A stretch of 64,000 nt of DNA from Anaerolineae bacterium (GTDB lineage: Bacteria > Chloroflexota > Anaerolineae > Anaerolineales > Villigracilaceae), in the NCBI GenBank assembly GCA_018648685.1, contig JABGQT010000140.1, positions 19,920-83,919 on the forward strand, in the 5' to 3' direction. Under the pieces are notes generated by a model. That model saw nothing but the letters and a program-made list of their open reading frames with translations. It did not search any database and had not been told where the DNA came from. Of this stretch, positions 1 through 64,000 are shown one piece after another; within the stretch, counting starts at the first letter, position 1; every line of letters starts with the position of its first letter. The translations under genes and the position numbers were made by a program.

Positions 1-16
1 CTATAGAATACAGTCT

Positions 17-58
17 CTGAGCGGAGCTAGAAAAGGCCGTTCTTCGACCTCCGCTCAG
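17..58. other. Hairpin overlapping the stop codon of the ATP-grasp ORF
   Basis: CTGAGCGGAG (17-26) is the exact reverse complement of CTCCGCTCAG (49-58), with a 22-nt loop. There is no T-run on either side, so it is not called a terminator. Confidence 0.5.
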
Positions 59-1227
59 GAGTTGGTCGTTATAAACTCCCTCAAACTCGTTCTCAGCATC
101 CAACCCAATTCTCCAGAATTCTCTGCGCTCGTTTCCATGAAGAGAAAACCGAAAATAGGATATTCCTTATGATCCAGTTTGCGTAACTCAAGGGGATTTT
201 CAAGGCGTTTCAGGAGCGCATCATAATCAAAGGATTCGATATCTTCGTTTGCAAGGTCGGTGACGTTATCAAGAATGACCATGCTATAGGTTTTTCCCGC
301 TCTCGTGGATAAAATCTCATCCCAATCAGGGCGTTTATTCTCAAAATAATAGACGTAAGGATTGAAACCATAAGCAGCCGCAGTTATATCGGCGGTCGTG
401 CACCAGCCCCCAAAGCGGAGCGGATTAACTTCGATGGGTACGATCCCTTTTTCCGTGCGACGCACCTCTACGTGGACGGGGAAATTGCGCATTTGTGCCA
501 ACTCGCCGATCTCGCGCAGCCACTCGCTGAAATCGCTCAGATTGTCATTGATGATCTTCGCTGATGTGCTGTACATTCTGTCGCCTACATCGTCGGTAGA
601 TGAAAAGATGTGATGGTAAATGCCCAAAATACCGTGAGTACCTTCTTGGTCGAAGTAGGCATCGAAGGCAAATTCTTCTCCCTCAATCATCTCCTCGATG
701 ATGAAGGTCGTCGTATTCAAAACTTCGTTGGGATAAGTCGCATCTCGCTCGGCGACTTCTGCTTTGATCGCCGCTTTGACAGCACCCCATTCTTCTACGC
801 TGTTGACTATATGCACACCCAAACTAAAAAAACCCACATTCGGCTTGATGACAAAGGGTAGGGGGATGTCGTTAATCTTTAGCGTATTCAACACTTCGAA
901 AGGGACTTCCTGAAAATAGAAATTAGGCAGCATTGGGCGCATCAATTCACGGAACTTGGCTTTGTTCTTGAAAACTTCGATTTTTTCTGGCAAGTTCGTG
1001 AATGCAAGGTTTTCAGCGATCCAGCCGATGGCACTTTCGGATGTGGTATAAACGCGCGCGTTATGATTTGCGCGTAGCCGTTCGGCGACATCTGCCTCGC
1101 TAATCAAATTATCGTCGTCGCTTAGCCCGAAGTTCTGTGCAGCGGAGTTGTCAACGATGGGGATATTATATTTTTGACTGGTCTCTTTTAGAAAATCCGA
1201 AAGATAAGGTTTGTCCACGAAGATCAT
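55..1227 (-). CDS. ATP-grasp domain protein
   Basis: 390-aa ORF with ATP-grasp-like blocks (IKPNVGFFSLGVHIV, IIEEMIEGEEFAFDAYF, IEVNPLRFGG). Family assigned by eye only. Confidence 0.6.
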   Translation of the reverse strand: MIFVDKPYLSDFLKETSQKYNIPIVDNSAAQNFGLSDDDNLISEADVAERLRANHNARVYTTSESAIGWIAENLAFTNLPEKIEVFKNKAKFRELMRPMLPNFYFQEVPFEVLNTLKINDIPLPFVIKPNVGFFSLGVHIVNSVEEWGAVKAAIKAEVAERDATYPNEVLNTTTFIIEEMIEGEEFAFDAYFDQEGTHGILGIYHHIFSSTDDVGDRMYSTSAKIINDNLSDFSEWLREIGELAQMRNFPVHVEVRRTEKGIVPIEVNPLRFGGWCTTADITAAAYGFNPYVYYFENKRPDWDEILSTRAGKTYSMVILDNVTDLANEDIESFDYDALLKRLENPLELRKLDHKEYPIFGFLFMETSAENSGELGWMLRTSLREFITTNS

Positions 1228-1254
1228 TCTTGCTCCAAATAACTTTTACTGATT

Positions 1255-1342
1255 CTGCGAGGAGCATGCTTTTGCGACGAAGCAGTCTCCTCTTTGTAAC
1301 AATAAGATTGCTCCGCTCCGCAAGCTGCGTTCGCAAAAGCAG
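1255..1342 (+). repeat. Copy A of a ~80-90 nt imperfect-hairpin repeat (partner at 60284-60359, opposite orientation)
   Basis: CTGCGAGGAGCATGCTTTTGCGACGAAGCAGTCTCC...AAGATTGCTCCGCTCCGC...TCGCAAAAGCAG aligns with the reverse complement of 60284-60359. Identity is roughly 80 percent by hand alignment. Confidence 0.7.
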
Positions 1343-1351
1343 CTGTGTTTT

Positions 1352-1969
1352 TTATGTGCTCAAATAATGATGCCACAAAATCCGTGCACCAACCGCACGC
1401 CAGGGTTTCCACGCTTCGGCAATTTTCAGTTGTTCTTCATTTGTGGGGATTTTCGGGAATTTCTTAACCTGCTGCATCGCCTTTGCCAGCGCAAGATCTC
1501 CGGGTGGGTAGATGTTGGGGCGGCGCAAGACCATCAGTAAATAGATATTCGCCGTCCACACGCCGATGCCAGTCAATTTCGCCAGCTCCTTGCGTACGTT
1601 TTCGTCATCAAGAGCGTGGAGCGCATCCAGATCAAGTTCCCCGCTCAAAAGCGCTTCAGAGAGTATCCGCCCATAGCGTGTTTTTTGTCTACTGAAGCCA
1701 AAGCCTTTTAGCTCAGCGTCGTTGAGTTGCAAAAAACTCTCTGGGCTGACACGCTCAATAGCATCACTGAGTTTCTTGAAGGCCGCTCTTGCCGATGCCA
1801 GCGAAACCTGTTGCTCAAGGATGATAAGGAGCAAAGTTGCAAAGCCCGGCTTGCGCCCCCACAACGGTGGCGAACCGAATTGTTCAACGACGGCTTTCAG
1901 ATCATCGTCAACTTCGATGAGCACCGCAACGCCTTCGGCTAAACTTTTTTCGTCAAGGCTTTTAATCAT
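1352..1969 (-). CDS. DNA-3-methyladenine glycosylase II / HhH-GPD base-excision glycosylase
   Basis: 205-aa ORF. It has a helix-hairpin-helix block (LTGIGVWTANIYLLM) followed by PPGDLAL carrying the catalytic-type Asp. Confidence 0.75.
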   Translation of the reverse strand: MIKSLDEKSLAEGVAVLIEVDDDLKAVVEQFGSPPLWGRKPGFATLLLIILEQQVSLASARAAFKKLSDAIERVSPESFLQLNDAELKGFGFSRQKTRYGRILSEALLSGELDLDALHALDDENVRKELAKLTGIGVWTANIYLLMVLRRPNIYPPGDLALAKAMQQVKKFPKIPTNEEQLKIAEAWKPWRAVGARILWHHYLST

Positions 1970-2059
1970 ATTTCTTCCAACTTTTTAACGCGAATAGTGC
2001 AAATAAGCGAATGACGCGAATAATTTTTTAAATACTCGCGTCATTCGCCCTATTCGTGA

Positions 2060-3190
2060 TTAAGGTTTTTTTCCAAAATACTGATAATAAGCAACTTCAA
2101 TCGCACCATTGAATAACTTGCGTGTCTTATTTGGGCGCGCTCGTTTGAAATAGTCAGGGAACTTCTTATCCGCTGTCAACACATAAACTGACCATCCGTT
2201 TTTCTTTTTGAAAATCTTGTTAAAAGAAATATAAAGTTGATTCAGCTCCTGAAAATTACCCATTCTCACGCCATAAGGGAAATTTGAGATCACAATCCCG
2301 TGTTCCTGGTCAATCCACAAATCCCGCACGTCTTTTTGCTCAAAGCGGATGTCTTTCTTGACTCCCGCTGCCTTCGCATTGGATTTGCTGGCAAAGAGCA
2401 TTTCTTCATCCAGATCATAGCCAAAAAGCTGCATCTCTACATCAGATTTGATGCAGGATCGTGCGTGCTTTCGGGCTTGCTCCCACGCTGTCGAGGGGAT
2501 ACCTGCCCAATCTTCAGATGCGAACGAACGCTTCAACCCTGGCGCAATATTACGCCCGATCATCGCTGCTTCGATCAAAATTGTCCCTGACCCACACATT
2601 GGGTCGATAAGCAGTCTCCCATTATTCCAAAAACTCAGTTGAACTAGAGCAGCCGCTAAAGTCTCTTTGATAGCCGCTCTACCTGCCTGTTTTCTATAGC
2701 CACGCCGATTTAAGCCCGTTCCCGATGTATCCAGAGTCAAAGTCGCCACATCGTTTCGTACTGAAACTTTGATCGGATATTCTGCGCCTGTTTCTTCGAA
2801 CCAAGTAGTATCATATTCTTCGCTCAATCGCTCAACAACGGCCTTTTTGACTATAGATTGACAGGTCCGGACACTTTCCAGTTGAGATTTTACAGAAGAG
2901 CCAGTGACAGTAAAGACACCATCTTCAGGAATCCATTCTTCCCAAGGGAGAGCGTAGGTTTGCTCGAAAAGAGTATCAAAATCTTTGGCTCCGAATTCGC
3001 CCATTTTGAGCAGAACGCGGTCAGCAGAGCGTAGCCACAAATTCAATGTGGGAATATCTTCAGGGGTAGCATCTAATTCGACTTTCCCGTCTGAAACGCG
3101 CAAATCGCTAAAACCGAGGGCTTGTAACTCGCGTTTGACAACGGCTTCTAAACCAAATGAAAGGGTAGCGGTCAGGGTGATTTTATCCAT
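2060..3190 (-). CDS. THUMP-domain class I SAM-dependent RNA methyltransferase (RlmL/YpsC-like)
   Basis: 376-aa ORF. It has an N-terminal THUMP-like region, SAM motif I (DPMCGSGTILIEAA) and motif IV (SNFPYG). Confidence 0.8.
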   Translation of the reverse strand: MDKITLTATLSFGLEAVVKRELQALGFSDLRVSDGKVELDATPEDIPTLNLWLRSADRVLLKMGEFGAKDFDTLFEQTYALPWEEWIPEDGVFTVTGSSVKSQLESVRTCQSIVKKAVVERLSEEYDTTWFEETGAEYPIKVSVRNDVATLTLDTSGTGLNRRGYRKQAGRAAIKETLAAALVQLSFWNNGRLLIDPMCGSGTILIEAAMIGRNIAPGLKRSFASEDWAGIPSTAWEQARKHARSCIKSDVEMQLFGYDLDEEMLFASKSNAKAAGVKKDIRFEQKDVRDLWIDQEHGIVISNFPYGVRMGNFQELNQLYISFNKIFKKKNGWSVYVLTADKKFPDYFKRARPNKTRKLFNGAIEVAYYQYFGKKP

Positions 3191-3268
3191 AAGGGTATTG
3201 TAACTGAGATGGGCAGATATTTACATGATGGGGATTCTATAGACTGTATGGTTGAAATCTGCCTAGTG

Positions 3269-4069
3269 CTACCTCACTAACATCCATGCAGTAAATAACC
3301 ACCCTGTAATCCACAAGAACCACGCGAACTTTGGCCATCGTACAGACGTTATTCCGTGTAATATCATCAGATTTGCTATTGTTAGATATGGACTCAATAA
3401 TAACCCCGCTAATGCTGCTATTGCCCAATCATCCTGTCGTATGCCATACCATACCCCTATTGTGCCAGGTATTATTGACAGGGGCCACCAAAATATTGCC
3501 AAATTCCGTGCGGATGCTGCTGTGCCGCCGCCGGCTGTGCTGCGGAGAATTGCCGTAATTGCGGCAATAGGCCAATTGTGCCATATTAGCAGTGAAACGA
3601 TTAACAGTCCGGTTAATATTCCCCCAAAAGTTACAGGCTGCTTCTTGATGCGAAACAAAATTGCCCCAATTGTTAAATGTGGTTTTAGCGTTAATGCCCA
3701 CGCGGCGCTTATATCTTGTGCTGCTAACCCGAACAAGATAAGGTGGTCGATATTATTGTATAAAAGATTTCCAAAAAAAAATGGAGATGTCAACAATGCG
3801 ACGATAGATGTTAATGATAGCCGATGGCGTAATCCCCACCAAATGATAACAAGAAACATAAGAGCACGATTTATTGCCCCGCCCAATGCCACCGGCAACT
3901 TTAAGTAGGGTAATAATATGAGCCAAGGCGGTGAGTACACAGGGTCACCTGGTTGATATGGATTAAGAAAGTTCCAGTGGTGGAAAATCTTCCAATCCAC
4001 ATCCAGAAGACCGCGAGTTGGTACAGCAACATAAAAGATTGCTGTTAGTGCAAGGAATACCCCCCCCAA
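3269..4069 (-). CDS. Polytopic membrane protein of unknown function; start uncertain
   Basis: 266-aa hydrophobic ORF opening with TTG at 4069. An ATG at 4127 lies in another frame and would join this ORF if the C8 run at 4060-4067 were one nt shorter. Confidence 0.55.
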   Translation of the reverse strand: MGGVFLALTAIFYVAVPTRGLLDVDWKIFHHWNFLNPYQPGDPVYSPPWLILLPYLKLPVALGGAINRALMFLVIIWWGLRHRLSLTSIVALLTSPFFFGNLLYNNIDHLILFGLAAQDISAAWALTLKPHLTIGAILFRIKKQPVTFGGILTGLLIVSLLIWHNWPIAAITAILRSTAGGGTAASARNLAIFWWPLSIIPGTIGVWYGIRQDDWAIAALAGLLLSPYLTIANLMILHGITSVRWPKFAWFLWITGWLFTAWMLVR

Positions 4070-4123
4070 AACTTAGTATGGAGGGAAGCTGCTTAAAATG
4101 CGGGATCTTTCTTGGGTGAAATT

Positions 4124-4273
4124 TCATACGGTGGGAATATCTTCAGGCGTGGCGTCTAATTCGACTTTCCCATCAGAAACGCGTAAATCGTGAAAGCCGA
4201 GGGCGATTAGCTCGCGTTTGACGACGGCTTCCAATCCAAAGGAGAGAGTGGCGATGAGAGTGATTTTATTCAT
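4124..4273 (-). pseudogene. Relic 5-prime fragment (49 codons) of a second THUMP methyltransferase allele
   Basis: 4131-4273 aligns without gaps to 3048-3190. By hand count there are 24 mismatches in 143 nt. The peptide MNKITLIATLSFGLEAVVKRELIALGFHDLRVSDGKVELDATPEDIPTV then hits a stop. It shows 4 aa differences over 48 aligned codons. Confidence 0.85.
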
Positions 4274-4295
4274 GCGGCTATTGTACTCGGAATTC

Positions 4296-4359
4296 GTAGG
4301 TCACGCTTGAAGCGTGACGTTTTGGGCGCGGGATTTCTCACGTTGAAAACGTGACCTAC
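4296..4359. repeat. Nested palindromic (REP-like) element
   Basis: GTAGGTCACG (4296-4305) pairs with CGTGACCTAC (4350-4359). Two inner hairpins are present: GTCACGC-TTGAA-GCGTGAC (4300-4318) and TCACGTT-GAA-AACGTGA (4338-4354). Confidence 0.6.
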
Positions 4360-4428
4360 AAGGGTGAGGAGAGATATTGGGGATGCACAGAGAGCAATTA
4401 GGCGTGAGCAAGCCCAAAACACGTGCGG

Positions 4429-4443
4429 AATTGTCAGACAATT
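4429..4443. promoter_or_regulatory. Operator-like perfect palindrome AATTGTC-A-GACAATT
   Basis: The 7-1-7 inverted repeat was read directly. It lies upstream of a TATAAT box at 4478-4483. Confidence 0.45.
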
Positions 4444-4485
4444 ATACTTTTCCCTATTCAGCAGAAATAATTTAGTATATAATGT

Positions 4486-4502
4486 AAGTTGTCTGACAAC
4501 TT
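4486..4502. promoter_or_regulatory. Operator-like perfect palindrome AAGTTGTC-T-GACAACTT
   Basis: 8-1-8 inverted repeat sharing the core TTGTC-N-GACAA with the site at 4429-4443. It sits just downstream of the TATAAT box, 58 bp centre to centre from the first site. Confidence 0.45.
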
Positions 4503-4600
4503 AAGGCGAAGGAGCAATCCTGTGCGACTATCGCCTATTCCAATGCAAGGGCATTGGAATAGTATCTAAGCGTGAACTTAATTCCTGTAGGAGACCCTAA

Positions 4601-6067
4601 ATGGCTAAAATTGACTTGACTGTAATGAAAGAACGTCGTGAACGTGCTGTGCAACGTGCCCGCGAAAAGAATATTATTCTTCCGACGCTTGCGCAGATGA
4701 AAAACCCTGATTTGATCCCTGACAAGATCAAAGAACAATTGAAAGATGTTGGTTTATGGGATATTAATCCCCTTAATCTTTTCCGTATTACTTGGAAGAA
4801 TGAGCCGACTGACGACGGTGGCGATTTTGGCGATGTAAATTATCTTGAACTTCCGAAAGAGCTGACTGGCGTGGATGCTCGGATCGTTGTTTTGGTTGGA
4901 AAGTGGTTCCCAACTGGCGCGCATAAAGTTGGCGCTGCTTATGGTTGTTTGGTGCCCCGCTTGGTGACTGGTCAATTTGACCCGACCACGCAAAAAGCTG
5001 TTTGGCCTTCTACTGGTAATTATTGCCGTGGTGGCGCATATGATTCAGCTCTCTTGGGCTGCGAATCTATCGCTATTTTGCCCGAAGAAATGTCGAAAGA
5101 ACGTTTTGACTGGCTGGCAGATGTTGCAGGTGAGACGATTAAGACCCCGGGTAGTGAATCGAATGTTAAAGAAATTTTCGATAAATGCTGGGAATTGCGC
5201 GGCTCTGGCGAAGATTTGATGATTTTTAACCAATTTGATGAGTTCGGCAATTATCTCTGGCACTATGAAGTTACTGGTCATGCGATGGAAGAAATTCTTA
5301 AGAAGGTTATGGGACCGAATGATAAATATCGTGGTATGGCATCTGCGACCGGTTCTGCCGGAACAATTGCTAGCGGTGATTATTTGAAACAGGTTTACCC
5401 CGATAGCGTTATCGTTGCGAGCGAAGCGCTCCAGTGCCCGACCTTGCTTGAAAATGGCTATGGCGCACATCGCATTGAAGGCATCGGTGATAAGCATGTT
5501 CCGTGGATTCATAACTCTAAGAATACCGATATGATTGTTGCTATTGATGATAATGCTGTTGTCAATATCACCCGTCTTTTTAACGAAAAAGAAGGGCAAG
5601 AATATCTTAAGAAACAGGGTGTTTCTGAAGAGATTATTGCTCAACTTGGTTTGCTTGGCTTCTCTGGTATTTCTAATGTTCTCTCTGCCATTAAAGCTGC
5701 GAAATACTATGAAATGGGCGAAAATGATGTGATGTTGACCGTTCTGACCGACTCGATGGATCTTTATCAATCACGTCTCGAAGAAATGCACGAAGAATTC
5801 GGTGAATACAGTGAAGCTGATGCTGCTGCAGATTATGCCCGCTGGTTGATCGGGCAGACCACCGATAATCTCGAAGAATTGCGCTACACAGACCGCCGCC
5901 GCGTACACCAGCTTAAATACTTCACCTGGGTTGAACAACAAGGTAAAACCTACGAAGAAATTCAAGACCAATGGTACGGTGATGATTATTTCACCGGCAT
6001 CCAGGAGCAAGTTGAAGAAATCGACGCGCTGATCGATGAATTCAACAAAGATGTTGGATTGCTCTAA
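4601..6067 (+). CDS. PLP-dependent enzyme, fold-type II (cysteine synthase / Trp-synthase-beta-like family)
   Basis: 488-aa ORF with an AGGAG RBS. The candidate PLP lysine is in FPTGAHKVGAA, and a Gly-rich loop (ATGSAGTIASG) is present. The specific reaction is not inferable. Confidence 0.55.
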   Translation: MAKIDLTVMKERRERAVQRAREKNIILPTLAQMKNPDLIPDKIKEQLKDVGLWDINPLNLFRITWKNEPTDDGGDFGDVNYLELPKELTGVDARIVVLVGKWFPTGAHKVGAAYGCLVPRLVTGQFDPTTQKAVWPSTGNYCRGGAYDSALLGCESIAILPEEMSKERFDWLADVAGETIKTPGSESNVKEIFDKCWELRGSGEDLMIFNQFDEFGNYLWHYEVTGHAMEEILKKVMGPNDKYRGMASATGSAGTIASGDYLKQVYPDSVIVASEALQCPTLLENGYGAHRIEGIGDKHVPWIHNSKNTDMIVAIDDNAVVNITRLFNEKEGQEYLKKQGVSEEIIAQLGLLGFSGISNVLSAIKAAKYYEMGENDVMLTVLTDSMDLYQSRLEEMHEEFGEYSEADAAADYARWLIGQTTDNLEELRYTDRRRVHQLKYFTWVEQQGKTYEEIQDQWYGDDYFTGIQEQVEEIDALIDEFNKDVGLL

Positions 6068-6082
6068 AGCCTGTATCAAAAC

Positions 6083-6118
6083 CCCGAATTCTTCAAGAAT
6101 TCGGGATTTTTTTGTTTT
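6083..6118 (+). terminator. Intrinsic terminator after the PLP-enzyme gene
   Basis: CCCGAATTC (6083-6091) pairs with GAATTCGGG (6097-6105), followed by TTTTTTTGTTTT. Confidence 0.8.
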
Positions 6119-6135
6119 AACGATAGAATAAAGAT

Positions 6136-6702
6136 ATGCTCTCGCCTACAGATTTGATTCTAGTTTGTCTGATCCCCTCTCCTCGAGATATGGAGATCGC
6201 ACGCCTTTTAGGGTGGTACCGCATCCCATTGCGTACTGCCCCAAAAGTTCTTTCCGTTGATTACCTCGCCTTTTATCAACCTTCTGCTTTTGGAGAGCGC
6301 GGCAGCCAAATCGAATTTATCGTTCCCGTGCATGGACACGAACTTGCCTCTCGCGCGGAGCTTCTCCGCGACGAAGCCGATCATCCCCGTGCACATGAAG
6401 AATATTATAAAATTCAGCTTGGTGCGCTCGAAAAACTGGCGAACCCGATCATGGCGAAAAAGTGGAAACGGCTTACCTTTCTCTACACAACAGGTGAATA
6501 TCTTCTGCAAGCCAAAACGCTAAATGATCTTGTTGTCAAAAACGATGAGCGCAAGTTGCTCTGGAAATCCTTGCGTGAGCGCGCTACAAACTCGGCTCTC
6601 TACAAAGCTGATTTACCAGATGTTGAAATTGACCCAGCATTGTTGGTTGCTCTATTAGGGATTAAAGAATTAGAAACACACTATGATGGGAAGGATAAAT
6701 AA
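6136..6702 (+). CDS. Hypothetical protein
   Basis: 188-aa ORF with no family recognised. Its stop overlaps the next start (TAATG). Confidence 0.55.
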   Translation: MLSPTDLILVCLIPSPRDMEIARLLGWYRIPLRTAPKVLSVDYLAFYQPSAFGERGSQIEFIVPVHGHELASRAELLRDEADHPRAHEEYYKIQLGALEKLANPIMAKKWKRLTFLYTTGEYLLQAKTLNDLVVKNDERKLLWKSLRERATNSALYKADLPDVEIDPALLVALLGIKELETHYDGKDK

Positions 6703-7751
6703 TGGCAGAAGAAACTCACAGGGACGATCATACTCACGAACCCGTCTGGACCTATCGCGGTTATGAACTCCATGCGGGTGAATTCAATACCGCTATGGTA
6801 CATCTCTTCCGGGCCGAAGTGAATCGCGCCAATGTCTGGCGTCAACGCTTGGATGCGACGACTAATTGGGCAGTCATCACGACAGGCGCGGTCATTTCTC
6901 TTGCGTTTGCACAGCAAGTCAGCCATCTTGTAATTTTGCTGAACTTACTGCTTGTGACTGTCTTCCTCATTATCGAAGCGCGTCGCTATCGCTACTTTGA
7001 GCTTTGGTCTTCTCGCATCCGCATGATGGAAACGGACTTCTTTGCAGCCATGCTTGTCCCGCCATTTAAGCCTTCCTCGGATTGGGCGGAAGGGATGGCA
7101 GAGACCTTGCTGCATCCCGAATTCCCCATTTCGGAAATGGAGGCGCTTGGTCGCCGCTTGCGTCGCAATTATCTGTGGATCTATCTCGTTGTCGGAATCG
7201 CCTGGATAGGCAGGTTGGCACTTTATCCAACACCTGCTCACTCTCTTTACGAAATCATTCAAAATGCTGCTTTTGAAAATGTCAGCGGCGAATGGATGAT
7301 GGGCGCGGTAGGGATTTTCTATGGAGTTGTTATTTCACTGGCATTTGTGACCATCGGCTTGCGGCGTGCATCCGGCGAAGTTTTGGCAAATCCTGAGATG
7401 ATGGGCTTTGATATGGATGACGAAGAGAATGTTATTCGATCCGTATCAGATAAAAAACCTTGGTTTCGGCGCTCCCGTCGGCGCCAGGAATTGGTCGCGA
7501 TCATTATTACAGACCAACCCAAAGAGGTTGCAGATCAGATCACAATTAATATGCGCCGCGGTGCAACGATCTTTTCTGGTGAAGGCGCATATACTCAGGA
7601 AGAACGTAGCGCTCTCCTTGTTGCGATCACGAGTACTGAAGTACTGAATTTGAAGAAACTTGTTGCAAAGGTCTCACCAAAGGCTTTTGTAATGATTATG
7701 CCTGCTAAAAATATATTGGGTGGTGGATTTGTGCCACTGGAGGAAGAATAA
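6702..7751 (+). CDS. Membrane protein, DUF2270-like N-terminal module fused to a DUF2179 (YitT C-terminal type) domain
   Basis: 349 aa. The N-terminal part (FRAEVNRANVWRQRLDATTNWAVITTGA plus TM segments) resembles DUF2270. The C-terminal part (RGATIFSGEGAYTQEERSALLVAITSTEVLNLKKLV...GGGF) resembles DUF2179. Confidence 0.6.
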   Translation: MAEETHRDDHTHEPVWTYRGYELHAGEFNTAMVHLFRAEVNRANVWRQRLDATTNWAVITTGAVISLAFAQQVSHLVILLNLLLVTVFLIIEARRYRYFELWSSRIRMMETDFFAAMLVPPFKPSSDWAEGMAETLLHPEFPISEMEALGRRLRRNYLWIYLVVGIAWIGRLALYPTPAHSLYEIIQNAAFENVSGEWMMGAVGIFYGVVISLAFVTIGLRRASGEVLANPEMMGFDMDDEENVIRSVSDKKPWFRRSRRRQELVAIIITDQPKEVADQITINMRRGATIFSGEGAYTQEERSALLVAITSTEVLNLKKLVAKVSPKAFVMIMPAKNILGGGFVPLEEE

Positions 7752-9166
7752 TGTCAAAACTGATTCAAAATGGAACCATCATCACTGCTTCAGAGACTTT
7801 CCAAGCAGATGTTTTGATCGAAGGTGAGCAGATTTCTGCCATTGGGCGTGATCTACATGCCCCAAACGCTGAACGGATCGATGTGGATGGAAAGTTGATA
7901 CTCCCCGGAGGTGTTGATCCGCACACGCACTTTGATCTGCCAATGTTTGGCACTGTATCATCTGATGACCATTACACAGGGCACAAGGCTGCGGCATTTG
8001 GCGGTACGACGACTGTTATCGACTTTATTAATCAAGATTTTGACTCGCTTAGGCAATGTGTAGATGCCTGGCACACCAAAGCGGATGATAAAGCTGCGAT
8101 TGACTACTCCTTCCACATGAACATGGTCAATTTCAATGATGATGTGGCGAAGCAGATTCCCGATTTATTGGATGAAGGCATAACTTCGCTAAAAGTTTTC
8201 TCTGCCTATAATGGTGTTTTGCGTTTGGGTGATGATGGGATTTTTAATGTTCTTCGCACAGCCGCCGAAAATGGGATGTTAACTCTTCTCCATGCCGAAA
8301 ATGGAGATGTGATTGAGACTCTCGTTGCCGATGCGCTGAAGGCGGGGAACACGTCAACGGAGTGGCATGCTTTAACGAGACCAAGTTGGGGTGCGGGAGA
8401 AGCCATTTTAAGGGTAGCAGGCATGGCTCAAGCAGCGGACGCGTCTCTTTATATCGTCCATATGAATACTGCAATCGGTGCTGATATGCTCAAGTATTCT
8501 CGTGAGCGGGGAATCAAGATCATGGGCGAAACTTGTCCGCAATATCTCTTTTTCACGATTGATAATATGCGCCAGCCAGATGGGGCAAAATGGGTTTGTT
8601 CGCCGCCGATGCGCAGCAAAGAAGATAATGCGCGGCTTTGGCAGGCTGTGGAAAGGGGAGAGATGCAGGTGATGGGCACGGATCATTGCCCCTTTTTCTT
8701 TGATGGAACGAAACCGATCATGTACGAAGGTAAAGAAATCGCGATCCTCGGCAAAGAGTTGGGAAAAGATGATTTCACCAAAATCCCGAACGGGTTACCC
8801 GCCGTTGGAGACCGTTTACCCGTAATGTGGACGGAGGGGGTTGTAAAGGGGCGCATCAGCGCGAACGAATTTGTTGCAATGAATAGTACCAATCCTGCCA
8901 AGATTTTTGGGATGTATCCGCGTAAAGGCGCGTTGCTCCCTGGCTCGGATGCAGATATCGTAATTTGGGATCCCGAGCGCAAGGTGAAATACGGTGTAGC
9001 GCATAGCCATCAACGCACGGACTATAATCTTTTTGAAGGCTGGGAGTTGGTCGGCTATCCTAAAAAGGTCTTCCTGCGCGGAGAGATGATTGTTGATGGT
9101 GATGAGTGGCTTGGCAAGCGCGGCGGTGGGGAGTTCATCAAACGCAATGAGGGCGAAGTTTTGTAG
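7751..9166 (+). CDS. Dihydropyrimidinase / D-hydantoinase
   Basis: 471 aa. The cyclic-amidohydrolase signature GGVDPHTHF is present and the overall length fits. Its start overlaps the previous stop (TAATG). Confidence 0.85.
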   Translation: MSKLIQNGTIITASETFQADVLIEGEQISAIGRDLHAPNAERIDVDGKLILPGGVDPHTHFDLPMFGTVSSDDHYTGHKAAAFGGTTTVIDFINQDFDSLRQCVDAWHTKADDKAAIDYSFHMNMVNFNDDVAKQIPDLLDEGITSLKVFSAYNGVLRLGDDGIFNVLRTAAENGMLTLLHAENGDVIETLVADALKAGNTSTEWHALTRPSWGAGEAILRVAGMAQAADASLYIVHMNTAIGADMLKYSRERGIKIMGETCPQYLFFTIDNMRQPDGAKWVCSPPMRSKEDNARLWQAVERGEMQVMGTDHCPFFFDGTKPIMYEGKEIAILGKELGKDDFTKIPNGLPAVGDRLPVMWTEGVVKGRISANEFVAMNSTNPAKIFGMYPRKGALLPGSDADIVIWDPERKVKYGVAHSHQRTDYNLFEGWELVGYPKKVFLRGEMIVDGDEWLGKRGGGEFIKRNEGEVL

Positions 9167-9194
9167 CCCGCATCTTTTTGTATGAGTAAGCGTT

Positions 9195-9232
9195 ATATCC
9201 TTGCATAAGTAAAACTTTGCAAGGATATTTTT
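9195..9232 (+). terminator. Intrinsic terminator after the dihydropyrimidinase gene
   Basis: ATATCCTTGC (9195-9204) pairs with GCAAGGATAT (9219-9228), followed by TTTT. Confidence 0.65.
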
Positions 9233-9245
9233 ATAGGAGAGCTTT

Positions 9246-9617
9246 ATGGCAGAAAAACATGTCACCGATGCAATTGTTGTGCATTGCATAGATTTTCGTT
9301 TTCAAAAATATCTTAATGATTGGCTCAACGAAAAGGTGGGAGAGGGGAATTATGATCGCCTATCCATTGCTGGCAGCGTTTTTGACTTTGAAGCTGTTTT
9401 TGAACAAGTGCAGCTTTCAGGAAGGCTGCATGAAATAAAGAAGGTGATCTTCATCAATCACGAAGATTGCGGTGCTTACGGTGAAGCCGGCAGCAGGGAA
9501 CGTCACGAAGTCGATTTGCGTGCCGCCCGGGAAAAAATTGGCGAACGCTGTGTCAGAGATTTGGAAGTAGAGCTATATTATCTACATCTGGATGGCACAT
9601 TTGAGAAAGTGAGTTGA
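9246..9617 (+). CDS. Small protein with a beta-carbonic-anhydrase-like CxDxR...HxxC motif pair
   Basis: 123 aa. It has C14-I-D16-F-R18 and H72-E-D-C75-G, a spacing of 58 residues. This is close to the beta-CA zinc-site spacing. The flanking beta-CA subdomains are absent. Confidence 0.45.
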   Translation: MAEKHVTDAIVVHCIDFRFQKYLNDWLNEKVGEGNYDRLSIAGSVFDFEAVFEQVQLSGRLHEIKKVIFINHEDCGAYGEAGSRERHEVDLRAAREKIGERCVRDLEVELYYLHLDGTFEKVS

Positions 9618-9632
9618 AGTTGCCTAAAAAAA

Positions 9633-9654
9633 AGCGCGAGATTTTTCTCGCGCT
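9633..9654. terminator. Bidirectional terminator between convergent genes
   Basis: AGCGCGAG pairs with CTCGCGCT. An A8 run lies upstream and a T-rich tail downstream. Confidence 0.7.
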
Positions 9655-9662
9655 CTTTGCTT

Positions 9663-10328
9663 TTAATTTGCCTGTATCTCTTTTAATTTTTGGTGTTCTG
9701 CATAAAAACCCCTGTTCTTCTCTGGCAGCATTGCCGCGATCTTGCACATGATCTCATCTGTATATTCTTTCAGCACAGCATCCTTGTCTTTTCGCGGTAG
9801 GGGAGGCAGAACAAAAGCATCCCCTATGGTTACGGTAATTTTTGTGCGTTTGAACTTTTTTAAATTACTAAGTAGTATCCGATCTTCAGTGCCAGCTAGA
9901 GCAATAGGAATTACGGGAAATTGAGACTTGGATGCAAGATAGCTGACCCCGGGTTTTCCCTCAGCCATTTTTTCGTTGCGGCTGCGCGTTCCCTCTGGGG
10001 CGATTACAAGAACTTCTCCGTTATCCATTCTTCTTAGAATGCCTCGCAAAGCACGAATATCAGGATTGAAACGATCAATGAAGATTATGTTTAGATGTTT
10101 TCCAAGCCAGCGTAGAAAGGAATACTCTTCCCATTTTTCTGCAACGGGAATAAAAAAATCCCAGCGTTCGAGAACATAATAAGCAAGGGTGGCGTCTAAA
10201 ATGCCAAGGTGATTTGTCGCAAAAGCATAGCTCCCTGTCTCTGGGAGCTTTTCTCTATCGATAACTTCTACTTTGGCTACCAATCGAAGAAGCAAACGAA
10301 TAATGGCACGGAGTATATGTCTTGTCAT
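9663..10328 (-). CDS. Lysophospholipid (1-acyl-sn-glycerol-3-phosphate) acyltransferase family protein
   Basis: 221 aa with the HX4D motif (NHLGILD) and the PEGTRS block typical of the PlsC family. Confidence 0.8.
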   Translation of the reverse strand: MTRHILRAIIRLLLRLVAKVEVIDREKLPETGSYAFATNHLGILDATLAYYVLERWDFFIPVAEKWEEYSFLRWLGKHLNIIFIDRFNPDIRALRGILRRMDNGEVLVIAPEGTRSRNEKMAEGKPGVSYLASKSQFPVIPIALAGTEDRILLSNLKKFKRTKITVTIGDAFVLPPLPRKDKDAVLKEYTDEIMCKIAAMLPEKNRGFYAEHQKLKEIQAN

Positions 10329-10363
10329 GGGCTAATTGTATGTCACTTTAGAGAGATGGGCAA

Positions 10364-10385
10364 TAAAAAAGCCCCGTTAGGGGCT
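10364..10385 (-). terminator. Intrinsic terminator after the PilZ gene
   Basis: AGCCCC-GTTA-GGGGCT begins 5 nt after the stop. A T6 run follows on the minus strand. Confidence 0.7.
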
Positions 10386-10389
10386 TCTT

Positions 10390-10776
10390 TTACCAATGAC
10401 CTCTGTTCAAGGGAGTTGTTCCTCCCTTCCTTTTTTTCGTACCATATAATTCCAAAACACGATTGAAAATCTCACGGTCTTCAGGGTGCATTTCTATCAA
10501 ATGGAAACCGGTATTATAAACAAAGGGGTCAATAGGATCTGCTTGGCACCATTTGCTTTGCGCTCTAAAGATCATAAAAGGTTTCGATGCTACATCTGGT
10601 GTTAGGGCAAGATGAAAGCGATATTCTTTTTCGGTGGGGATAGGCGCGTCGCTATCCAGCTTGAAGCCGCCTGTGCTAATATCTGCTAAATGCCCAACCA
10701 GCGTTCTGGTTGCTGCGTCAGTTAGTTGCATATAGTAAGAAAAGTCTTTGCGCTTTTCAACTCTTTTGTCATCCAT
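10390..10776 (-). CDS. PilZ domain protein
   Basis: 128 aa with an RxxxR-like EKRKD block and the DISTGG (D/NxSxxG) motif. Confidence 0.7.
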   Translation of the reverse strand: MDDKRVEKRKDFSYYMQLTDAATRTLVGHLADISTGGFKLDSDAPIPTEKEYRFHLALTPDVASKPFMIFRAQSKWCQADPIDPFVYNTGFHLIEMHPEDREIFNRVLELYGTKKRKGGTTPLNRGHW

Positions 10777-10839
10777 TAAAAACCTCCAGACAAATACAAC
10801 TTTAGTATAGATGATATTAAAAGCGAATTCAACAATTTG

Positions 10840-11991
10840 TCATGGAACTTTAAGGATATGGGTAAGGATACTCGCGCCCGAACCGCCGATATTTTGCGCC
10901 ATGCCGATTTTTGCGCCCTCTACTTGTGTTTCGCCACATTCGCCACGTAATTGTTGGACGGATTCGACGATCTGATACATACCGGTCGCGCCAACGGGAT
11001 GCCCGCGTGCTTTTAATCCCCCTCGTGTACAAATCGGGATGCGCCCGCCTTTTGTCGTGATCTCGTTATCTAAACCGAGTCTCGGTCCTTGGCCTTGTTC
11101 TGCAAATCCGCAGGCCTCGAGCGATAACACCGACATGATTGAAAAGGCATCATGTAGTTCGAAGAAATCCATGTCTTTATGGCTCATGCCAGCTTGGGCA
11201 TAGGCGCGTTGTGCCGAAAGATACGCCGCCTGCAAGAACAAAGGCGCCTTTCGTGAGTGGACGCTCAGGGTATCGGTAGCAGCCCCACTTCCGAGTATTT
11301 GTACCGCGCGTTTGTCGTCGCGTACCTCGTCGAGGGGCACGATCAATGCCGCAGCCGCCCCGTCGCCGATAGACGAGGCATCCAATAAACTGATCGGTGC
11401 TGCCACCATGCCTGCCTTATTGTGTTGTTCTTTGCTGATCGCAAAAGGGAGCCGTGCGTAAGGGTTGTGCACAGCATTGGCGTGGGAATTGATTGAGAAG
11501 GGGGCAAAATCTTCGTGCTTCCAGCCATATTCGTGCATATAACGTTGCATAACGAGGGCGTTTAGCCCCACAAAAGAAACGCCTTGCTCCAACTCCCAAT
11601 CGGAGTCGGCAGCCGTTGCTAATGCAGATGTGACCTCGGTGGGGGCGGCGTCGGTCATTTTTTCTACCCCAACGATCATGGCAGAATTGACTTCACCGGA
11701 AGCCACTGCCATAATCCCCGCCCGAAAAGCGGATGCGCCCGAAGAACAAGCTGTTTCTATTTTGACAGCCTCGCCCTTAAAACCGATCCAATCTGCGATG
11801 ACTGAGCCAAGATTATTTTGCTGGTCAATTAGCCCTGAGAGCATATTGCCGACGAAAAGTGCCTCGGCATTTTCACGTTTTGCATCTCGAAAAGCAGCAA
11901 AAATTGCTTCGCCCGCCAAATCACGGATAGATAATCCCCAGTGTTCATGTACTTTTGTTTGTCCGATGCCAATAATTGCGACTTCGCGCAT
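10840..11991 (-). CDS. Thiolase-domain protein (archaeal/SCP-x-like thiolase family)
   Basis: 383 aa. The active-site-type Cys is in ETACSSGASA, and C-terminal GHPVGATG and NIGGSGAS blocks are present. Confidence 0.8.
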   Translation of the reverse strand: MREVAIIGIGQTKVHEHWGLSIRDLAGEAIFAAFRDAKRENAEALFVGNMLSGLIDQQNNLGSVIADWIGFKGEAVKIETACSSGASAFRAGIMAVASGEVNSAMIVGVEKMTDAAPTEVTSALATAADSDWELEQGVSFVGLNALVMQRYMHEYGWKHEDFAPFSINSHANAVHNPYARLPFAISKEQHNKAGMVAAPISLLDASSIGDGAAAALIVPLDEVRDDKRAVQILGSGAATDTLSVHSRKAPLFLQAAYLSAQRAYAQAGMSHKDMDFFELHDAFSIMSVLSLEACGFAEQGQGPRLGLDNEITTKGGRIPICTRGGLKARGHPVGATGMYQIVESVQQLRGECGETQVEGAKIGMAQNIGGSGASILTHILKVP

Positions 11992-12017
11992 GATTTTGCC
12001 TCGTGTTTGGTTGATAT

Positions 12018-12232
12018 TAGGGCAATCGCATCTAAATTATTTTGTCTCCAAAAGATGCAAAGTGTTCAAATTCAAAGATAGGTGCGGGATAAATCCCTGC
12101 CTCAGAGCATGAAAGCCAGATAAATCCGGCTCGGTTTTTAGCCCGAAGGGCTTCCATGTACTGAGAAAGCAGCTTTAGCCCGCACGAAAACACAAAAAAG
12201 GCATAAATTTTGAATTAGATGCGATTGCCCTA
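12018..12232. mobile_element. 215-bp MITE-like element with perfect 18-bp terminal inverted repeats and a 10-bp direct flanking duplication
   Basis: TAGGGCAATCGCATCTAA (12018-12035) is the exact reverse complement of TTAGATGCGATTGCCCTA (12215-12232). It is flanked by identical TGGTTGATAT at 12008-12017 and 12233-12242. No credible ORF lies inside. Confidence 0.75.
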
Positions 12233-12322
12233 TGGTTGATATAAGTTTTAGACTCTTGTATAAAAAGCCTTGATATACTTTATTGATAATTCTAACCGAG
12301 TGTACTATCAAGGTCTATCAAA

Positions 12323-12844
12323 ATGGCACATATAGCATGGAAAAAAAAAGTTTTATCAAAGCTCGCTGAAAAAGGTGCTTTAGGCAAAGAATCTGCGGAT
12401 TATATTCACGCAAATAATGTGCGGATGCACTTCAAAAAATATTCAAAGAGCACGGGCGCGCGCTGGTTCTTATTTCGTCAAATATCCTTGAATAAACTTT
12501 ATTATTCTCCAGAGGGCGATGTAAATGACCCTAGGATATTGAGTCTGTTGGTGCATGAAGTGCATCATCTCAAACAAGGTGTGATCACTGCACTTTCTGT
12601 TTATGGGGAGTTAGATGCCTGGCAGGTGGAATTTCGCTTTTATAAAGAGATTCGCCCAGAAAGATTGCATCCTGCTCTGGAAGAGTTGCTTTCATTGCCC
12701 CTCAATTTTGACCGTGATAATTTGCACCGTGCTGCAAAGCTAATGCAAGACTACTCGGGAAAAGGTTATCACATTAACTGGCTGCCAATTTATCCATTGC
12801 ATAAAGAAGTGGGGTATTGGTTCACGAAAAGACAGCCAAAGTAA
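12323..12844 (+). CDS. Hypothetical protein with an HExxH(xxQ) metallopeptidase-like motif
   Basis: 173 aa with LLVHEVHHLKQG. Family unknown. The gene is bracketed by the two TAGGGC-ended elements. Confidence 0.5.
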   Translation: MAHIAWKKKVLSKLAEKGALGKESADYIHANNVRMHFKKYSKSTGARWFLFRQISLNKLYYSPEGDVNDPRILSLLVHEVHHLKQGVITALSVYGELDAWQVEFRFYKEIRPERLHPALEELLSLPLNFDRDNLHRAAKLMQDYSGKGYHINWLPIYPLHKEVGYWFTKRQPK

Positions 12845-12850
12845 ATGATA

Positions 12851-12965
12851 TAGGGCTTACGCATTTTTGACAATCCTTGTCCCAATGCTCTGCGTTGGAC
12901 GCTCTAACCAAGTCGCAACGTAGAGCATTGCTCTTAGGAAAAATGCGTTTTGTGTGTAAGTCCTA
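12851..12965. mobile_element. 115-bp MITE-like element with imperfect TIRs related to the 12018-12232 element
   Basis: The left end is TAGGGCTTACGCATTTTT. The reverse complement of the right end is TAGGACTTAC(ACACAAAAC)GCATTTTT. TGATA flanks both sides (12846-12850 and 12966-12970). An inner hairpin CAATGCTCT..AGAGCATTG is present. Confidence 0.5.
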
Positions 12966-12980
12966 TGATAAAAAAAATGA

Positions 12981-13017
12981 AGCGGAGCGTACCCTTAAGC
13001 ACGCCCCGCTTTTTTTG
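12981..13017 (+). terminator. Intrinsic terminator
   Basis: AGCGGAGCGT pairs with ACGCCCCGCT (one mismatch), followed by T7. An A-run upstream makes it potentially bidirectional. Confidence 0.65.
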
Positions 13018-13070
13018 TGCCTTGAGTGCAATGCACTTGCTTCTTAAATCTTTCTTTTCCACACTGCCTC

Positions 13071-13113
13071 TTGACTCTCCAATAAATTTCAGTAAAATAA
13101 AAGCGAACGTTCG
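13071..13113 (+). promoter_or_regulatory. Sigma-70-like promoter plus palindromic operator of the TetR/efflux operon
   Basis: TTGACT (13071-13076), 16 nt, then TAAAAT (13093-13098). The perfect 10-bp palindrome CGAACGTTCG (13104-13113) follows, 25 nt before the tetR-family start. Confidence 0.6.
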
Positions 13114-13137
13114 TTCATTTTTCTAAAAAGAAAGTTA

Positions 13138-13740
13138 ATGCCCAAAGCTAAAAATATCTCCAAAGGTGAGCGCACCCGCAAGGCGATCATGGATGCCGCG
13201 CACGAAGTTTTTCTCGAAAAAGGCTTCCACGCTGCCTCCATGCGACAGGTTGCAAAGGGTGCAGGCTTGGCATTGGGGGGGATATACAATCACTTTGAAA
13301 GCAAGGAAGAAATTTTTTCTGCGATCGTTCGTGCTCGCCATCCGTACAAAAGAATTTTGCCGATCGCGCTGGCAGCAGAAGGGGATGATATAGAGACCTT
13401 TGCTCATAATACCGGGCGGGCTATTGTCAGGGAGTTAAGCGAGAACTCCGATTATGTCAACTTGCTCTTCATCGAGATATTGGAATTTAAGGGCAAACAC
13501 ATGGCCGAAATATTTCAGGATATTTTCCCCCAAGTTCTGCCGCTTTTAGAACGTTTTCAGGCGGGGAACACCCGTGAATTCCCGCCGATGATGCTCATGC
13601 GTATTTTTATTGGCACCTTTATCTCCTATTACCTTACAGAGATTTCTTTTGGTGAAGTTGCAATGCCGAATATGCAGGAAGATGCCATGCAGCATTTCGT
13701 GGATGTGTTTTTGCATGGTGTTCTGGAAGTGGAAAAGTGA
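13138..13740 (+). CDS. TetR/AcrR family transcriptional regulator
   Basis: 200 aa with an N-terminal HTH (FHAASMRQVAKGAGLALGGIYNHFESKEEIF). Confidence 0.85.
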   Translation: MPKAKNISKGERTRKAIMDAAHEVFLEKGFHAASMRQVAKGAGLALGGIYNHFESKEEIFSAIVRARHPYKRILPIALAAEGDDIETFAHNTGRAIVRELSENSDYVNLLFIEILEFKGKHMAEIFQDIFPQVLPLLERFQAGNTREFPPMMLMRIFIGTFISYYLTEISFGEVAMPNMQEDAMQHFVDVFLHGVLEVEK

Positions 13741-13777
13741 TGATGTATAAAAAACAAGTGTCTAAAAGAAGTATCTT

Positions 13778-14419
13778 ATGTTCCTGAATATTCTCTACAT
13801 CTTGCTTGGTATTTTTGTCACGTTTCTAATCCTCCATACGATTATTCGTGTTGTGCGCTATTTTTACAAATTTCCTATTCCTCAATCTCTAGTCAAGTTC
13901 ATTGACAATCCCCTCCGCAGGCGTATTCAACCACCCTATGAAACAGCTATTCGGCATGGAATTGAATCTGGTATGCGAGTCCTTGATGTAGGGCCAGGAA
14001 ATGGAACGTACACCTTGGGGGCTGCTGAACACCTTGGGAGCGAGGGCCAGTTGATTGCCATTGATATAGAACCGAAAATCATTGAACGTCTTCAAGAGAA
14101 GATCGAGACAGAAGGAATTATGAATGTAGAAGCGCGTGTTGCAGACGCATACGAGTTACCTTTTGACGATTCCGGTTTTGATCTGATTTACATGATTACA
14201 GTTATCAATGAAATCCCTGACATCCCTCGAGCTTTGAAAGAGTTTCATAGAGTTCTAAAGCCATCAGGGAAACTGGTTTTTAGTGAATTGTTGCTTGACC
14301 CAGATTATCCATTGGCTGGAAAATTGACCCAAAAAGTTCAGTCTGCTAACTTTCACCTTTTAGAGAAAATCGGTAACTTTTTCTACTACACGTTAATATT
14401 TGAAAAGAGCGGTGAGTAA
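13778..14419 (+). CDS. Class I SAM-dependent methyltransferase with an N-terminal TM helix
   Basis: 213 aa with SAM motif I (VLDVGPGNG). The first ~25 residues are hydrophobic. Confidence 0.8.
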   Translation: MFLNILYILLGIFVTFLILHTIIRVVRYFYKFPIPQSLVKFIDNPLRRRIQPPYETAIRHGIESGMRVLDVGPGNGTYTLGAAEHLGSEGQLIAIDIEPKIIERLQEKIETEGIMNVEARVADAYELPFDDSGFDLIYMITVINEIPDIPRALKEFHRVLKPSGKLVFSELLLDPDYPLAGKLTQKVQSANFHLLEKIGNFFYYTLIFEKSGE

Positions 14420-14421
14420 AA

Positions 14422-15552
14422 ATGTTCAATTCTCGTCTTACTTCGATTATTCGTAAGGAATTTATTCAAATTATCCGCGATCCGCGCACATTGGCGATGA
14501 TTCTCCTTGTGCCGGTCATGCAGCTTTTCCTATTGGGCTATGCCGCGACGACGGATGTGCGCAATATCCCCATCGCGGTTTTAGATCAGAGTCGTAGCCC
14601 GGAATCATGTGCCTTGCTGGATGCTTTCCGCGCGGCAGATTATTTCCGCATCGCTTTTGATGTTGGCTCCAACGCTGAAGTCCGCGACCTGATCGAGCGT
14701 GGCGATGCGCGGGCTGCGCTTATCATTCCGCCGGACTATAGTGAAAGTTTGCTGGCGGGAGATGCTCAAGTTTCGATGATTCTGGATGGTTCCGATTCCT
14801 CTGTTGGGGGCACGGCGCTCTCCACCGCACGATTAATCGGGCAGGCGCACGCCACGAAACTAATGCGGGAGCAAGCCGCTCGATCCGGGCGAAGCGGGGT
14901 TTTTAATCCACCCCTTGAAGTCCGCACACAGGTTTGGTATAACCCCGATCTCATCAGTGCCCACTTCATGATCCCGGGCGTGATCGGCATGATCCTCTTC
15001 GCCATTACCTCCATTCTCACCGCTACCACCATCGTCCGCGAGCGCGAACGCGGCACGATCGAACAACTCATTGTCACGCCCATCCGCTCATGGGAATTGG
15101 TCGTCGGCAAACTCACGCCCTACGTCATCCTTTCGCTTTTCGACACGCTCGTCGTCCTCGCCATCGGGCATCTTTGGTTTGGTGTCCCCGTGCGCGGCGA
15201 TCTCGGTCTCATCATCATCCTTTCGGGCTTGCTGCTCCTTTCGGGGCTGGGCATCGGGCTTTATGCCTCCACCATTGCCAATACCCAGCAAGAAGCCATG
15301 ATGACCACCTGGATGACCCTTTTGCCTGCCATTTTTCTTTCGGGCTTTCTTTTCCCGCTCGAAGCTATGCCGCGCGTGCTTTACTGGATTTCATACATCA
15401 TCCCGCTGCGTTATTACCTCGTCATCATTCGCTCGCTCTTGCTCAAAGGCGTTGGTATCGCGGCTATTCAAAATCAGGTCATCGCCCTTGCCATTTTCGG
15501 CATCGGCATTATGGGCGCGGCAGCCCTGCGCTTCCGCAAACGTCTGGATTAA
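14422..15552 (+). CDS. ABC-2 type transporter permease
   Basis: 376 aa. It has one N-terminal TM, a large loop and then six C-terminal TM segments, the typical ABC-2 layout. Confidence 0.85.
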   Translation: MFNSRLTSIIRKEFIQIIRDPRTLAMILLVPVMQLFLLGYAATTDVRNIPIAVLDQSRSPESCALLDAFRAADYFRIAFDVGSNAEVRDLIERGDARAALIIPPDYSESLLAGDAQVSMILDGSDSSVGGTALSTARLIGQAHATKLMREQAARSGRSGVFNPPLEVRTQVWYNPDLISAHFMIPGVIGMILFAITSILTATTIVRERERGTIEQLIVTPIRSWELVVGKLTPYVILSLFDTLVVLAIGHLWFGVPVRGDLGLIIILSGLLLLSGLGIGLYASTIANTQQEAMMTTWMTLLPAIFLSGFLFPLEAMPRVLYWISYIIPLRYYLVIIRSLLLKGVGIAAIQNQVIALAIFGIGIMGAAALRFRKRLD

Positions 15553-15561
15553 GGAGTTACA

Positions 15562-16866
15562 ATGAAAAAGAAACGCCCTCCCGTACAAGTAATTGTTATT
15601 GTTTTGCTCGCCATTTTGATTGGTGGATATTACGGATTGCAAAATCTCTTTTCTGAAAATCATGGCGGATTAGGCGCCTCAGGCACCATCGAAGTTGTGG
15701 ATGTGGATGTTTCCCCCGAGATGGCAGGCAAAGTGGATGCGGTGCTTGCCGAAGAGAGCGATACCGTTAAATCAGGCGATCCGCTTCTCGCTCTTGACCC
15801 CAGCTTGCTCACTGCGCAACGAGCAGTTGTCCTCTCCCAAGTGGATGCCGCCAAAGCCGCCCTCAACACTGTGCAAAGCAATTACGATTTGACACTCCAA
15901 AACGCCCTCGTCGCCCAACAAGCCTCCACCGCCATAGATTGGCGTTACTCCGCCCCCGATGAGTTCAGCCACCCCCTCTGGTATTTTGACCAACCCGAGA
16001 AGGTCGCCGCCATCCAAACCGAATTGGATGCTGCCGCTGCAGCCCTCACCTCTTCGCAGGATGAACTCACAGCCGTTATTGCCGATCTGGACAACGTAGA
16101 ATTTCTTGCCACTGAAGAGCGATTGGGTATTGCCCAAACAGCCTTTCTTATTGCAGAAGAAGTCAAAATTCAAACAGAATATGCCGCTGAAGGCGGCAGC
16201 CTACGTGACGCCTCCTACGATGCTTATAACGATGCCGAAGACGAACTCAACGATGCTGAAGAAGCCTACTACGACCTGCTCAGTAGCGCTGCCGCCGATG
16301 ATGTCCTCGACGTGCGCGGAAAAGTCATCGTTGCCCAACAACGCTACGAAGTTGCTTATGCGCGCCTTCTCTCTCTTCAAACGGGAACGGAATCAGCTGC
16401 GGTTATGAATGCCCAAAACGCCCTCGAGCAGGCACAGACAGCCCTCGCCCAGGCTGAAGCCAATCTTGCCCTGATTGATACTCAGATCGAAAAACTGACT
16501 GTCTACGCTCCCGCCGATGGTGTCATCCTGACTCGCAACGTCGAGCCGGGCGAATTCGTTCAGCCGGGCGCAACCCTGCTGACTCTCGCTGATCTAAGCG
16601 ACTTAAAGATTACCGTCTATGTGCCGGAAGATCGCTATGGCGAAATTTCGCTCGGTCAAGAAGCAACCCTGAGCGTAGACTCTTTTCCTGAAGAAACTTT
16701 CTCTGCAATTGTCGTGTCCATAGCGAATACCGCCGAATTCACTCCGCGCAACGTCCAGACCGTCGAGGGGCGCAGCAGCACAGTTTACGCTGTCAAATTG
16801 CAGGTGGATGACCCCTCTGGGAAATTGAAGCCCGGGATGCCCGCAGACGTGAGTTTTGTCGAATAG
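15562..16866 (+). CDS. HlyD-family periplasmic adaptor (membrane fusion) protein
   Basis: 434 aa. It has a signal-anchor, a long Ala/Gln/Glu-rich coiled-coil hairpin and a C-terminal beta-barrel block (LKPGMPADV). Confidence 0.8.
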   Translation: MKKKRPPVQVIVIVLLAILIGGYYGLQNLFSENHGGLGASGTIEVVDVDVSPEMAGKVDAVLAEESDTVKSGDPLLALDPSLLTAQRAVVLSQVDAAKAALNTVQSNYDLTLQNALVAQQASTAIDWRYSAPDEFSHPLWYFDQPEKVAAIQTELDAAAAALTSSQDELTAVIADLDNVEFLATEERLGIAQTAFLIAEEVKIQTEYAAEGGSLRDASYDAYNDAEDELNDAEEAYYDLLSSAAADDVLDVRGKVIVAQQRYEVAYARLLSLQTGTESAAVMNAQNALEQAQTALAQAEANLALIDTQIEKLTVYAPADGVILTRNVEPGEFVQPGATLLTLADLSDLKITVYVPEDRYGEISLGQEATLSVDSFPEETFSAIVVSIANTAEFTPRNVQTVEGRSSTVYAVKLQVDDPSGKLKPGMPADVSFVE

Positions 16867-16883
16867 TTCTTTAGGAGAAAGCC

Positions 16884-17354
16884 ATGAAGCTCAACTGGCA
16901 GCGAATGAAATATATTCAAAAACTTCATCGTGTCCTGTATGCCATCGGTCTTGGTCCTATCGTTGGAAAGTTAATTCTCTTGCTCACCACGACCGGGCGC
17001 AAATCTGGATTGAAGCGTGTTACACCTTTGCAATACGAAGAAATTGATGGCAAATATTATCTCGGTTCAGCACGTGGTTTGAAAGCCGACTGGGTAAGAA
17101 ATATTCAAGCCGATTCACAGGTTGAGATTCGAGTGAAATCATTGCGTTTTCAAGGACAGGCTGAAGTTATCGACGACCCCGCGCGTTTAGCCGATTTTGT
17201 TGAAATTCGCTTGGAACGCCATCCGCGTATGATCGGTTTGTTGATGGAAAAAGTACATGGCTTATCGAAAAACCCGACGCGGGAAGAATTAGAAAAACTC
17301 GCAGAAACAGAAGCCTTAGTGACCGTTACGCCCAATAAGATCAAAGATGAATAA
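16884..17354 (+). CDS. DUF385 / deazaflavin (F420)-dependent nitroreductase-family protein
   Basis: 156 aa with TTTGRKSGLKRVTPLQY and ADWVRNIQA blocks characteristic of the family. An AGGAG RBS is present. Confidence 0.7.
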   Translation: MKLNWQRMKYIQKLHRVLYAIGLGPIVGKLILLLTTTGRKSGLKRVTPLQYEEIDGKYYLGSARGLKADWVRNIQADSQVEIRVKSLRFQGQAEVIDDPARLADFVEIRLERHPRMIGLLMEKVHGLSKNPTREELEKLAETEALVTVTPNKIKDE

Positions 17355-18300
17355 CACCACAAAATATTTAATTCAAGCCTCTAATCTTCACAAATCCTTT
17401 GGTGATACCCACGCCGTTAACGACCTGACCCTCGAAATTGAGAAAGGCGAGGTCTACGGCTTGGTCGGATCTGATGGTGCGGGCAAAACCACCTCCATGC
17501 GTCTTCTCGTCGGCGCGATGCTGCCTGATGAAGGCACGATCACGGTTGATGATTTTTCTCTCGACAAACATGGCGAAGAGATTCGCGCACGCATCGGCTA
17601 TCTTTCGCAGCGATTTTCGCTCTACGAAGAATTGACCGTCCTCGAAAATATCCGCTTTTTTGCCGAAGTACGCGGTCTCTCCGCTGATGAATGGTTCCCG
17701 CGCAGTATGGACATTCTCAAATTTGTCGGCTTAGCGGAATTCAGCGAGCGGCGCGCCGGTCAGCTTTCGGGCGGGATGAAGCAAAAGCTCGGGCTGGCGA
17801 GCGCCCTCGTTCACCGCCCTGATATTCTCCTCCTCGACGAGCCGACCACGGGCGTTGACCCTGTTACGCGGCAGGATTTTTGGCAGCTTATTATTCGCCT
17901 CGTTTCCGATGAAGATTTGACGGTGCTCATCAGCACGCCCTATATGGACGAGGCCGCACGTTGTACCCGTCTCGGTTTTATGCGGGATGGGCGTCTGCTC
18001 AAGAGCGGGACACCCGCTGAGTTGCGTGCCATCCTCGATGGGACAATCCTTGAAATGCGCGGCGGATCGCTGCGTGATTTACGCACCCTCGCCGCTATGG
18101 ACGCGGATGTCCGCGACGTACACAGTTTTGGAGGAAGTCTTCATTTGCAGATAAAAGGTGGAATGATGGAGGATGTTATTAAGCGGTTGCCAGCCCAAAT
18201 TCAGGAGCGAAGCGGAGAAACTGTCAAATTAAGCGCCATCCCGCCGACGTTGGAAGATGTCTTTACCTCCCTCACATCCGAGGAAATCCAAAATGACTGA
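17347..18300 (+). CDS. ABC transporter ATP-binding protein
   Basis: Walker A (GSDGAGKTT), signature (LSGGMKQK) and Walker B (LLLDEPT) are present. The start overlaps the DUF385 stop by 8 nt. Confidence 0.9.
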   Translation: MNNTTKYLIQASNLHKSFGDTHAVNDLTLEIEKGEVYGLVGSDGAGKTTSMRLLVGAMLPDEGTITVDDFSLDKHGEEIRARIGYLSQRFSLYEELTVLENIRFFAEVRGLSADEWFPRSMDILKFVGLAEFSERRAGQLSGGMKQKLGLASALVHRPDILLLDEPTTGVDPVTRQDFWQLIIRLVSDEDLTVLISTPYMDEAARCTRLGFMRDGRLLKSGTPAELRAILDGTILEMRGGSLRDLRTLAAMDADVRDVHSFGGSLHLQIKGGMMEDVIKRLPAQIQERSGETVKLSAIPPTLEDVFTSLTSEEIQND

Positions 18301-19204
18301 ACCCGCCATCCTTGCATTAAATCTGACGCGCCGATTTGGCGAATTCGTTGCTGTTGACCATATCTCCTTTGAAGTGCCGCGCGGGGAGGTGGTGGGCTAT
18401 CTCGGGCCAAATGGGTCAGGCAAAACGACGACGATCCGCATGTTGCTGGGATTGCTGGAGCCTTCGGACGGGCACGCGATGGTTTTGGGCTACGACGCCT
18501 TTCGCCAAACGGAGAAAGTGCGGGCGCGGGCAGGATATATGTCGCAGAAATTTGCGCTCTATGATGAGTTGACGGTTTGGGAGAATATCGAGTTTTACGG
18601 CGGGGTGTATGGCGTGCGTGATAAGGCGCGTCTGAACGAGACGCTGGCACGCGTGGAGTTAACCGAGCATCACCACGAGCGCGCGGGGAGTCTTTCAGCG
18701 GGCTGGCGTCAGCGATTGGCGTTGTCAATTGCGTTGGTACATCAACCAAAATTACTCTTTCTAGATGAGCCAACCAGCGGCGTAGACCCGAATGCCCGTC
18801 GCGTTTTCTGGGATTTAATCTATGATCTCGCCGAAGAGGGGACGACCGCTTTCGTCACGACGCATTATATGGACGAAGCCGAGTATTGCGAGCGCGTGGG
18901 CATCATGCGTGAAGGAAAATTGCTGGCGCTGGATACCCCCGATGTGCTGAAAGCGGAAACTTTGCCCGGTCCCGTTTGGGATATTTTTGCTACGCCGCTT
19001 GAGACAGCCTTAGATGCACTTGTAGCTGCTGATGGCGTTTTGCGTGGGGGATTATCAGGAAATCATTTGCGTGTAATCACCAGAAACGGTATGAAGGCAA
19101 AAGACTTGGAGGGAATTCTGAAGAAAGCTGGCTTGAAAACGGAGAAAATTGAGCGTGGCGAACCAACGTTGGAGGATGTTTTCCTGTCATTGGCGAAGGA
19201 GTAA
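18293..19204 (+). CDS. ABC transporter ATP-binding protein (second ATPase)
   Basis: Walker A (GPNGSGKTT), signature (LSAGWRQR) and Walker B (LFLDEPT) are present. The ATG at 18293 follows GAGGA and overlaps the previous stop (ATGACTGA). The ORF track offers an alternative start at 18257. Confidence 0.9.
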   Translation: MTEPAILALNLTRRFGEFVAVDHISFEVPRGEVVGYLGPNGSGKTTTIRMLLGLLEPSDGHAMVLGYDAFRQTEKVRARAGYMSQKFALYDELTVWENIEFYGGVYGVRDKARLNETLARVELTEHHHERAGSLSAGWRQRLALSIALVHQPKLLFLDEPTSGVDPNARRVFWDLIYDLAEEGTTAFVTTHYMDEAEYCERVGIMREGKLLALDTPDVLKAETLPGPVWDIFATPLETALDALVAADGVLRGGLSGNHLRVITRNGMKAKDLEGILKKAGLKTEKIERGEPTLEDVFLSLAKE

Positions 19205-19228
19205 ACAAAAAATTATATCGAATTTGAA

Positions 19229-19259
19229 AACATCTGGAATTTAAACCCAGATGTTTTTT
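19229..19259 (+). terminator. Intrinsic terminator of the efflux operon
   Basis: AACATCTGG pairs with CCAGATGTT, followed by a T-run. Confidence 0.7.
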
Positions 19260-19281
19260 CTTGTCATAGTAAAATTGAAAA

Positions 19282-19737
19282 ATGATAGCTCTTGTTCTCG
19301 TAGCGTTTATATATGTTTTGCTTCAACGGCTTGTGCAATTGGCAGTAGCTATTCCATTTGAAGCATTGATATTGCGATTATTTAGATGGGCAGGATTTAG
19401 AAAAAGCCTGATAGTTTCTGGCTTAATGAATCTTATTGCCTTTACTCTTTATTTATTGTTGATGGTTTCCAGTTTCATTTTTCAGAATACGCCACCATTT
19501 ACTTTTATAAACAGCCTTCCAGAGAATTCCATTTTGGTTTTTCGAGTAATTACATTCTTTATTATTTCGGTTTTTATTGATGCTATTTTTCTATTTGTAA
19601 CAAGTGATAATGCGAATATGGAAACTCCTGAACTTATTAAGAGATTTTACAAATTAGCTATTCTTTCTTTGTTTATTAATGCAACTTCAATTTTATTGAT
19701 TTATGTGTTGCCTTTTGTCTTGAAATGGGCATTATAA
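19282..19737 (+). CDS. Hypothetical membrane protein (visibly AT-rich gene)
   Basis: 151-aa ORF with four hydrophobic segments. No family recognised. Confidence 0.45.
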   Translation: MIALVLVAFIYVLLQRLVQLAVAIPFEALILRLFRWAGFRKSLIVSGLMNLIAFTLYLLLMVSSFIFQNTPPFTFINSLPENSILVFRVITFFIISVFIDAIFLFVTSDNANMETPELIKRFYKLAILSLFINATSILLIYVLPFVLKWAL

Positions 19738-19773
19738 ATACTCCCTGTTGTTGAGAAAGAGTGAGTTAAACAG

Positions 19774-19813
19774 ACACTTCCGATTTTTTAGAAAAATCGG
19801 AAGTGTTGTTTTT
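19774..19813. terminator. Bidirectional terminator between convergent genes
   Basis: ACACTTCCGATTTTT pairs with AAAATCGGAAGTGT (about 14 bp), followed by TGTTTTT. Confidence 0.8.
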
Positions 19814-19836
19814 AGAGAAAGGAGATGTAAGGTGTT

Positions 19837-20220
19837 TTACGCGCTTACCAAACTCACAATCGTCCGCCCCAGCCAAACCGCGAAAAGTCCGAAAATCACA
19901 CTTGCCCCGATATTGAGATAGAAAAGCAGGCTGTTGCCTTCTTGGAAAAGATTGAAGCTATCTGAGCTAAAAGTGGAAAAAGTTGTGAATGCGCCGAGAA
20001 AGCCTAGAAATATAAGCGAAGAGGTTTCAGGGGTGAAAATATCGCGTATTTCGGCGAGTTGCGCCAAAGCACCGATCAATAAACAGCCGACCAAGTTGAC
20101 AACAAGCGTTCCGATCGGAAAATCTGAAATTTTTGACCAGTTTTGAACATAGTTACCGAGAAGATAACGCATGATCGCGCCAAGAAATCCCCCCATGCCA
20201 ATTAAAAGAAAAGTGCCCAT
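19837..20220 (-). CDS. crcB: Fluoride ion channel CrcB/FluC
   Basis: 127 aa with four TM segments. The N-terminus GGFLGAIMRYL and the GFLGAFTTFSTF block are typical of CrcB. Confidence 0.9.
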   Translation of the reverse strand: MGTFLLIGMGGFLGAIMRYLLGNYVQNWSKISDFPIGTLVVNLVGCLLIGALAQLAEIRDIFTPETSSLIFLGFLGAFTTFSTFSSDSFNLFQEGNSLLFYLNIGASVIFGLFAVWLGRTIVSLVSA

Positions 20221-20240
20221 GTGCTATTGCTCCAATTTCC

Positions 20241-20290
20241 TGCGTGGAGTATTAGCCCAAGGACATAAATTGCTCCATCGCCTATAATTC
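20241..20290 (-). promoter_or_regulatory. Candidate (atypical) fluoride-riboswitch-like leader of crcB
   Basis: The minus strand reads UAUAGGCGAUGGAGCAAUUUAUGUCCUUGGGCUAAUACUCCACGCA. GGCGAUGGAG and GCUAAUACUCCAC resemble the conserved crcB-motif blocks, with GGAG/CUCC pseudoknot complementarity. The canonical P1 3-prime strand (CGCC) is missing. Confidence 0.35.
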
Positions 20291-20327
20291 CGACTATTCT
20301 AAAGGCGATAAAGAGTGAAGGCAAGGG

Positions 20328-20927
20328 TTATTTCTTTTGCGTTAGTTCTTTGAGATATAGATTCATTTGAAGTTTTAGAAAAATCAGCCCACCAAGAAGG
20401 GCTACGATAAAAAGGGATGGGGTTATTTCCAGCTTTTGATTGAATGCCAAACTTGCATAGAAAATCATTGCACCAAAGGTTATAGCACCTAGCATAGAAA
20501 CTTGAAGGGCCATTAAATAGGCAACACTTTCTTTTTTGTAGAGATCTGGCAGACTTTCATTATTCCAAAGGAAAGCTTTTTCGAAACCATTATTTCTTTT
20601 ACTGATGAATTCTTTGATGTGGTTCATCGCACTCGTGGATGAAAACCATGCTTTGCGAAGACGCGCGAGCTGTAATAAGGTCAGTAAGCCAAAAGCTGAA
20701 AGAAATAAAAATAAACCAGCAAGCACTATATATGCAAAAGTATCTACGCTTTCGATATTCTGCACCCCTAGAAAAGCACCAAAAAGACTACCTACACTAA
20801 CGAGATAGAAAGTTGTTACACGAGCGCGATCTTCATGTGCTTGGAAAGCAGTTTGCGCGATATATTCGTACTCTGCGACGAGAATACTTTCAGCCCCATT
20901 GCTTATATTTTTTTCTTCTTTGGTCAT
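20328..20927 (-). CDS. Hypothetical membrane protein
   Basis: 199 aa with about four TM segments. It overlaps the upstream GyrI-like gene by 4 nt. Confidence 0.5.
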   Translation of the reverse strand: MTKEEKNISNGAESILVAEYEYIAQTAFQAHEDRARVTTFYLVSVGSLFGAFLGVQNIESVDTFAYIVLAGLFLFLSAFGLLTLLQLARLRKAWFSSTSAMNHIKEFISKRNNGFEKAFLWNNESLPDLYKKESVAYLMALQVSMLGAITFGAMIFYASLAFNQKLEITPSLFIVALLGGLIFLKLQMNLYLKELTQKK

Positions 20928-21553
20928 TTTTTAGTAATAGGGTAACGTAAGATAGTTCGCTCTTCTACAGGGTTTTCGTGTCGGGGATCACTGAGATATA
21001 TCTCATGATAGGGCAAGGTTAAATTGCAATTTTCTTCTTTTGCAAAATTTTTTATTCTGTCAATTGTCATTGGGATCAACCCAAAAGAGCTGACGTGCAA
21101 AATTTGTAGTGCCAACCCTTCATGAAATGCTTCAAAGCGTGCTAAGGTCAAAGAAGGAATCTCGCCTTGTTTTTTCTTTAGGCTGGCAACAGCATTTTTA
21201 AACATCTCGAAAGTGATATGCGTAGGTTGCATCATCATCATTGTCCACTTCCACCCTGTACGATCATTATAGTCATTTTTCTTTGTCGGATGCCACAATG
21301 CCTCCAGCGGCATTGTATTATAGTCAATAGGATTTTCGCGGCTAAGCTTGGACATAAATTTCAGGGTAAAGGAAATCCCGTTGAGTGTGTTTAGTGCCTC
21401 TTGAAAAGATTCAGATGTTGCTGGCCTTTTCCCTTCTTCCATTATTCCGTCAAGCATCACAAAGTTATATTCGGGGACTTCTACAAAATCTACACCACGA
21501 GCAGAAGGTGCGTAGAGTTTTGTTATCTCTTCTGCTGATACTAACTTAGCCAT
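20924..21553 (-). CDS. GyrI-like small-molecule-binding domain protein
   Basis: 209 aa. The N-terminal VEVPEYNFVMLDG and C-terminal HEIYLSDPR blocks are typical of the GyrI-like family. Confidence 0.65.
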   Translation of the reverse strand: MAKLVSAEEITKLYAPSARGVDFVEVPEYNFVMLDGIMEEGKRPATSESFQEALNTLNGISFTLKFMSKLSRENPIDYNTMPLEALWHPTKKNDYNDRTGWKWTMMMMQPTHITFEMFKNAVASLKKKQGEIPSLTLARFEAFHEGLALQILHVSSFGLIPMTIDRIKNFAKEENCNLTLPYHEIYLSDPRHENPVEERTILRYPITKK

Positions 21554-21628
21554 GAAACACTCCCGAAAAACTTTGTGGACGGTATTATATTATTATACTC
21601 CAAGCTACTCTCAGAATAGATAAAAATA

Positions 21629-22825
21629 CTACGAAATTTTCTTTCTTCCTCCTTTTTTGCCGCGTTGGATGGCGTTTTTCCCAAAGCGTTCCTGCAATTC
21701 ATCCAATACCTTTTCAATTTCTCGTGATTTTTCTACATTTTCCTCCCAAAAGGAGAGTTGTCGGAGGGGAGGACCCAATCCACTTACGCCCACGCCAATT
21801 AAACGCACTGCTTTACCAGATGGCCGCAGTTTTTTTAGCAAAGATAATGCTGCTTCAAATATCTCTGCTTCGTTATCAGACATGGTCGAGAGTGTTTTTT
21901 GCCGTGTCAGGGTTTCGAAATTGCTCCAGCGTAGTTTTAAACGCACTATTTTTCCGGCGAGCTCTGCTTTTCTTAAACGCCGAGCAACTTTCTGGGTTAG
22001 TGCGCGGAGCGTTTCATCCAATTTGGCATCATCACTTATATCCCGCAAAAAAGTTGTTTCCTGGCTGATCGATTTTGTTTCGCGCTCCGTCACAATGGGG
22101 CGGGTGTCAATTCCGCGGGCATGCAGAGATAAATCTCGCCCGTGTTTGCCAAATCTGCGTAACATTTCTTTTTCGGGTTGCTTGGCAATTTCCCCGATCG
22201 TGTAGATACCTGTATCGGCTAATTTTTGCGCTGTTTTCGGTCCCACACCCCAGAGCATTTCCACCGGTAGCGGGGATAGGAAACTAGCTTCTTGTCCTGC
22301 GGAAACAAAGGTCAATGCAAAAGGAGAGATGCCGCGCTGCGCCGCTTTTTTGCCGACATCATTCGCTATTTTTGCGACCAATTTATTCGTGGCGATCCCG
22401 ACCGAGGAGGATAATCCCGCTTCGTCCCTGATTTGGGTTTGCAAGCGTTTCCCGATCACCTCAGGATCATCGGGCAGGTCACTTACGTCCAGAAAGGCTT
22501 CATCTACAGAAATTTGCTCAAGTAGCGGAGTCACATTTTGGAGCAAGGCCATTACTTTTTTCGATGCTTTGCTATAAAGATGATGCTTTGCTGGGACGAT
22601 GAGTATTTGGGGACAAAGAGCTACTGCACGCCCCATTGGCATCGCCGAGCGAACCCCGTATGCCCGTGCTGCATAAGAACAGGATGCTACTACGCCGCGT
22701 TCTTCCGGTTTTCCACCCACAGCAAAGGCTTTTCCGCGCAGCGAAGGATCGTGCAATTCTTCTACCGCGCAAAAAAAAGCGTCTAGATCAAGGTGGATGA
22801 TTTTTCTAGGCAAAATATTATCCAC
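21629..22825 (-). CDS. dinB: DNA polymerase IV (Y-family)
   Basis: 398 aa with RKIIHLDLDAFFCAVEE and a Y-family palm/little-finger layout. It starts with GTG at 22825. A TTG at 22813 would give an MPRKIIH N-terminus. Confidence 0.9.
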   Translation of the reverse strand: MDNILPRKIIHLDLDAFFCAVEELHDPSLRGKAFAVGGKPEERGVVASCSYAARAYGVRSAMPMGRAVALCPQILIVPAKHHLYSKASKKVMALLQNVTPLLEQISVDEAFLDVSDLPDDPEVIGKRLQTQIRDEAGLSSSVGIATNKLVAKIANDVGKKAAQRGISPFALTFVSAGQEASFLSPLPVEMLWGVGPKTAQKLADTGIYTIGEIAKQPEKEMLRRFGKHGRDLSLHARGIDTRPIVTERETKSISQETTFLRDISDDAKLDETLRALTQKVARRLRKAELAGKIVRLKLRWSNFETLTRQKTLSTMSDNEAEIFEAALSLLKKLRPSGKAVRLIGVGVSGLGPPLRQLSFWEENVEKSREIEKVLDELQERFGKNAIQRGKKGGRKKIS

Positions 22826-22849
22826 AGATTATACAGATTTGGCAGATTT
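22822..22849. repeat. Left inverted array of CAGATT-type words bounding the GxxExxY cassette
   Basis: CCACAGATTATACAGATTTGGCAGATTT matches the reverse complement of 23253-23277 (CCACAGATTTCACAGATTACACAGA). Confidence 0.65.
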
Positions 22850-23239
22850 TTGGTTTTCGTAACCCCAGACGATGCGTTTATATTCCAGGCTTGATGCGCC
22901 AAAATTGATTAAAAGACCGCGGCGATAGCCGGTTGCTTTGAGATAGTTTAAAACTTGGCTTTCTTCGATTGTGCTGAGACGTGAAAGAGCTTTGAACTCT
23001 ACGATAATATCTGAGAAGCACACAAAGTCAGTACGATAACTTGTTGGAAGTATGATATTCCTATAAGTAATGGGCAATGCAACTTCTCTCTGAAAGGGGA
23101 CATTCTTTTTAGGGAACTCAAGTACCGCAGCCTCTTGGTATACAGCTTCAAGAAAACCATGTCCCAGTCTTTTATGAATCTCCATCGCCGCACCAATGAT
23201 TGCGTAAGTTTGCGGGTCGCGTTTGTTGATTGTTTTCAT
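22829..23239 (-). CDS. GxxExxY protein (PD-(D/E)XK-like family, as found in 23S rRNA intervening sequences)
   Basis: 136 aa with GHGFLEAVYQEA (the GxxExxY motif). A GGAGG RBS is present. Confidence 0.85.
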   Translation of the reverse strand: MKTINKRDPQTYAIIGAAMEIHKRLGHGFLEAVYQEAAVLEFPKKNVPFQREVALPITYRNIILPTSYRTDFVCFSDIIVEFKALSRLSTIEESQVLNYLKATGYRRGLLINFGASSLEYKRIVWGYENQKSAKSV

Positions 23240-23252
23240 TCGCGTTACCTCC

Positions 23253-23277
23253 TCTGTGTAATCTGTGAAATCTGTGG
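23253..23277. repeat. Right inverted array of CACAGAT words bounding the GxxExxY cassette
   Basis: TCTGTGTAATCTGTGAAATCTGTGG ends one nt before the stop codon of the F420 reductase gene. Confidence 0.65.
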
Positions 23278-23278
23278 A

Positions 23279-23932
23279 TTAAACGCCCGTGATTTTTATT
23301 CCAGCCGATTTGACCATGTTTTGCTTATTGATATAGATCAGCAAAGATGTCATTCCTTCCACAACAGCAGCATTTTCGATCACACCTGCATCCCAGCCTT
23401 TCATCCCTGCGGCTTCGACGAGTTTTAACACTTCAAGCCGCGCAGCTTTGCCCTTTCCAGTTACCAAAACATCGCAATCAACGGGATGGTCGTCAAAAAG
23501 ATGTTCGTGCGAAATATTTTGAAAAGCAGCAACTACGTTTACGTTTTCGCCAAGGATCTCTTGCGCTTCTTGTGCAGCGCTCCCAGCCTTGGGCATTTGT
23601 ACCTTCGTTACTTTTGGTGGAACAAGCGGCACAGTCACATCAACAAAGATTTTGCCTTGCGCAGCTTCTTTTATGCTTTCAAGAGTAGATTTATGCGCGC
23701 TGTAGGGAACTGTAAGCACGAGAATATCTGCTTTTTCAGCGGCATTGATATTTTCAAGCCCCTTAACGAGTTCTTTTCCTAGCATTTCATTTAAGTCGTT
23801 GGCGGCAGTTTTTGCTTTTTCGTTTATGCGTGACCCGATAAGTACTTTATACTCCGCTTTTGCCCAACGATACGCTAACCCTTTGCCTTCTTTGCCTGTG
23901 CCGCCGAGTACTGCTAAGGTTATATTTTCCAT
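23279..23932 (-). CDS. NADPH-dependent F420 reductase
   Basis: The Rossmann N-terminus is MENITLAVLGGTGKEGKGLA. The ORF track extends to an upstream ATG at 23953, which would add 7 residues. Confidence 0.8.
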   Translation of the reverse strand: MENITLAVLGGTGKEGKGLAYRWAKAEYKVLIGSRINEKAKTAANDLNEMLGKELVKGLENINAAEKADILVLTVPYSAHKSTLESIKEAAQGKIFVDVTVPLVPPKVTKVQMPKAGSAAQEAQEILGENVNVVAAFQNISHEHLFDDHPVDCDVLVTGKGKAARLEVLKLVEAAGMKGWDAGVIENAAVVEGMTSLLIYINKQNMVKSAGIKITGV

Positions 23933-23964
23933 AATTACTAACCTGGTGACCATATCAAAAAATA

Positions 23965-23994
23965 GGCCACAGATACACGCAAATATCTGTGGCC
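23965..23994 (-). terminator. Intrinsic terminator after the SsnA-like gene, built from the CCACAGAT word
   Basis: GGCCACAGATA pairs with TATCTGTGGCC (11 bp, 8-nt loop). TATTTTTTG follows on the minus strand. Confidence 0.75.
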
Positions 23995-24013
23995 CAAAAA
24001 ACTGTTCAGCTAA

Positions 24014-25354
24014 TTAGGCTAATGCTTCGTAACGTTTCCATGCATCAGCAGAAGCCTCACGTGCTTTCGCCGCAATTTCTTCTTCATCTAAAGTAAGAAG
24101 TTCGCGATCTTTCATCAATATCTCTCCGCCAACGATGGTCGTTGTGACCATGCTTTCGTTGAAACCAAAAAGAATATGCCAAGGGAGATTTCCTGCATTC
24201 ATATCGGTGAAGGGGTGATAATCGACAAAGATCAAATCGGCAAAAGCCCCCACACTAATTTCTGCGAGCGGTGCTTCAGGGAAAAAAACTTTAGCCAGCG
24301 CAGCATTATTTTCAATAGCCATTTCTTTTACGTCGTAGCCGCCCATTCGGCGTGGGTCGCCATTTGCTGATTTGTGCAGTAAATAAGCCGCTTTCCACTC
24401 ATCCCACATGGTGTTCGAAAAACCATCATTCCCCAAACCAACTTTTACACCTGCGCGCAGCATCGACTCGACTGGTGCTACGCCAACGGCATTATTCATA
24501 TTCGAGCGAGGCTGATGAGTGACCCATGTTCCTGTATCTGCCAAAATCTGAATTTCACGAGCATCCACATGAACAGCGTGAACAGCGATACTTTGTGGCC
24601 CTAAAATGCCATGTTTTTCAAGTCTATCCATCACGCGTAAACCGGATTTCGCCAAACTATCATCCTGGTCTGCAAGCCCTTCAGCAGCATGGATGTGGAA
24701 TCCGCTCCCCTCGGGGATCGATTCTCGGCAATAATATAAAGTGGATTCAGAGAGGGTCAGGCTGGCGTGTAAACCAAAGCTTGCGGCGAGACGCGACTCT
24801 TTTTGGGCTTGCAAGCGTTTAATGAACCTGACATTTTCCTGAACACCTGCCTGCATTTTGACTTCCCCGTCTCGATCTGTTACTTCATAACAAAGCGATG
24901 CTCGCAACCCGGATTTGGTGACAGCGTCCGCAACCACATCAAGAGAGCCGTCAATAAAACTTGGAGAAGCGTGATGATCAATTAGTGTCGTAGTGCCGTG
25001 CTTGATCGCATCTACGAGGCAAACAAGCGCTGATGAGCGCACATCTTCTTCGAGGAGGGCTTTGTCCAAATTCCACCAGAGTTTATCGAGGATTTGAGGA
25101 AAATCTTTGGGTGCTTCTCCAGGGATCGCCATCCCACGTGCAAAGGCACCGTAGAAATGAGTATGCCCACAGATATTTCCGGGCATAACATATTGACCAC
25201 GTGCATCTACTCGATTTTCGTTCGGGTAACGCGCAGCAAGCTCAGGGTCAGGGGCGATGTCGGCAATTTTATCCCCTTTGATATAGATGGAATATCCATG
25301 AAGGATTTTATTCTCTGCCCCCCAAGTGATCAAATTCGCATTGGTAATAAGCAT
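24014..25354 (-). CDS. Amidohydrolase, SsnA / chlorohydrolase-like
   Basis: 446 aa with the metal-binding GHTHFY motif near the N-terminus and an amidohydrolase-superfamily layout. Confidence 0.7.
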   Translation of the reverse strand: MLITNANLITWGAENKILHGYSIYIKGDKIADIAPDPELAARYPNENRVDARGQYVMPGNICGHTHFYGAFARGMAIPGEAPKDFPQILDKLWWNLDKALLEEDVRSSALVCLVDAIKHGTTTLIDHHASPSFIDGSLDVVADAVTKSGLRASLCYEVTDRDGEVKMQAGVQENVRFIKRLQAQKESRLAASFGLHASLTLSESTLYYCRESIPEGSGFHIHAAEGLADQDDSLAKSGLRVMDRLEKHGILGPQSIAVHAVHVDAREIQILADTGTWVTHQPRSNMNNAVGVAPVESMLRAGVKVGLGNDGFSNTMWDEWKAAYLLHKSANGDPRRMGGYDVKEMAIENNAALAKVFFPEAPLAEISVGAFADLIFVDYHPFTDMNAGNLPWHILFGFNESMVTTTIVGGEILMKDRELLTLDEEEIAAKAREASADAWKRYEALA

Positions 25355-25430
25355 AATATTCTCCTGTAAAAAAGTCCCCGCTATTATGGCAGGGATAGTT
25401 GAGTAAAAAAGGATTCAATTAAATGTGAAC

Positions 25431-27938
25431 TTAGGCAAGTCCATAACTTTGCGGTTCTGGCAATATAACCCCGCTGGCGGCAATTTCAACAAGGGCGAGA
25501 AAAACAGCTTCTCGCATTTCTATATTGTCGCCATACATTTTGTGATATAGCGCATTGATGACGCCATCGCTGGGAGTCCGACGCAAATAGGCAAGAGCTG
25601 CAAGTTTTTCATCTATATCTTCACTCTTGAGCGCGAGTAAAAGAACTTCGGTGGCTGGTGCGCCGGGGGAGATACCCATCCCCTCTTTGCCTGCAAAGGC
25701 GATCAACCAAGGGCTTTCAGATGGAGGTGGTAATTTGCGCGGGATATGTAAATTAGGGGCTTTTCTTTTTTCAAGAATACCGGCGGCAATATCACGCACT
25801 GCCCATTCTTTATCTTCGAGCTGGGTGTGCAAAATTAATTCTTCTGCCCAAGCTTCTTGGATACGCGCCAGGCCATGCAAAGCTGAACGGCGGACGAGAA
25901 TATCGTCTATGCCGAGGGCTTCTTTCAGCGTTTCCCATCCTTCAGCAGGGTGATTTGCAAAGGCTTCTGCGGCGGCGCGGCGAAGATTTTCTTCTCCCTG
26001 CATGAGAGAGGTAGCGAGGGCGTTTAGAGCATCATTTGTTCCGATGGCTGCTAAAGCTAAGGCAACAGCACTGAGCGTATATGTATTACGGAATTTTATG
26101 AGGGTCTCCGCAAGCGGTTTTGCTGCTTTTTTATCTCGCATTAGCCCACAGCCCAATGCCGCAAGTTGGATAACGTAGACAGAACCGGATTGCAACAACT
26201 GTCTAAATAATGCCGCAACGCTCGGATCATTGCTTTGAGCAAGGGCGGTGATAATTTGTCCACGTAAACTGAGCGGCTGTGTGTCGTCTTGTAGTGTTTT
26301 AGCCAGAGCTGTCAACACTTTTCCGCGCCAGGCTGCTTTTCGGGATGCATCTCGAAGCCATCCACCCATCAGGAGCAGATTACGTTCTAGTACGGGATCA
26401 GGCATCCCCAAGAGCGTATCGACAAGATGAGATGTGTTGCTACTTGCTCCACTTGCGGCAAGATAGTGCATTGATAGAGTTTTTCCACTCCATGATGGCT
26501 GACTTACTAAGCGTTCGTCTACGCTATAGTTGCTGAGGGCACGCCCAGAGAGAAATCCACCAAAAATCGGGTGCATGAACCGCATTTGGCTACCACGATG
26601 TTTGGCGAGTAAACCACTTTGGGTTAATTTTTCTACTAATCCGCGCTTTGGAGCGACTTTTTCTTTTGAGCTTTTTGCTTCTTCTTCGTCTTCTTCGGGA
26701 ATTTCTTCTGGTGGCTCGAAAGATTTAACCCAACTATTTGCATTACGAGTACTGAAAAGAGGTTGGGAAGTCAGGCTAACTTGCATGGCAAGCGTTTCTA
26801 ATGCTGCAACAGGCACATCGGCTGGAGCAAGACGGCGTAGATGTGTTTCGATGGCTGCCATAGCCGTCTTTCCACGAATATCGCCTGCATAGCTTCCCCA
26901 AGCTTTTAGCGTAAGTTCAAGCGGGGTGAGTTTTTCACTTTCTATGCTTAGCCAAGCATTAAGCAAGGCTGATTCGACTTGCTCCGGTCCTGCTTGTACC
27001 CAAGCCTCGAGTGCGACGTAATTTTCCCAGAGCGTTCCCCATTTGTTGAGAAATGCTTGTCTTTCGAGACCGTTCCATCCTTTTAGAGAAAGCGATGCAA
27101 AACCAAGTGCTGTAAGTGTGCCCAGGAATTCTATAGAAGCTGTCGTAATAATTCGAATATTTGGGTATTCTTCCAGTAAAGCTGATAGATAACTGGTAAC
27201 TTTTTCTATTTCTTCTTGATGGATTTCATCCAGGCCATCAAGTAAAAGTAAGGCTCGCCCACTATGGAAACACATGCGAGTGAATTTTGGCAATCGCGTC
27301 GCATTAAAAAGGGATGCCTCTTCCGTAAGAAATTCGCTTATCGGGTCAAGGATATCTTTCGGGTCTGCATTGCTAAGGCCCAGGTCAGCAACATGTAAAA
27401 GAAAGGGAACGGCTTCGTGTAGTGCGCCCATTTCTTGATCTCTTTTTGCAATTAAGCTCGCAACATAGGCAAGGGCGACACTTTTTCCCATCCCGGGATC
27501 GCCGAGAATAGCCAAGTGAGTTCCCTCTGAGAGTGCTTCAGGAATGGTGAGCGTTTCTGTTTTGTAAAAAGAAGAAAAAGTGGAATCTTGGGGGAGGTAG
27601 GGGATAGTGAGGCTGGTTTGGTCTTGTGCGATAAAATCGCTGCCCGGGTCTACTTGCGGAGGTGGAGCAACAAGATGCGGTTTTATCAGAATTTCTTCGA
27701 GAGAGAAAAGAGGCGCGGCGAGGTGCGTCCCCTGTGCTTTTTTCAATACGGTCTGACGATGATGTTCTTCTATATTGCTGGCGCCGCGCATTGCAGCTTC
27801 TTCACGGCCTTTTTTCCAGTTTTCACGGATTTGTTTTAGCAGGGGGCGTGTCCATCTCAACAGAAGCCAAAACGCTGAAGCCGCAGCAGCACCGATCCAG
27901 AAAGAAATAGCATCAATAGTGAGATTGGAAAAACGCAT
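25431..27938 (-). CDS. STAND NTPase: N-terminal TM segment, NACHT-like P-loop domain, C-terminal HEAT-like repeats
   Basis: 835 aa with Walker A (GDPGMGKS) and Walker B (LLLLDGLDE). The C-terminal half consists of repeated Ala/Leu-rich helical units (HEAT/PBS-lyase type). Confidence 0.7.
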   Translation of the reverse strand: MRFSNLTIDAISFWIGAAAASAFWLLLRWTRPLLKQIRENWKKGREEAAMRGASNIEEHHRQTVLKKAQGTHLAAPLFSLEEILIKPHLVAPPPQVDPGSDFIAQDQTSLTIPYLPQDSTFSSFYKTETLTIPEALSEGTHLAILGDPGMGKSVALAYVASLIAKRDQEMGALHEAVPFLLHVADLGLSNADPKDILDPISEFLTEEASLFNATRLPKFTRMCFHSGRALLLLDGLDEIHQEEIEKVTSYLSALLEEYPNIRIITTASIEFLGTLTALGFASLSLKGWNGLERQAFLNKWGTLWENYVALEAWVQAGPEQVESALLNAWLSIESEKLTPLELTLKAWGSYAGDIRGKTAMAAIETHLRRLAPADVPVAALETLAMQVSLTSQPLFSTRNANSWVKSFEPPEEIPEEDEEEAKSSKEKVAPKRGLVEKLTQSGLLAKHRGSQMRFMHPIFGGFLSGRALSNYSVDERLVSQPSWSGKTLSMHYLAASGASSNTSHLVDTLLGMPDPVLERNLLLMGGWLRDASRKAAWRGKVLTALAKTLQDDTQPLSLRGQIITALAQSNDPSVAALFRQLLQSGSVYVIQLAALGCGLMRDKKAAKPLAETLIKFRNTYTLSAVALALAAIGTNDALNALATSLMQGEENLRRAAAEAFANHPAEGWETLKEALGIDDILVRRSALHGLARIQEAWAEELILHTQLEDKEWAVRDIAAGILEKRKAPNLHIPRKLPPPSESPWLIAFAGKEGMGISPGAPATEVLLLALKSEDIDEKLAALAYLRRTPSDGVINALYHKMYGDNIEMREAVFLALVEIAASGVILPEPQSYGLA

Positions 27939-27940
27939 TA

Positions 27941-28642
27941 CTAATTACCGTAAAGAATTCGTTGACAAGAAGAACAATATGCCATTTGGCTAACAGAACG
28001 AACTTTTTGTTGTAGAGCCGGGGTCAAGGTTGCGCCACACGCGGAGCAGCCGCCATCGTTGATCGCGGCAACGGCGACACCTCGTTTTCTTTTGCGAAGC
28101 TTATTATATAGTTCAAGATGGTCTGCCTGCACTGCCGGCAATGCGACTTCCCTCTCTTGGAGCATACGTGCTTTTTCTTTTTCTAATCCGCTTTGCTCAC
28201 CTGCCAATTGGCTATGCTCTTGCACGAGTTTTGCTTTCAGCGCATCCAAATCCTTTTGCGCGCTTTGCAAGATTTCACTTTGCTCATCATTCGCAAGCAT
28301 TGCCTCTAGCTGCACATCCTCTAACGTTAAAAGATAGCGTTTTAGCGATTCAGATTTCTTTTGTAGGTCTTGCACTTCTTTCGGATTTTTTACATTCCCA
28401 CTATAGAGCATTGATTCTGTTTGCTCAATTTTAACGCGCTGCTTCTTTACCTCATCCTCAGCCTTGCGCAGAGTCTTTTCTGTTTTACCCTGCTCGGCTT
28501 CACATCCTTCAAAATAAGCCGTAACGCGTTTCAACTCCTGATTATCATCAAGGATTTTTTGGATATCATCCAGACGGCGTTGAGTCTTATCAATTTGGCT
28601 ATCAACTTCTTGTAGGCGATAAAGATGAAAAGTTGTACTCAT
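27941..28642 (-). CDS. Coiled-coil protein with a C-terminal C4 zinc ribbon (COG1579-like)
   Basis: 233 aa with a long heptad-rich region, then CSACG...CSSC. It ends 2 nt before the NACHT gene start. Confidence 0.7.
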   Translation of the reverse strand: MSTTFHLYRLQEVDSQIDKTQRRLDDIQKILDDNQELKRVTAYFEGCEAEQGKTEKTLRKAEDEVKKQRVKIEQTESMLYSGNVKNPKEVQDLQKKSESLKRYLLTLEDVQLEAMLANDEQSEILQSAQKDLDALKAKLVQEHSQLAGEQSGLEKEKARMLQEREVALPAVQADHLELYNKLRKRKRGVAVAAINDGGCSACGATLTPALQQKVRSVSQMAYCSSCQRILYGN

Positions 28643-28789
28643 AGACAGATTATAAACGATAAAAAGTCTTTCTTATTCGGGATTTGGGATTCGCACCACG
28701 TGTGATCTAAGCTGGCTTCCGTTTAAAAAGTGTTTTCTCAACTTCATCATTTCTCTGCAGAATTCCGCATTCAGATTTTTTTGGAGAGG

Positions 28790-30286
28790 TTAAGAACCAA
28801 TTAGATTGAAATAGTTATAAATTGCCTGAGTCAATTCCACAAAAAGCGGATTGACCTCCCCCCAAATCCCCTGCACGGGATGGTAGGTGTAAATGGCGAG
28901 CACAAAATCTCCGCCTGGTGTGTAGACGATACCCACGTCGCTAATATCGTGAACAACGCCAAAACGGTCGGGGATAAATCCGTGTTTATGAGCGACTTTT
29001 GTCCCGTCGGGGAGACCAGCTTGGATGAGAGAGCCAAATTTATCTTGCTCCATATACTTGATCATCAGTTGACAATCGGCTTGGCTAATTTGGTTGGGGA
29101 AAGCCGCGATCAGCGCGCCGCCACCTGTTTCTGAACATTGATATATGTCAGTGAGCAACATACCTATATCAGAGGATGTTGTTTGATTATAGTCGTCGGG
29201 ATTGGTGTATACATCTGTGCGTTGATTCGCTGGGGTGCTATAGCGCTTCAAAAGAGGACAAGGGTTTGCCGGGCTGCAAAAGAAGCCAGCCATAAAGGTG
29301 TTCTCCAGCCCCAATTTTTGCAGATCTTCAGTCACGATGATAGGACCTTGGAATGCGTCAATCTGAGTCATCAAAATATCGGCGGCAGCATTATCTGATT
29401 GTTGGAAGACATCTTCCATATATCCGGCTGTTCTTTCATCCGGTGTGCCGCGGTGGATGATATTGGAGAGCATGATCGGGATTTTGATTGTGCTGGATGC
29501 CGTGATGGCAATATCTGGTTCTAGTAAAAGTTCTTCTCCATTGTCTAATGCGAAATGGACCTCTTGTGCGTTCTGTAAATCGCTCAGATAGAGAGAGATC
29601 ACACCATCAAAGCCGGAAAGATCAATGATTTGCTTGAGCAAAATTTCGAGATTTTCCATGGTTGGACGGGCAGGTGCTGTCTCCTGATAAGAGAGGGCAA
29701 TAGTTCTACTTGTAGGAGATTCGAGCGCATCTTCTATAAGAGTCAGTGCTCGGTCAATATTAAGCTCTTGCCCCGCTGATCCACTTTCAAAGATAACGGT
29801 TCCTGCAATGGGTTGAGCGGTGGATGCAGGCTTATCGTAGCGCGGAGCTATTTCAGTTTCGAGATAAGCGAGAAGTTGTTCATCTTCCAGAGATGCTCGG
29901 AGGGGAATAGCAGATGCGGGTCGAGGGCGATTCCAGAGATTATCCCAAAACCCGCCCCAAAAAGGAGATGTGGTACGCACGAGGTCGGCGGCAGCGATCA
30001 TGCTTTCAATATCCACGCTGAAGCCAACTTGCGATGGTGAAATGTGGATGATTTCGCCCGCATATTGCACTTCGATAGGTTGCGAATAAACTTGTAGAAC
30101 ACGCTCTGAGGCAGTTTGAGCGTTTACACCGCCAACGGCGACGCCGCCAATGGTCATCCCCGCAGGGTAATTATTTCGTTCACGGCTGTAGTTGAAGAGT
30201 TGAAACAGGGTCATCGCAACCGCGGCAACGATGAAGATCAAAGAAATAACACGAATGATCAAAAATGATGGATTACGGGTTCTCAC
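28790..30286 (-). CDS. Membrane-anchored class A beta-lactamase-like serine hydrolase
   Basis: 498 aa with a GTG start after GGAGG and an N-terminal TM. The SxxK (STIK), SDN and KxG (KHG) motifs occur in the correct order. Confidence 0.6.
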   Translation of the reverse strand: MRTRNPSFLIIRVISLIFIVAAVAMTLFQLFNYSRERNNYPAGMTIGGVAVGGVNAQTASERVLQVYSQPIEVQYAGEIIHISPSQVGFSVDIESMIAAADLVRTTSPFWGGFWDNLWNRPRPASAIPLRASLEDEQLLAYLETEIAPRYDKPASTAQPIAGTVIFESGSAGQELNIDRALTLIEDALESPTSRTIALSYQETAPARPTMENLEILLKQIIDLSGFDGVISLYLSDLQNAQEVHFALDNGEELLLEPDIAITASSTIKIPIMLSNIIHRGTPDERTAGYMEDVFQQSDNAAADILMTQIDAFQGPIIVTEDLQKLGLENTFMAGFFCSPANPCPLLKRYSTPANQRTDVYTNPDDYNQTTSSDIGMLLTDIYQCSETGGGALIAAFPNQISQADCQLMIKYMEQDKFGSLIQAGLPDGTKVAHKHGFIPDRFGVVHDISDVGIVYTPGGDFVLAIYTYHPVQGIWGEVNPLFVELTQAIYNYFNLIGS

Positions 30287-30521
30287 ATAGCCTCCGAGAA
30301 GGTTTTTTCTAAAATTTATGACTTATGTCACCCGCAGAGTATAACACGCTCATTCTCTCTTGTAAGCATCCATGCATTACTATAAAGTGCGCCAGAAATT
30401 AGCGTGTCTGCTAAGCAAAAAGGGTAGGCCTCTATTTATGGATACTGCCTCGTTGAGCGATGCTCTTATGCTATTATGTAGATGAAATGCCTTAGAAATC
30501 TATATCCAATTAGGAGAAAAA

Positions 30522-31487
30522 ATGCTTCGATCTTTTCTTATCTATTTATCACAAGCAGGGTGGGCACAACGAATGGTTACGGGTTGGTCTTTTGCCTGGA
30601 ATGTTGCATCTCGATTTGTGGCAGGGGAGACGAACGAAGAAGCGATTGCTGTAGTAGAGGAATTAAATGCCAAAGGAATTAACGCAACTTTAGATCAACT
30701 TGGCGAACATACTTCACGCGCTGAAGAAGCCGTGCAATCTACCGAAGAGATTTTAGGTATTTTAGATGCTATCGAAGAATCTGGCGTGCGGGCTGGGGTT
30801 TCGATCAAGTTAACCCAAATTGGAATGGGGCTGGATTCGACCATTTGCCGCCAAAACTTGCGCCGTATTTTAGAGCGTGCAAAAGAGCATGACAATTTTG
30901 TGCGTATAGATATTGAAGATACGCCTTATACAGATATTACTATTGAAGCCTATAATGAAACGCTCTCGGCTGGTTTTACACCCGAAACGGTGGGGATGGC
31001 TGTACAATCCTATCTTTATCGCGCCGAAGAAGATACAAAAAAAATGCTCGAAAATGGTACGCGCTTCCGCTTAATTAAGGGCGCATATAAAGAGCCGCCA
31101 AACTTGGCATATCCTAAAAAAGAAGATGTCGATGCTAATTTCGATTTGCTCACAAAAATCCTGATGGATGCCACGCTTGAAAATAAATTTGTGAAAGTAA
31201 GTGAAGACGGACGCACCCCGCCTGTTCCCGCTATTGCTACGCAAGACGATAAAAGAGTTGAGTTTGCAAAACAATATGCCAAGAAAATTGGACTTGAAAA
31301 AGAATTCTTCGAATTTCAGATGCTCTACGGCATTCGCCGCGATTTGCAAAACCAACTTGTAGACGAAGGTTATCAAGTCCGCGTTTATGTCCCCTTTGGT
31401 ACACAATGGTATCCTTATTTTATGCGCCGCTTAGCAGAACGCCCCGCTAATGTATGGTTCTTTATCTCAAATTTCTTTAAAAAATAG
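30522..31487 (+). CDS. Proline dehydrogenase family protein
   Basis: 321 aa of monofunctional PutA-like TIM-barrel type (RLIKGAYKEP, QMLYGIRRDLQ). An AGGAG RBS is present. Confidence 0.8.
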   Translation: MLRSFLIYLSQAGWAQRMVTGWSFAWNVASRFVAGETNEEAIAVVEELNAKGINATLDQLGEHTSRAEEAVQSTEEILGILDAIEESGVRAGVSIKLTQIGMGLDSTICRQNLRRILERAKEHDNFVRIDIEDTPYTDITIEAYNETLSAGFTPETVGMAVQSYLYRAEEDTKKMLENGTRFRLIKGAYKEPPNLAYPKKEDVDANFDLLTKILMDATLENKFVKVSEDGRTPPVPAIATQDDKRVEFAKQYAKKIGLEKEFFEFQMLYGIRRDLQNQLVDEGYQVRVYVPFGTQWYPYFMRRLAERPANVWFFISNFFKK

Positions 31488-31500
31488 TTTCCCCTTTAAT

Positions 31501-31521
31501 TCCCCCCGATTGCGGGGGGGA
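31501..31521. repeat. C6/G6 hairpin module (copy 1; second copy at 42211-42232)
   Basis: TCCCCCCGATTGCGGGGGGGA lies 14 nt after a stop codon. It resembles CTCCCCCCGCTTGCGGGGGGAG at 42211-42232. Confidence 0.6.
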
Positions 31522-31556
31522 TGCCCTTTGGGGCAGGGGGGCGTAGTGGTACACTT

Positions 31557-31588
31557 AAATGCGAAAGTGAATTTCGCATTTTTGTTTT
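31557..31588 (+). terminator. Intrinsic terminator after the proline dehydrogenase gene
   Basis: AAATGCGAAA pairs with TTTCGCATTT (10 bp, 5-nt loop), followed by TTGTTTT. Confidence 0.7.
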
Positions 31589-31592
31589 AATT

Positions 31593-32327
31593 ATGAAAAA
31601 AGATATTATTCCTCTTGCCATCGTCACTGGAGCCGCCCATCGTTTGGGGCGTGTTTTTGCGCACACCCTTGCCAAGCAGGGATATGCAATTTTGCTTCAC
31701 TACAATAATTCTGTGGATGCGGCAGAGGCGACGGCGTCAGCGTTGCGTTCCTTGGGCGTAGAAGTCATTCTGGCTCAAGCCAATTTGGCGGATACGGACT
31801 CAGCCCTTGGCTTGTTCGGCGTGGTAGATTCATCTCCTCACCCGCTGCGTGTTCTCGTTAATTCTGCGGCAACCATGCAACCTGCCGATGCCCGCACATT
31901 ATCTCTCCCCGATTGGGACGCGACGATGGATCTCAACCTCCGCGCTCCATTTTTTCTCGCCCAGCAAGCCCAAATCCGGATGAGCGAAGCGGGCGGCGGG
32001 TTGATCGTTAATATCACGGATGTTGGGGCAGAAAAAGTTTGGTCAAAATTCCCGGATTATGTGGTCAGCAAAGCGGCCCTCCAATCTCTCACGAAAATTC
32101 TCGCGCGTAGCTTTGCTCCCTCTGTGCGTGTTAATGCAATCGCCCCGGGCCTCACACTTCCCGCAGACGATTTCCCCACAGAAGAATGGGAGCGATTAGT
32201 TGAACGTATCCCTCTTAAGCGCCCTGCACACATGAGCGAGATTGCTTCTGCGCTCGAATTTTTACTCAAAAATGAATATATTACGGGGCAGACCATCACC
32301 GTAGATGGTGGATATTCTCTGCTCTAG
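31593..32327 (+). CDS. SDR family oxidoreductase (pteridine-reductase-like)
   Basis: TGAAHRLG cofactor motif and YVVSK catalytic motif are present. The ATG at 31593 is preferred over the track start at 31521, which runs through the GC hairpins and the terminator. Confidence 0.8.
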   Translation: MKKDIIPLAIVTGAAHRLGRVFAHTLAKQGYAILLHYNNSVDAAEATASALRSLGVEVILAQANLADTDSALGLFGVVDSSPHPLRVLVNSAATMQPADARTLSLPDWDATMDLNLRAPFFLAQQAQIRMSEAGGGLIVNITDVGAEKVWSKFPDYVVSKAALQSLTKILARSFAPSVRVNAIAPGLTLPADDFPTEEWERLVERIPLKRPAHMSEIASALEFLLKNEYITGQTITVDGGYSLL

Positions 32328-32464
32328 CCGTATGGGCGACCCGCTTTGATAGTTATTCTACGCTTTGTTGTTATCTGGCTGCTTCTTTTGATGAAAGGTT
32401 TTTCTGCGAAGCCAAAAGGGTCGCCCCTGCTGATAACTGAAAACTGAAGACTAAGGACTGAATC

Positions 32465-32938
32465 ATGCCAAAATCCCCAGCTTTCCTCGCAAAACGCCTC
32501 CGTAGCGAAGGCGAAAAAACGACCGCTTTCTTTGCTGGCCTGGATGAAGCTGATTGGAATCAAACCGTCTACACCGAAGGCGGCGAGTGGACAATTCGTA
32601 ATGTTCTTGTGCATTTTGTGACCGCAGAACAAGCTTTTTTGAAACTCTTCCCCAGCATCATTGATGGCGGCGAAGGTGTATCTAAAGATTTTGACCTAGA
32701 TCGCTATAATGCTCGTCAGCAGGAAAAAGCGCAAAAACTATCGCCACAAGAGTTACTCGTTCAATTTCAAGATATCCGCATAAAAATGGCGGCGTGGGCG
32801 GAGACTCTCAGCGCAGAGGACCTGCAAAAAGAAGGTCGCCATCCATTTTTAGAAGAAACCAGAGTAGAAGAAATGATAAAACTCGTATATCGGCATAATC
32901 AAATTCATTATCGGGATATACGTAAAAGTATTGAATAA
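32465..32938 (+). CDS. DinB-family (four-helix-bundle) protein
   Basis: 157 aa with a His-containing VLVHFVTAEQAF block and a C-terminal HYRDI block. Confidence 0.65.
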   Translation: MPKSPAFLAKRLRSEGEKTTAFFAGLDEADWNQTVYTEGGEWTIRNVLVHFVTAEQAFLKLFPSIIDGGEGVSKDFDLDRYNARQQEKAQKLSPQELLVQFQDIRIKMAAWAETLSAEDLQKEGRHPFLEETRVEEMIKLVYRHNQIHYRDIRKSIE

Positions 32939-32950
32939 GCTGAAGAAAAA

Positions 32951-33832
32951 ATGACACGTTTAAAACATCTCCTCACTTTCTCAAACCCTCTCCTCCTCGC
33001 CCTCGTCGCGCTGACCTATACCCTTGGCACGGGCATTGCTCGTTACCTCGGACGTGCCGACCATCCTCTCGTCTTTGGGATGGGATTTGGCTGGGTAATC
33101 CTGTTGCTCTTGGCAATGAATTTGCTAGCGATTTATTTTCGCCCGCATAATGAGCGGCTTACCGAGGAAGAAACAATTGTCGAGCGAAATTGGCTGCGCG
33201 CAGCAGCTTTTCAAATTTCTATTGCAGCCTTGAGCGTTGTCGCTTTACTGACGGTTTTTCTTTTGCAGCAAGGCGTTTCTCCTGCCGCGCTCTTTTTTGC
33301 CCTCCTCATCTTTCTTGCCGCCATTGCTTACGCTCTCCCACCCTTGCGCCTTGTCACGAGCGGTTTTGGCGAATTTATTCTCGCCATTCTCTTTGCGCTT
33401 CTCATCCCAGCATTTTCTCTAACCTTGCAGTTGGGCGAACTTCATCGTCTGCTTGGCGCAGTCGCTTTTCCTCTTGCGGCTCTTGCTCTGGCCTTCTTCC
33501 TTGTGCTCAATTTCCCTGCTTATAAAGAGGACCATAAATATGAACGGGGCAGCTTATTGCTTCGCGTTGGTTGGCAGAGAGCGATTTCTCTTCATCATAT
33601 ACTCATTTTTAGTGCCTATTTCCTTTTTGCGGCGATGCCCTTTATCGCATCCGTTCCCTGGGCTGTGATCTCATCTGTTTTTCTAGTGATGCCTTTTGCC
33701 ATTTTCCAAGTTTATTGGATGCAGCAAATCGCTAATGGTGTCAGCCCAAACTATAAATTTCTGACTCTCCTCGCCATCACCGTTTTGGGATTAACAACCT
33801 ATACCCTCACCCTCACCTTTTGGATTCGCTAA
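32951..33832 (+). CDS. Polytopic membrane protein, UbiA-prenyltransferase-like with a degenerate first Asp-rich motif
   Basis: 293 aa with 8-9 TM segments. YKEDHKYERGSLLLRVG resembles the second UbiA motif. No NxxxDxxxD first motif was found. Confidence 0.4.
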   Translation: MTRLKHLLTFSNPLLLALVALTYTLGTGIARYLGRADHPLVFGMGFGWVILLLLAMNLLAIYFRPHNERLTEEETIVERNWLRAAAFQISIAALSVVALLTVFLLQQGVSPAALFFALLIFLAAIAYALPPLRLVTSGFGEFILAILFALLIPAFSLTLQLGELHRLLGAVAFPLAALALAFFLVLNFPAYKEDHKYERGSLLLRVGWQRAISLHHILIFSAYFLFAAMPFIASVPWAVISSVFLVMPFAIFQVYWMQQIANGVSPNYKFLTLLAITVLGLTTYTLTLTFWIR

Positions 33833-33836
33833 GCTT

Positions 33837-35069
33837 ATGCCCGAATTTCTGACCCTTCTACCCCCTCAAGAATCATTGGATAAATTGCTACGGAACCTCC
33901 CCGTACCGAAACTGGCTACCGAAAAAATAGAGACCGCCTCGGCATTAGGCAGGATCATTGCAGCCGATCTCGGCGCCCCACACGCTTTGCCCGAATTTCC
34001 GCGTTCTACAGTAGATGGATTCGCTGTCAAAGCCGCTGATACTTATGGGGCATCCGATTCGCTCCCCGCCTACCTAAACCTGATCGGCGAATGCCCGATG
34101 GGAGCGACTCCTGACCTTGAAATTATATCTACAACGACGGCTATTATCCACACCGGCGGGATGCTGCCAAAAGGCGCAGATGCAGTCGTGATGCTCGAAT
34201 ATACGCAGACTGTTGATAATGAAATCGAAATTCTCCGTGCCGTTGCCGATGGGGAGAACGTGATCCGCATCGGGGAAGATGTTGCTCAGGGAGCACTGAT
34301 CAAGCCCAAAGGGAGCCTGATCCGACCCGCTGAAGTGGGGGGATTAATGGCTTTGGGATTTGTAGATGTCGAAGTGTTGAAACATCCCAAAATCGGTATT
34401 ATCTCCAGCGGGGATGAAGTAGTTCCCCCCGAAAAACGTCCCCACCCCGGGCAAGTCCGGGATATTAATTCCTACACTTTAGCCACGTTGGTCGAAAAAT
34501 ATGGCGGAGAAGCCATCGTGTATGGCATCGTCTCTGACAGTATGGATGCGATGAAAAAGGCGATTTCACGGGCATTAGATGAGTGCGAAATGGTGCTCAT
34601 CACGGCGGGATCATCCGCCAGTTCACGTGATATGACCGCCGCCGCGATAGAGGCATTGGGCGAGCCGGGCGTGCTGGTGCATGGCGTAAACACCCGCCCC
34701 GGAAAGCCGACCATTTTGGGCGTTTGCGACGGAAAAGCGGTGATCGGGCTGCCGGGAAACCCCGTTAGTGCCTTGGTGAATGGATATGTTTTTGTCGCAC
34801 CACTCATCCGCTGTTTGCTTGGGCAAGATGCCGCCGAATTACGCCCGAGCGTTTCTGCAAAATTGACCGTGAATATCCCCTCGCAGGCTGGGCGCGAAGA
34901 TTGGATACCAATAAAGCTAAAGCAGGATAGTGATAGTTTTCTCGCCGAACCCATCTTTGGTAAATCGAACCTGATTTTTACTCTTGTTGCCGCTGATGGT
35001 CTACTCAAAATCGCCCCCGATGCGACAGGTTTGAGCGCGGGCGAGATAGTGGAAGTGATTTTTTTATGA
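33837..35069 (+). CDS. moeA: Molybdopterin molybdotransferase MoeA
   Basis: 410 aa with the typical MoeA blocks (STVDGFAV, SSGDE, ITAGSSAS, PGNPVSA). Confidence 0.85.
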   Translation: MPEFLTLLPPQESLDKLLRNLPVPKLATEKIETASALGRIIAADLGAPHALPEFPRSTVDGFAVKAADTYGASDSLPAYLNLIGECPMGATPDLEIISTTTAIIHTGGMLPKGADAVVMLEYTQTVDNEIEILRAVADGENVIRIGEDVAQGALIKPKGSLIRPAEVGGLMALGFVDVEVLKHPKIGIISSGDEVVPPEKRPHPGQVRDINSYTLATLVEKYGGEAIVYGIVSDSMDAMKKAISRALDECEMVLITAGSSASSRDMTAAAIEALGEPGVLVHGVNTRPGKPTILGVCDGKAVIGLPGNPVSALVNGYVFVAPLIRCLLGQDAAELRPSVSAKLTVNIPSQAGREDWIPIKLKQDSDSFLAEPIFGKSNLIFTLVAADGLLKIAPDATGLSAGEIVEVIFL

Positions 35070-35797
35070 TAAAGATGATTGGAAAATTCAAAATTCAAAT
35101 GCTTGTTGTAATACTTATGTTGGCTGCGTTTGCTTTGCAAGCCTGCGCTCAATTTGCAGTGATAGAAACAGATGTGCCCCAAGCTAGCCCAGCACCGAAC
35201 GACACCGCAACATGGACACCGAGGCCGAAAGAGCCAACCGCGCCGCCAACTGCAACCAAAACCCCGATCTCCAATACACCAACGCCAGCTCTAGCGCCCA
35301 CGCAGGCAAAAGAAACTCTTTTTAGTGTTACTGGTGGAAACCTGAACGTGCGCCGTGGCCCGGATTTGGCTTATAACTATCTCGGCGTGATGTATGATGG
35401 TGATGAAGCTGTTGCAATTGGGCGTGACAGGAAGGGGGATTGGCTGTTGATAGAGCTGCCTTCCAAACCAGGTGTAGAAGGTTGGGTAACAACCGAAACA
35501 GAGTATTCCACTGTAGAAGGAAATATTCGCTCCTTGCCAATTGTGGAAGTAGAAGAGGCTCTTCCTGCTTTTATCCGTAATTGCACAAAACATACGATTT
35601 TGGTGCAGCCTGTAGAAATACAATTGCTCGACAAATATAATGAGCCAGATAATGTAGGGCACTTTGATGTTGCCACATACCAAATATACGATGTAGACAT
35701 ATCGGGAAATGTGCGTTTGGAAGATGTCAGCCTGTCGGAAGGAAGAACAGTGGATATTATCTATGATGGGAATGGGGATAAATCAAAGTGTGAGTGA
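35066..35797 (+). CDS. Lipoprotein with a Pro/Thr-rich linker and a bacterial SH3 domain
   Basis: 243 aa. The start overlaps the moeA stop (ATGA). It has a lipobox (LQAC) and an SH3_3-like block (LNVRRGPDLAYNYLGVMYDGDEAVAIGRDRKGDWLLIE). Confidence 0.55.
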   Translation: MIKMIGKFKIQMLVVILMLAAFALQACAQFAVIETDVPQASPAPNDTATWTPRPKEPTAPPTATKTPISNTPTPALAPTQAKETLFSVTGGNLNVRRGPDLAYNYLGVMYDGDEAVAIGRDRKGDWLLIELPSKPGVEGWVTTETEYSTVEGNIRSLPIVEVEEALPAFIRNCTKHTILVQPVEIQLLDKYNEPDNVGHFDVATYQIYDVDISGNVRLEDVSLSEGRTVDIIYDGNGDKSKCE

Positions 35798-35885
35798 TGT
35801 AAAGGTTAGGATGAGGGGAGTTGCTCCGCTGATTGATTCTAAAATGTATGGGAATAAATAACTGCCATCGTATGGGAGGTTTCTA

Positions 35886-37208
35886 ATGTTAGATAAATTA
35901 TCTAGTCCAAGGTGTTTTGAATGTAAAGAAGAAATTACCGAGAAAGATAAATTGTGTTTTTATTGTGGAGCAGATCTTGAGCGGCAGTATAGTATAGTGG
36001 AAAAGAAAATACTTGCGGAGGAGTACTATGATGATGCGCTGAAAACCTGTAATTCAGGAAGAAGCTTGGAATATGCCTTGACTGATGTTGAGTTGTCTAT
36101 CCAGTTTAATCCTGATGTAGCTGAAGCACATAATTTACGAGGGATTATCCTAGATTTAATGAGTGAAAAGAGTGCTGCGATTTTGTCATATCAAGAGGCT
36201 ATTCGTATAAACCCGGATTATTCAGATGCAGTGGATAATCTAAAAGAAATTGAAGATGAACAGTTTTCAGAAGGAATAAGAGATTTGGATGTCTTTTCAA
36301 ATAAGAAAGATAGTTTTATAGAAGAAACAAATGCTGTGACTTTATCTCATCAAGAAGCTATTCGCGCTGATTGTAGTGCAAAGGATGCTCTCCAAGAAAC
36401 CAAAAGTGAACAACTTGTGAGAAAGGCTGATGAGTTTGACGCTTTCTCGCGCCAAGAAGATGGATTTGGTATTAGATTTTTAAAAAACATAGTATGGGTT
36501 GTAGTATTGATAGCTGTTATTTTGGGGGCGAATTTTGCATACCGTGAATTTGGGCGTAATTTTATCCTTCCTAAAAACACGATTGTATTTCAGCCTGATT
36601 ACTCTCAGGTCAAGAATGTGACATCTGAAGATTTGGAAACCACGGCGCAGATTCTTTCTGAGCGTGCACAGGCTCTAGGTTATTTCAATGTGTCATTTGT
36701 TATTGACAATGAACAGATCGTAGGAAAAATACCTAACTCTTTAGATGTGGGGATTTTTGCAGAGAGAATTTCTCCTGTCGGTTTATTGGAGTTTGTTGAT
36801 TTTGGAGAGACCCCAATAAGCACGGGAAGTTTAATTAATACTGGTTTTAAAAGTTTACAAGAACTAGACGAAAAAAAATGGCACACTGTTATGACAAATG
36901 ATTATATTGAAGAAACAAGTGTCGTTCAGGATCAGGTGGGCGGATACCAAATCGCGTTTTCTTTAACAGACGATGGTAGCGAAATATTTGCTGAATATAC
37001 TGGTGAAAATATAGGCACATATTTGGGCATAGTATTAGACAAAGTTGTTGTTTCATCACCATATATTCAATCTGAGATAACAGGAGGTCAGGGAGTTATT
37101 ACTGGGCAATTTACCCTCGATGCAGCTGAAGATTTGGCTGTAATACTAAAAACGAAAGCATTGCCTTTCCCCATTAAGTACGTAGATGGTTTTGATACAG
37201 TAGAATAG
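35886..37208 (+). CDS. Zn-ribbon / TPR / single-TM protein with a SecD-P1-like extracytoplasmic domain
   Basis: 440 aa. It has an N-terminal CxxC..CxxC, TPR-like repeats and one TM (VWVVVLIAVILGA). The C-terminal part (IGTYLGIVLDKVVVSSPYIQSEITGGQGVITGQFTLDAAEDLAVILKTKALPFPIKYV) closely resembles the SecD periplasmic P1 domain. Confidence 0.55.
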   Translation: MLDKLSSPRCFECKEEITEKDKLCFYCGADLERQYSIVEKKILAEEYYDDALKTCNSGRSLEYALTDVELSIQFNPDVAEAHNLRGIILDLMSEKSAAILSYQEAIRINPDYSDAVDNLKEIEDEQFSEGIRDLDVFSNKKDSFIEETNAVTLSHQEAIRADCSAKDALQETKSEQLVRKADEFDAFSRQEDGFGIRFLKNIVWVVVLIAVILGANFAYREFGRNFILPKNTIVFQPDYSQVKNVTSEDLETTAQILSERAQALGYFNVSFVIDNEQIVGKIPNSLDVGIFAERISPVGLLEFVDFGETPISTGSLINTGFKSLQELDEKKWHTVMTNDYIEETSVVQDQVGGYQIAFSLTDDGSEIFAEYTGENIGTYLGIVLDKVVVSSPYIQSEITGGQGVITGQFTLDAAEDLAVILKTKALPFPIKYVDGFDTVE

Positions 37209-37250
37209 TTACTATATTTTTACTTATTATCATCTAATTCTCTGAAGCCT

Positions 37251-39179
37251 ATGTCTGTATACCTCCACGATATTCCCCTCGATAAAGCTAAAGCCGCGCT
37301 CAAAGAAGCTCTGCAAAATGCTGATTTATGGCGCGTGCTGGCAACTGAAAATATCCCCCTCGGCGAAAATGCGCTTGGGCGCGTTCTCTCCGAGCCGATT
37401 TGGGCGAAGGTCTCCTCGCCGCATTATCATGCCTCCGCGATGGACGGATTTGCCGTCCACGCAAAGGATACAGCTGGTGCAACTCTCACCGCACCGCTCA
37501 CGCTTCAAATCGGTGAAGAAGCTCAATATGTTGATACCGGCGATCCGCTGCCTGATGGTTTCAATGCCGTCATCATGATCGAAGAAACCGAAGCGCTCGA
37601 TGCCAATGGCGAGATTACACCCGCCATTCGTGAGCCGAAAACCATCCGCATCCGCGCCGCTGTCGCACCGTGGAAACACGTTCGTCCGCTCGGTGAAGAT
37701 ATTGTCGCCACACAGCTTGTTCTCCCAGCTGGGCATATTTTGCGCCCCGTCGATTTGGGCGCAATTGCCGCTTCGGGGCATACTGAAATCCCCGTTTCTC
37801 CCAAGCCCCGCGTTGCCATTTTGCCCACTGGCACCGAACTGGTCGAAATCGGCTCTGAACTCAAGCGCGGCGATATTCTCGAATATAACTCTCTTGTTTT
37901 GGCGGCGCAAATCAAAAAGTGGGGCGGTCTCGCTACTCGTTTCCCCATCACGATTGATGATTTTGACCTGATCGCAGAGCGTGTAGCCGAAGCCGCTCGT
38001 GAGCATGACCTGATTTTGCTCAACGCAGGTTCATCGGCGGGCGCGGAAGATTTCTCCGCAAGCGTCGTCGAAAGACTTGGCACGCTTTTAGTTCACGGCG
38101 TTGCCGTTCGCCCGGGGCATCCTGTGATTATCGGGATGATAGAAAACAAACCCATTATCGGGATGCCGGGATACCCCGTCTCGGCTGCGCTGACGGGAGA
38201 AATTTTTGTCGAAGAAATGATCGCGAAATGGACGGGACGCACGCCAATTGAGCTTGCTACCGTTAAAGCAGAATTGACCCGAAAAACAACATCCCCCGCT
38301 GGAGACGACGACTACATCCGCATGGCAGTTGGGCGTGTCGGCGAGCGGATGCTGGCTGCGCCGCTTAATCGTGGTGCTGGCGTGATTTCCTCCCTCGTCC
38401 GTGCAGATGGTTTGGCAATTATGCCGCGCGGCACGCAAGGCGCAGAAGCTGGTGACAGCGTAGACATTCATCTTTATCGTTCTCCCGCTGAATTGGAGCG
38501 GACGATTTTTTGCATCGGTTCGCACGATATGACTCTCGATCTCTTGGCGCAATATCTCTCCCAGCGTGGAAGACGTTTGGTCTCGTCGAATGTTGGGTCG
38601 TTGGGAGGTTTGGTTGCGTTGAAGCGGGGAGAAGCGCATCTTGCCGGGTCGCATTTGCTGGACCCTGTCACAGGGATTTATAACGATGCTTATATTGCGA
38701 AGTATTTGGCGGAAACACCTGTCCAGCAGGTGATGTTGGTTAATCGGGAGCAAGGTTTAATTATCCCAAGGGCGAACCCGAAAAATATTCGAGCGTTGGA
38801 AGATGTCGCTAAGCCGGGCATCCAATTTGTTAACCGTCAGCGCGGTGCGGGAACACGCGTCCTGTTGGATTATCATTTAAACTTATTGGGGATAGCACCA
38901 GAGCAGGTTCTTGGCTATAATAACGAAGAATTTACTCATTTGGGTGTGGCAGCGGCTGTCGCTTCGGGACGCGCAGATTGCGGTTTGGGGATCGCTGCTG
39001 CAGCACAAGCTCTTGATCTGGATTTTCTACCTCTGTTTCAGGAGCGTTATGAGTTGATTATTCCTGATATTTATTTTGAAAGCCCTCTTTTGACTCCGCT
39101 TTTCGAAATAATTGAGAGAGAAGATTTCAGAAAAACTGTCGCAAATATGCCCGGCTATAGCTTTGGAGAAGAAATATGA
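37251..39179 (+). CDS. MoeA fused to a C-terminal periplasmic-binding-protein-like (molybdate/tungstate-binding type) domain
   Basis: 642 aa. The first ~410 aa are MoeA-like (SAMDGFAV, PTGTE, NAGSSAG, PGYPVSA). The last ~230 aa resemble the PBP-like domain seen in MoeA/ModE fusions. Confidence 0.75.
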   Translation: MSVYLHDIPLDKAKAALKEALQNADLWRVLATENIPLGENALGRVLSEPIWAKVSSPHYHASAMDGFAVHAKDTAGATLTAPLTLQIGEEAQYVDTGDPLPDGFNAVIMIEETEALDANGEITPAIREPKTIRIRAAVAPWKHVRPLGEDIVATQLVLPAGHILRPVDLGAIAASGHTEIPVSPKPRVAILPTGTELVEIGSELKRGDILEYNSLVLAAQIKKWGGLATRFPITIDDFDLIAERVAEAAREHDLILLNAGSSAGAEDFSASVVERLGTLLVHGVAVRPGHPVIIGMIENKPIIGMPGYPVSAALTGEIFVEEMIAKWTGRTPIELATVKAELTRKTTSPAGDDDYIRMAVGRVGERMLAAPLNRGAGVISSLVRADGLAIMPRGTQGAEAGDSVDIHLYRSPAELERTIFCIGSHDMTLDLLAQYLSQRGRRLVSSNVGSLGGLVALKRGEAHLAGSHLLDPVTGIYNDAYIAKYLAETPVQQVMLVNREQGLIIPRANPKNIRALEDVAKPGIQFVNRQRGAGTRVLLDYHLNLLGIAPEQVLGYNNEEFTHLGVAAAVASGRADCGLGIAAAAQALDLDFLPLFQERYELIIPDIYFESPLLTPLFEIIEREDFRKTVANMPGYSFGEEI

Positions 39180-39541
39180 AGGAAGCCCTTGTAATTGACG
39201 ATAATCGTAAAACAGCAGACGCTCTTGTAGAGATGGTGAGCCTTTTGGGTGTCGCAGCACGTCCGGCTTATGGTTCAAGCCCTGCGATGGCTTTGCTTGG
39301 AGAACATACGCCTTCTTTGATTTTATTAGATGTGAATATGCCCGGCGTAGACGGTTTTGAGATCTTGGCTTATTTGCGCCGTGAGCCGCGCCTGATGAAT
39401 GTGCCTGTGATCGTGGTTACTTCTGACGATCAGCCAGAAACAAGAAAGCGTGTAATGGATGGTGGCGCAGAGACGATGATTATAAAACCAGCCTCTCTTC
39501 ATCAATTGGAAAGTGCTTTAAGGGACACTGGCGTTTTGTAG
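39176..39541 (+). CDS. Single-domain response regulator (receiver only)
   Basis: 121 aa with the DD pair, phospho-acceptor context (LILLDVNMPGVDG), VVTS and KP. The start overlaps the previous stop (ATGA). Confidence 0.85.
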   Translation: MKEALVIDDNRKTADALVEMVSLLGVAARPAYGSSPAMALLGEHTPSLILLDVNMPGVDGFEILAYLRREPRLMNVPVIVVTSDDQPETRKRVMDGGAETMIIKPASLHQLESALRDTGVL

Positions 39542-39569
39542 CTTTTGCTTGGAAATACCGATATAAAAA

Positions 39570-39605
39570 AGCGGCGAGCAGAGTAATCTGTTCGCCGCTT
39601 TTTGT
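39570..39605. terminator. Bidirectional terminator between convergent genes
   Basis: AGCGGCGAGCAG pairs with CTGTTCGCCGCT (one mismatch). It is flanked by A6 and TTTTTGTTTTT. Confidence 0.8.
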
Positions 39606-39607
39606 TT

Positions 39608-41224
39608 TTATGCTTTTATCGCTACCAAACTCATCGCATACTCAGCTAATGCCGTAATCGATAAACTTGGGTTTACGCCCGGATTCCCCGGCATAATTGA
39701 GCCATCGATTACATATAGGCCAGAGTAGTTGTGAATGCCAAAATCCAGGCCAACCACGCCTTCGTTTTCATCAAGCCCGATCGGTACGCCGCCCATAAAA
39801 TGCGCGGTCGTGGGGAAGTTGAAAAGCCCATCTGTAAATGCTGCTTGCGGAATACCATTTGCGCGTTCGGCTATTGTTTTGACTACCTCGTTCCCGACAG
39901 GGATTTGCTTTGGGATGGGGTAATCGGCGTCTGGTTTTAGCACCAAGCCTTTCATGAAAAGTGTAAAGATATTTCTCCCTCGTCGCACATGGGTCAGGTT
40001 ATCTTCAGTTTGCATAATCAGCAAGATTGTCGTGACGCGTGCCCAATTTGCCAGAAATTTCTCGTATATAAAATCGAAGGGGTGGCGCAAAATCTTCCCT
40101 GCCATTCTCAAAAAACGCAGCCAGATCGGATGATCGCCTTCAATAAAAGGCATCGTCAACGCCCGAATAAAAGACGATCTCTCAGCGTATTTGACAGGCT
40201 CGATCCGCGTCACCTCGTCTGCCTGAAAAATCGACGTGATCGCAATCCCCTCCGAATAATTTACATCATTTTTGCGCATCGCCACGCCCATGATATTCTC
40301 AGAGTTGGTGCGGACCTGGTCACCTAATTTTTGTGATATTTTGGGGAGGGATTGAGTCTCGTCGCGGCATCTGAAGAGTAATTCCATTGTGCCGAGCGCG
40401 CCCGCAGCCACGATCACGTTTCGCGCGTGGATTTCAGTTTGCTTCCGTTTAATAAGTGATGTCGAGGGCTGGTACAGGATTCTATAACGAGGGCCAGTTG
40501 AATTCATGTCCGTGACTGGTTTTATATCCACAACTTTAGATTCTGGGATTATTTCTGCCCCGTTTTTCTCGGCAAAATAGAGATAATTCTTCGAGAGCAT
40601 ATTTTTGGCGTTATGCCTGCACCCGACCATACATCCCCCGCAATGGATGCAGCCCGCACGGTCGGGGCCTTTCCCATCGAAAAAGGGGTCGGGAACGGTT
40701 TCGCCTTCTTTGTCAGGATCACCAAAGAAAACGCCCACGTCTGTTGCGTGGAAACTATCTGCATAGCCCAACTCGCCCGCGATTTGGCGAAGATGTTCAT
40801 CTGCCGCCCAAAGTTTAGGATTACGCGTCACGCTCAACATCCGGCGCGCTGTCGCATAGTGCGGGGCAAGAATCGTTTTCCAGTCGGCGAGATCTTGCCA
40901 GCCAGTTGTCTGAAAGAGTTTGTCATCCGGTTCCATGAGCACATTGCCATAAGTCAGGCTGCCGCCGCCAACGCCGCTGCCATGCAGAGCGAGTAGACCG
41001 TTCATAAAGGTCATTTCAAAAAAGCCGAAAAGCCGCAATTTGGGCAACCAGAGAAATTTAGGCAAGTTCCAATTTGTTTTAGGAAAATCCTTATCGTCGA
41101 AGCGTTTGCCACGCTCGATGACGAGTACCGAATATCCCTTTTCACTTAGGCGCATAGCAGAAACCGAGCCGCCGAAGCCAGAACCAATGATGACGTAGTC
41201 GTAAACTTGTTCAGACATTAGCAT
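39608..41224 (-). CDS. GMC family oxidoreductase (cholesterol-oxidase-like)
   Basis: 538 aa with the FAD motif (DYVIIGSGFGGS) and a GMC C-terminal block (DGSIMPGNPGVNP). Confidence 0.85.
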   Translation of the reverse strand: MLMSEQVYDYVIIGSGFGGSVSAMRLSEKGYSVLVIERGKRFDDKDFPKTNWNLPKFLWLPKLRLFGFFEMTFMNGLLALHGSGVGGGSLTYGNVLMEPDDKLFQTTGWQDLADWKTILAPHYATARRMLSVTRNPKLWAADEHLRQIAGELGYADSFHATDVGVFFGDPDKEGETVPDPFFDGKGPDRAGCIHCGGCMVGCRHNAKNMLSKNYLYFAEKNGAEIIPESKVVDIKPVTDMNSTGPRYRILYQPSTSLIKRKQTEIHARNVIVAAGALGTMELLFRCRDETQSLPKISQKLGDQVRTNSENIMGVAMRKNDVNYSEGIAITSIFQADEVTRIEPVKYAERSSFIRALTMPFIEGDHPIWLRFLRMAGKILRHPFDFIYEKFLANWARVTTILLIMQTEDNLTHVRRGRNIFTLFMKGLVLKPDADYPIPKQIPVGNEVVKTIAERANGIPQAAFTDGLFNFPTTAHFMGGVPIGLDENEGVVGLDFGIHNYSGLYVIDGSIMPGNPGVNPSLSITALAEYAMSLVAIKA

Positions 41225-41309
41225 TCCTTAATTTTTGTTTTGACAATACAGGTATTATAATGGCAAGGTTTATCGGTATTATAGAAATAATATAAAGAGG
41301 CTCTTTATA

Positions 41310-42197
41310 ATGCATATTGCAAAAATTTTACAAAAACCGGGTCTTCATTTTAGCTTTGAATTTTTCCCGCCAAAGACGCAAAAGACCTCTGATGAGCTTT
41401 TTCAGTCGATGAAGGAATTGTCATCTATTGGTCCAGCTTATGTTAGTGTGACTTATGGTGCAGGTGGTTCAACACGTGATTTGACGCATGATCTTATTGC
41501 GCGGGTTCGTAACGAGACGGATTTGACAGTTGTCGCTCATCTGACGACTATTGGCGCGACGCGAGGGGAACTTCACGATATCTTGCAAGAATACGCTGAT
41601 TGCGGACTTGACAATATCATGGCGTTACGCGGTGATCCTCCTAAAGGTTCGCCAGGTTTTATTCAGCCAAAAGATGGGTTTCGCTATGCAGCAGATTTAG
41701 TAGCTTATATCAAAAAGCATTTCCCGCAAATGGGTGTTGGTGTAGCCGGGTTTCCGGAAGGGCATCCTGAAACCCCAAATCGCCTAAAGGAGATGGATCA
41801 TCTGAAAGCCAAAGTAGATGCTGGCGCAGATTATATTTGTACGCAGCTCTTTTTTCAGAATAGAGATTATTATGATTTTCGTGATCGCTGTGAAATGTCA
41901 GGCATCAATGTTCCGATTATTGCTGGGATTATGCCGATCATTTCGCGAAAAGGTATGAAGCGTATTTCAGAATTAGCTTTAGGTTCACGAATCCCTGCCA
42001 AATTGCAGCGAGCAGTTATGCGTGCTTATGATGATGATGCGGTTGCGAAGGTTGGCATTCACTGGGCTACGCAGCAGGTTTTTGGTTTATTTGATCGTGG
42101 TGTAACAGGTATTCATTTTTATACGCTGAATCGTTCAAAGCCAACTTTGAAAATATATGATGCGCTGGGGATTAAGTCGGAGAATAAACCGAAATAG
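41310..42197 (+). CDS. metF: Methylenetetrahydrofolate reductase, conventional MetF type
   Basis: 295 aa with SFEFFPPKT, VTYGAGGST and ALRGD blocks. Confidence 0.9.
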   Translation: MHIAKILQKPGLHFSFEFFPPKTQKTSDELFQSMKELSSIGPAYVSVTYGAGGSTRDLTHDLIARVRNETDLTVVAHLTTIGATRGELHDILQEYADCGLDNIMALRGDPPKGSPGFIQPKDGFRYAADLVAYIKKHFPQMGVGVAGFPEGHPETPNRLKEMDHLKAKVDAGADYICTQLFFQNRDYYDFRDRCEMSGINVPIIAGIMPIISRKGMKRISELALGSRIPAKLQRAVMRAYDDDAVAKVGIHWATQQVFGLFDRGVTGIHFYTLNRSKPTLKIYDALGIKSENKPK

Positions 42198-42210
42198 CCC
42201 CCCTCTCTAA

Positions 42211-42232
42211 CTCCCCCCGCTTGCGGGGGGAG
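42211..42232. repeat. C6/G6 hairpin module (copy 2)
   Basis: CTCCCCCCGCTTGCGGGGGGAG lies 14 nt after the metF stop. A pyrimidine-rich lead-in is shared with copy 1. Confidence 0.6.
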
Positions 42233-42247
42233 AATCTGTTATCACAA

Positions 42248-42296
42248 AAGAGGTTTAGATTGCACTACATGAGGGCAATCCAAACCTCTTTTTTCT
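42248..42296 (+). terminator. Intrinsic terminator after metF
   Basis: AAGAGGTTTAGATTGC pairs with GCAATCCAAACCTCTT (16 bp, one mismatch), followed by TTTTC. Confidence 0.75.
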
Positions 42297-42354
42297 TTCC
42301 CCCTAAATACGAAGCATTTGGGGGGAAGCTCCGAGCGGAGCAAGGAGCAGGGGG

Positions 42355-43119
42355 CTATGAACTTCGCTTACCGGGGGAAATGTAATTTGTCTTTTTATAA
42401 GGTTTAATTTGTTCGCCGATATTATTTACGATCAGGTGCCCCGACTCGTGCATGAGGGTATCGTGATTGAAATCATTTAGCTTTGTCATGCTTGCCAAGC
42501 ATGGGAAGTGGTGATGGAGCAATCCCGCCTTTTCTTCAGCTTCGTCAACAGACAGGCCAATAAGTCCATCGGCGATGTGGCGGGCGCATCCGCAGACGGC
42601 ATCTACTTTGACTGCGGCCGAGGTGATTTTGCGGGTGTCGGGGTCAACCTCTACTTTTAGGTTTGGTTTCCCAAAATAGCGTGCGAATTCAGAAATTTCT
42701 TTACTCTCGTAGCTAAGTCTGTCTCGGCGAGTGATGCCATAATCATGTTCTGTTAGTGAGCAAAGTGGCTTTGGTGTTGCGCAAGCCACATCCATTCTTT
42801 CTAGCCAGCCTCGTAGCTGACGCGATAATCCGCGTGGCAACCAGACTTCATTGTCTACGGCAGCGATGACGGCTTTTGCGCCGATATTCTGTGCAATATC
42901 AGGGAGCAATTCTGCTACGCCGCGATGCTCAGCAAAGGATAGTAGAAGATCAGCAGCAGGAAGATCTTCGGGGATATATTCTTCAGGGTAGTCGATGATG
43001 GGAGGGAGGATTGTGGGGGCTTGCCAAGTTTCCAAGCTCCAGGATGACGGGGCGTGCAATTTGATATTTTGCAGATGCCGTTCCCCATATTCCCCGGAGA
43101 TAATTGTCAAAATTTTCAT
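42355..43119 (-). CDS. DUF166 family protein
   Basis: The start at 43119 (MKILTIISGEYGERH) is preferred over the track start at 43191. Cys/His blocks are present (CATPKPLCS, VCGCARH, HHHFPCLASM). It is divergent from the acs operon. Confidence 0.55.
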   Translation of the reverse strand: MKILTIISGEYGERHLQNIKLHAPSSWSLETWQAPTILPPIIDYPEEYIPEDLPAADLLLSFAEHRGVAELLPDIAQNIGAKAVIAAVDNEVWLPRGLSRQLRGWLERMDVACATPKPLCSLTEHDYGITRRDRLSYESKEISEFARYFGKPNLKVEVDPDTRKITSAAVKVDAVCGCARHIADGLIGLSVDEAEEKAGLLHHHFPCLASMTKLNDFNHDTLMHESGHLIVNNIGEQIKPYKKTNYISPGKRSS

Positions 43120-43480
43120 AAGTGCTGCCTCTAATTTATTTGACCAACAAGGAAATTGTATCACGGTGATGGTGTGTGTTTTTTGGCACAAATCAAGGAT
43201 GACATATATCTGATTTCTTAGTGACAGTGAATACTACGGAGCAGTATGCTAATCTTCTATACTGTAACTGATTAAGGCATTTGTCCGGTGAACTTATGTG
43301 CTTGCCAAGGGGTGGCTGCCTAGCAAAATTCTATAAAACTTTTACGGTTAGTTTTTATGAGGTCTATGAAGAATATGCGGCTTAGTATAAATTCCAGACT
43401 ACAAAGACTGTGGTTATATCCGTATATGAGTCATTCACCAGGGCAATACGAGAGCAATATTCAGATTTTATGATATTTAG

Positions 43481-43520
43481 AGCCAGTGCGCATGGATGCG
43501 CGCTGGCTTTTTCTTTTTTC
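43481..43520 (+). terminator. Orphan intrinsic terminator inside the acs operon leader (attenuator or sRNA 3-prime end)
   Basis: AGCCAGTGCGCA-TGGA-TGCGCGCTGGCT forms a 12-bp stem with one G-U pair, followed by TTTTCTTTTTTC. It lies 85 nt upstream of the first operon start, and no credible ORF precedes it. Confidence 0.7.
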
Positions 43521-43534
43521 TCAACCAATCAAGT

Positions 43535-43553
43535 CAGATATTCAGAATATCTG
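43535..43553. promoter_or_regulatory. Perfect 8-3-8 palindrome CAGATATT-CAG-AATATCTG upstream of the acs operon
   Basis: Read directly. It lies between the orphan terminator and the AAGGAGG RBS of the first acs-operon gene. Confidence 0.4.
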
Positions 43554-43605
43554 CATTTAATATTTAACGATTACGTTTGCTTAGAAACTAAAGGAGGCTA
43601 GCCCC

Positions 43606-44001
43606 ATGACAGTACTAACCCTTGATCTCCCGGCTATGTATGGCGATCATCACGTTGTTGAAGTCAGGCGTATTTTGCTTGACCTCGATGGCGTGGAGGA
43701 AGTTTACGCTAGTAGCGGATTTCATGCTGCGGAGATCACCTACAACGCGAAGAAGATAACGAAAAAGGATATAGTGTCAAAGCTTGAGGAAGCCGGCTAT
43801 ATTGGTGAGTTATTTATTCCCCAAGAGACGGGGATTCCCGTCAACCAGGGGAATGGCAGCGCGGATACTTATTATCGACATACAGAGGCATACGCGCAGA
43901 CCGGCAAAGTTGTTAGTTTTGAGCAAGAGGTCGGGCACGGAGGGCGCGGTCTTTGGCCCTGCCCTGGCATGACCCCAATTACCAGTATGGATGAGGAGTA
44001 A
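43606..44001 (+). CDS. HMA-like (ferredoxin-fold) small protein with GDHH in place of the CxxC metal loop, plus a His/Cys-containing tail
   Basis: 131 aa with a strong AAGGAGG RBS. LTLDLPAMYGDHHVVEVRRILLDLDGVEEVYAS...ITKKDIVSKLEEAGY follows the HMA beta-alpha-beta-beta-alpha-beta pattern. The tail carries HGGRGLWPCPGM. The gene ends 3 nt before cooS. Confidence 0.55.
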   Translation: MTVLTLDLPAMYGDHHVVEVRRILLDLDGVEEVYASSGFHAAEITYNAKKITKKDIVSKLEEAGYIGELFIPQETGIPVNQGNGSADTYYRHTEAYAQTGKVVSFEQEVGHGGRGLWPCPGMTPITSMDEE

Positions 44002-44004
44002 AAA

Positions 44005-46020
44005 ATGGCTAAAAAAAGACGAACTCCCCAAGAAGCCAGTAAAGATCCAGCAGCGCAGGAATTGTTAATCCGTGCAGATGAGTTGGGTATTGGCACTGCA
44101 TTTACACGTGCTGACGATATGGTTCCCTGCAATATCGGTGCAGCGGGGATGTGCTGCAAGATATGTAGTATGGGACCCTGCCGCTTGACCAAAGATGGGC
44201 AAACGGGCGTTTGTGGGGCGACGCTCGATACGATCCAGGCTCGGAACTTGGTGCGTGCTATCGCTGCCGGAGCGGCTGCCCATTCCGATCATGGGCGCGA
44301 TATGGCCTTTACTTTGAAGGCTGTGGCAAATGGAGAGACAGAAGGTTATGTTCTCCGAGATGTTGCCAAATTACGCACGGTGGCTGCCTTGTACGATATT
44401 CCAGTTGAAGGTCGTTCTCCTGAAGAAGTTGCGAACGATCTGGCTGATCTTTATATTTCCCAATTTGGGCAACAAAGAGGGCGTGTGGTTGTAACCAAAC
44501 GTGCGCCGGAAAAACGCCAGAAGCTATGGGAAGAACAAGGTGTGATCCCGCGCGGTGTTGACCGTGAAGTTGTTGAGGCTTTGCATCGCACACATATTGG
44601 CGATGATCAGGACCCTGAACATCTTATGCAGCACGCCGTTCGCACATCTCTTGCAGATGGATGGGGCGGTAGCCTGATCGCTACTGATGTATCCGATATT
44701 CTTTTTGGAACGCCAGCCCCTGTTTTAGGGCAAGCCAATTTAGGCGTTTTAAGAGATGACTATGTGAATGTGGTCGTTCATGGGCACGAGCCGACTCTCA
44801 GTGAAATGATTGTTGCGGCATCTCAAACGCCTGAGATCATTGCATACGCTAAAGAAGCCGGCGCACAAGGCGTTCAACTTTCTGGTATTTGTTGTACAGC
44901 TAACGAAATCCTGATGCGACAGGGTATCCCCGCTGCCGGGAATTTCTTGCAGCAAGAGTTAGCAATTTTGACTGGCGCGGTCGAAGCGATGGTTGTTGAC
45001 GTACAGTGCATTATGCAGGCATTGGTTGGCTTGGCTGATAATTTCCACACAGACATCATCACAACTTCGAAAAAAGTCAAGATCAAGGGTGCTACGCATA
45101 TCGAATTTGATGAGCATAAGGCTCTGACCATTGCCAAAGATATTTTGCGCCACGCGATTGATAATTATAAGAATCGCGGTGAAGTGCAAATCCCTGACCA
45201 TCGTACAGATTTGGTGCCGGGTTTCTCACACGAATATATCAACTATATGCTTGGCGGCTCTTATAGAGCTTCCTTCCGCCCACTCAACGATGCGATTATG
45301 TCCGGGCGTATTCGCGGTGTTGCTGCGATCGTCGGATGCAATAATCCGCGCAGTCAACATGACCATTTGCATACTTATGTTACAAAAGAATTGCTCAAGC
45401 AGGATGTCTTGATCGTCGAGACAGGCTGTGGCGCAATTGCTTGTGCGAAAGAAGGTCTGCTGCTCGGCGAAGCAGGTTTGGATAAAGTCGGACCCGGATT
45501 AAAAGAAGTCTGCGAAACCATCGGCATTCCGCCTGTACTGCACATGGGATCATGTGTTGACAACACCCGCATTTTGACGGTGCTTACCCAAGTTGTTGCT
45601 GAGGGCGGTCTCGGAGATGATATTGACCAGGTTCCCGCTGTGGGCTTGGCACCAGAGTGGATGAGCGAGAAAGCGCTCTCCATCGGCACTTATTGTGTCG
45701 CTTCTGGCGCTTACGTCATCTTTGGCGGCAATTCGCCCGTCAGCGGTATGCCAGATCGAGTATCCGATAGCGACCTTGTGACGAAGATCATCGGCGAAGG
45801 CTGGGAAGAGTTATACGGCGGCAAGCTGGAATTCATTCCCGAGCCTGATAAAATGATCGAAGCTACGCTGGCGCATATTGATAAAAAGCGTGCCGATCTT
45901 GGATTGCCAGAATATGACCCCGAGAAATTTGGTCAAAGTGGTGACGCTCGCATGTTGGAATTGGAAGAACTCCCACTCGCAGAACGCCGAGAATCCATCT
46001 ACGGCGCAGCAGCAGATTAG
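44005..46020 (+). CDS. cooS: Anaerobic Ni-dependent carbon monoxide dehydrogenase catalytic subunit (CooS/AcsA)
   Basis: 671 aa with the N-terminal Cys cluster (CNIGAAGMCCKICSMGPCR), HGHEP and C-cluster blocks (SGICCT, GCNN, HMGSCVDN). Confidence 0.95.
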   Translation: MAKKRRTPQEASKDPAAQELLIRADELGIGTAFTRADDMVPCNIGAAGMCCKICSMGPCRLTKDGQTGVCGATLDTIQARNLVRAIAAGAAAHSDHGRDMAFTLKAVANGETEGYVLRDVAKLRTVAALYDIPVEGRSPEEVANDLADLYISQFGQQRGRVVVTKRAPEKRQKLWEEQGVIPRGVDREVVEALHRTHIGDDQDPEHLMQHAVRTSLADGWGGSLIATDVSDILFGTPAPVLGQANLGVLRDDYVNVVVHGHEPTLSEMIVAASQTPEIIAYAKEAGAQGVQLSGICCTANEILMRQGIPAAGNFLQQELAILTGAVEAMVVDVQCIMQALVGLADNFHTDIITTSKKVKIKGATHIEFDEHKALTIAKDILRHAIDNYKNRGEVQIPDHRTDLVPGFSHEYINYMLGGSYRASFRPLNDAIMSGRIRGVAAIVGCNNPRSQHDHLHTYVTKELLKQDVLIVETGCGAIACAKEGLLLGEAGLDKVGPGLKEVCETIGIPPVLHMGSCVDNTRILTVLTQVVAEGGLGDDIDQVPAVGLAPEWMSEKALSIGTYCVASGAYVIFGGNSPVSGMPDRVSDSDLVTKIIGEGWEELYGGKLEFIPEPDKMIEATLAHIDKKRADLGLPEYDPEKFGQSGDARMLELEELPLAERRESIYGAAAD

Positions 46021-46031
46021 GAGGAGAAAAA

Positions 46032-49000
46032 ATGTCAAAATATATTGCAACTCGTGCGATACGCGGTGCTAATTCCTTAGTTGTTGAAGCGGAGACGATG
46101 CTTCAACAGGCACTTGCAGAAAAAGGCCCCGATACAGTCGTGGAATTTCCTAATACCGCTTATTTCCTGCCGACCATTTTTGCGATGACGGGTATGGAAA
46201 TTGAAACTCTGGGGCAACTTGGAGATGCGTTAAACCATGCTCGTTCTCTTTTGCATCCTATCCCCGCTGATAATCATTGGACTCCCTATCTTGGAGAAAC
46301 TCTTGATAGCGGCATGGCAACGCTTTTGGCTGCCGAGATCATTGAAGCCATTCGTTTTATTTATGGCTTGCAACCAGAACCCTTCCCCGGGATTGAACTG
46401 ACCGGCGGCACAGCCTACCCCGAACTTGATAACGGTGGTGGACCTGCTGGGCATCTCAATGGTCCGATTGATGATATTCAATTACGTTCCTGGGGCATCC
46501 AATTGGTCGATGGTCGTATGCCCGGCTTCGCCGCCATCGTTGGCGCAGCCAAAGATAATAAAACGGCTGTCAAGATCGTGCGCGAGCTTCAACAGCGCAA
46601 TATCCTGGTTTTCCTCTCTGGTAATGTAAATGGACGCAGTATTATCCATCAATTGCAGGAAGAAGGAATTGAACTCGGCTACGATACATACACAATCCCC
46701 TTCGGCACGGATACGATCAGTGCCATCTACGCATTGGGATTTGCTGCTCGTTCAGCATTAACCTTTGGCGGTATTGATGCAGGTCAGGCACGCGATATTT
46801 TGCTCTATAACAAGAAGCGCGTTTTTGCTTTTGTGCTGGCTCTAGGTGAAGTCGATGACCTTAAATACGCCGCTGCTGCGGGAGCGATCAACTTTGGCTT
46901 CCCTGTTATTGCGGATACTGTTATTCCCGAGATTTTGCCCACAGGCGTGACGGATTATGAGCACGTTATCTCCATGCCTTTTGAAGAGATCGAAGGCGCA
47001 GATGATATGGAACGTGCTGAACGCCTTGTGCAAAAATGCATCGAAGTACGCGGTGTCAAGATCAAGATGACCGAAGTGCCTGTCCCCATTCCTTACGGCT
47101 CAGCTTTCGAAGGTGAAGTTGTCCGCAAAAACGATATGCGCGTTGAATTTGGTGGCAAATACTCCCGCTGTTTCGAGTTCCTACAGATGAAAGATATGGA
47201 CGAAGTCACCGATGGCGTTGTTCAAATCATTGGCCCCAATTTTGATGATCTCAAAGACAAAGGTGCTATGGACTTAGGCATCGTTGTCGAAGTGGCTGGG
47301 CGAAAATTACAGGAGGATTTCGAACCTGTACTTGAACGCCAAATTCACTATTTCGTCAATGGCGGCTCTGGCTTACAACATATTGGTCAGCGAGATATTG
47401 CCTGGATACGAATCTCCACAGAAGCTGTTGAAAAAGGCTTCACGCTAGAGCATATTGGCACAATTCTTCATGCTCGCTTACATGCAGAATTTGGCACGAT
47501 CATTGATAAAGTGAAAGTTACTTTATATACCGACCCGGATAAAGTGACCGAATGGCTGGAAAAAGCCCGCGAAGCCTATGATTTCCGCAATAAACGTCTG
47601 GCAGACCTGACAGATAACGCTGTTGATGAATTCTACTCTTGTACACTCTGTCAATCCTTTGCCCCCAACCATGTCTGCATCGTCAGCCCGGAACGTCTCG
47701 GTCTTTGTGGCGCGTATAACTGGCTGGACTGCAAAGCATCCTTCAGCATCAATCCCACAGGCCCCAACCAGCCCATTCAGCTTGGTAAATTAATTGATCC
47801 CGAAATTGGTTATTGGTCGGGCACGCTCGACTATGCCAACGTCGGCTCTCATGGTGTGATAACGGACATCTCCATGTATTCCATCATGGAAAACCCGATG
47901 ACAGCTTGTGGTTGTTTTGAGTGCATCGTCATGTACGTCCCCGAAGTCGAAGGTGTTTTCATTGTCAGCCGAGAAGATACCGGCATGACCCCGATGGGCA
48001 TGAAATTCTCCACGCTGGCAGGTATGGCTGGCGGTGGTATGCAAACCCCCGGTGTGATGGGCATTGGTAAATTCTACCTAATTAGCCCCAAATTCATCTC
48101 AGCAGATGGCGGTTTTAAACGTGTCGTCTGGATGAGCAAGAATCTCAAAGACAGCATGAGCGCCGAATTCCAGGGCGTTGCCGACCGTGAAGGCATCCCT
48201 GATTTGATCGAGCGTATCGCTGATAGCGAAAATGTCACCACCGTTGAAGAACTGGTCGAATGGGTGAAAGAAAAAGATCACCCCGTGCTGGATATGGGAC
48301 CGATGGTCGCCAAATCTGCGCGTGTTGATGGTGCGGATGATGTGATTGCCCAAGCTAAAGCCGTCGTTGAAGCGGCTGTGGCAAAAGAAGAAATCCCAGC
48401 AGCGGATGTGGAGCCGGAACCCTCTCAACCGGAACCTGCTCCGGTTGTGGAAACACCGCCTGCCTCGAAAGTGGTGAAGCAACCCAGCGTCCAAGCAGAA
48501 TCCGGTTCACTCGAAGATAGAGTCGATAGACTGGAGCGTTCCGTCAAGACTCTGATCGGATCACTGGTTGGCGCACTAGCAGAACTTGGCGGGGATGTCC
48601 CCGAAGTTCAAATCGCCCCACAAGCAGCGCCCGTTGCAGTAGCTCCTATCCAGAAAATCGAAGCAGAAGCGCCGCCAAAAATTGAACTTGCCCCAGATAA
48701 ACCCTGGCTTACGGATGACACCAAAACAGAAATTCTCAAAGAAAATTGGACAGGTGTCGTGCGCGAAATCCAGATCGGCGCAACCGCAGCGGATGGCGGC
48801 ACGCGTACTAGCATTGCTAAAGTGGGCGGCGAAACAGCCATGCCCTTCATGGATTTTGAAGGCGCAATGCCCAATAAGCCGCTGATCGCGATAGAGATCA
48901 AAGATCGTCGTCCCGATGATTGGTCAGAATTGCTCTTGAAAGAATGGGGCGATGCCCTGAACGATCCCGGAACCTGGGCGAAAGCCGCTGAAGAAGCTGG

Positions 49001-49682
49001 CGCAGATCTGCTCCAAATGACTCTTTCACTGACCGATGTTGATGGAAATCCGACCAAACCAGAAGCTGCCGTCGCCGCTGTCCGCAAAGTGCTGGATACG
49101 ACAGGATTGCCGCTAATGGTCTTTGGCCCCGGGCAAGTTGATATTGATAACGAATTGATGGTGCCAATCGCTGATGCTTTCAAGGGCGAACGTTTGCTCC
49201 TGGGTCTCTGCGAAGATAAAAACTATCGCACGATAGTCGCTTCTGCGATGGCAAATGGTCATCTGGTCAATGCCCGCACCGCGATGGATGTCAACTTAGC
49301 AAAACAACTTAACATCCTGATAAACGATATGGGTCTCCCGCTGGATCGCATCATTATGGATCCGACCACAGGCGCACTGGGCTATGGCTTTGAGTATGGC
49401 TATTCGGTCATGGAGCGCTTACGGATGGCAGCATTGCAAGGCGACAGCATGACCCAGATGCCAATGTTAGTCACGCCCGGCGAAGAATGCTGGAAGACCA
49501 AAGAAGCAAAGGTTGGCACCGATATTCCCGAAACCTGGGGTGATTGGCTTGAACGCTCAATTACCTGGGAAACACTAACCTCGGTGATGCTCCTCGAAGC
49601 AGGCGCCGATATTGTCACCTTAAGGCATCCCGAAAGCCTGCGGCGTACAGGTCAAGCGATTAATGATCTGATGGGAAAGTAA
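46032..49682 (+). CDS. acsB: Acetyl-CoA synthase AcsB fused through a ~140-aa linker to an AcsD-like (corrinoid Fe-S protein small subunit) domain
   Basis: Uninterrupted 1216-aa ORF. Residues 1 to ~760 are collinear with AcsB and carry the A-cluster motifs (CTLCQSFAPNHVCIV, LCGA, ACGCFEC). Residues ~900-1216 match AcsD/CdhD-type TIM-barrel blocks (KVGGETAMPF, NILINDMGLPLDRIIMDPTTGALGYGFEY, VTLRHPES). Confidence 0.9.
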   Translation: MSKYIATRAIRGANSLVVEAETMLQQALAEKGPDTVVEFPNTAYFLPTIFAMTGMEIETLGQLGDALNHARSLLHPIPADNHWTPYLGETLDSGMATLLAAEIIEAIRFIYGLQPEPFPGIELTGGTAYPELDNGGGPAGHLNGPIDDIQLRSWGIQLVDGRMPGFAAIVGAAKDNKTAVKIVRELQQRNILVFLSGNVNGRSIIHQLQEEGIELGYDTYTIPFGTDTISAIYALGFAARSALTFGGIDAGQARDILLYNKKRVFAFVLALGEVDDLKYAAAAGAINFGFPVIADTVIPEILPTGVTDYEHVISMPFEEIEGADDMERAERLVQKCIEVRGVKIKMTEVPVPIPYGSAFEGEVVRKNDMRVEFGGKYSRCFEFLQMKDMDEVTDGVVQIIGPNFDDLKDKGAMDLGIVVEVAGRKLQEDFEPVLERQIHYFVNGGSGLQHIGQRDIAWIRISTEAVEKGFTLEHIGTILHARLHAEFGTIIDKVKVTLYTDPDKVTEWLEKAREAYDFRNKRLADLTDNAVDEFYSCTLCQSFAPNHVCIVSPERLGLCGAYNWLDCKASFSINPTGPNQPIQLGKLIDPEIGYWSGTLDYANVGSHGVITDISMYSIMENPMTACGCFECIVMYVPEVEGVFIVSREDTGMTPMGMKFSTLAGMAGGGMQTPGVMGIGKFYLISPKFISADGGFKRVVWMSKNLKDSMSAEFQGVADREGIPDLIERIADSENVTTVEELVEWVKEKDHPVLDMGPMVAKSARVDGADDVIAQAKAVVEAAVAKEEIPAADVEPEPSQPEPAPVVETPPASKVVKQPSVQAESGSLEDRVDRLERSVKTLIGSLVGALAELGGDVPEVQIAPQAAPVAVAPIQKIEAEAPPKIELAPDKPWLTDDTKTEILKENWTGVVREIQIGATAADGGTRTSIAKVGGETAMPFMDFEGAMPNKPLIAIEIKDRRPDDWSELLLKEWGDALNDPGTWAKAAEEAGADLLQMTLSLTDVDGNPTKPEAAVAAVRKVLDTTGLPLMVFGPGQVDIDNELMVPIADAFKGERLLLGLCEDKNYRTIVASAMANGHLVNARTAMDVNLAKQLNILINDMGLPLDRIIMDPTTGALGYGFEYGYSVMERLRMAALQGDSMTQMPMLVTPGEECWKTKEAKVGTDIPETWGDWLERSITWETLTSVMLLEAGADIVTLRHPESLRRTGQAINDLMGK

Positions 49683-49697
49683 CGAGTTGAAAATTAC

Positions 49698-49729
49698 AGG
49701 TTGCAGGTTAAAGATTTGACCTGCAACCT
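49698..49729 (+). other. Intercistronic hairpin after the acsB-acsD fusion
   Basis: AGGTTGCAGGT pairs with ACCTGCAACCT (11 bp, 10-nt loop). It is flanked by GTTGAA on the left and three TTCAAC words on the right. Confidence 0.7.
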
Positions 49730-49767
49730 TTCAACCTTCAACTTTCAACGATATTTGGAGAAAAAAC

Positions 49768-51099
49768 ATGGCACTATCAGGTATTGAAATTTATAAAATG
49801 CTCCCGCAGACGAATTGCAAGGAATGTGATTTTCCGACCTGTTTAGCATTCGCAATGAAGCTGGCAGCCAAACAAGTCGAATTGTCCTTGTGTCCTCACG
49901 TCAGCGAAGAATCGAAAGCCTTGCTTTCTGAAGCCGCTGCACCCCCTGTGCGCCCATTTGCGCTCAAGTCGAATGGATACGAAGCCAAAGCGGGCAACGA
50001 GGTTGTCCTCTTCCGTCACGAAAAAACCTTTTACAGTCGCCCCGGACTTTTTGTGCGAGTCTATGATTCGCAAAGCCAAGAAGAGATCAAAAACAAAGTC
50101 GCACCAGCCGATGCCTATGTCGTTGACTATGTTGGCATCGAACTGGAAATGGGCGGATTTGTCGTTCAGGCAGATGGCGGCGATTTTGCTAAAGCTGTTA
50201 GCGCGGTGCGAGAAGTTAGTCATCGTCCGCTTATTTTGATCGGTGAGCCAGCCCAACTCAAAGCTGGTTTGGCTGCGCTTAATGGGGATGAGAAAGTGAT
50301 GTTGGCTCATGCCACAGCCGAGAATTGGGAAGAAATGGCAGCGTTGGCAAAAGAATACGATGCCGCTCTTGCTATTGAAGCTGATTCCGTTGATGGAATG
50401 GTATCTCTATCCGAACAGGCACAGGGTGCCGGAGTCAAAGACATTGTCCTTTCGCCTACGCAGCGTGGCTTCCGTGGCACGCTCACGGCAAATACCGTTG
50501 CCCGACGCATGGCGCTTAAGAAGAACTTCCGTCCGCTCGGATTCCCGATCATCAGCTTTCCTGGCGATATTGGCGATGCAAATCGTGAAGCCACTTTGGC
50601 GGCGCAAGCTATCGGTAAATATAGCGGCTTTATCGTGCTGGATCATTTCTCGCCTGAAGTCGCTTACGCTCTCTTGGTCTTGCGAGAGAATATCTACACC
50701 GATCCGCAAAAACCGATTCAAGTGCAACCCGGCGTTTACGAGATCAACGATCCCGGCCCTGATTCACCCGTTCTTGTCACGACCAATTTCAGCATCACCT
50801 ATTTCAGCGTTGCCAACGAAGTCGAAAGCTCTGGGAATCCCTCCTGGCTATTGGTAACAGAATCTGAGGGTATGAGCGTGCTAACGGCTTGGGCGGCTGG
50901 CAAATTTGACGCAGAAGTGATAGCGAAAGATGTCAAACGCTTTGAAGTTGCCGATAAGGTCGACAAAAGAAATATCGTTCTGCCCGGTCACACAGCTGTA
51001 CTTTCCGGCGAGCTTGAAGAAGAACTCCCCGATTGGAATGTTCTCGTCGGACCACGCGAGGCAGTGGATATTCCCGCATATCTGAAAACAGTAGCCTAA
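49768..51099 (+). CDS. acsC: Corrinoid iron-sulfur protein large subunit AcsC
   Basis: 443 aa with the N-terminal [4Fe-4S] motif (CKECDFPTCLAFAMKLA...CP) and a C-terminal B12-binding Rossmann-like part. Confidence 0.9.
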   Translation: MALSGIEIYKMLPQTNCKECDFPTCLAFAMKLAAKQVELSLCPHVSEESKALLSEAAAPPVRPFALKSNGYEAKAGNEVVLFRHEKTFYSRPGLFVRVYDSQSQEEIKNKVAPADAYVVDYVGIELEMGGFVVQADGGDFAKAVSAVREVSHRPLILIGEPAQLKAGLAALNGDEKVMLAHATAENWEEMAALAKEYDAALAIEADSVDGMVSLSEQAQGAGVKDIVLSPTQRGFRGTLTANTVARRMALKKNFRPLGFPIISFPGDIGDANREATLAAQAIGKYSGFIVLDHFSPEVAYALLVLRENIYTDPQKPIQVQPGVYEINDPGPDSPVLVTTNFSITYFSVANEVESSGNPSWLLVTESEGMSVLTAWAAGKFDAEVIAKDVKRFEVADKVDKRNIVLPGHTAVLSGELEEELPDWNVLVGPREAVDIPAYLKTVA

Positions 51100-51100
51100 A

Positions 51101-51159
51101 CAGTGAGCAGTAATCAGTGGTCGGTAATCAGTAAAACGACCACTGGCTACTGCCTACTG
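51101..51159 (+). other. Intercistronic long hairpin after acsC built from CAGTNNN words
   Basis: CAGTGAGCAGTAATCAGTGGTCG versus the reverse complement of CGACCACTGGCTACTGCCTACTG gives 19 of 23 positions paired. It starts 2 nt after the stop. Confidence 0.7.
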
Positions 51160-51190
51160 ACCACCGAAGATTGAACACTGGATACTGAAA

Positions 51191-53119
51191 ATGGCTGAAC
51201 ACATCGTAAAATTTGATATTGCATCTGAGCCAGTCAGCGTGCCCACAGGCACTTTGATCTCTGAAGCTGCTGAGAAAGTTGGTATAGAAATTAATCAACC
51301 CTGCGGCGGGCAAGGGCGTTGCGGGCGTTGCGCTGTCATCGTCACTAAAGGGGATGCTGGCATACGCCGTCGTAGTGCTTTGCGCCTATCTGCTGAAGAT
51401 ATTAAAACTGGCTACGCCTTAGCATGCCAATCCGTGATCGAGGGAGATGTCGAGATCACTGTACCGCCTCAGGAGAAAATTCAGCGTCGCTTAACCACAG
51501 ATCGTACTGTTGGCAAAGTTGCTCTGCCTGTTGGCTATGATCCGCAACAAGGGCAGACCATTCGGCGAGTTAGGCTTAGTTTGCCTCCCCCGAGCATGAG
51601 TGACCAAACTGATGACTGGAGTCGTTTACAGACCGCATTGCGCAAAGAAACCGGTATTCCAAAATTGCAAACATCTCTTGAATCTATCCGAAATATCGGC
51701 TCTACCTTCCGAGAGAAGGATTGGCAGGTTACTGCAACGCTCATTTCAAAAACCTGGGATTGCCCCGATTGCCCAGCGCAATTATTGACTCTCACCTCAG
51801 GTCATTTAGAGGAAGATGCTCCTCTTTGGGGCGTGGCAATAGATATTGGCACAACCACCGTCTCGGTTTGGATGGTTGAGTTGCTGACAGGAGAAGTAAA
51901 GGCACAGGTTGCTGAATATAACCAGCAAATCTCACGGGGCGAGGATGTTATTTCTCGCATTATTGTTGCCAGCAAAGATGGTGGCAGTGAAAAAATGCGA
52001 GATCTGGTTGTGGGCACGATCAATGATTTGCTCGTACGGGTTTGCAAACGGCTGGGTGCCAAAACAAAGGAGATCATGAAAGCGACGATCTCTGGTAATA
52101 GCACCATGATGCATCTCCTGTTGGGAATTCCCGCAACGAGTATTCGGCTCTCGCCCTTTGTGACGGCCGCTAACCACATCCCGACCTTAAATGCTGTGGA
52201 TGTGGGCTTGGACATTCATCCGCAGGCAATTGTTGATTGTTTGCCCGGCGTTGCCAGTTATGTCGGTGCAGATATTAGTGCCGGTGTACTCTCGTCGGGG
52301 ATGACGGATTCAGAGGATATGGTCCTCTTCCTGGATGTTGGTACCAATGGAGAAACGGTTCTCGGCTCAAAGGATTGGCTCGTGACTTGCGCCTGTTCAG
52401 CTGGTCCCGCTTTTGAAGGTGCCGGGGTCTTATACGGGATGCGTGCTACCAAAGGCGCGATCGAAGAAGTTTGGGTTAACGGTGAAACGCATGAGCCGAC
52501 CTTCCGTGTCATAGGCGGTAGCAAGCCAGAGGGCATGTGCGGCAGCGGTTTGATATCCCTCCTGGCAGAGATGTTTTTAACAGGCGTGGTTGATAAGGGG
52601 GGCAAGGTGAATACGAAACTTCCTACATCACGCACACGGGATGGTGAGCATGGTGGGGAGTATGTTGTCTTTTGGGCAGCTGAAACCAGTGCCGGAGAAG
52701 ATATCGTCATCACTAATGTTGATATTGACAATCTCTTGCGTGCCAAAGCTGCGATTTATGCTGGATTTGCTGTTCTGGCTGAGAATGTTGGTGTTACGCT
52801 GGATATGGCTACGCAGGTTTTGATTGGCGGCTCATTTGGCAAATATATCAATGTTGAAAAAGCAGTTGAGATCGGTTTGTTGCCTGACCTGCCTTGGGAT
52901 CGCTTCCAGTTTTTGGGCAATACCTCTGTACAAGGCGCTTATCTGGCATTGATCGATCACGAAGCGCGCAACCGTATTAAAGAGATTGCCGCAAGTATGA
53001 CCTATATTGAGTTATCGGCTGATAATAAATTCTATGATGCATTTATGTCGGCGCTGTTCTTACCACACACAGATTTGAGTTTGTTCCCCTCTGTGGCAAA
53101 GGTAATAGAAGATAAATAA
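51191..53119 (+). CDS. Reductive activator of the corrinoid Fe-S protein (RACo/AcsV-type, ASKHA ATPase with an N-terminal [2Fe-2S] ferredoxin domain)
   Basis: 642 aa with CGGQGRCGRCAV...LACQS. The ASKHA-type blocks IDIGTTT and LDVGTNGE are present. Confidence 0.85.
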   Translation: MAEHIVKFDIASEPVSVPTGTLISEAAEKVGIEINQPCGGQGRCGRCAVIVTKGDAGIRRRSALRLSAEDIKTGYALACQSVIEGDVEITVPPQEKIQRRLTTDRTVGKVALPVGYDPQQGQTIRRVRLSLPPPSMSDQTDDWSRLQTALRKETGIPKLQTSLESIRNIGSTFREKDWQVTATLISKTWDCPDCPAQLLTLTSGHLEEDAPLWGVAIDIGTTTVSVWMVELLTGEVKAQVAEYNQQISRGEDVISRIIVASKDGGSEKMRDLVVGTINDLLVRVCKRLGAKTKEIMKATISGNSTMMHLLLGIPATSIRLSPFVTAANHIPTLNAVDVGLDIHPQAIVDCLPGVASYVGADISAGVLSSGMTDSEDMVLFLDVGTNGETVLGSKDWLVTCACSAGPAFEGAGVLYGMRATKGAIEEVWVNGETHEPTFRVIGGSKPEGMCGSGLISLLAEMFLTGVVDKGGKVNTKLPTSRTRDGEHGGEYVVFWAAETSAGEDIVITNVDIDNLLRAKAAIYAGFAVLAENVGVTLDMATQVLIGGSFGKYINVEKAVEIGLLPDLPWDRFQFLGNTSVQGAYLALIDHEARNRIKEIAASMTYIELSADNKFYDAFMSALFLPHTDLSLFPSVAKVIEDK

Positions 53120-53173
53120 GCATACAAATGTACGTGTTTTGTATATGAGACCTACTTAAATAAAGGAGAATCC

Positions 53174-54097
53174 ATGTATATCATTGGCGAAAACATCCAC
53201 ATTATTTCACCCGCAGTAAAAGTAGCCTTGAAAGAACGAGATGGCGAGTATTTCAAAAAAGCCGCTCTTCAACAAGTTGAGGCGGGTGCGCAATGCGTTG
53301 ACTTAAATCTCGGTCCGCGCAAAAAAGATTGGGAAGAAGTTTTCCCGTGGATGGTAAAAACCGTAGAAGAAGTGGTGGATGTGCCTTTGTGCATCGACAC
53401 CACGAATGTCTTTGGGATGGAAGCGGCTCTCAAGGCGGTTACGAAGGCGCAACCTATTCTTAATTCCACTTCAGCCGAAGCCGAGCGTTTGGAAAAAGTA
53501 CCGGCATTGGCGAAAAAATATAATACTCAGTTGATTGCGCTCACACTTCAAAAAAGCGGTATTCCTGTAAGTTCAGATGAGCGTATCGGGATTGCTTTAG
53601 AGACATTAATTCCCCGCTGTCTTGAATTGGATTTTCCCATTAGCGACTTAATTATTGACCCATTGGTATTGACTGTCTCTGGCTGTCAGGAGTATTGCCC
53701 CGAGTTAATTGAAGCTGTTCGCACAATTCCTTTTGCTTGGGAGCCTGCACCACAGATTTCGATTGGGCTTTCTAATGTTTCTAATGCCGTCCCGACCAAG
53801 AATAGACCGCTTATTAACAGCGTTTATTGCGCGATGGTGATGGGTGCTGGCATTAAGATGATGATCGCTAACCCGCTCGAAGAAGAACTCATGGAAGTCA
53901 TCCGCATCGTTGAGAATCGAGATGAAAGCACAGCGCTCAGCCGTCTTTATCTGAAAATTCATGACCATGTTGAAGCGATGGAAGCCCCCACTCCCGATGG
54001 CGTAGATATGAGTGACCCCGAACAAGCCGCTGTTTGGAAAACGGTGCAGGTTTTGCTGAACAAGGTCATTTACGCGGATTCTTATTTGGAGCAGTGA
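53174..54097 (+). CDS. acsE: Methyltetrahydrofolate:corrinoid/Fe-S protein methyltransferase AcsE
   Basis: 307 aa pterin-binding TIM barrel (IIGENIH, DLNLGP, LCIDTT, LNSTS, GLSNVS). Confidence 0.85.
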   Translation: MYIIGENIHIISPAVKVALKERDGEYFKKAALQQVEAGAQCVDLNLGPRKKDWEEVFPWMVKTVEEVVDVPLCIDTTNVFGMEAALKAVTKAQPILNSTSAEAERLEKVPALAKKYNTQLIALTLQKSGIPVSSDERIGIALETLIPRCLELDFPISDLIIDPLVLTVSGCQEYCPELIEAVRTIPFAWEPAPQISIGLSNVSNAVPTKNRPLINSVYCAMVMGAGIKMMIANPLEEELMEVIRIVENRDESTALSRLYLKIHDHVEAMEAPTPDGVDMSDPEQAAVWKTVQVLLNKVIYADSYLEQ

Positions 54098-54127
54098 GCC
54101 AAAAAATGAATTTTAGGCTCAGATACG

Positions 54128-54147
54128 AAGTCCGTTTAAACGGACTT
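54128..54147 (+). other. Intercistronic hairpin after acsE
   Basis: AAGTCCGT-TTAA-ACGGACTT (8-bp stem). Confidence 0.55.
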
Positions 54148-54193
54148 TCTATCTAAGCAGGAATTTCAATCCCTAAAAAGAAAGGAGCATTTT

Positions 54194-55690
54194 ATGCCCA
54201 TCTTTACCCCCGGACGTCGTTGGCAACCGCCTTTTTTACCCTTTAAAAAAGAGCCGCTTAATCGCCGCTTGCTCGCAAGCCTTGAGAAAGCCATCAAAGG
54301 ACCCCTCTTTGGCTGCCGCATGTGCGGCAATTGTCTCTTGCAGGAGACAGCTTTTATTTGCCCGATGGAATGTCCAAAGGGCGAGCGGAACGGTCCCTGT
54401 GGTGGCTCGACATCAGAGCATTGTTATGTAGATGAAACGCGCCCCTGCATTTGGTACAAGATTTTTGAACGTTCTTATGATATGGGACGTGAAGAAAAAC
54501 TCCTTGAAGTGCTCCCCCCGCTTGATTGGGATAAAACCGGCACTGAAACCTGGGGCGATGTCTTTGGGCGTATCAAAGAAGTAGGAGCGGGGAAAGTAGC
54601 CAAAGGTTTGTTTTTCCAGCCTCCTGAGGTGCGTTATAAAACTTGGGATCTGGTCTTTGAGCATGTACGCCAGCCAGATTGGTGGGAGGGTGATAATCAA
54701 TATCACGCCCCGGCTTACGAAGAACCTATCTCTGAGCTTGAGCGCCACCTTCGCTCTGGCGAATTTGTGGTCACCTCCGAAGTTGCGCCGCCGATGAGTA
54801 CTGCTACAGGCAAACTCTGTCGCAATACCGAAATGATCGAACCTTATGTGGCAGCGGTCAATTTTACTGATTGTCCTTCGGCAACACCGCGTATGTCCAG
54901 CTTGGCTTGTAGTAAATTGGCAATCGAACATGGGGCAGAGCCGGTTCTCCAGATCGCTGCGCGTGATCGTACTCGCACTGGTTTGCAGGCTGAGATCATC
55001 GGCGCAAGTGCGCTGGGCATCCGCAATGTGCTTTGTCTTTCTGGCGATAGCGCCCGCATGGGGCCCGCCCCAATGGGACGCTCCGACATTCTTGATATTG
55101 ACGCCATTCAAATGCTCTGGATCTTGCGACGCATGCGTGATGAAGGCAAGTATCTCGATGGACGCAATATCAAATTCCGACCACAGCTTTTTCTCGGGGC
55201 TGCCGCTGCTCCTTTTGCGTCAGAACCGAAATATCAGGCGATCCGTGAGCACAAAAAGGTCAATGCTGGGGCGCAATTCTTCCAGACCAATTTGGTTTAC
55301 GATCCTGATGGCATGGAAATCTGGCTCAACGAACTTGCCAAGCGCAATATCCTCGATAAAGTTTATTTGCTGATCGGCATCACCCCACTAAAATCCCTCA
55401 AGATGGCACAATATATGCATAATGATGTGCCCGGTGTAACCATTCCCGAAAAGCTATTGAAACGGATGGAAGCCGCAGGCAAAGATGGCGAAGCCGAAGT
55501 CGGTTTTGAAATCGCACTGGAATTGATCGAGGATATCCGCAAAAAAGAAGGCGTGGATGGTATCCATCTCATGGCAGTTGGCTGGGAAGATATAGTTCCG
55601 CGTCTCATTACCGAAGCTGGCTTGCTACCGCCAAACTTCTTGATGCCCGATCCCAAAGCAGAACCCGCTAAAGTAAAGGTTGCACCGTAG
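54194..55690 (+). CDS. Fusion of a MetV-like Cys-rich domain with a methylenetetrahydrofolate reductase (MetF) domain
   Basis: 498 aa. The N-terminal part is CRMCGNCLLQETAFICPMECPKGERNGPCGG. The C-terminal ~290 aa form an MTHFR TIM barrel (VTSEVAPP, NFTDCP, LCLSGD). Confidence 0.8.
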   Translation: MPIFTPGRRWQPPFLPFKKEPLNRRLLASLEKAIKGPLFGCRMCGNCLLQETAFICPMECPKGERNGPCGGSTSEHCYVDETRPCIWYKIFERSYDMGREEKLLEVLPPLDWDKTGTETWGDVFGRIKEVGAGKVAKGLFFQPPEVRYKTWDLVFEHVRQPDWWEGDNQYHAPAYEEPISELERHLRSGEFVVTSEVAPPMSTATGKLCRNTEMIEPYVAAVNFTDCPSATPRMSSLACSKLAIEHGAEPVLQIAARDRTRTGLQAEIIGASALGIRNVLCLSGDSARMGPAPMGRSDILDIDAIQMLWILRRMRDEGKYLDGRNIKFRPQLFLGAAAAPFASEPKYQAIREHKKVNAGAQFFQTNLVYDPDGMEIWLNELAKRNILDKVYLLIGITPLKSLKMAQYMHNDVPGVTIPEKLLKRMEAAGKDGEAEVGFEIALELIEDIRKKEGVDGIHLMAVGWEDIVPRLITEAGLLPPNFLMPDPKAEPAKVKVAP

Positions 55691-55714
55691 GAAATAAATA
55701 GCAGGCTGATATAA

Positions 55715-55746
55715 TTCAAGGGAGCGCAAAACTGTGCTCCCTTGAA
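55715..55746 (+). other. Intercistronic hairpin after the metV-metF fusion
   Basis: TTCAAGGGAGC pairs with GCTCCCTTGAA (11 bp, 10-nt loop). No T-run follows. Confidence 0.65.
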
Positions 55747-55794
55747 GATTTAACCAAAGAAAGCGAAAATTCAATCCCACAAAAGAGAAAAATC

Positions 55795-56439
55795 ATGGCT
55801 GAAAAAGATTGGTTGCTCGGAGAAACCCCAAATCCCCTGAGTGACCGAGTAGCTGAAATTCGTGAGAAGTTACGAGATAAAAACCCCGAAGAATTGGCTG
55901 CTTATACAGGTGCAACTTATCTAAGTAAAGGGCAAGGTCGTGAGTTTCAGTTGCCTTTTTGGTCACGGGATGTGATCATTAGTTTTCCCGATTTTGTTGG
56001 CTGTGAAGCTGGTTCAGGAGAAGAACTCAACTCCTTTGATATGACTATGTTGGCATATTATTTCGATGTATCAAATAGTGTTCCCCTTGCTGGAGAATGG
56101 ATAGCGTTTAAACAAATTCCCGGCGGCATGTTCTATGCTCAGGCATTTCAGGGATATACGGGAGATAACCTGCTCAAAGTTTTTGGCGATGATCTCGAAG
56201 CTTTCATCAAGGCCAATGAAAAACTTGGCGGACGACGTGAAGTTTTTGGGAATGCAGCTTTTTCTTATCAGATTTTGCCTCATGTTCCTATCATGGTTGT
56301 CTGCTGGCTCGGTGATGAAGATTTTGATTCTTCATATCGAATGCTTTTTGATGCCAGTGCACACCATCATCTGGTTACGGATGCTTATGCTATTTTGGGT
56401 AGTAATCTAACGAAAAAATTGATCAAAGCAAAAGGATAA
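55795..56439 (+). CDS. DUF3786 domain protein (recurrent acs-cluster companion)
   Basis: 214 aa. The family was recognised by eye (FQLPFW, IAFKQIPGG, FDASA..HL blocks). Confidence 0.65.
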   Translation: MAEKDWLLGETPNPLSDRVAEIREKLRDKNPEELAAYTGATYLSKGQGREFQLPFWSRDVIISFPDFVGCEAGSGEELNSFDMTMLAYYFDVSNSVPLAGEWIAFKQIPGGMFYAQAFQGYTGDNLLKVFGDDLEAFIKANEKLGGRREVFGNAAFSYQILPHVPIMVVCWLGDEDFDSSYRMLFDASAHHHLVTDAYAILGSNLTKKLIKAKG

Positions 56440-56444
56440 TTTAG

Positions 56445-57212
56445 ATGAAATTAGCAATTAGCGGTAAAGGTGGTGTCGGCAAAACGACCCTTTCGGCATT
56501 ACTGGCACAAGCCTACGCCGATATGGGGCGTGATGTTTTAGCGGTTGATGCCGACCCCTCCCCCTGCCTTTCGGGCGCCTTGGGCTTCCCCGATGAAAAA
56601 CTCGCCGAACTCAAACCCATCGCCGAGATGGATGCCCTCATAGAAGAGCGTACCGGCGCAAAACCGGGCACGGTGGGTGGCTTCTTTACCCTCAATCCTC
56701 GTGTAGACGACATCCCAGAACGTTTCAGCGTTATACATAGAAAGGTCCGCCTGCTCGAAATGGGATCTGTAGATTTAGGCGGCTCGGGCTGTATTTGCCC
56801 TGAAGCAGCGATGCTCAAAACCCTATTTACACATTTGATGTTCCGTGATGAAGATGTGCTTATTATGGATATGTATGCCGGCGTGGAGCATCTTGGGCGT
56901 GCTACGGTTGATTTTGTTGAAGCGATGGTCATCGTGGTCGAGCCTACAAGACGTTCACTGGGTACCGCGCGACAGATTAAAAAATTGGCAAATGACATCG
57001 GTCTCGAACGGTTGTGGCTGGTGGGAAATAAAGTTAGAAATGAAGATGAATCTGATTTCCTTGAAAAGGAATCGCCAGGAATTCCTGTGTTAGGATTTTT
57101 GCCTGCTGATTTGCGCGTTCAAGAAGCGGACAGGTTGGGTATTCCCGTTTACGACCATGTTCCGGCCTTGAAAACTGCCGCTGAAGAGATGGCGAAGAAA
57201 TTAGTCAAATGA
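56445..57212 (+). CDS. cooC: CooC-type Ni-insertion ATPase (CODH/ACS maturation)
   Basis: 255 aa with the deviant Walker A (SGKGGVGKTT) and the CxC motif (GCICPE). Confidence 0.9.
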   Translation: MKLAISGKGGVGKTTLSALLAQAYADMGRDVLAVDADPSPCLSGALGFPDEKLAELKPIAEMDALIEERTGAKPGTVGGFFTLNPRVDDIPERFSVIHRKVRLLEMGSVDLGGSGCICPEAAMLKTLFTHLMFRDEDVLIMDMYAGVEHLGRATVDFVEAMVIVVEPTRRSLGTARQIKKLANDIGLERLWLVGNKVRNEDESDFLEKESPGIPVLGFLPADLRVQEADRLGIPVYDHVPALKTAAEEMAKKLVK

Positions 57213-57237
57213 ACAGAAAGCTTTATTGGAGAAATTG

Positions 57238-58023
57238 ATGACAACGACAATTGCACTAGCAGGTAAAGGCGGCGTGGGAAAGACAACCATTGCCGGGATG
57301 TTGATCAAATATCTTTCGCAAGAGAAAGATGGTGCGATTCTGGCAATTGATGCCGATCCCAGCAGCAACCTAAATATGGTACTCGGGCTTGATCTTGAGT
57401 GGACAGTGGGCGACATCCGCGAAGGGATGCTGGCCGAAGTGCAAAAATCCCTTTTGCAGAAAGGTGCGGCAATGGGGGCAATGCCAGGTGGAACCAGCAA
57501 GCAGGAATATCTGGATTACGAAGTACGTGCTTCAATTGAAGAAGGTGATGCTTTTGACCTTATCGCGATGGGGCGCCCCGAAGGTGCAGGTTGTTATTGC
57601 GCCGTGAACCACAGTCTGCGCGAAGTGGTGGATAGTATCAGTAAAAGTTACCGTTATGCCGTTATAGATAATGAAGCCGGAATGGAACATCTCAGTCGGC
57701 GTACCACGCGTGATGTCGCGCATCTGTTGATGGTCTCCGACCCAACCCAAAGGGGGATCGTCGCGACAGAGCGTATTGCCTCGATGGTGCCCGGGCTAGA
57801 TATCAACGTTGAGAACGTGCATCTGATTCTTAATCGGGTGATGGGTGAGCTTCCCCAACCCTTATTGGACAGAGTAGATGCAATGGGCGTGAACTTTCTC
57901 GGGACAGTTCCATCCAATGCCGACTTAATGGAGTTTGAGTTTAGCGGACGACCGCTGGTAGAATTGGGCGACGAATCCCCGGTCTATCAGGCTGTCGCCG
58001 AGATGATGCGGGGGATTTTATAA
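57238..58023 (+). CDS. Second CooC/AcsF-type Ni-insertion ATPase
   Basis: The ATG at 57238 follows GGAG; the track start is a TTG at 57226. AGKGGVGKTT and the CxC motif (GCYCAV) are present. Confidence 0.85.
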   Translation: MTTTIALAGKGGVGKTTIAGMLIKYLSQEKDGAILAIDADPSSNLNMVLGLDLEWTVGDIREGMLAEVQKSLLQKGAAMGAMPGGTSKQEYLDYEVRASIEEGDAFDLIAMGRPEGAGCYCAVNHSLREVVDSISKSYRYAVIDNEAGMEHLSRRTTRDVAHLLMVSDPTQRGIVATERIASMVPGLDINVENVHLILNRVMGELPQPLLDRVDAMGVNFLGTVPSNADLMEFEFSGRPLVELGDESPVYQAVAEMMRGIL

Positions 58024-58040
58024 ATATCATCGGAGATTGA

Positions 58041-59318
58041 ATGAAAGAAAAAATTGCCCAACTTTGGGAAAAGATCAAAGAAAATCGCCATATGCTTGTT
58101 GCTCTGGGGCTGACGCTCGTTGCCGCCACTGTCTATTATTTTGCGTGGGCGCTTCCCCAAACCTATGCCGACAGCACCCATATCGGCTTTGAAGAAGGGC
58201 GCATGGATAATAATATGTGGTGGGCATCCGATGCGCGTGATTATCGTGATACGGGGGATAACTTTTTTGGCAACACCGAAGAAGAAAGCGTTTTATATCG
58301 CCGTCCCTGGCTTTATCCTTTTATCATAGGTGCGCTGCGTCAATATACGCCCTTTGACCTTGACTACAGCCTATGGGCGTTTCAATTTATTATGTGGCTT
58401 GCCACCGCTGGCTTTACGCTCGGGGCAGTTTTTCGCGCAACCAAAAAGATGGGCTGGGCTATTCTCGCCACCGGCGTATTCTGGACGCATCCTTCTATTA
58501 TCGCGCTCACCTTTCATGGAATGACAGAAGCTCTTAATACCCTCCTTATCGCTCTTTTTGCCTTTGTCGTTCTAAAACCCCGTGATGCAGACGAAAAATG
58601 GGCAGAGAATAAAAATTACTGGCTCATTTTTCTAATGAGCCTTTTGCTCGTCACAAAACCGACTTATCAGGTTCAGTTGGCTATTTTGCTCCTCTATATT
58701 TTGGTTATTTCCTTCAAAAAATGGCGTGTTTTACGCTTTTGGGGAAAGATTGCCCTCGCCCTGATTCCCCTGTGGATACAGCTTCTGCTCTCGTGGCAAA
58801 TTTTGGGATATGCGATCATCTCCGACGTGGCGGGTCCCACCCTAAAATATTGGACAGTAACACGCGTCTACGCTAAAGCGGAAGCACCCGATACGCCCTT
58901 GCCTGAAATTGCTACCATTGTGGAAGATTGGTCTCGGGAAGAAGAAATTGCCTACCTGCTAAACAACAAAAAAGCCTTTATCAGCGTGTATTTCAATAAT
59001 TTGGTAGAAGAAGGACTTCTCGCTGATTCCTACTTCATTGTCAACGACGATAATTCAATGAACATTGCCATTATGACTCTCAACAAATGGCATTTCTACC
59101 TGCATTTGCTGATGTTGCCATTAATGGGCTATCTTCTGCTCTTTAATTACAAAGGAAAGTGGGAAGCGATTTGGATTATTTACCTAACCTTTGTAATCCA
59201 AATTCTGGCTTCGGGTGTTTCTTCCGATCAGGGGGATAGGTTGATTATTACGGCGCTACCTTTGTGGATTGTGGCGTATAGTTTCGCTATAGGAAAACTT
59301 CAGACTTTAAAAGAATAG
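58041..59318 (+). CDS. Polytopic membrane protein, possibly a GT-C-fold glycosyltransferase
   Basis: 425 aa with about 11 TM segments. An acidic first loop (DARDYRDTGDNFF) is present. It starts 17 nt after the second cooC. Confidence 0.45.
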   Translation: MKEKIAQLWEKIKENRHMLVALGLTLVAATVYYFAWALPQTYADSTHIGFEEGRMDNNMWWASDARDYRDTGDNFFGNTEEESVLYRRPWLYPFIIGALRQYTPFDLDYSLWAFQFIMWLATAGFTLGAVFRATKKMGWAILATGVFWTHPSIIALTFHGMTEALNTLLIALFAFVVLKPRDADEKWAENKNYWLIFLMSLLLVTKPTYQVQLAILLLYILVISFKKWRVLRFWGKIALALIPLWIQLLLSWQILGYAIISDVAGPTLKYWTVTRVYAKAEAPDTPLPEIATIVEDWSREEEIAYLLNNKKAFISVYFNNLVEEGLLADSYFIVNDDNSMNIAIMTLNKWHFYLHLLMLPLMGYLLLFNYKGKWEAIWIIYLTFVIQILASGVSSDQGDRLIITALPLWIVAYSFAIGKLQTLKE

Positions 59319-59412
59319 AACGCGGATGGCGCAGATTTTGCGAATTTACGCGGATAAAATCCAAAAAGTTTTAATCCGTGAAAATCCGCTTGATCCGCTG
59401 AATCCGCGTTCT
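59317..59412. repeat. 96-bp imperfect palindrome whose arms are tandem ~10-nt GCGGAT words
   Basis: AGAACGCGGATGGCGCAGATTTTGCGAATTTACGCGGATAAAA aligns with the reverse complement of TTAATCCGTGAAAATCCGCTTGATCCGCTGAATCCGCGTTCT. It lies between convergent genes and overlaps the TAG stop at 59316-59318. Confidence 0.7.
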
Positions 59413-59420
59413 ATTTTAAT

Positions 59421-60266
59421 TTAATATTGATAGAAACCTTTACCCGTCTTCCTCCCCAAATACCCCGCATCTACCATCTTCCGCAACAGATAAGCCGGAC
59501 GGTACTTATCTTCACCTAAGTCTCGTTGCAAAACTTCCATCACGAAGAAAACCACATCCAAGCCGATCAGGTCAGCGAGGGCGAGCGGACCCATTGGATG
59601 ATTCATGCCGAGTTTCATTACATCGTCAATCGCTTCGGGCGTGCCGACATTTTCCTGCAAGGCGAAGACGGCTTCGTTGATCATCGGGCATAAAATACGA
59701 TTGGATATGAATCCTGGCGAATCATTTGCTTCAACGGGAGTCTTGCCCATTACTTTGCAAATTTCAACAATCTCTTCGGTGACTTCATCTGTGGTGGCGA
59801 TGCCGCGAATAACCTCAACTAATTTCATCAATGGGACGGGGTTCATAAAGTGCATCCCGATCACTTTCTCTGGGCGAGAAGTGGATGCCGCAATTTTGGT
59901 GATGCTGATCGAAGAAGTATTCGATGCCAGAATTACGCCTTCGCGGGCTTTTTCATCCATTTCTTTGAAGATTTTGAATTTCAGTTCGGGATTTTCTGTT
60001 GCGGCTTCGATGACCAAATCGGCGTTGGCGATGGTGTCCATATTGCTGACAAAGTGAATTGCGTCAGCGGCGGCTTTTTGTTCCTCGCTGATGCGTTTCT
60101 TCGCGAGCAGTTTAGTGGTAGATTTTTGGATGACAGACTCTGCCTTTTTAAGGGCAGCAGGCTGAACATCCATGCACGTAACGGTATATCCAGAAACGGC
60201 AGCCGTTTGGGCGATCCCGTTTCCCATTGTCCCCGCGCCAACGATGAAAATATGTTTGATGGTCAT
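59421..60266 (-). CDS. hbd: 3-hydroxybutyryl-CoA (3-hydroxyacyl-CoA) dehydrogenase
   Basis: The start at 60266 ([20 protein letters not shown]) follows AAGGAGA. The track start at 60365 runs through repeat copy B. Confidence 0.9.
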
Positions 60267-60283
60267 TTCTTTCTCCTTATTCT

Positions 60284-60359
60284 TTGCTTTTGCGAGCGGA
60301 GCGAAGCAATCTTCTGTTGATGATGAGACCGCTTCGTCGCAAGTACACGCTCCTCGCGG
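60284..60359 (-). repeat. Copy B of the ~80-90 nt imperfect-hairpin repeat (partner of 1255-1342)
   Basis: The reverse complement reads CCGCGAGGAGCGTGTACTTGCGACGAAGCGGTCTCATCATCAACAGAAGATTGCTTCGCTCCGCTCGCAAAAGCAA. Confidence 0.7.
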
Positions 60360-60394
60360 AGTCATATTTGGAATTGACGTCTCCTAAGTTTCGG

Positions 60395-60877
60395 CTAGAG
60401 ATTTCTCCATAACTTTAGGTTATTTTTGATTTGCTCTATATGTCCGGGAATATGATCCGAATAAATCTCTACCCACATCTCGAAAGTATAAGCTTCATCA
60501 TATTCGGGGTGCTTGACTTTGTGAGTGAAAACTTCATCTGGTAATGTTTTGAGCCAGTTGTAGGTGGTCAGACGGGCATATTTGATAAGCTGAAGGGCGT
60601 CTTCGGTGCTCTGATCGTGATAGGCGAGTTCATTTGCCCAGGTGTTTTCGTCATAGCCCATGATCGCGCCGCCAGGTTCAACAGCCAATTTGCGCGCACG
60701 TAAAGCAGCATTGGTTTCGCTATCTGCCAGATGGATAATGATCTCGTGAACACTCCATTCTGTAGGTTCAGGCTTGAATTGCCATGCTTCTTTTGGGATT
60801 TCAGCAAGAGCGGCTCTTAGCAGGTCGAAGCCTTGTCCGTATAGTTCAATTTTCTCATGGCGTTCTATATGAGTCAT
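60395..60877 (-). CDS. DinB-family protein
   Basis: 160 aa with WSVHEIIIHLADSE and HIPGHIEQI His-containing blocks. Confidence 0.7.
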   Translation of the reverse strand: MTHIERHEKIELYGQGFDLLRAALAEIPKEAWQFKPEPTEWSVHEIIIHLADSETNAALRARKLAVEPGGAIMGYDENTWANELAYHDQSTEDALQLIKYARLTTYNWLKTLPDEVFTHKVKHPEYDEAYTFEMWVEIYSDHIPGHIEQIKNNLKLWRNL

Positions 60878-60907
60878 TTTTTCTCCTTGAGTTCAGATAA
60901 TAAGATA

Positions 60908-60945
60908 AAAAGAGAGTAGTAATTAGTTACTACTCTCTTTTTTCT
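60908..60945 (-). terminator. Terminator after the thiolase gene (bidirectional shape)
   Basis: AGAGAGTAGTAA-TTAG-TTACTACTCTCT forms a 12-bp stem, with A4 upstream and T5 downstream. Confidence 0.8.
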
Positions 60946-60953
60946 ACTTTCTA

Positions 60954-62159
60954 TTATTCTAGTTCTATCGCCATCGCAACAGCTTCACCGCCGCCGAGAC
61001 AAAGTGATGCCAAGCCGCGTTTGAGACCACGATCTTTGAGCGCGTAGATCAGTGTGGCAATGACGCGCGCGCCAGATGTGCCGATGGGATGGCCGAGCGC
61101 GATCCCACCACCATTTACGTTGACTTTATCCCAATCCCAGCCTTGGTCGGCGAGTTCTTTGCCGTTGGCGAGGCATTGCGCCGAGAAGGCTTCGTTCAGT
61201 TCGATCAGATCAACATCTTCGAGCATCCAGCCCGCTTTTTCTAGGATTTTCGGCATCGCCTTGGCGGGAGCGGCGAAGAGATATTTCGGTTCGACTGCGG
61301 CGTGACCATACGCGACGATACGTGCCATCGGCTTGATTCCTTTTGCCTCAGCATATGCTCGGCTGGACACAACCACCGCTGCCGCGCCATCGTTGAGCGT
61401 GGATGCGTTCCCGGCAGTGGTTTTGCCTTCTTTATTGAAAACAGGACGCAATTTGCTCAAGCCTTCAGCCGTCGTGCCTGCACGCGGACCTTCATCCGTG
61501 TCGAAGATAGTGACTGCGCCTTTGCGCCCAGGCACTTCGACAGGGACGATTTCATCTTTGAATTTACCTGCTTCGATGGCAGCGATTGCCTTCTGTTGGC
61601 TTTTTGCTGCGAAATCATCCATTTCTTCACGAGTAACGCCATATTCATCGGCAATGAAATCGGCAGCGTTGCCCATTGCCCAATCTTCGAAGGGATCCCA
61701 AAGCCCGTCGTGGAGCAGAGAGTCTTTCAAGTTGGCGTGTCCATAACGCAGATCGCCCGTTCGCCCGCCAACAAGGAAGGGCGCGCGCGTCATGGATTCC
61801 ATCCCGCCCCCGACGAAGAGTTGTCCGTCGCCCGCTTTGATGGCTTGCGCGCCGAAGATGACGGCTTTCATCCCAGAGCCACAGACCTTGTTAACGGTGG
61901 TCGCGCCGACAGTATCGGGTAGTCCCGCAAAAATGGATGCCTGCCGCGCGGGAGCTTGCCCCTCACCAGCCGGAACGACGTTGCCCATGAAAACTTCATC
62001 AATATTGGCAGGGTTTTTGATCCCCGCCCGCTCTACGGCGGCTTTGATCGCCACCGCGCCGAGCTTGGGTGCATCAATCCCCGCTAACGCGCCCTGAAAG
62101 CGCGCAATGGGTGTGCGGACTGCGCTCAGAATGACAACTTCAGTTTTGGGGTCGCTCAT
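60954..62159 (-). CDS. Acetyl-CoA C-acetyltransferase (thiolase II)
   Basis: 401 aa with NKVCGSGMKA (nucleophilic Cys), GHPIGTSGAR and CLGGGEAVA. Confidence 0.9.
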   Translation of the reverse strand: MSDPKTEVVILSAVRTPIARFQGALAGIDAPKLGAVAIKAAVERAGIKNPANIDEVFMGNVVPAGEGQAPARQASIFAGLPDTVGATTVNKVCGSGMKAVIFGAQAIKAGDGQLFVGGGMESMTRAPFLVGGRTGDLRYGHANLKDSLLHDGLWDPFEDWAMGNAADFIADEYGVTREEMDDFAAKSQQKAIAAIEAGKFKDEIVPVEVPGRKGAVTIFDTDEGPRAGTTAEGLSKLRPVFNKEGKTTAGNASTLNDGAAAVVVSSRAYAEAKGIKPMARIVAYGHAAVEPKYLFAAPAKAMPKILEKAGWMLEDVDLIELNEAFSAQCLANGKELADQGWDWDKVNVNGGGIALGHPIGTSGARVIATLIYALKDRGLKRGLASLCLGGGEAVAMAIELE

Positions 62160-62308
62160 TTTTTCTCCTCCAGAAGGATGTTTTCGCTAGATAATGAGAT
62201 TGTGTCAGATAATACTTATTTTAGCAGATGTTGGGGCGAGTAGGGGTATGCTAGAATTGGAGCTGGAAATAATTCATTGGAATAGATGATTTATGAGGGT
62301 CAGAAAAG

Positions 62309-64000
62309 ATGAAAAAAGAAATACGTGAAGAACAACAAGTATTCAGCGAATTAGGAGTCCTCTGTACATTGCCAGGCTATGTACATGCAATAGCGCATTT
62401 CTGCTTTAGAGATAACGCGATACCATTTTCAGAAAAAATGACTGCTGATGATGTGTTGCCTTTCTATTCATGGGATAAATTAGTCCGTACAGAAATCTCA
62501 ACCCTTATAGGGCTTATGCTAAAAACAGAAATTGATACTATCCTTCCGTCACCTTCCGTAATACAGGCATACTTGGACCGAACGGAAGATTTGCTAGAAG
62601 AGCTTCATTATTCGATGATGAAACCAGTAATGGAGAAAATTGATTTTACAAAAGCTATATCAGAAGAATATAACCCATTCTTTTCAGGAGGAGCACTGCG
62701 AGAGCCCATATTTTATAGTGGGGAATCCGCATATGATTTCCAGTATAGGGATATTTCTACTTGGAAATATAAAAAAGACGATCAATGGCTCATAGCTAAT
62801 AAAGGCTTCTCTATTCAGCATGTCAAGGTTATTTGGGATGCAATAAAAAAATATCAAAACAAAAAAGTATTAATAACTCTTGAGAAAGCAGTGGGACAAA
62901 ATCCAAATGAATGGACAATGCTGCCAACCTATACATTTACGTTAGAGGAAATCGCTATTGAAGCAGATATTGATCTTTCCATTGTTAGTGCTGTAATAAA
63001 ATCGTTCGCTATTCCTAATGGTGAACAAAATAAAGGATTTCAGACTCTCAGTGATTTCAATGTAGTAAATGCTTATCCAATTATTCCACTAGAGAATGAG
63101 TATCTTCTATATCAGCATTACAGTCTTTCACAAGCCTTTTATGAAACACCTTTTTATTGGTTTAGTGAGAGTGAAAATTACTTTGATATTGCTATGAAGA
63201 ACCGAGGAGAGTTTACTGAAGAGTTCACAGCAGAAAGATTGAAGTTAGTTTTTGGAAAAAATAGAGTGTTTACTAACGTCAACATTATTGACACATCAAA
63301 AACTATTGCTGGTGAAATAGATGTCCTTGTAAGTTTTGCAAATAGAGCAATCATAGTACAAGCAAAATCAAAAAAACTCACTTTTGCCGCAAGAAAGGGT
63401 AATGACAATAGTATAAAAGATGATTTTAAAAAGGCAATTCAAAATGCGTATGATCAAGGCCTTTCATGTGCGAATTTAATAAATACTGGAAATTACAAAT
63501 TAGTTGATTCAAACGGAAGCGACATACAACTTCCAAGCAGCTTAAAGAAATATATATTTTTTGTGCGATTTCTGAGCATTATCCAGCCTTAAGCTTCCAA
63601 GTCCAGCAGTCTTTGAAATTTGAACAATCAGAAAATATTATGCCTCCTTTTGTTATGGATGTTTTTCTTCTTGACATAATGACAGAAATGCTCCAATCAC
63701 CATTATATTTTTTGAGCTATATCAACAGACGAACAAAGTATTTAGGTCGTGTTTTAGTTAATCATGAATTGAGCACTTTTTCGTATCACCTTACTCAAGG
63801 TTTATGGATAGATAAAGAAAATGAAATCTTGTCAATTGATGATGATTTTAGTGCTGAATTAGATGTAGCTATGATGGTGAGACGTGAAGGAGTGTTAGGA
63901 GAAGCTACGCCTGAAGGGATTCTTACTCGCTTTAAAAACTCCCCTTTAGAAAATATTATTCAACAAATAGAATCAGAAGAAGACCCCGCTACTGTTGATT
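62309..64000 (+). pseudogene. AT-rich gene of unknown function, apparently split by a one-nt frameshift; runs off the window
   Basis: ORF 62309-63592 stops at 63590. A second frame is open from 63508 to the window end (IYIFCAISEHYPALSFQVQQSLKFEQ...). A PD-(D/E)XK-like block (GEIDVLVSFANRAIIVQAKSKK) lies in the first part. Confidence 0.55.

Follow-up and report, generated by a model that had tools for sequence, protein, structure and literature searches.

Are acetyl-CoA synthase (AcsB) and the CoFeSP small subunit AcsD made as a single polypeptide at this locus, and what might such a joint be for? The question is raised by one gene in the window, by which we mean the whole stretch of 64,000 nucleotides that was analysed. 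An earlier note on this DNA had read the gene as one uninterrupted ORF, collinear with AcsB up to about 48308 with the A-cluster Cys motifs included, followed by a Pro/Ala/Glu-rich linker of about 140 residues with a heptad-like segment and by about 320 residues of AcsD/CdhD type; acsC was said to follow as a separate gene, and a separate acsD to be absent. This description held in all its parts, and we confirmed that the fusion is genuine. We consider it likely that the fusion is selectively maintained and that its mostly disordered linker acts as a leash, which would hold CoFeSP 1:1 by the A-cluster.

The fusion gene and its cluster

The fusion is encoded in one cluster with acsC, RACo, acsE and cooC. 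The genes of this region are as follows.

43606..44001, + strand: gene for an HMA-domain protein upstream of acsA, kept at the same position in relatives
44005..46020, + strand: acsA, Ni-CODH catalytic subunit
46032..49682, + strand: acsB-acsD fusion gene of 1216 codons and a stop, its start codon preceded by an AGGAGG Shine-Dalgarno
49768..51099, + strand: acsC, CoFeSP large subunit (FeS domain, TIM barrel and corrinoid domain)
51191..53119, + strand: acsV/RACo, CoFeSP reductive activator, with Pfam RACo domains
53174..54097, + strand: acsE, methyl-H4folate:CoFeSP methyltransferase, with a Pterin_bind domain
55795..56439, + strand: DUF3786 gene, preceding the two ATPase genes
56445..57212 and 57226..58023, + strand: two CooC/AcsF-type P-loop maturation ATPases

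The fusion ORF begins with ATG, 11 nt after the stop of acsA, and encodes 1216 aa with zero internal stops. The neighbouring genes were assigned from profile matches: acsA scores 614 bits in TIGR01702 (cut-off 478), acsC scores 502 bits in NF003195 (cut-off 306) and contains the Pfam FeS and CdhD domains, acsV/RACo scores 637 bits in NF040756, below the cut-off of 800, and acsE scores 218 bits in NF005719, below the cut-off of that model. Along the fusion ORF itself, Pfam models were placed at residues 21-110 (CODH_A_N), 351-505 (CdhC), 516-759 (ACS_CODH_B_C) and 914-1158 (CdhD). The ORF can be divided into three parts, listed here with the A-cluster motifs.

46032..48308, + strand: AcsB part, residues 1-759, three-domain (A1-A3) acetyl-CoA synthase
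47640..47708, + strand: A-cluster [4Fe-4S] and bridging Cys motif, C537-x2-C540-x8-C549-x9-C559
47907..47915, + strand: Cys626-Gly-Cys628, A-cluster distal-Ni ligands
48309..48725, + strand: linker, residues 760-898, 139 aa, acidic, rich in Ala, Val, Pro and Glu, predicted to be mostly disordered
48726..49679, + strand: AcsD part, residues 899-1216, CoFeSP small-subunit TIM barrel

The predicted AcsB part is a complete, bacterial-type acetyl-CoA synthase with all A-cluster ligands. It scores 962 bits in the NCBIfam AcsB equivalog NF040764 (cut-off 800), where residues 10-759 cover profile positions 1-705 of 705, and the Pfam match at residues 21-110 (PF18537) indicates that domain A1, a CODH-interacting domain with prismane-like and Rossmann parts that is missing from archaeal CdhC, is present. 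Residues 10-758 align to the full ACS chains 1ru3, 1oao and 6ytt (C. hydrogenoformans, M. thermoacetica and C. autoethanogenum; E values 1e-199 to 1e-186), and both A-cluster Cys motifs (C537/C540/C549/C559 and C626-G-C628) are invariant in 121 relatives (alignment A1). The reference chains all terminate where the linker starts. Instead of ending after domain A3, at about 700-740 aa as is usual for AcsB, the chain encoded here continues for 457 further residues.

The AcsD module at the end of these residues is likewise complete in the predicted protein. It scores 362 bits in the NCBIfam delta-subunit model NF003376 (cut-off 280; residues 899-1214, profile positions 3-312 of 313), the same residues align to residues 4-318 of 323 of Moorella AcsD (4djd_D, E = 6e-88), and the AF2 model of this part has a pLDDT of about 90. 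The NCBIfam "WLP_AcsD" model NF040759 gives 236 bits, below its cut-off of 430, and the module is therefore assigned to a delta-subunit subfamily other than the Moorella-type reference. Rather than a free-standing protein of about 310-325 aa, AcsD here makes up the C-terminal end of the 1216-aa chain, and tblastn of the 64-kb window with the AcsB, linker and AcsD parts recovered only the ORF itself and no second acsD.

The corrinoid is carried by AcsC, not by AcsD. Because of this, a tether on AcsD can hold CoFeSP only via the AcsC:AcsD heterodimer. The acsC product is the expected partner, and we infer that the fused AcsD would pair with it as in the solved CoFeSP heterodimers 4djd and 2h9a.

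Conservation and origin of the fusion

Most of the relatives recovered, nearly all of them labelled Anaerolineae or Chloroflexota, carry the fusion, which is thus not peculiar to the source genome. The best 120 database relatives, at 67-100% identity, are all fused in frame, and 62 of the 68 evaluable species-level genomes are fused as well. Across the fused genomes the linker varies from 124 to 284 aa and the frame is never broken. In six close Anaerolineae relatives, acsB and acsD are two genes and the linker is absent, from which it follows that the fusion is dispensable. In five of these six, a CBS-domain gene fills the gap between acsB and acsD, and searching the gap with the linker profile found no linker remnant (hmmsearch E > 3).

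Two adjacent genes could in principle have been wrongly merged by assembly, frameshift or gene calling; the six relatives do have the genes apart, and the biased composition of the linker is of the kind on which assemblers and readers err. Such an artefact is extremely improbable. The identical protein occurs on 17 contigs under three NCBI accessions, and one frame is kept in the 120 best relatives and in the 62 fused genomes despite differing linker length and sequence; taken together, these two observations exclude an assembly artefact. Moreover, the linker helices described below have a dN/dS of about 0.1, and the unfused relatives have no linker, with no remnant of it found in the gap by the linker profile.

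The same domain order recurs in a second fused clade, whose members are named from many phyla. Its median linker length is nearly equal to that of the first clade (139 vs 140 aa for the two), and the linkers of both clades have Ala/Pro/Glu-rich spacers, the same composition and a central long amphipathic helix. In the AcsB tree, unfused AcsBs fall between the two fused clades, joint monophyly was recovered in 0 of 100 bootstraps, and no homology was detected between the two linker profiles (hhalign E = 0.46). Given this tree and these profiles, the fusion most likely arose on two independent occasions, and covalent joining of ACS and CoFeSP would then have been chosen at least twice in evolution.

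We found no published description of an AcsB-AcsD fusion in the literature. Public annotation labels the fused proteins only "subunit beta" or "alpha/beta", so surveys based on a stand-alone acsD gene will miss it in Anaerolineae-type genomes and in many phyla.

The linker and its possible roles

Three conserved elements were recognized within the linker.

48336..48392, + strand: linker helix 1, DDVIAQAKAVVEAAVAKEE, residues 769-787, family motif VIAQAEAVVEAA
48507..48593, + strand: linker helix 2, SLEDRVDRLERSVKTLIGSLVGALAELGG, residues 826-854, amphipathic heptad helix ending in LAELGG
48678..48725, + strand: pre-barrel motif KIELAPDKPWLTDDTK, family consensus VELPPDxPWLxxGTK

The linker consists of 17% Ala, 13% Val, 12% Pro and 11% Glu and has a net charge of -11. 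When searched alone, it matched no protein family or solved structure (Pfam none at E <= 10, NCBIfam none). AF2 predicts it to be disordered apart from the two helices (768-784 and 827-850), which have a pLDDT below 50 and are docked nowhere in the monomer model. Helix 1 is conserved in alignments A1 and A2. Helix 2 has a clean a/d heptad seam of 26 residues and a hydrophobic moment of 0.51; its residues L841, L845, A848, L849 and G853 are invariant in alignment A2, as are the D and W of the pre-barrel motif. Compared with L001, the window has a dN/dS of 0.03 for AcsB and 0.05 for AcsD, and within the linker of 0.13 for helix 1, 0.11 for helix 2, 0.14 for the pre-barrel motif and 0.66 for spacer 1. 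The linker helices are thus under purifying selection, and the first spacer is almost freely evolving.

These values bear on whether the two parts remain joined at all. The gene might be fused and yet yield separate AcsB and AcsD, through proteolysis of the linker or internal initiation. Long disordered Ala/Pro-rich linkers are protease-accessible, and archaeal ACDS is known to be resolved into subcomplexes by limited proteolysis. We regard separation as very unlikely, however. No in-frame ATG, GTG or TTG occurs between residues 840 and 909, so a separate AcsD cannot be initiated there, and the GTG at residue 910, already within the AcsD domain, lacks a Shine-Dalgarno. A linker that is discarded would not show purifying selection on two helices and the pre-barrel motif, nor would it converge on one layout in two clades.

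With the chain intact, the leash could work as follows. The AcsD module would pair with the separately encoded AcsC, so that each ACS active site carries its own CoFeSP and the ACS:CoFeSP stoichiometry is fixed at 1:1. Beside the A-cluster, the leash would give the methyl donor an effective concentration in the sub-millimolar range, roughly 0.5 mM by our own polymer estimate for about 140 flexible residues. Its length would still allow CoFeSP to reach AcsE, where methyl is loaded, and RACo, which carries out reductive repair, an arrangement of the swinging-domain type. The central amphipathic helix of the leash probably serves in docking or self-association. AcsD touches ACS directly in the methyl-transfer state, as stated in a preprint (bioRxiv 10.64898/2026.07.07.736967).

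Another reading is a passive fusion of the "Rosetta-stone" kind. The joint would then do no more than secure co-expression and equal amounts of the two proteins; the leash would contribute nothing to kinetics or architecture, and the helices would simply keep the linker soluble or act as spacers. Interacting subunits are often found fused. In this family, AcsA-AcsB, AcsD-AcsA and Pyr_redox_2-AcsB architectures were found among the database representatives, and an mthfr/acsD fusion is known from Desulfurivibrio alkaliphilus (PMC5016858). AcsB and AcsD thus recur as fusion partners of neighbouring pathway genes, but these fusions have other partners and another domain order, and none joins ACS to a corrinoid protein. 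The close relatives without the fusion and the near-neutral first spacer also agree with a passive joint. Such a joint would be expected to shrink, whereas two independent clades keep about 140 residues with a central amphipathic helix, and the invariant residues of helix 2 lie on one face across 24 diverse linkers. We therefore consider a passive joint unlikely, and prefer the leash.

Comparison with known systems

For this ancient enzyme, an active structural question is how CoFeSP carries methyl groups between methyltransferase, A-cluster and repair protein; another is how the open and closed states are coordinated in ACS. The relevant cryo-EM structures date from 2024-2026. The fusion offers a stoichiometric single-chain ACS-CoFeSP sample, in which the methyl-transfer state should be less difficult to trap, and, for co-evolution analysis of the AcsB-AcsD interface, an alignment whose sequences are already paired; it also exposes a conserved linker helix.

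The CODH/ACS and CoFeSP systems of Moorella thermoacetica, Carboxydothermus hydrogenoformans and Clostridium autoethanogenum (PDB 1oao, 1ru3, 6ytt and 9fzy; CoFeSP 4djd and 2h9a) have the same three-domain AcsB with identical A-cluster ligands and the same AcsD barrel, aligning end to end, and AcsA, AcsC, AcsE, RACo and CooC are likewise encoded. In those systems, however, AcsB (708-734 aa) and AcsD (309-323 aa) are separate and meet transiently, whereas here they form one chain, and the 139-aa linker has no counterpart in any solved chain.

A scaffold model for the archaeal ACDS (CdhABCDE) is presented in a 2026 preprint (bioRxiv 10.64898/2026.07.07.736967). In ACDS, disordered regions likewise keep CoFeSP and ACS together: the N-terminal helix of CdhD oligomerises CoFeSP, its Leu-zipper at residues 45-68 is shown to form hexamers or octamers, and the CdhC and CdhA tails are disordered. 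The disordered N-terminal region is described there as not conserved in bacterial AcsD, and the ACS architecture survey, as far as available, does not mention an AcsB-AcsD fusion. ACDS and the fusion both have an amphipathic helix in a disordered stretch just before the delta barrel, on its N-terminal side. In the archaea, the link is non-covalent and ACS lacks domain A1, whereas the fusion is covalent and retains A1.

This likeness suggests a further possibility, that helix 2 self-associates as a coiled coil or binds a subunit and so builds a CODH/ACS-CoFeSP supercomplex analogous to archaeal ACDS. Its heptad seam and hydrophobic moment, its undocked state in the AF2 monomer and its position, matching that of the CdhD zipper, are consistent with such a scaffold. 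On the other hand, the Gly residues and the short length of helix 2 speak against a stable coiled coil, no CdhC or CdhD model is matched by the linker alone, and the phmmer alignment to archaeal CdhC (9c0s_E) ends at residue 753. The linker profile has no detected homology to the CdhD 43-88 peptide (hhalign probability 0.1%, E = 0.56), in a test that has low power with a single 46-aa peptide. Homology to the archaeal CdhD helix or CdhC extensions was thus not detected by hhalign, Pfam, NCBIfam or phmmer, and we hold a scaffold of this kind to be doubtful. Similarly tentative is the idea that two bacterial lineages independently reached a covalent version of the ACDS principle, with disordered tethers and a helix by the delta subunit.

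For the leash, an analogy in layout is the 2-oxo-acid dehydrogenase E2, whose Ala/Pro-rich linkers flank a small helical peripheral-subunit-binding domain. The linker shows no relationship in sequence to an E2-type swinging arm, as Pfam gave it no match at E <= 10, to the E3_binding and lipoyl families or any other, and the analogy concerns layout only. In the E2 arms and the fusion linker alike, extended Ala/Pro/Glu-rich spacers surround a short helix and join modules that visit several sites; the cargo of E2 is a lipoyl domain, whereas that of the fusion is a whole TIM-barrel subunit.

The acsB-acsD reading frame and its operon

As the earlier note had claimed, AcsB and AcsD are encoded in this window as a single uninterrupted polypeptide. 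The gene is one 1216-codon ORF with no internal stops; it lies at a spacing of 11 nt from the acsA stop and has an AGGAGG Shine-Dalgarno sequence just 5' of its start. Pfam models run along the ORF placed four domains, in the architecture PF18537-PF03598-PF19436-PF03599.

46032-49682 (+), acsB-acsD fusion gene: AcsB residues 1-759, linker 760-898, AcsD 899-1216
Residues 21-110, CODH_A_N (Pfam)
Residues 351-505, CdhC (Pfam)
Residues 516-759, ACS_CODH_B_C (Pfam)
Residues 914-1158, CdhD (Pfam)

The AcsB module (residues 10-759) matches the curated NCBIfam AcsB equivalog end to end (962 bits, cut-off 800). The C-terminal part indeed scores as AcsD/CdhD, with residues 899-1214 matching the NCBIfam delta-subunit model NF003376 end to end (362 bits, cut-off 280). 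Residues 10-758 align with the whole solved acetyl-CoA synthase (ACS) chains of C. hydrogenoformans, M. thermoacetica and C. autoethanogenum, all three of them ending exactly at the start of the linker, and residues 899-1214 align with residues 4-318 of the solved Moorella AcsD chain (323 residues). The A-cluster ligands C537, C540, C549, C559 and C626-G-C628 are all present and are invariant across an alignment of 121 relatives. A separate acsD had been reported as missing, and tblastn within the 64-kb window found no second acsB or acsD. No start codon lies in frame from residue 840 to residue 909, and separate initiation of AcsD is therefore impossible in this ORF.

The fusion gene is part of a complete carbonyl-branch operon in the order HMA protein, acsA, acsB-acsD, acsC, RACo/acsV (reductive activator of the corrinoid iron-sulfur protein, CoFeSP), acsE (methyltransferase loading CoFeSP), a MetV-MetF-like gene, DUF3786 and two cooC. 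As noted before, acsC follows the fusion as a separate gene. A metF and a DUF166 gene are located upstream of this cluster. Several other features of the region were recorded.

37251-39179, 642-aa protein with MoeA domains I-IV and a C-terminal PBP_like substrate-binding domain
39176-39541, single-domain response regulator following the MoeA-PBP_like gene
41310-42197, separate canonical metF
43606-44001, 131-aa heavy-metal-associated (HMA) domain protein immediately upstream of acsA
49683-49767, 85-nt acsBD-acsC gap with a perfect 14-bp hairpin (-29 kcal/mol, z = -5.75)
53174-54097, AcsE with ~45 extra C-terminal residues (~262-307) relative to NCBIfam methyltransferase models, ending in the amphipathic segment AAVWKTVQVLLNKVIYADSYLEQ
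54194-55690, one 498-aa chain with an MTHFR C-terminal (MetV-type, DUF5981) domain and an MTHFR domain

The position of the HMA protein is conserved in the relatives compared, and it may have a role in metal delivery. The 498-aa chain resembles a fusion of MetV and MetF, which would make it the second fusion in this gene cluster. The AcsE extension was considered as a partner of linker helix 2 and dropped; it shows no correlation with the fusion, since unfused relatives carry it too (AcsE aligns over 1-307). No U-run follows the hairpin. Hairpins of equal strength, with unrelated sequences, lie in the acsBD-acsC gap of the related loci L001, L003, L005, L006, L008, L012, L015, L041, L052 and L072, and none is found in L024, L053 or L078. 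A possible role for the hairpin is to set the acsBD:acsC ratio, as a stabiliser or attenuator of the intercistronic mRNA.

Linker anatomy and selection

The earlier description of a Pro/Ala/Glu-rich linker of about 140 residues is accurate: residues 760-898 (139 aa) contain 17% A, 13% V, 12% P and 11% E, with a net charge of -11. Searches of Pfam, NCBIfam and solved structures gave no match to a protein family or solved chain. Across two alignments, with 119 and 24 linkers, the elements keep a fixed order: helix 1, a variable Pro/Ala/Glu spacer, helix 2, a second Pro/Ala spacer and a pre-barrel motif.

Linker elements and dN/dS for the window versus L001, its closest genome (dS ~1; linker segments have small codon counts)
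AcsB: dN/dS 0.03
Helix 1, residues 769-787, VIAQAEAVVEAA: dN/dS 0.13 (few codons)
Spacer 1: dN/dS 0.66 (few codons)
Helix 2, residues 826-854, two variants, RVDRLERSVKTLIGSLVGALAELGG and DRAERAVDILRRALIAALAELGG: dN/dS 0.11 (few codons)
Spacer 2: dN/dS 0.17 (few codons)
Pre-barrel motif VELPPDxPWLxxGTK, running into the AcsD barrel: dN/dS 0.14 (few codons)
AcsD: dN/dS 0.05

The heptad-like segment noticed earlier corresponds to helix 2, which has a clean a/d seam along 26 residues (hydrophobic moment 0.51); L841, L845, A848, L849 and G853 are invariant in the 24-sequence alignment. The full-length AF2 model, built from 121 sequences, is mediocre (mean pLDDT 65.5, pTM 0.41) and unreliable for the arrangement of the domains. 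The AcsD module is confident (pLDDT ~90). In the linker pLDDT stays below 50, and two helices are predicted there (residues 768-784 and 827-850), both undocked.

Occurrence and origins of the fusion

The fusion is not an assembly artefact, as the identical protein is found on 17 contigs under three NCBI accessions (Anaerolineae metagenome-assembled genomes) and the frame is kept in relatives. All four Pfam domains are present in 120/120 best database relatives (67-100% identity), whose lengths, surveyed as had been proposed, are 1180-1326 aa except for one protein of 1723 aa that carries an intein. Among species-representative genomes, at least 451 loci with a relative were found. The best 80 of these are nearly all labelled Anaerolineae-type or simply Chloroflexota, and named groups among them include Anaerolineales, Caldilineae, Thermoflexia, Ardenticatenaceae, Promineifilaceae and Aggregatilineaceae. 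Fused genes account for 62 of the 68 loci with complete AcsB and AcsD modules; their linkers span 124-284 aa, and the frame is kept in every one. The minimum linker length seen in the analysis is 113-124 aa.

Some relatives carry insertions in AcsB. Inteins (Intein_splicing and LAGLIDADG domains) interrupt it in loci L045, L069 and L074 (ORFs of ~1840 aa) and in database representatives P0106 and P0124; in the three loci the insertion is at FYSCTL|CVPPDQ..., immediately N-terminal to the counterpart of the A-cluster ligand C540. Locus L080 has a different ~1.1 kb insertion after roughly residue 680.

Six close relatives have separate acsB and acsD genes. Their AcsB ends directly after domain A3, their AcsD starts with MP[IV], and the linker is absent from both sides in all six. 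In five of the six loci, a CBS-pair gene lies between acsB and acsD; it encodes ~150 aa (PF00571, E = 2e-18; L053 5450-5980) and has the same position in L054, L064, L065 and L078. The gap in L064 is 1.2 kb and holds sequence beyond this gene. When three-frame translations of the gaps were searched with the linker profile (hmmsearch), no linker remnant was found (E > 3). Given this result and the CBS-pair gene in 5/6 gaps, we rejected an origin of the linker in the acsB-acsD intergenic DNA of unfused relatives, and likewise its decay into such DNA. In a bootstrapped NJ tree of AcsB, the six are nested within the fused Anaerolineae clade (clade support 100/100), and fused-only monophyly appears in 1/100 bootstraps. 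Therefore, either the fusion is dispensable and evolutionarily reversible, or the tree does not resolve the base of the clade.

An exhaustive search of family representatives with residues 17-1216 found a divergent fused AcsB-AcsD, P0122 (47% identity), which lies on a contig of 645 kb with the gene order cooC, acsA, acsBD, acsC, RACo, DUF3786. Its best relatives are fused in 120/120 cases (1148-1319 aa) and carry the NCBI names Desulfovibrionaceae, Phycisphaerae and Tepidisphaerales, Lentisphaeria and Victivallales, Spirochaetota, Ca. Aminicenantes, KSB1 and Chitinivibrionales. The linkers of this second clade are similar to those of the Anaerolineae clade in median length (139 vs 140 aa) and composition (A 17%, E 10%, P 10% vs A 20%, P 15%, E 15%). 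They have a central amphipathic helix of ~40 residues (...ELK....EIV.EII.TLS.KFLG) and a pre-barrel motif of their own. The AF2 model of this clade is better (mean pLDDT 76.5); it places disorder, a 43-residue helix, disorder, a short helix and the barrel in succession, with the linker likewise undocked.

A shared origin of the two fused clades was rejected: similarity between their linker profiles is not detectable (hhalign E = 0.46), and in the NJ tree, which is computed from AcsB only and so is suggestive but no proof, unfused AcsBs stand between them, with joint monophyly in 0/100 bootstraps. One ancient fusion followed by several fissions is a possible history; it would also require complete linker turnover. 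The simplest reading of the sequences is that two independent fusions with the same domain order converged on the same leash design.

Another divergent fused AcsB-AcsD is the 618-aa fragment P0183. Its linker carries GKPKAES-type repeats together with the stretch TALNLLTAGANMLLMY, which is similar to the C-terminal helix of AcsD and may be an internal duplication. Other fusions were found among representatives P0134, P0141, P0269, P0129, P0219, P0221, P0231 and P0236: AcsA-AcsB (1375 aa), AcsD-AcsA (1122 aa), Pyr_redox_2-AcsB (1024 aa) and AcsD with a C-terminal extension of ~200 aa. This extension may be the mthfr/acsD fusion of Desulfurivibrio alkaliphilus, which is the closest thing to an AcsB-AcsD fusion met in the literature searches (PMC5016858).

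The AcsB-AcsD fusion is a real, conserved variant of a well-known system and apparently undescribed so far. The architecture is abundant in public databases, yet annotated only as "subunit beta" or "alpha/beta". Literature searches gave no description of it; an earlier mention is possible in Adam et al. 2018 (PNAS), reportedly the principal comparative work on such gene clusters. The available part of a 2026 preprint on the archaeal CdhABCDE complex (ACDS), which surveys ACS architectures, does not mention it (bioRxiv 10.64898/2026.07.07.736967). What adds to its interest is that it probably arose twice, with convergence on one leash design, and that it bears on current structural work on the CODH/ACS enzyme.

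A putative leash compared with known systems

AcsD has no cofactor and is the partner of AcsC in solved CoFeSP structures, and AcsC carries the corrinoid and a [4Fe-4S] cluster. According to the available part of the ACDS preprint, the small subunit is in direct contact with ACS in the methyl-transfer state (bioRxiv 10.64898/2026.07.07.736967). If the AcsD module likewise pairs with AcsC and makes this contact, a chain that runs on from the end of A3 into the AcsD N-terminus would leash CoFeSP to the enzyme it methylates. The leash would set a 1:1 stoichiometry and an effective concentration of around 0.5 mM (our own polymer estimate), and its length should still allow CoFeSP to reach AcsE and RACo.

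The same part of the preprint describes a Leu-zipper of archaeal CdhD that oligomerises archaeal CoFeSP, in a disordered N-terminal region that is not conserved in bacterial AcsD (bioRxiv 10.64898/2026.07.07.736967). As far as that text describes it, the zipper occupies the same place as helix 2 of the fusion, within disordered sequence immediately preceding the delta barrel. The idea that the linker might be homologous to archaeal extensions arose from alignments that run on into it, with NF003379 reaching residue 786 and NF003375 beginning at residue 880 (profile position 87). The linker alone has no relevant match to CdhC/CdhD models in NCBIfam and Pfam, its profile aligns with the published CdhD 43-88 peptide at E = 0.56 (hhalign, one peptide only), and the alignment with the archaeal CdhC chain ends at residue 753. 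Homology of the linker to the archaeal CdhC C-tail and CdhD N-terminal helix was rejected as unsupported on these grounds. We give a low but appreciable probability to a functional analogy between helix 2 and the zipper. The linker also resembles the swinging arms of E2 chains, in that Ala/Pro-rich arms flank a small conserved helical element; as the linker has no Pfam match, this likeness is an analogy only.
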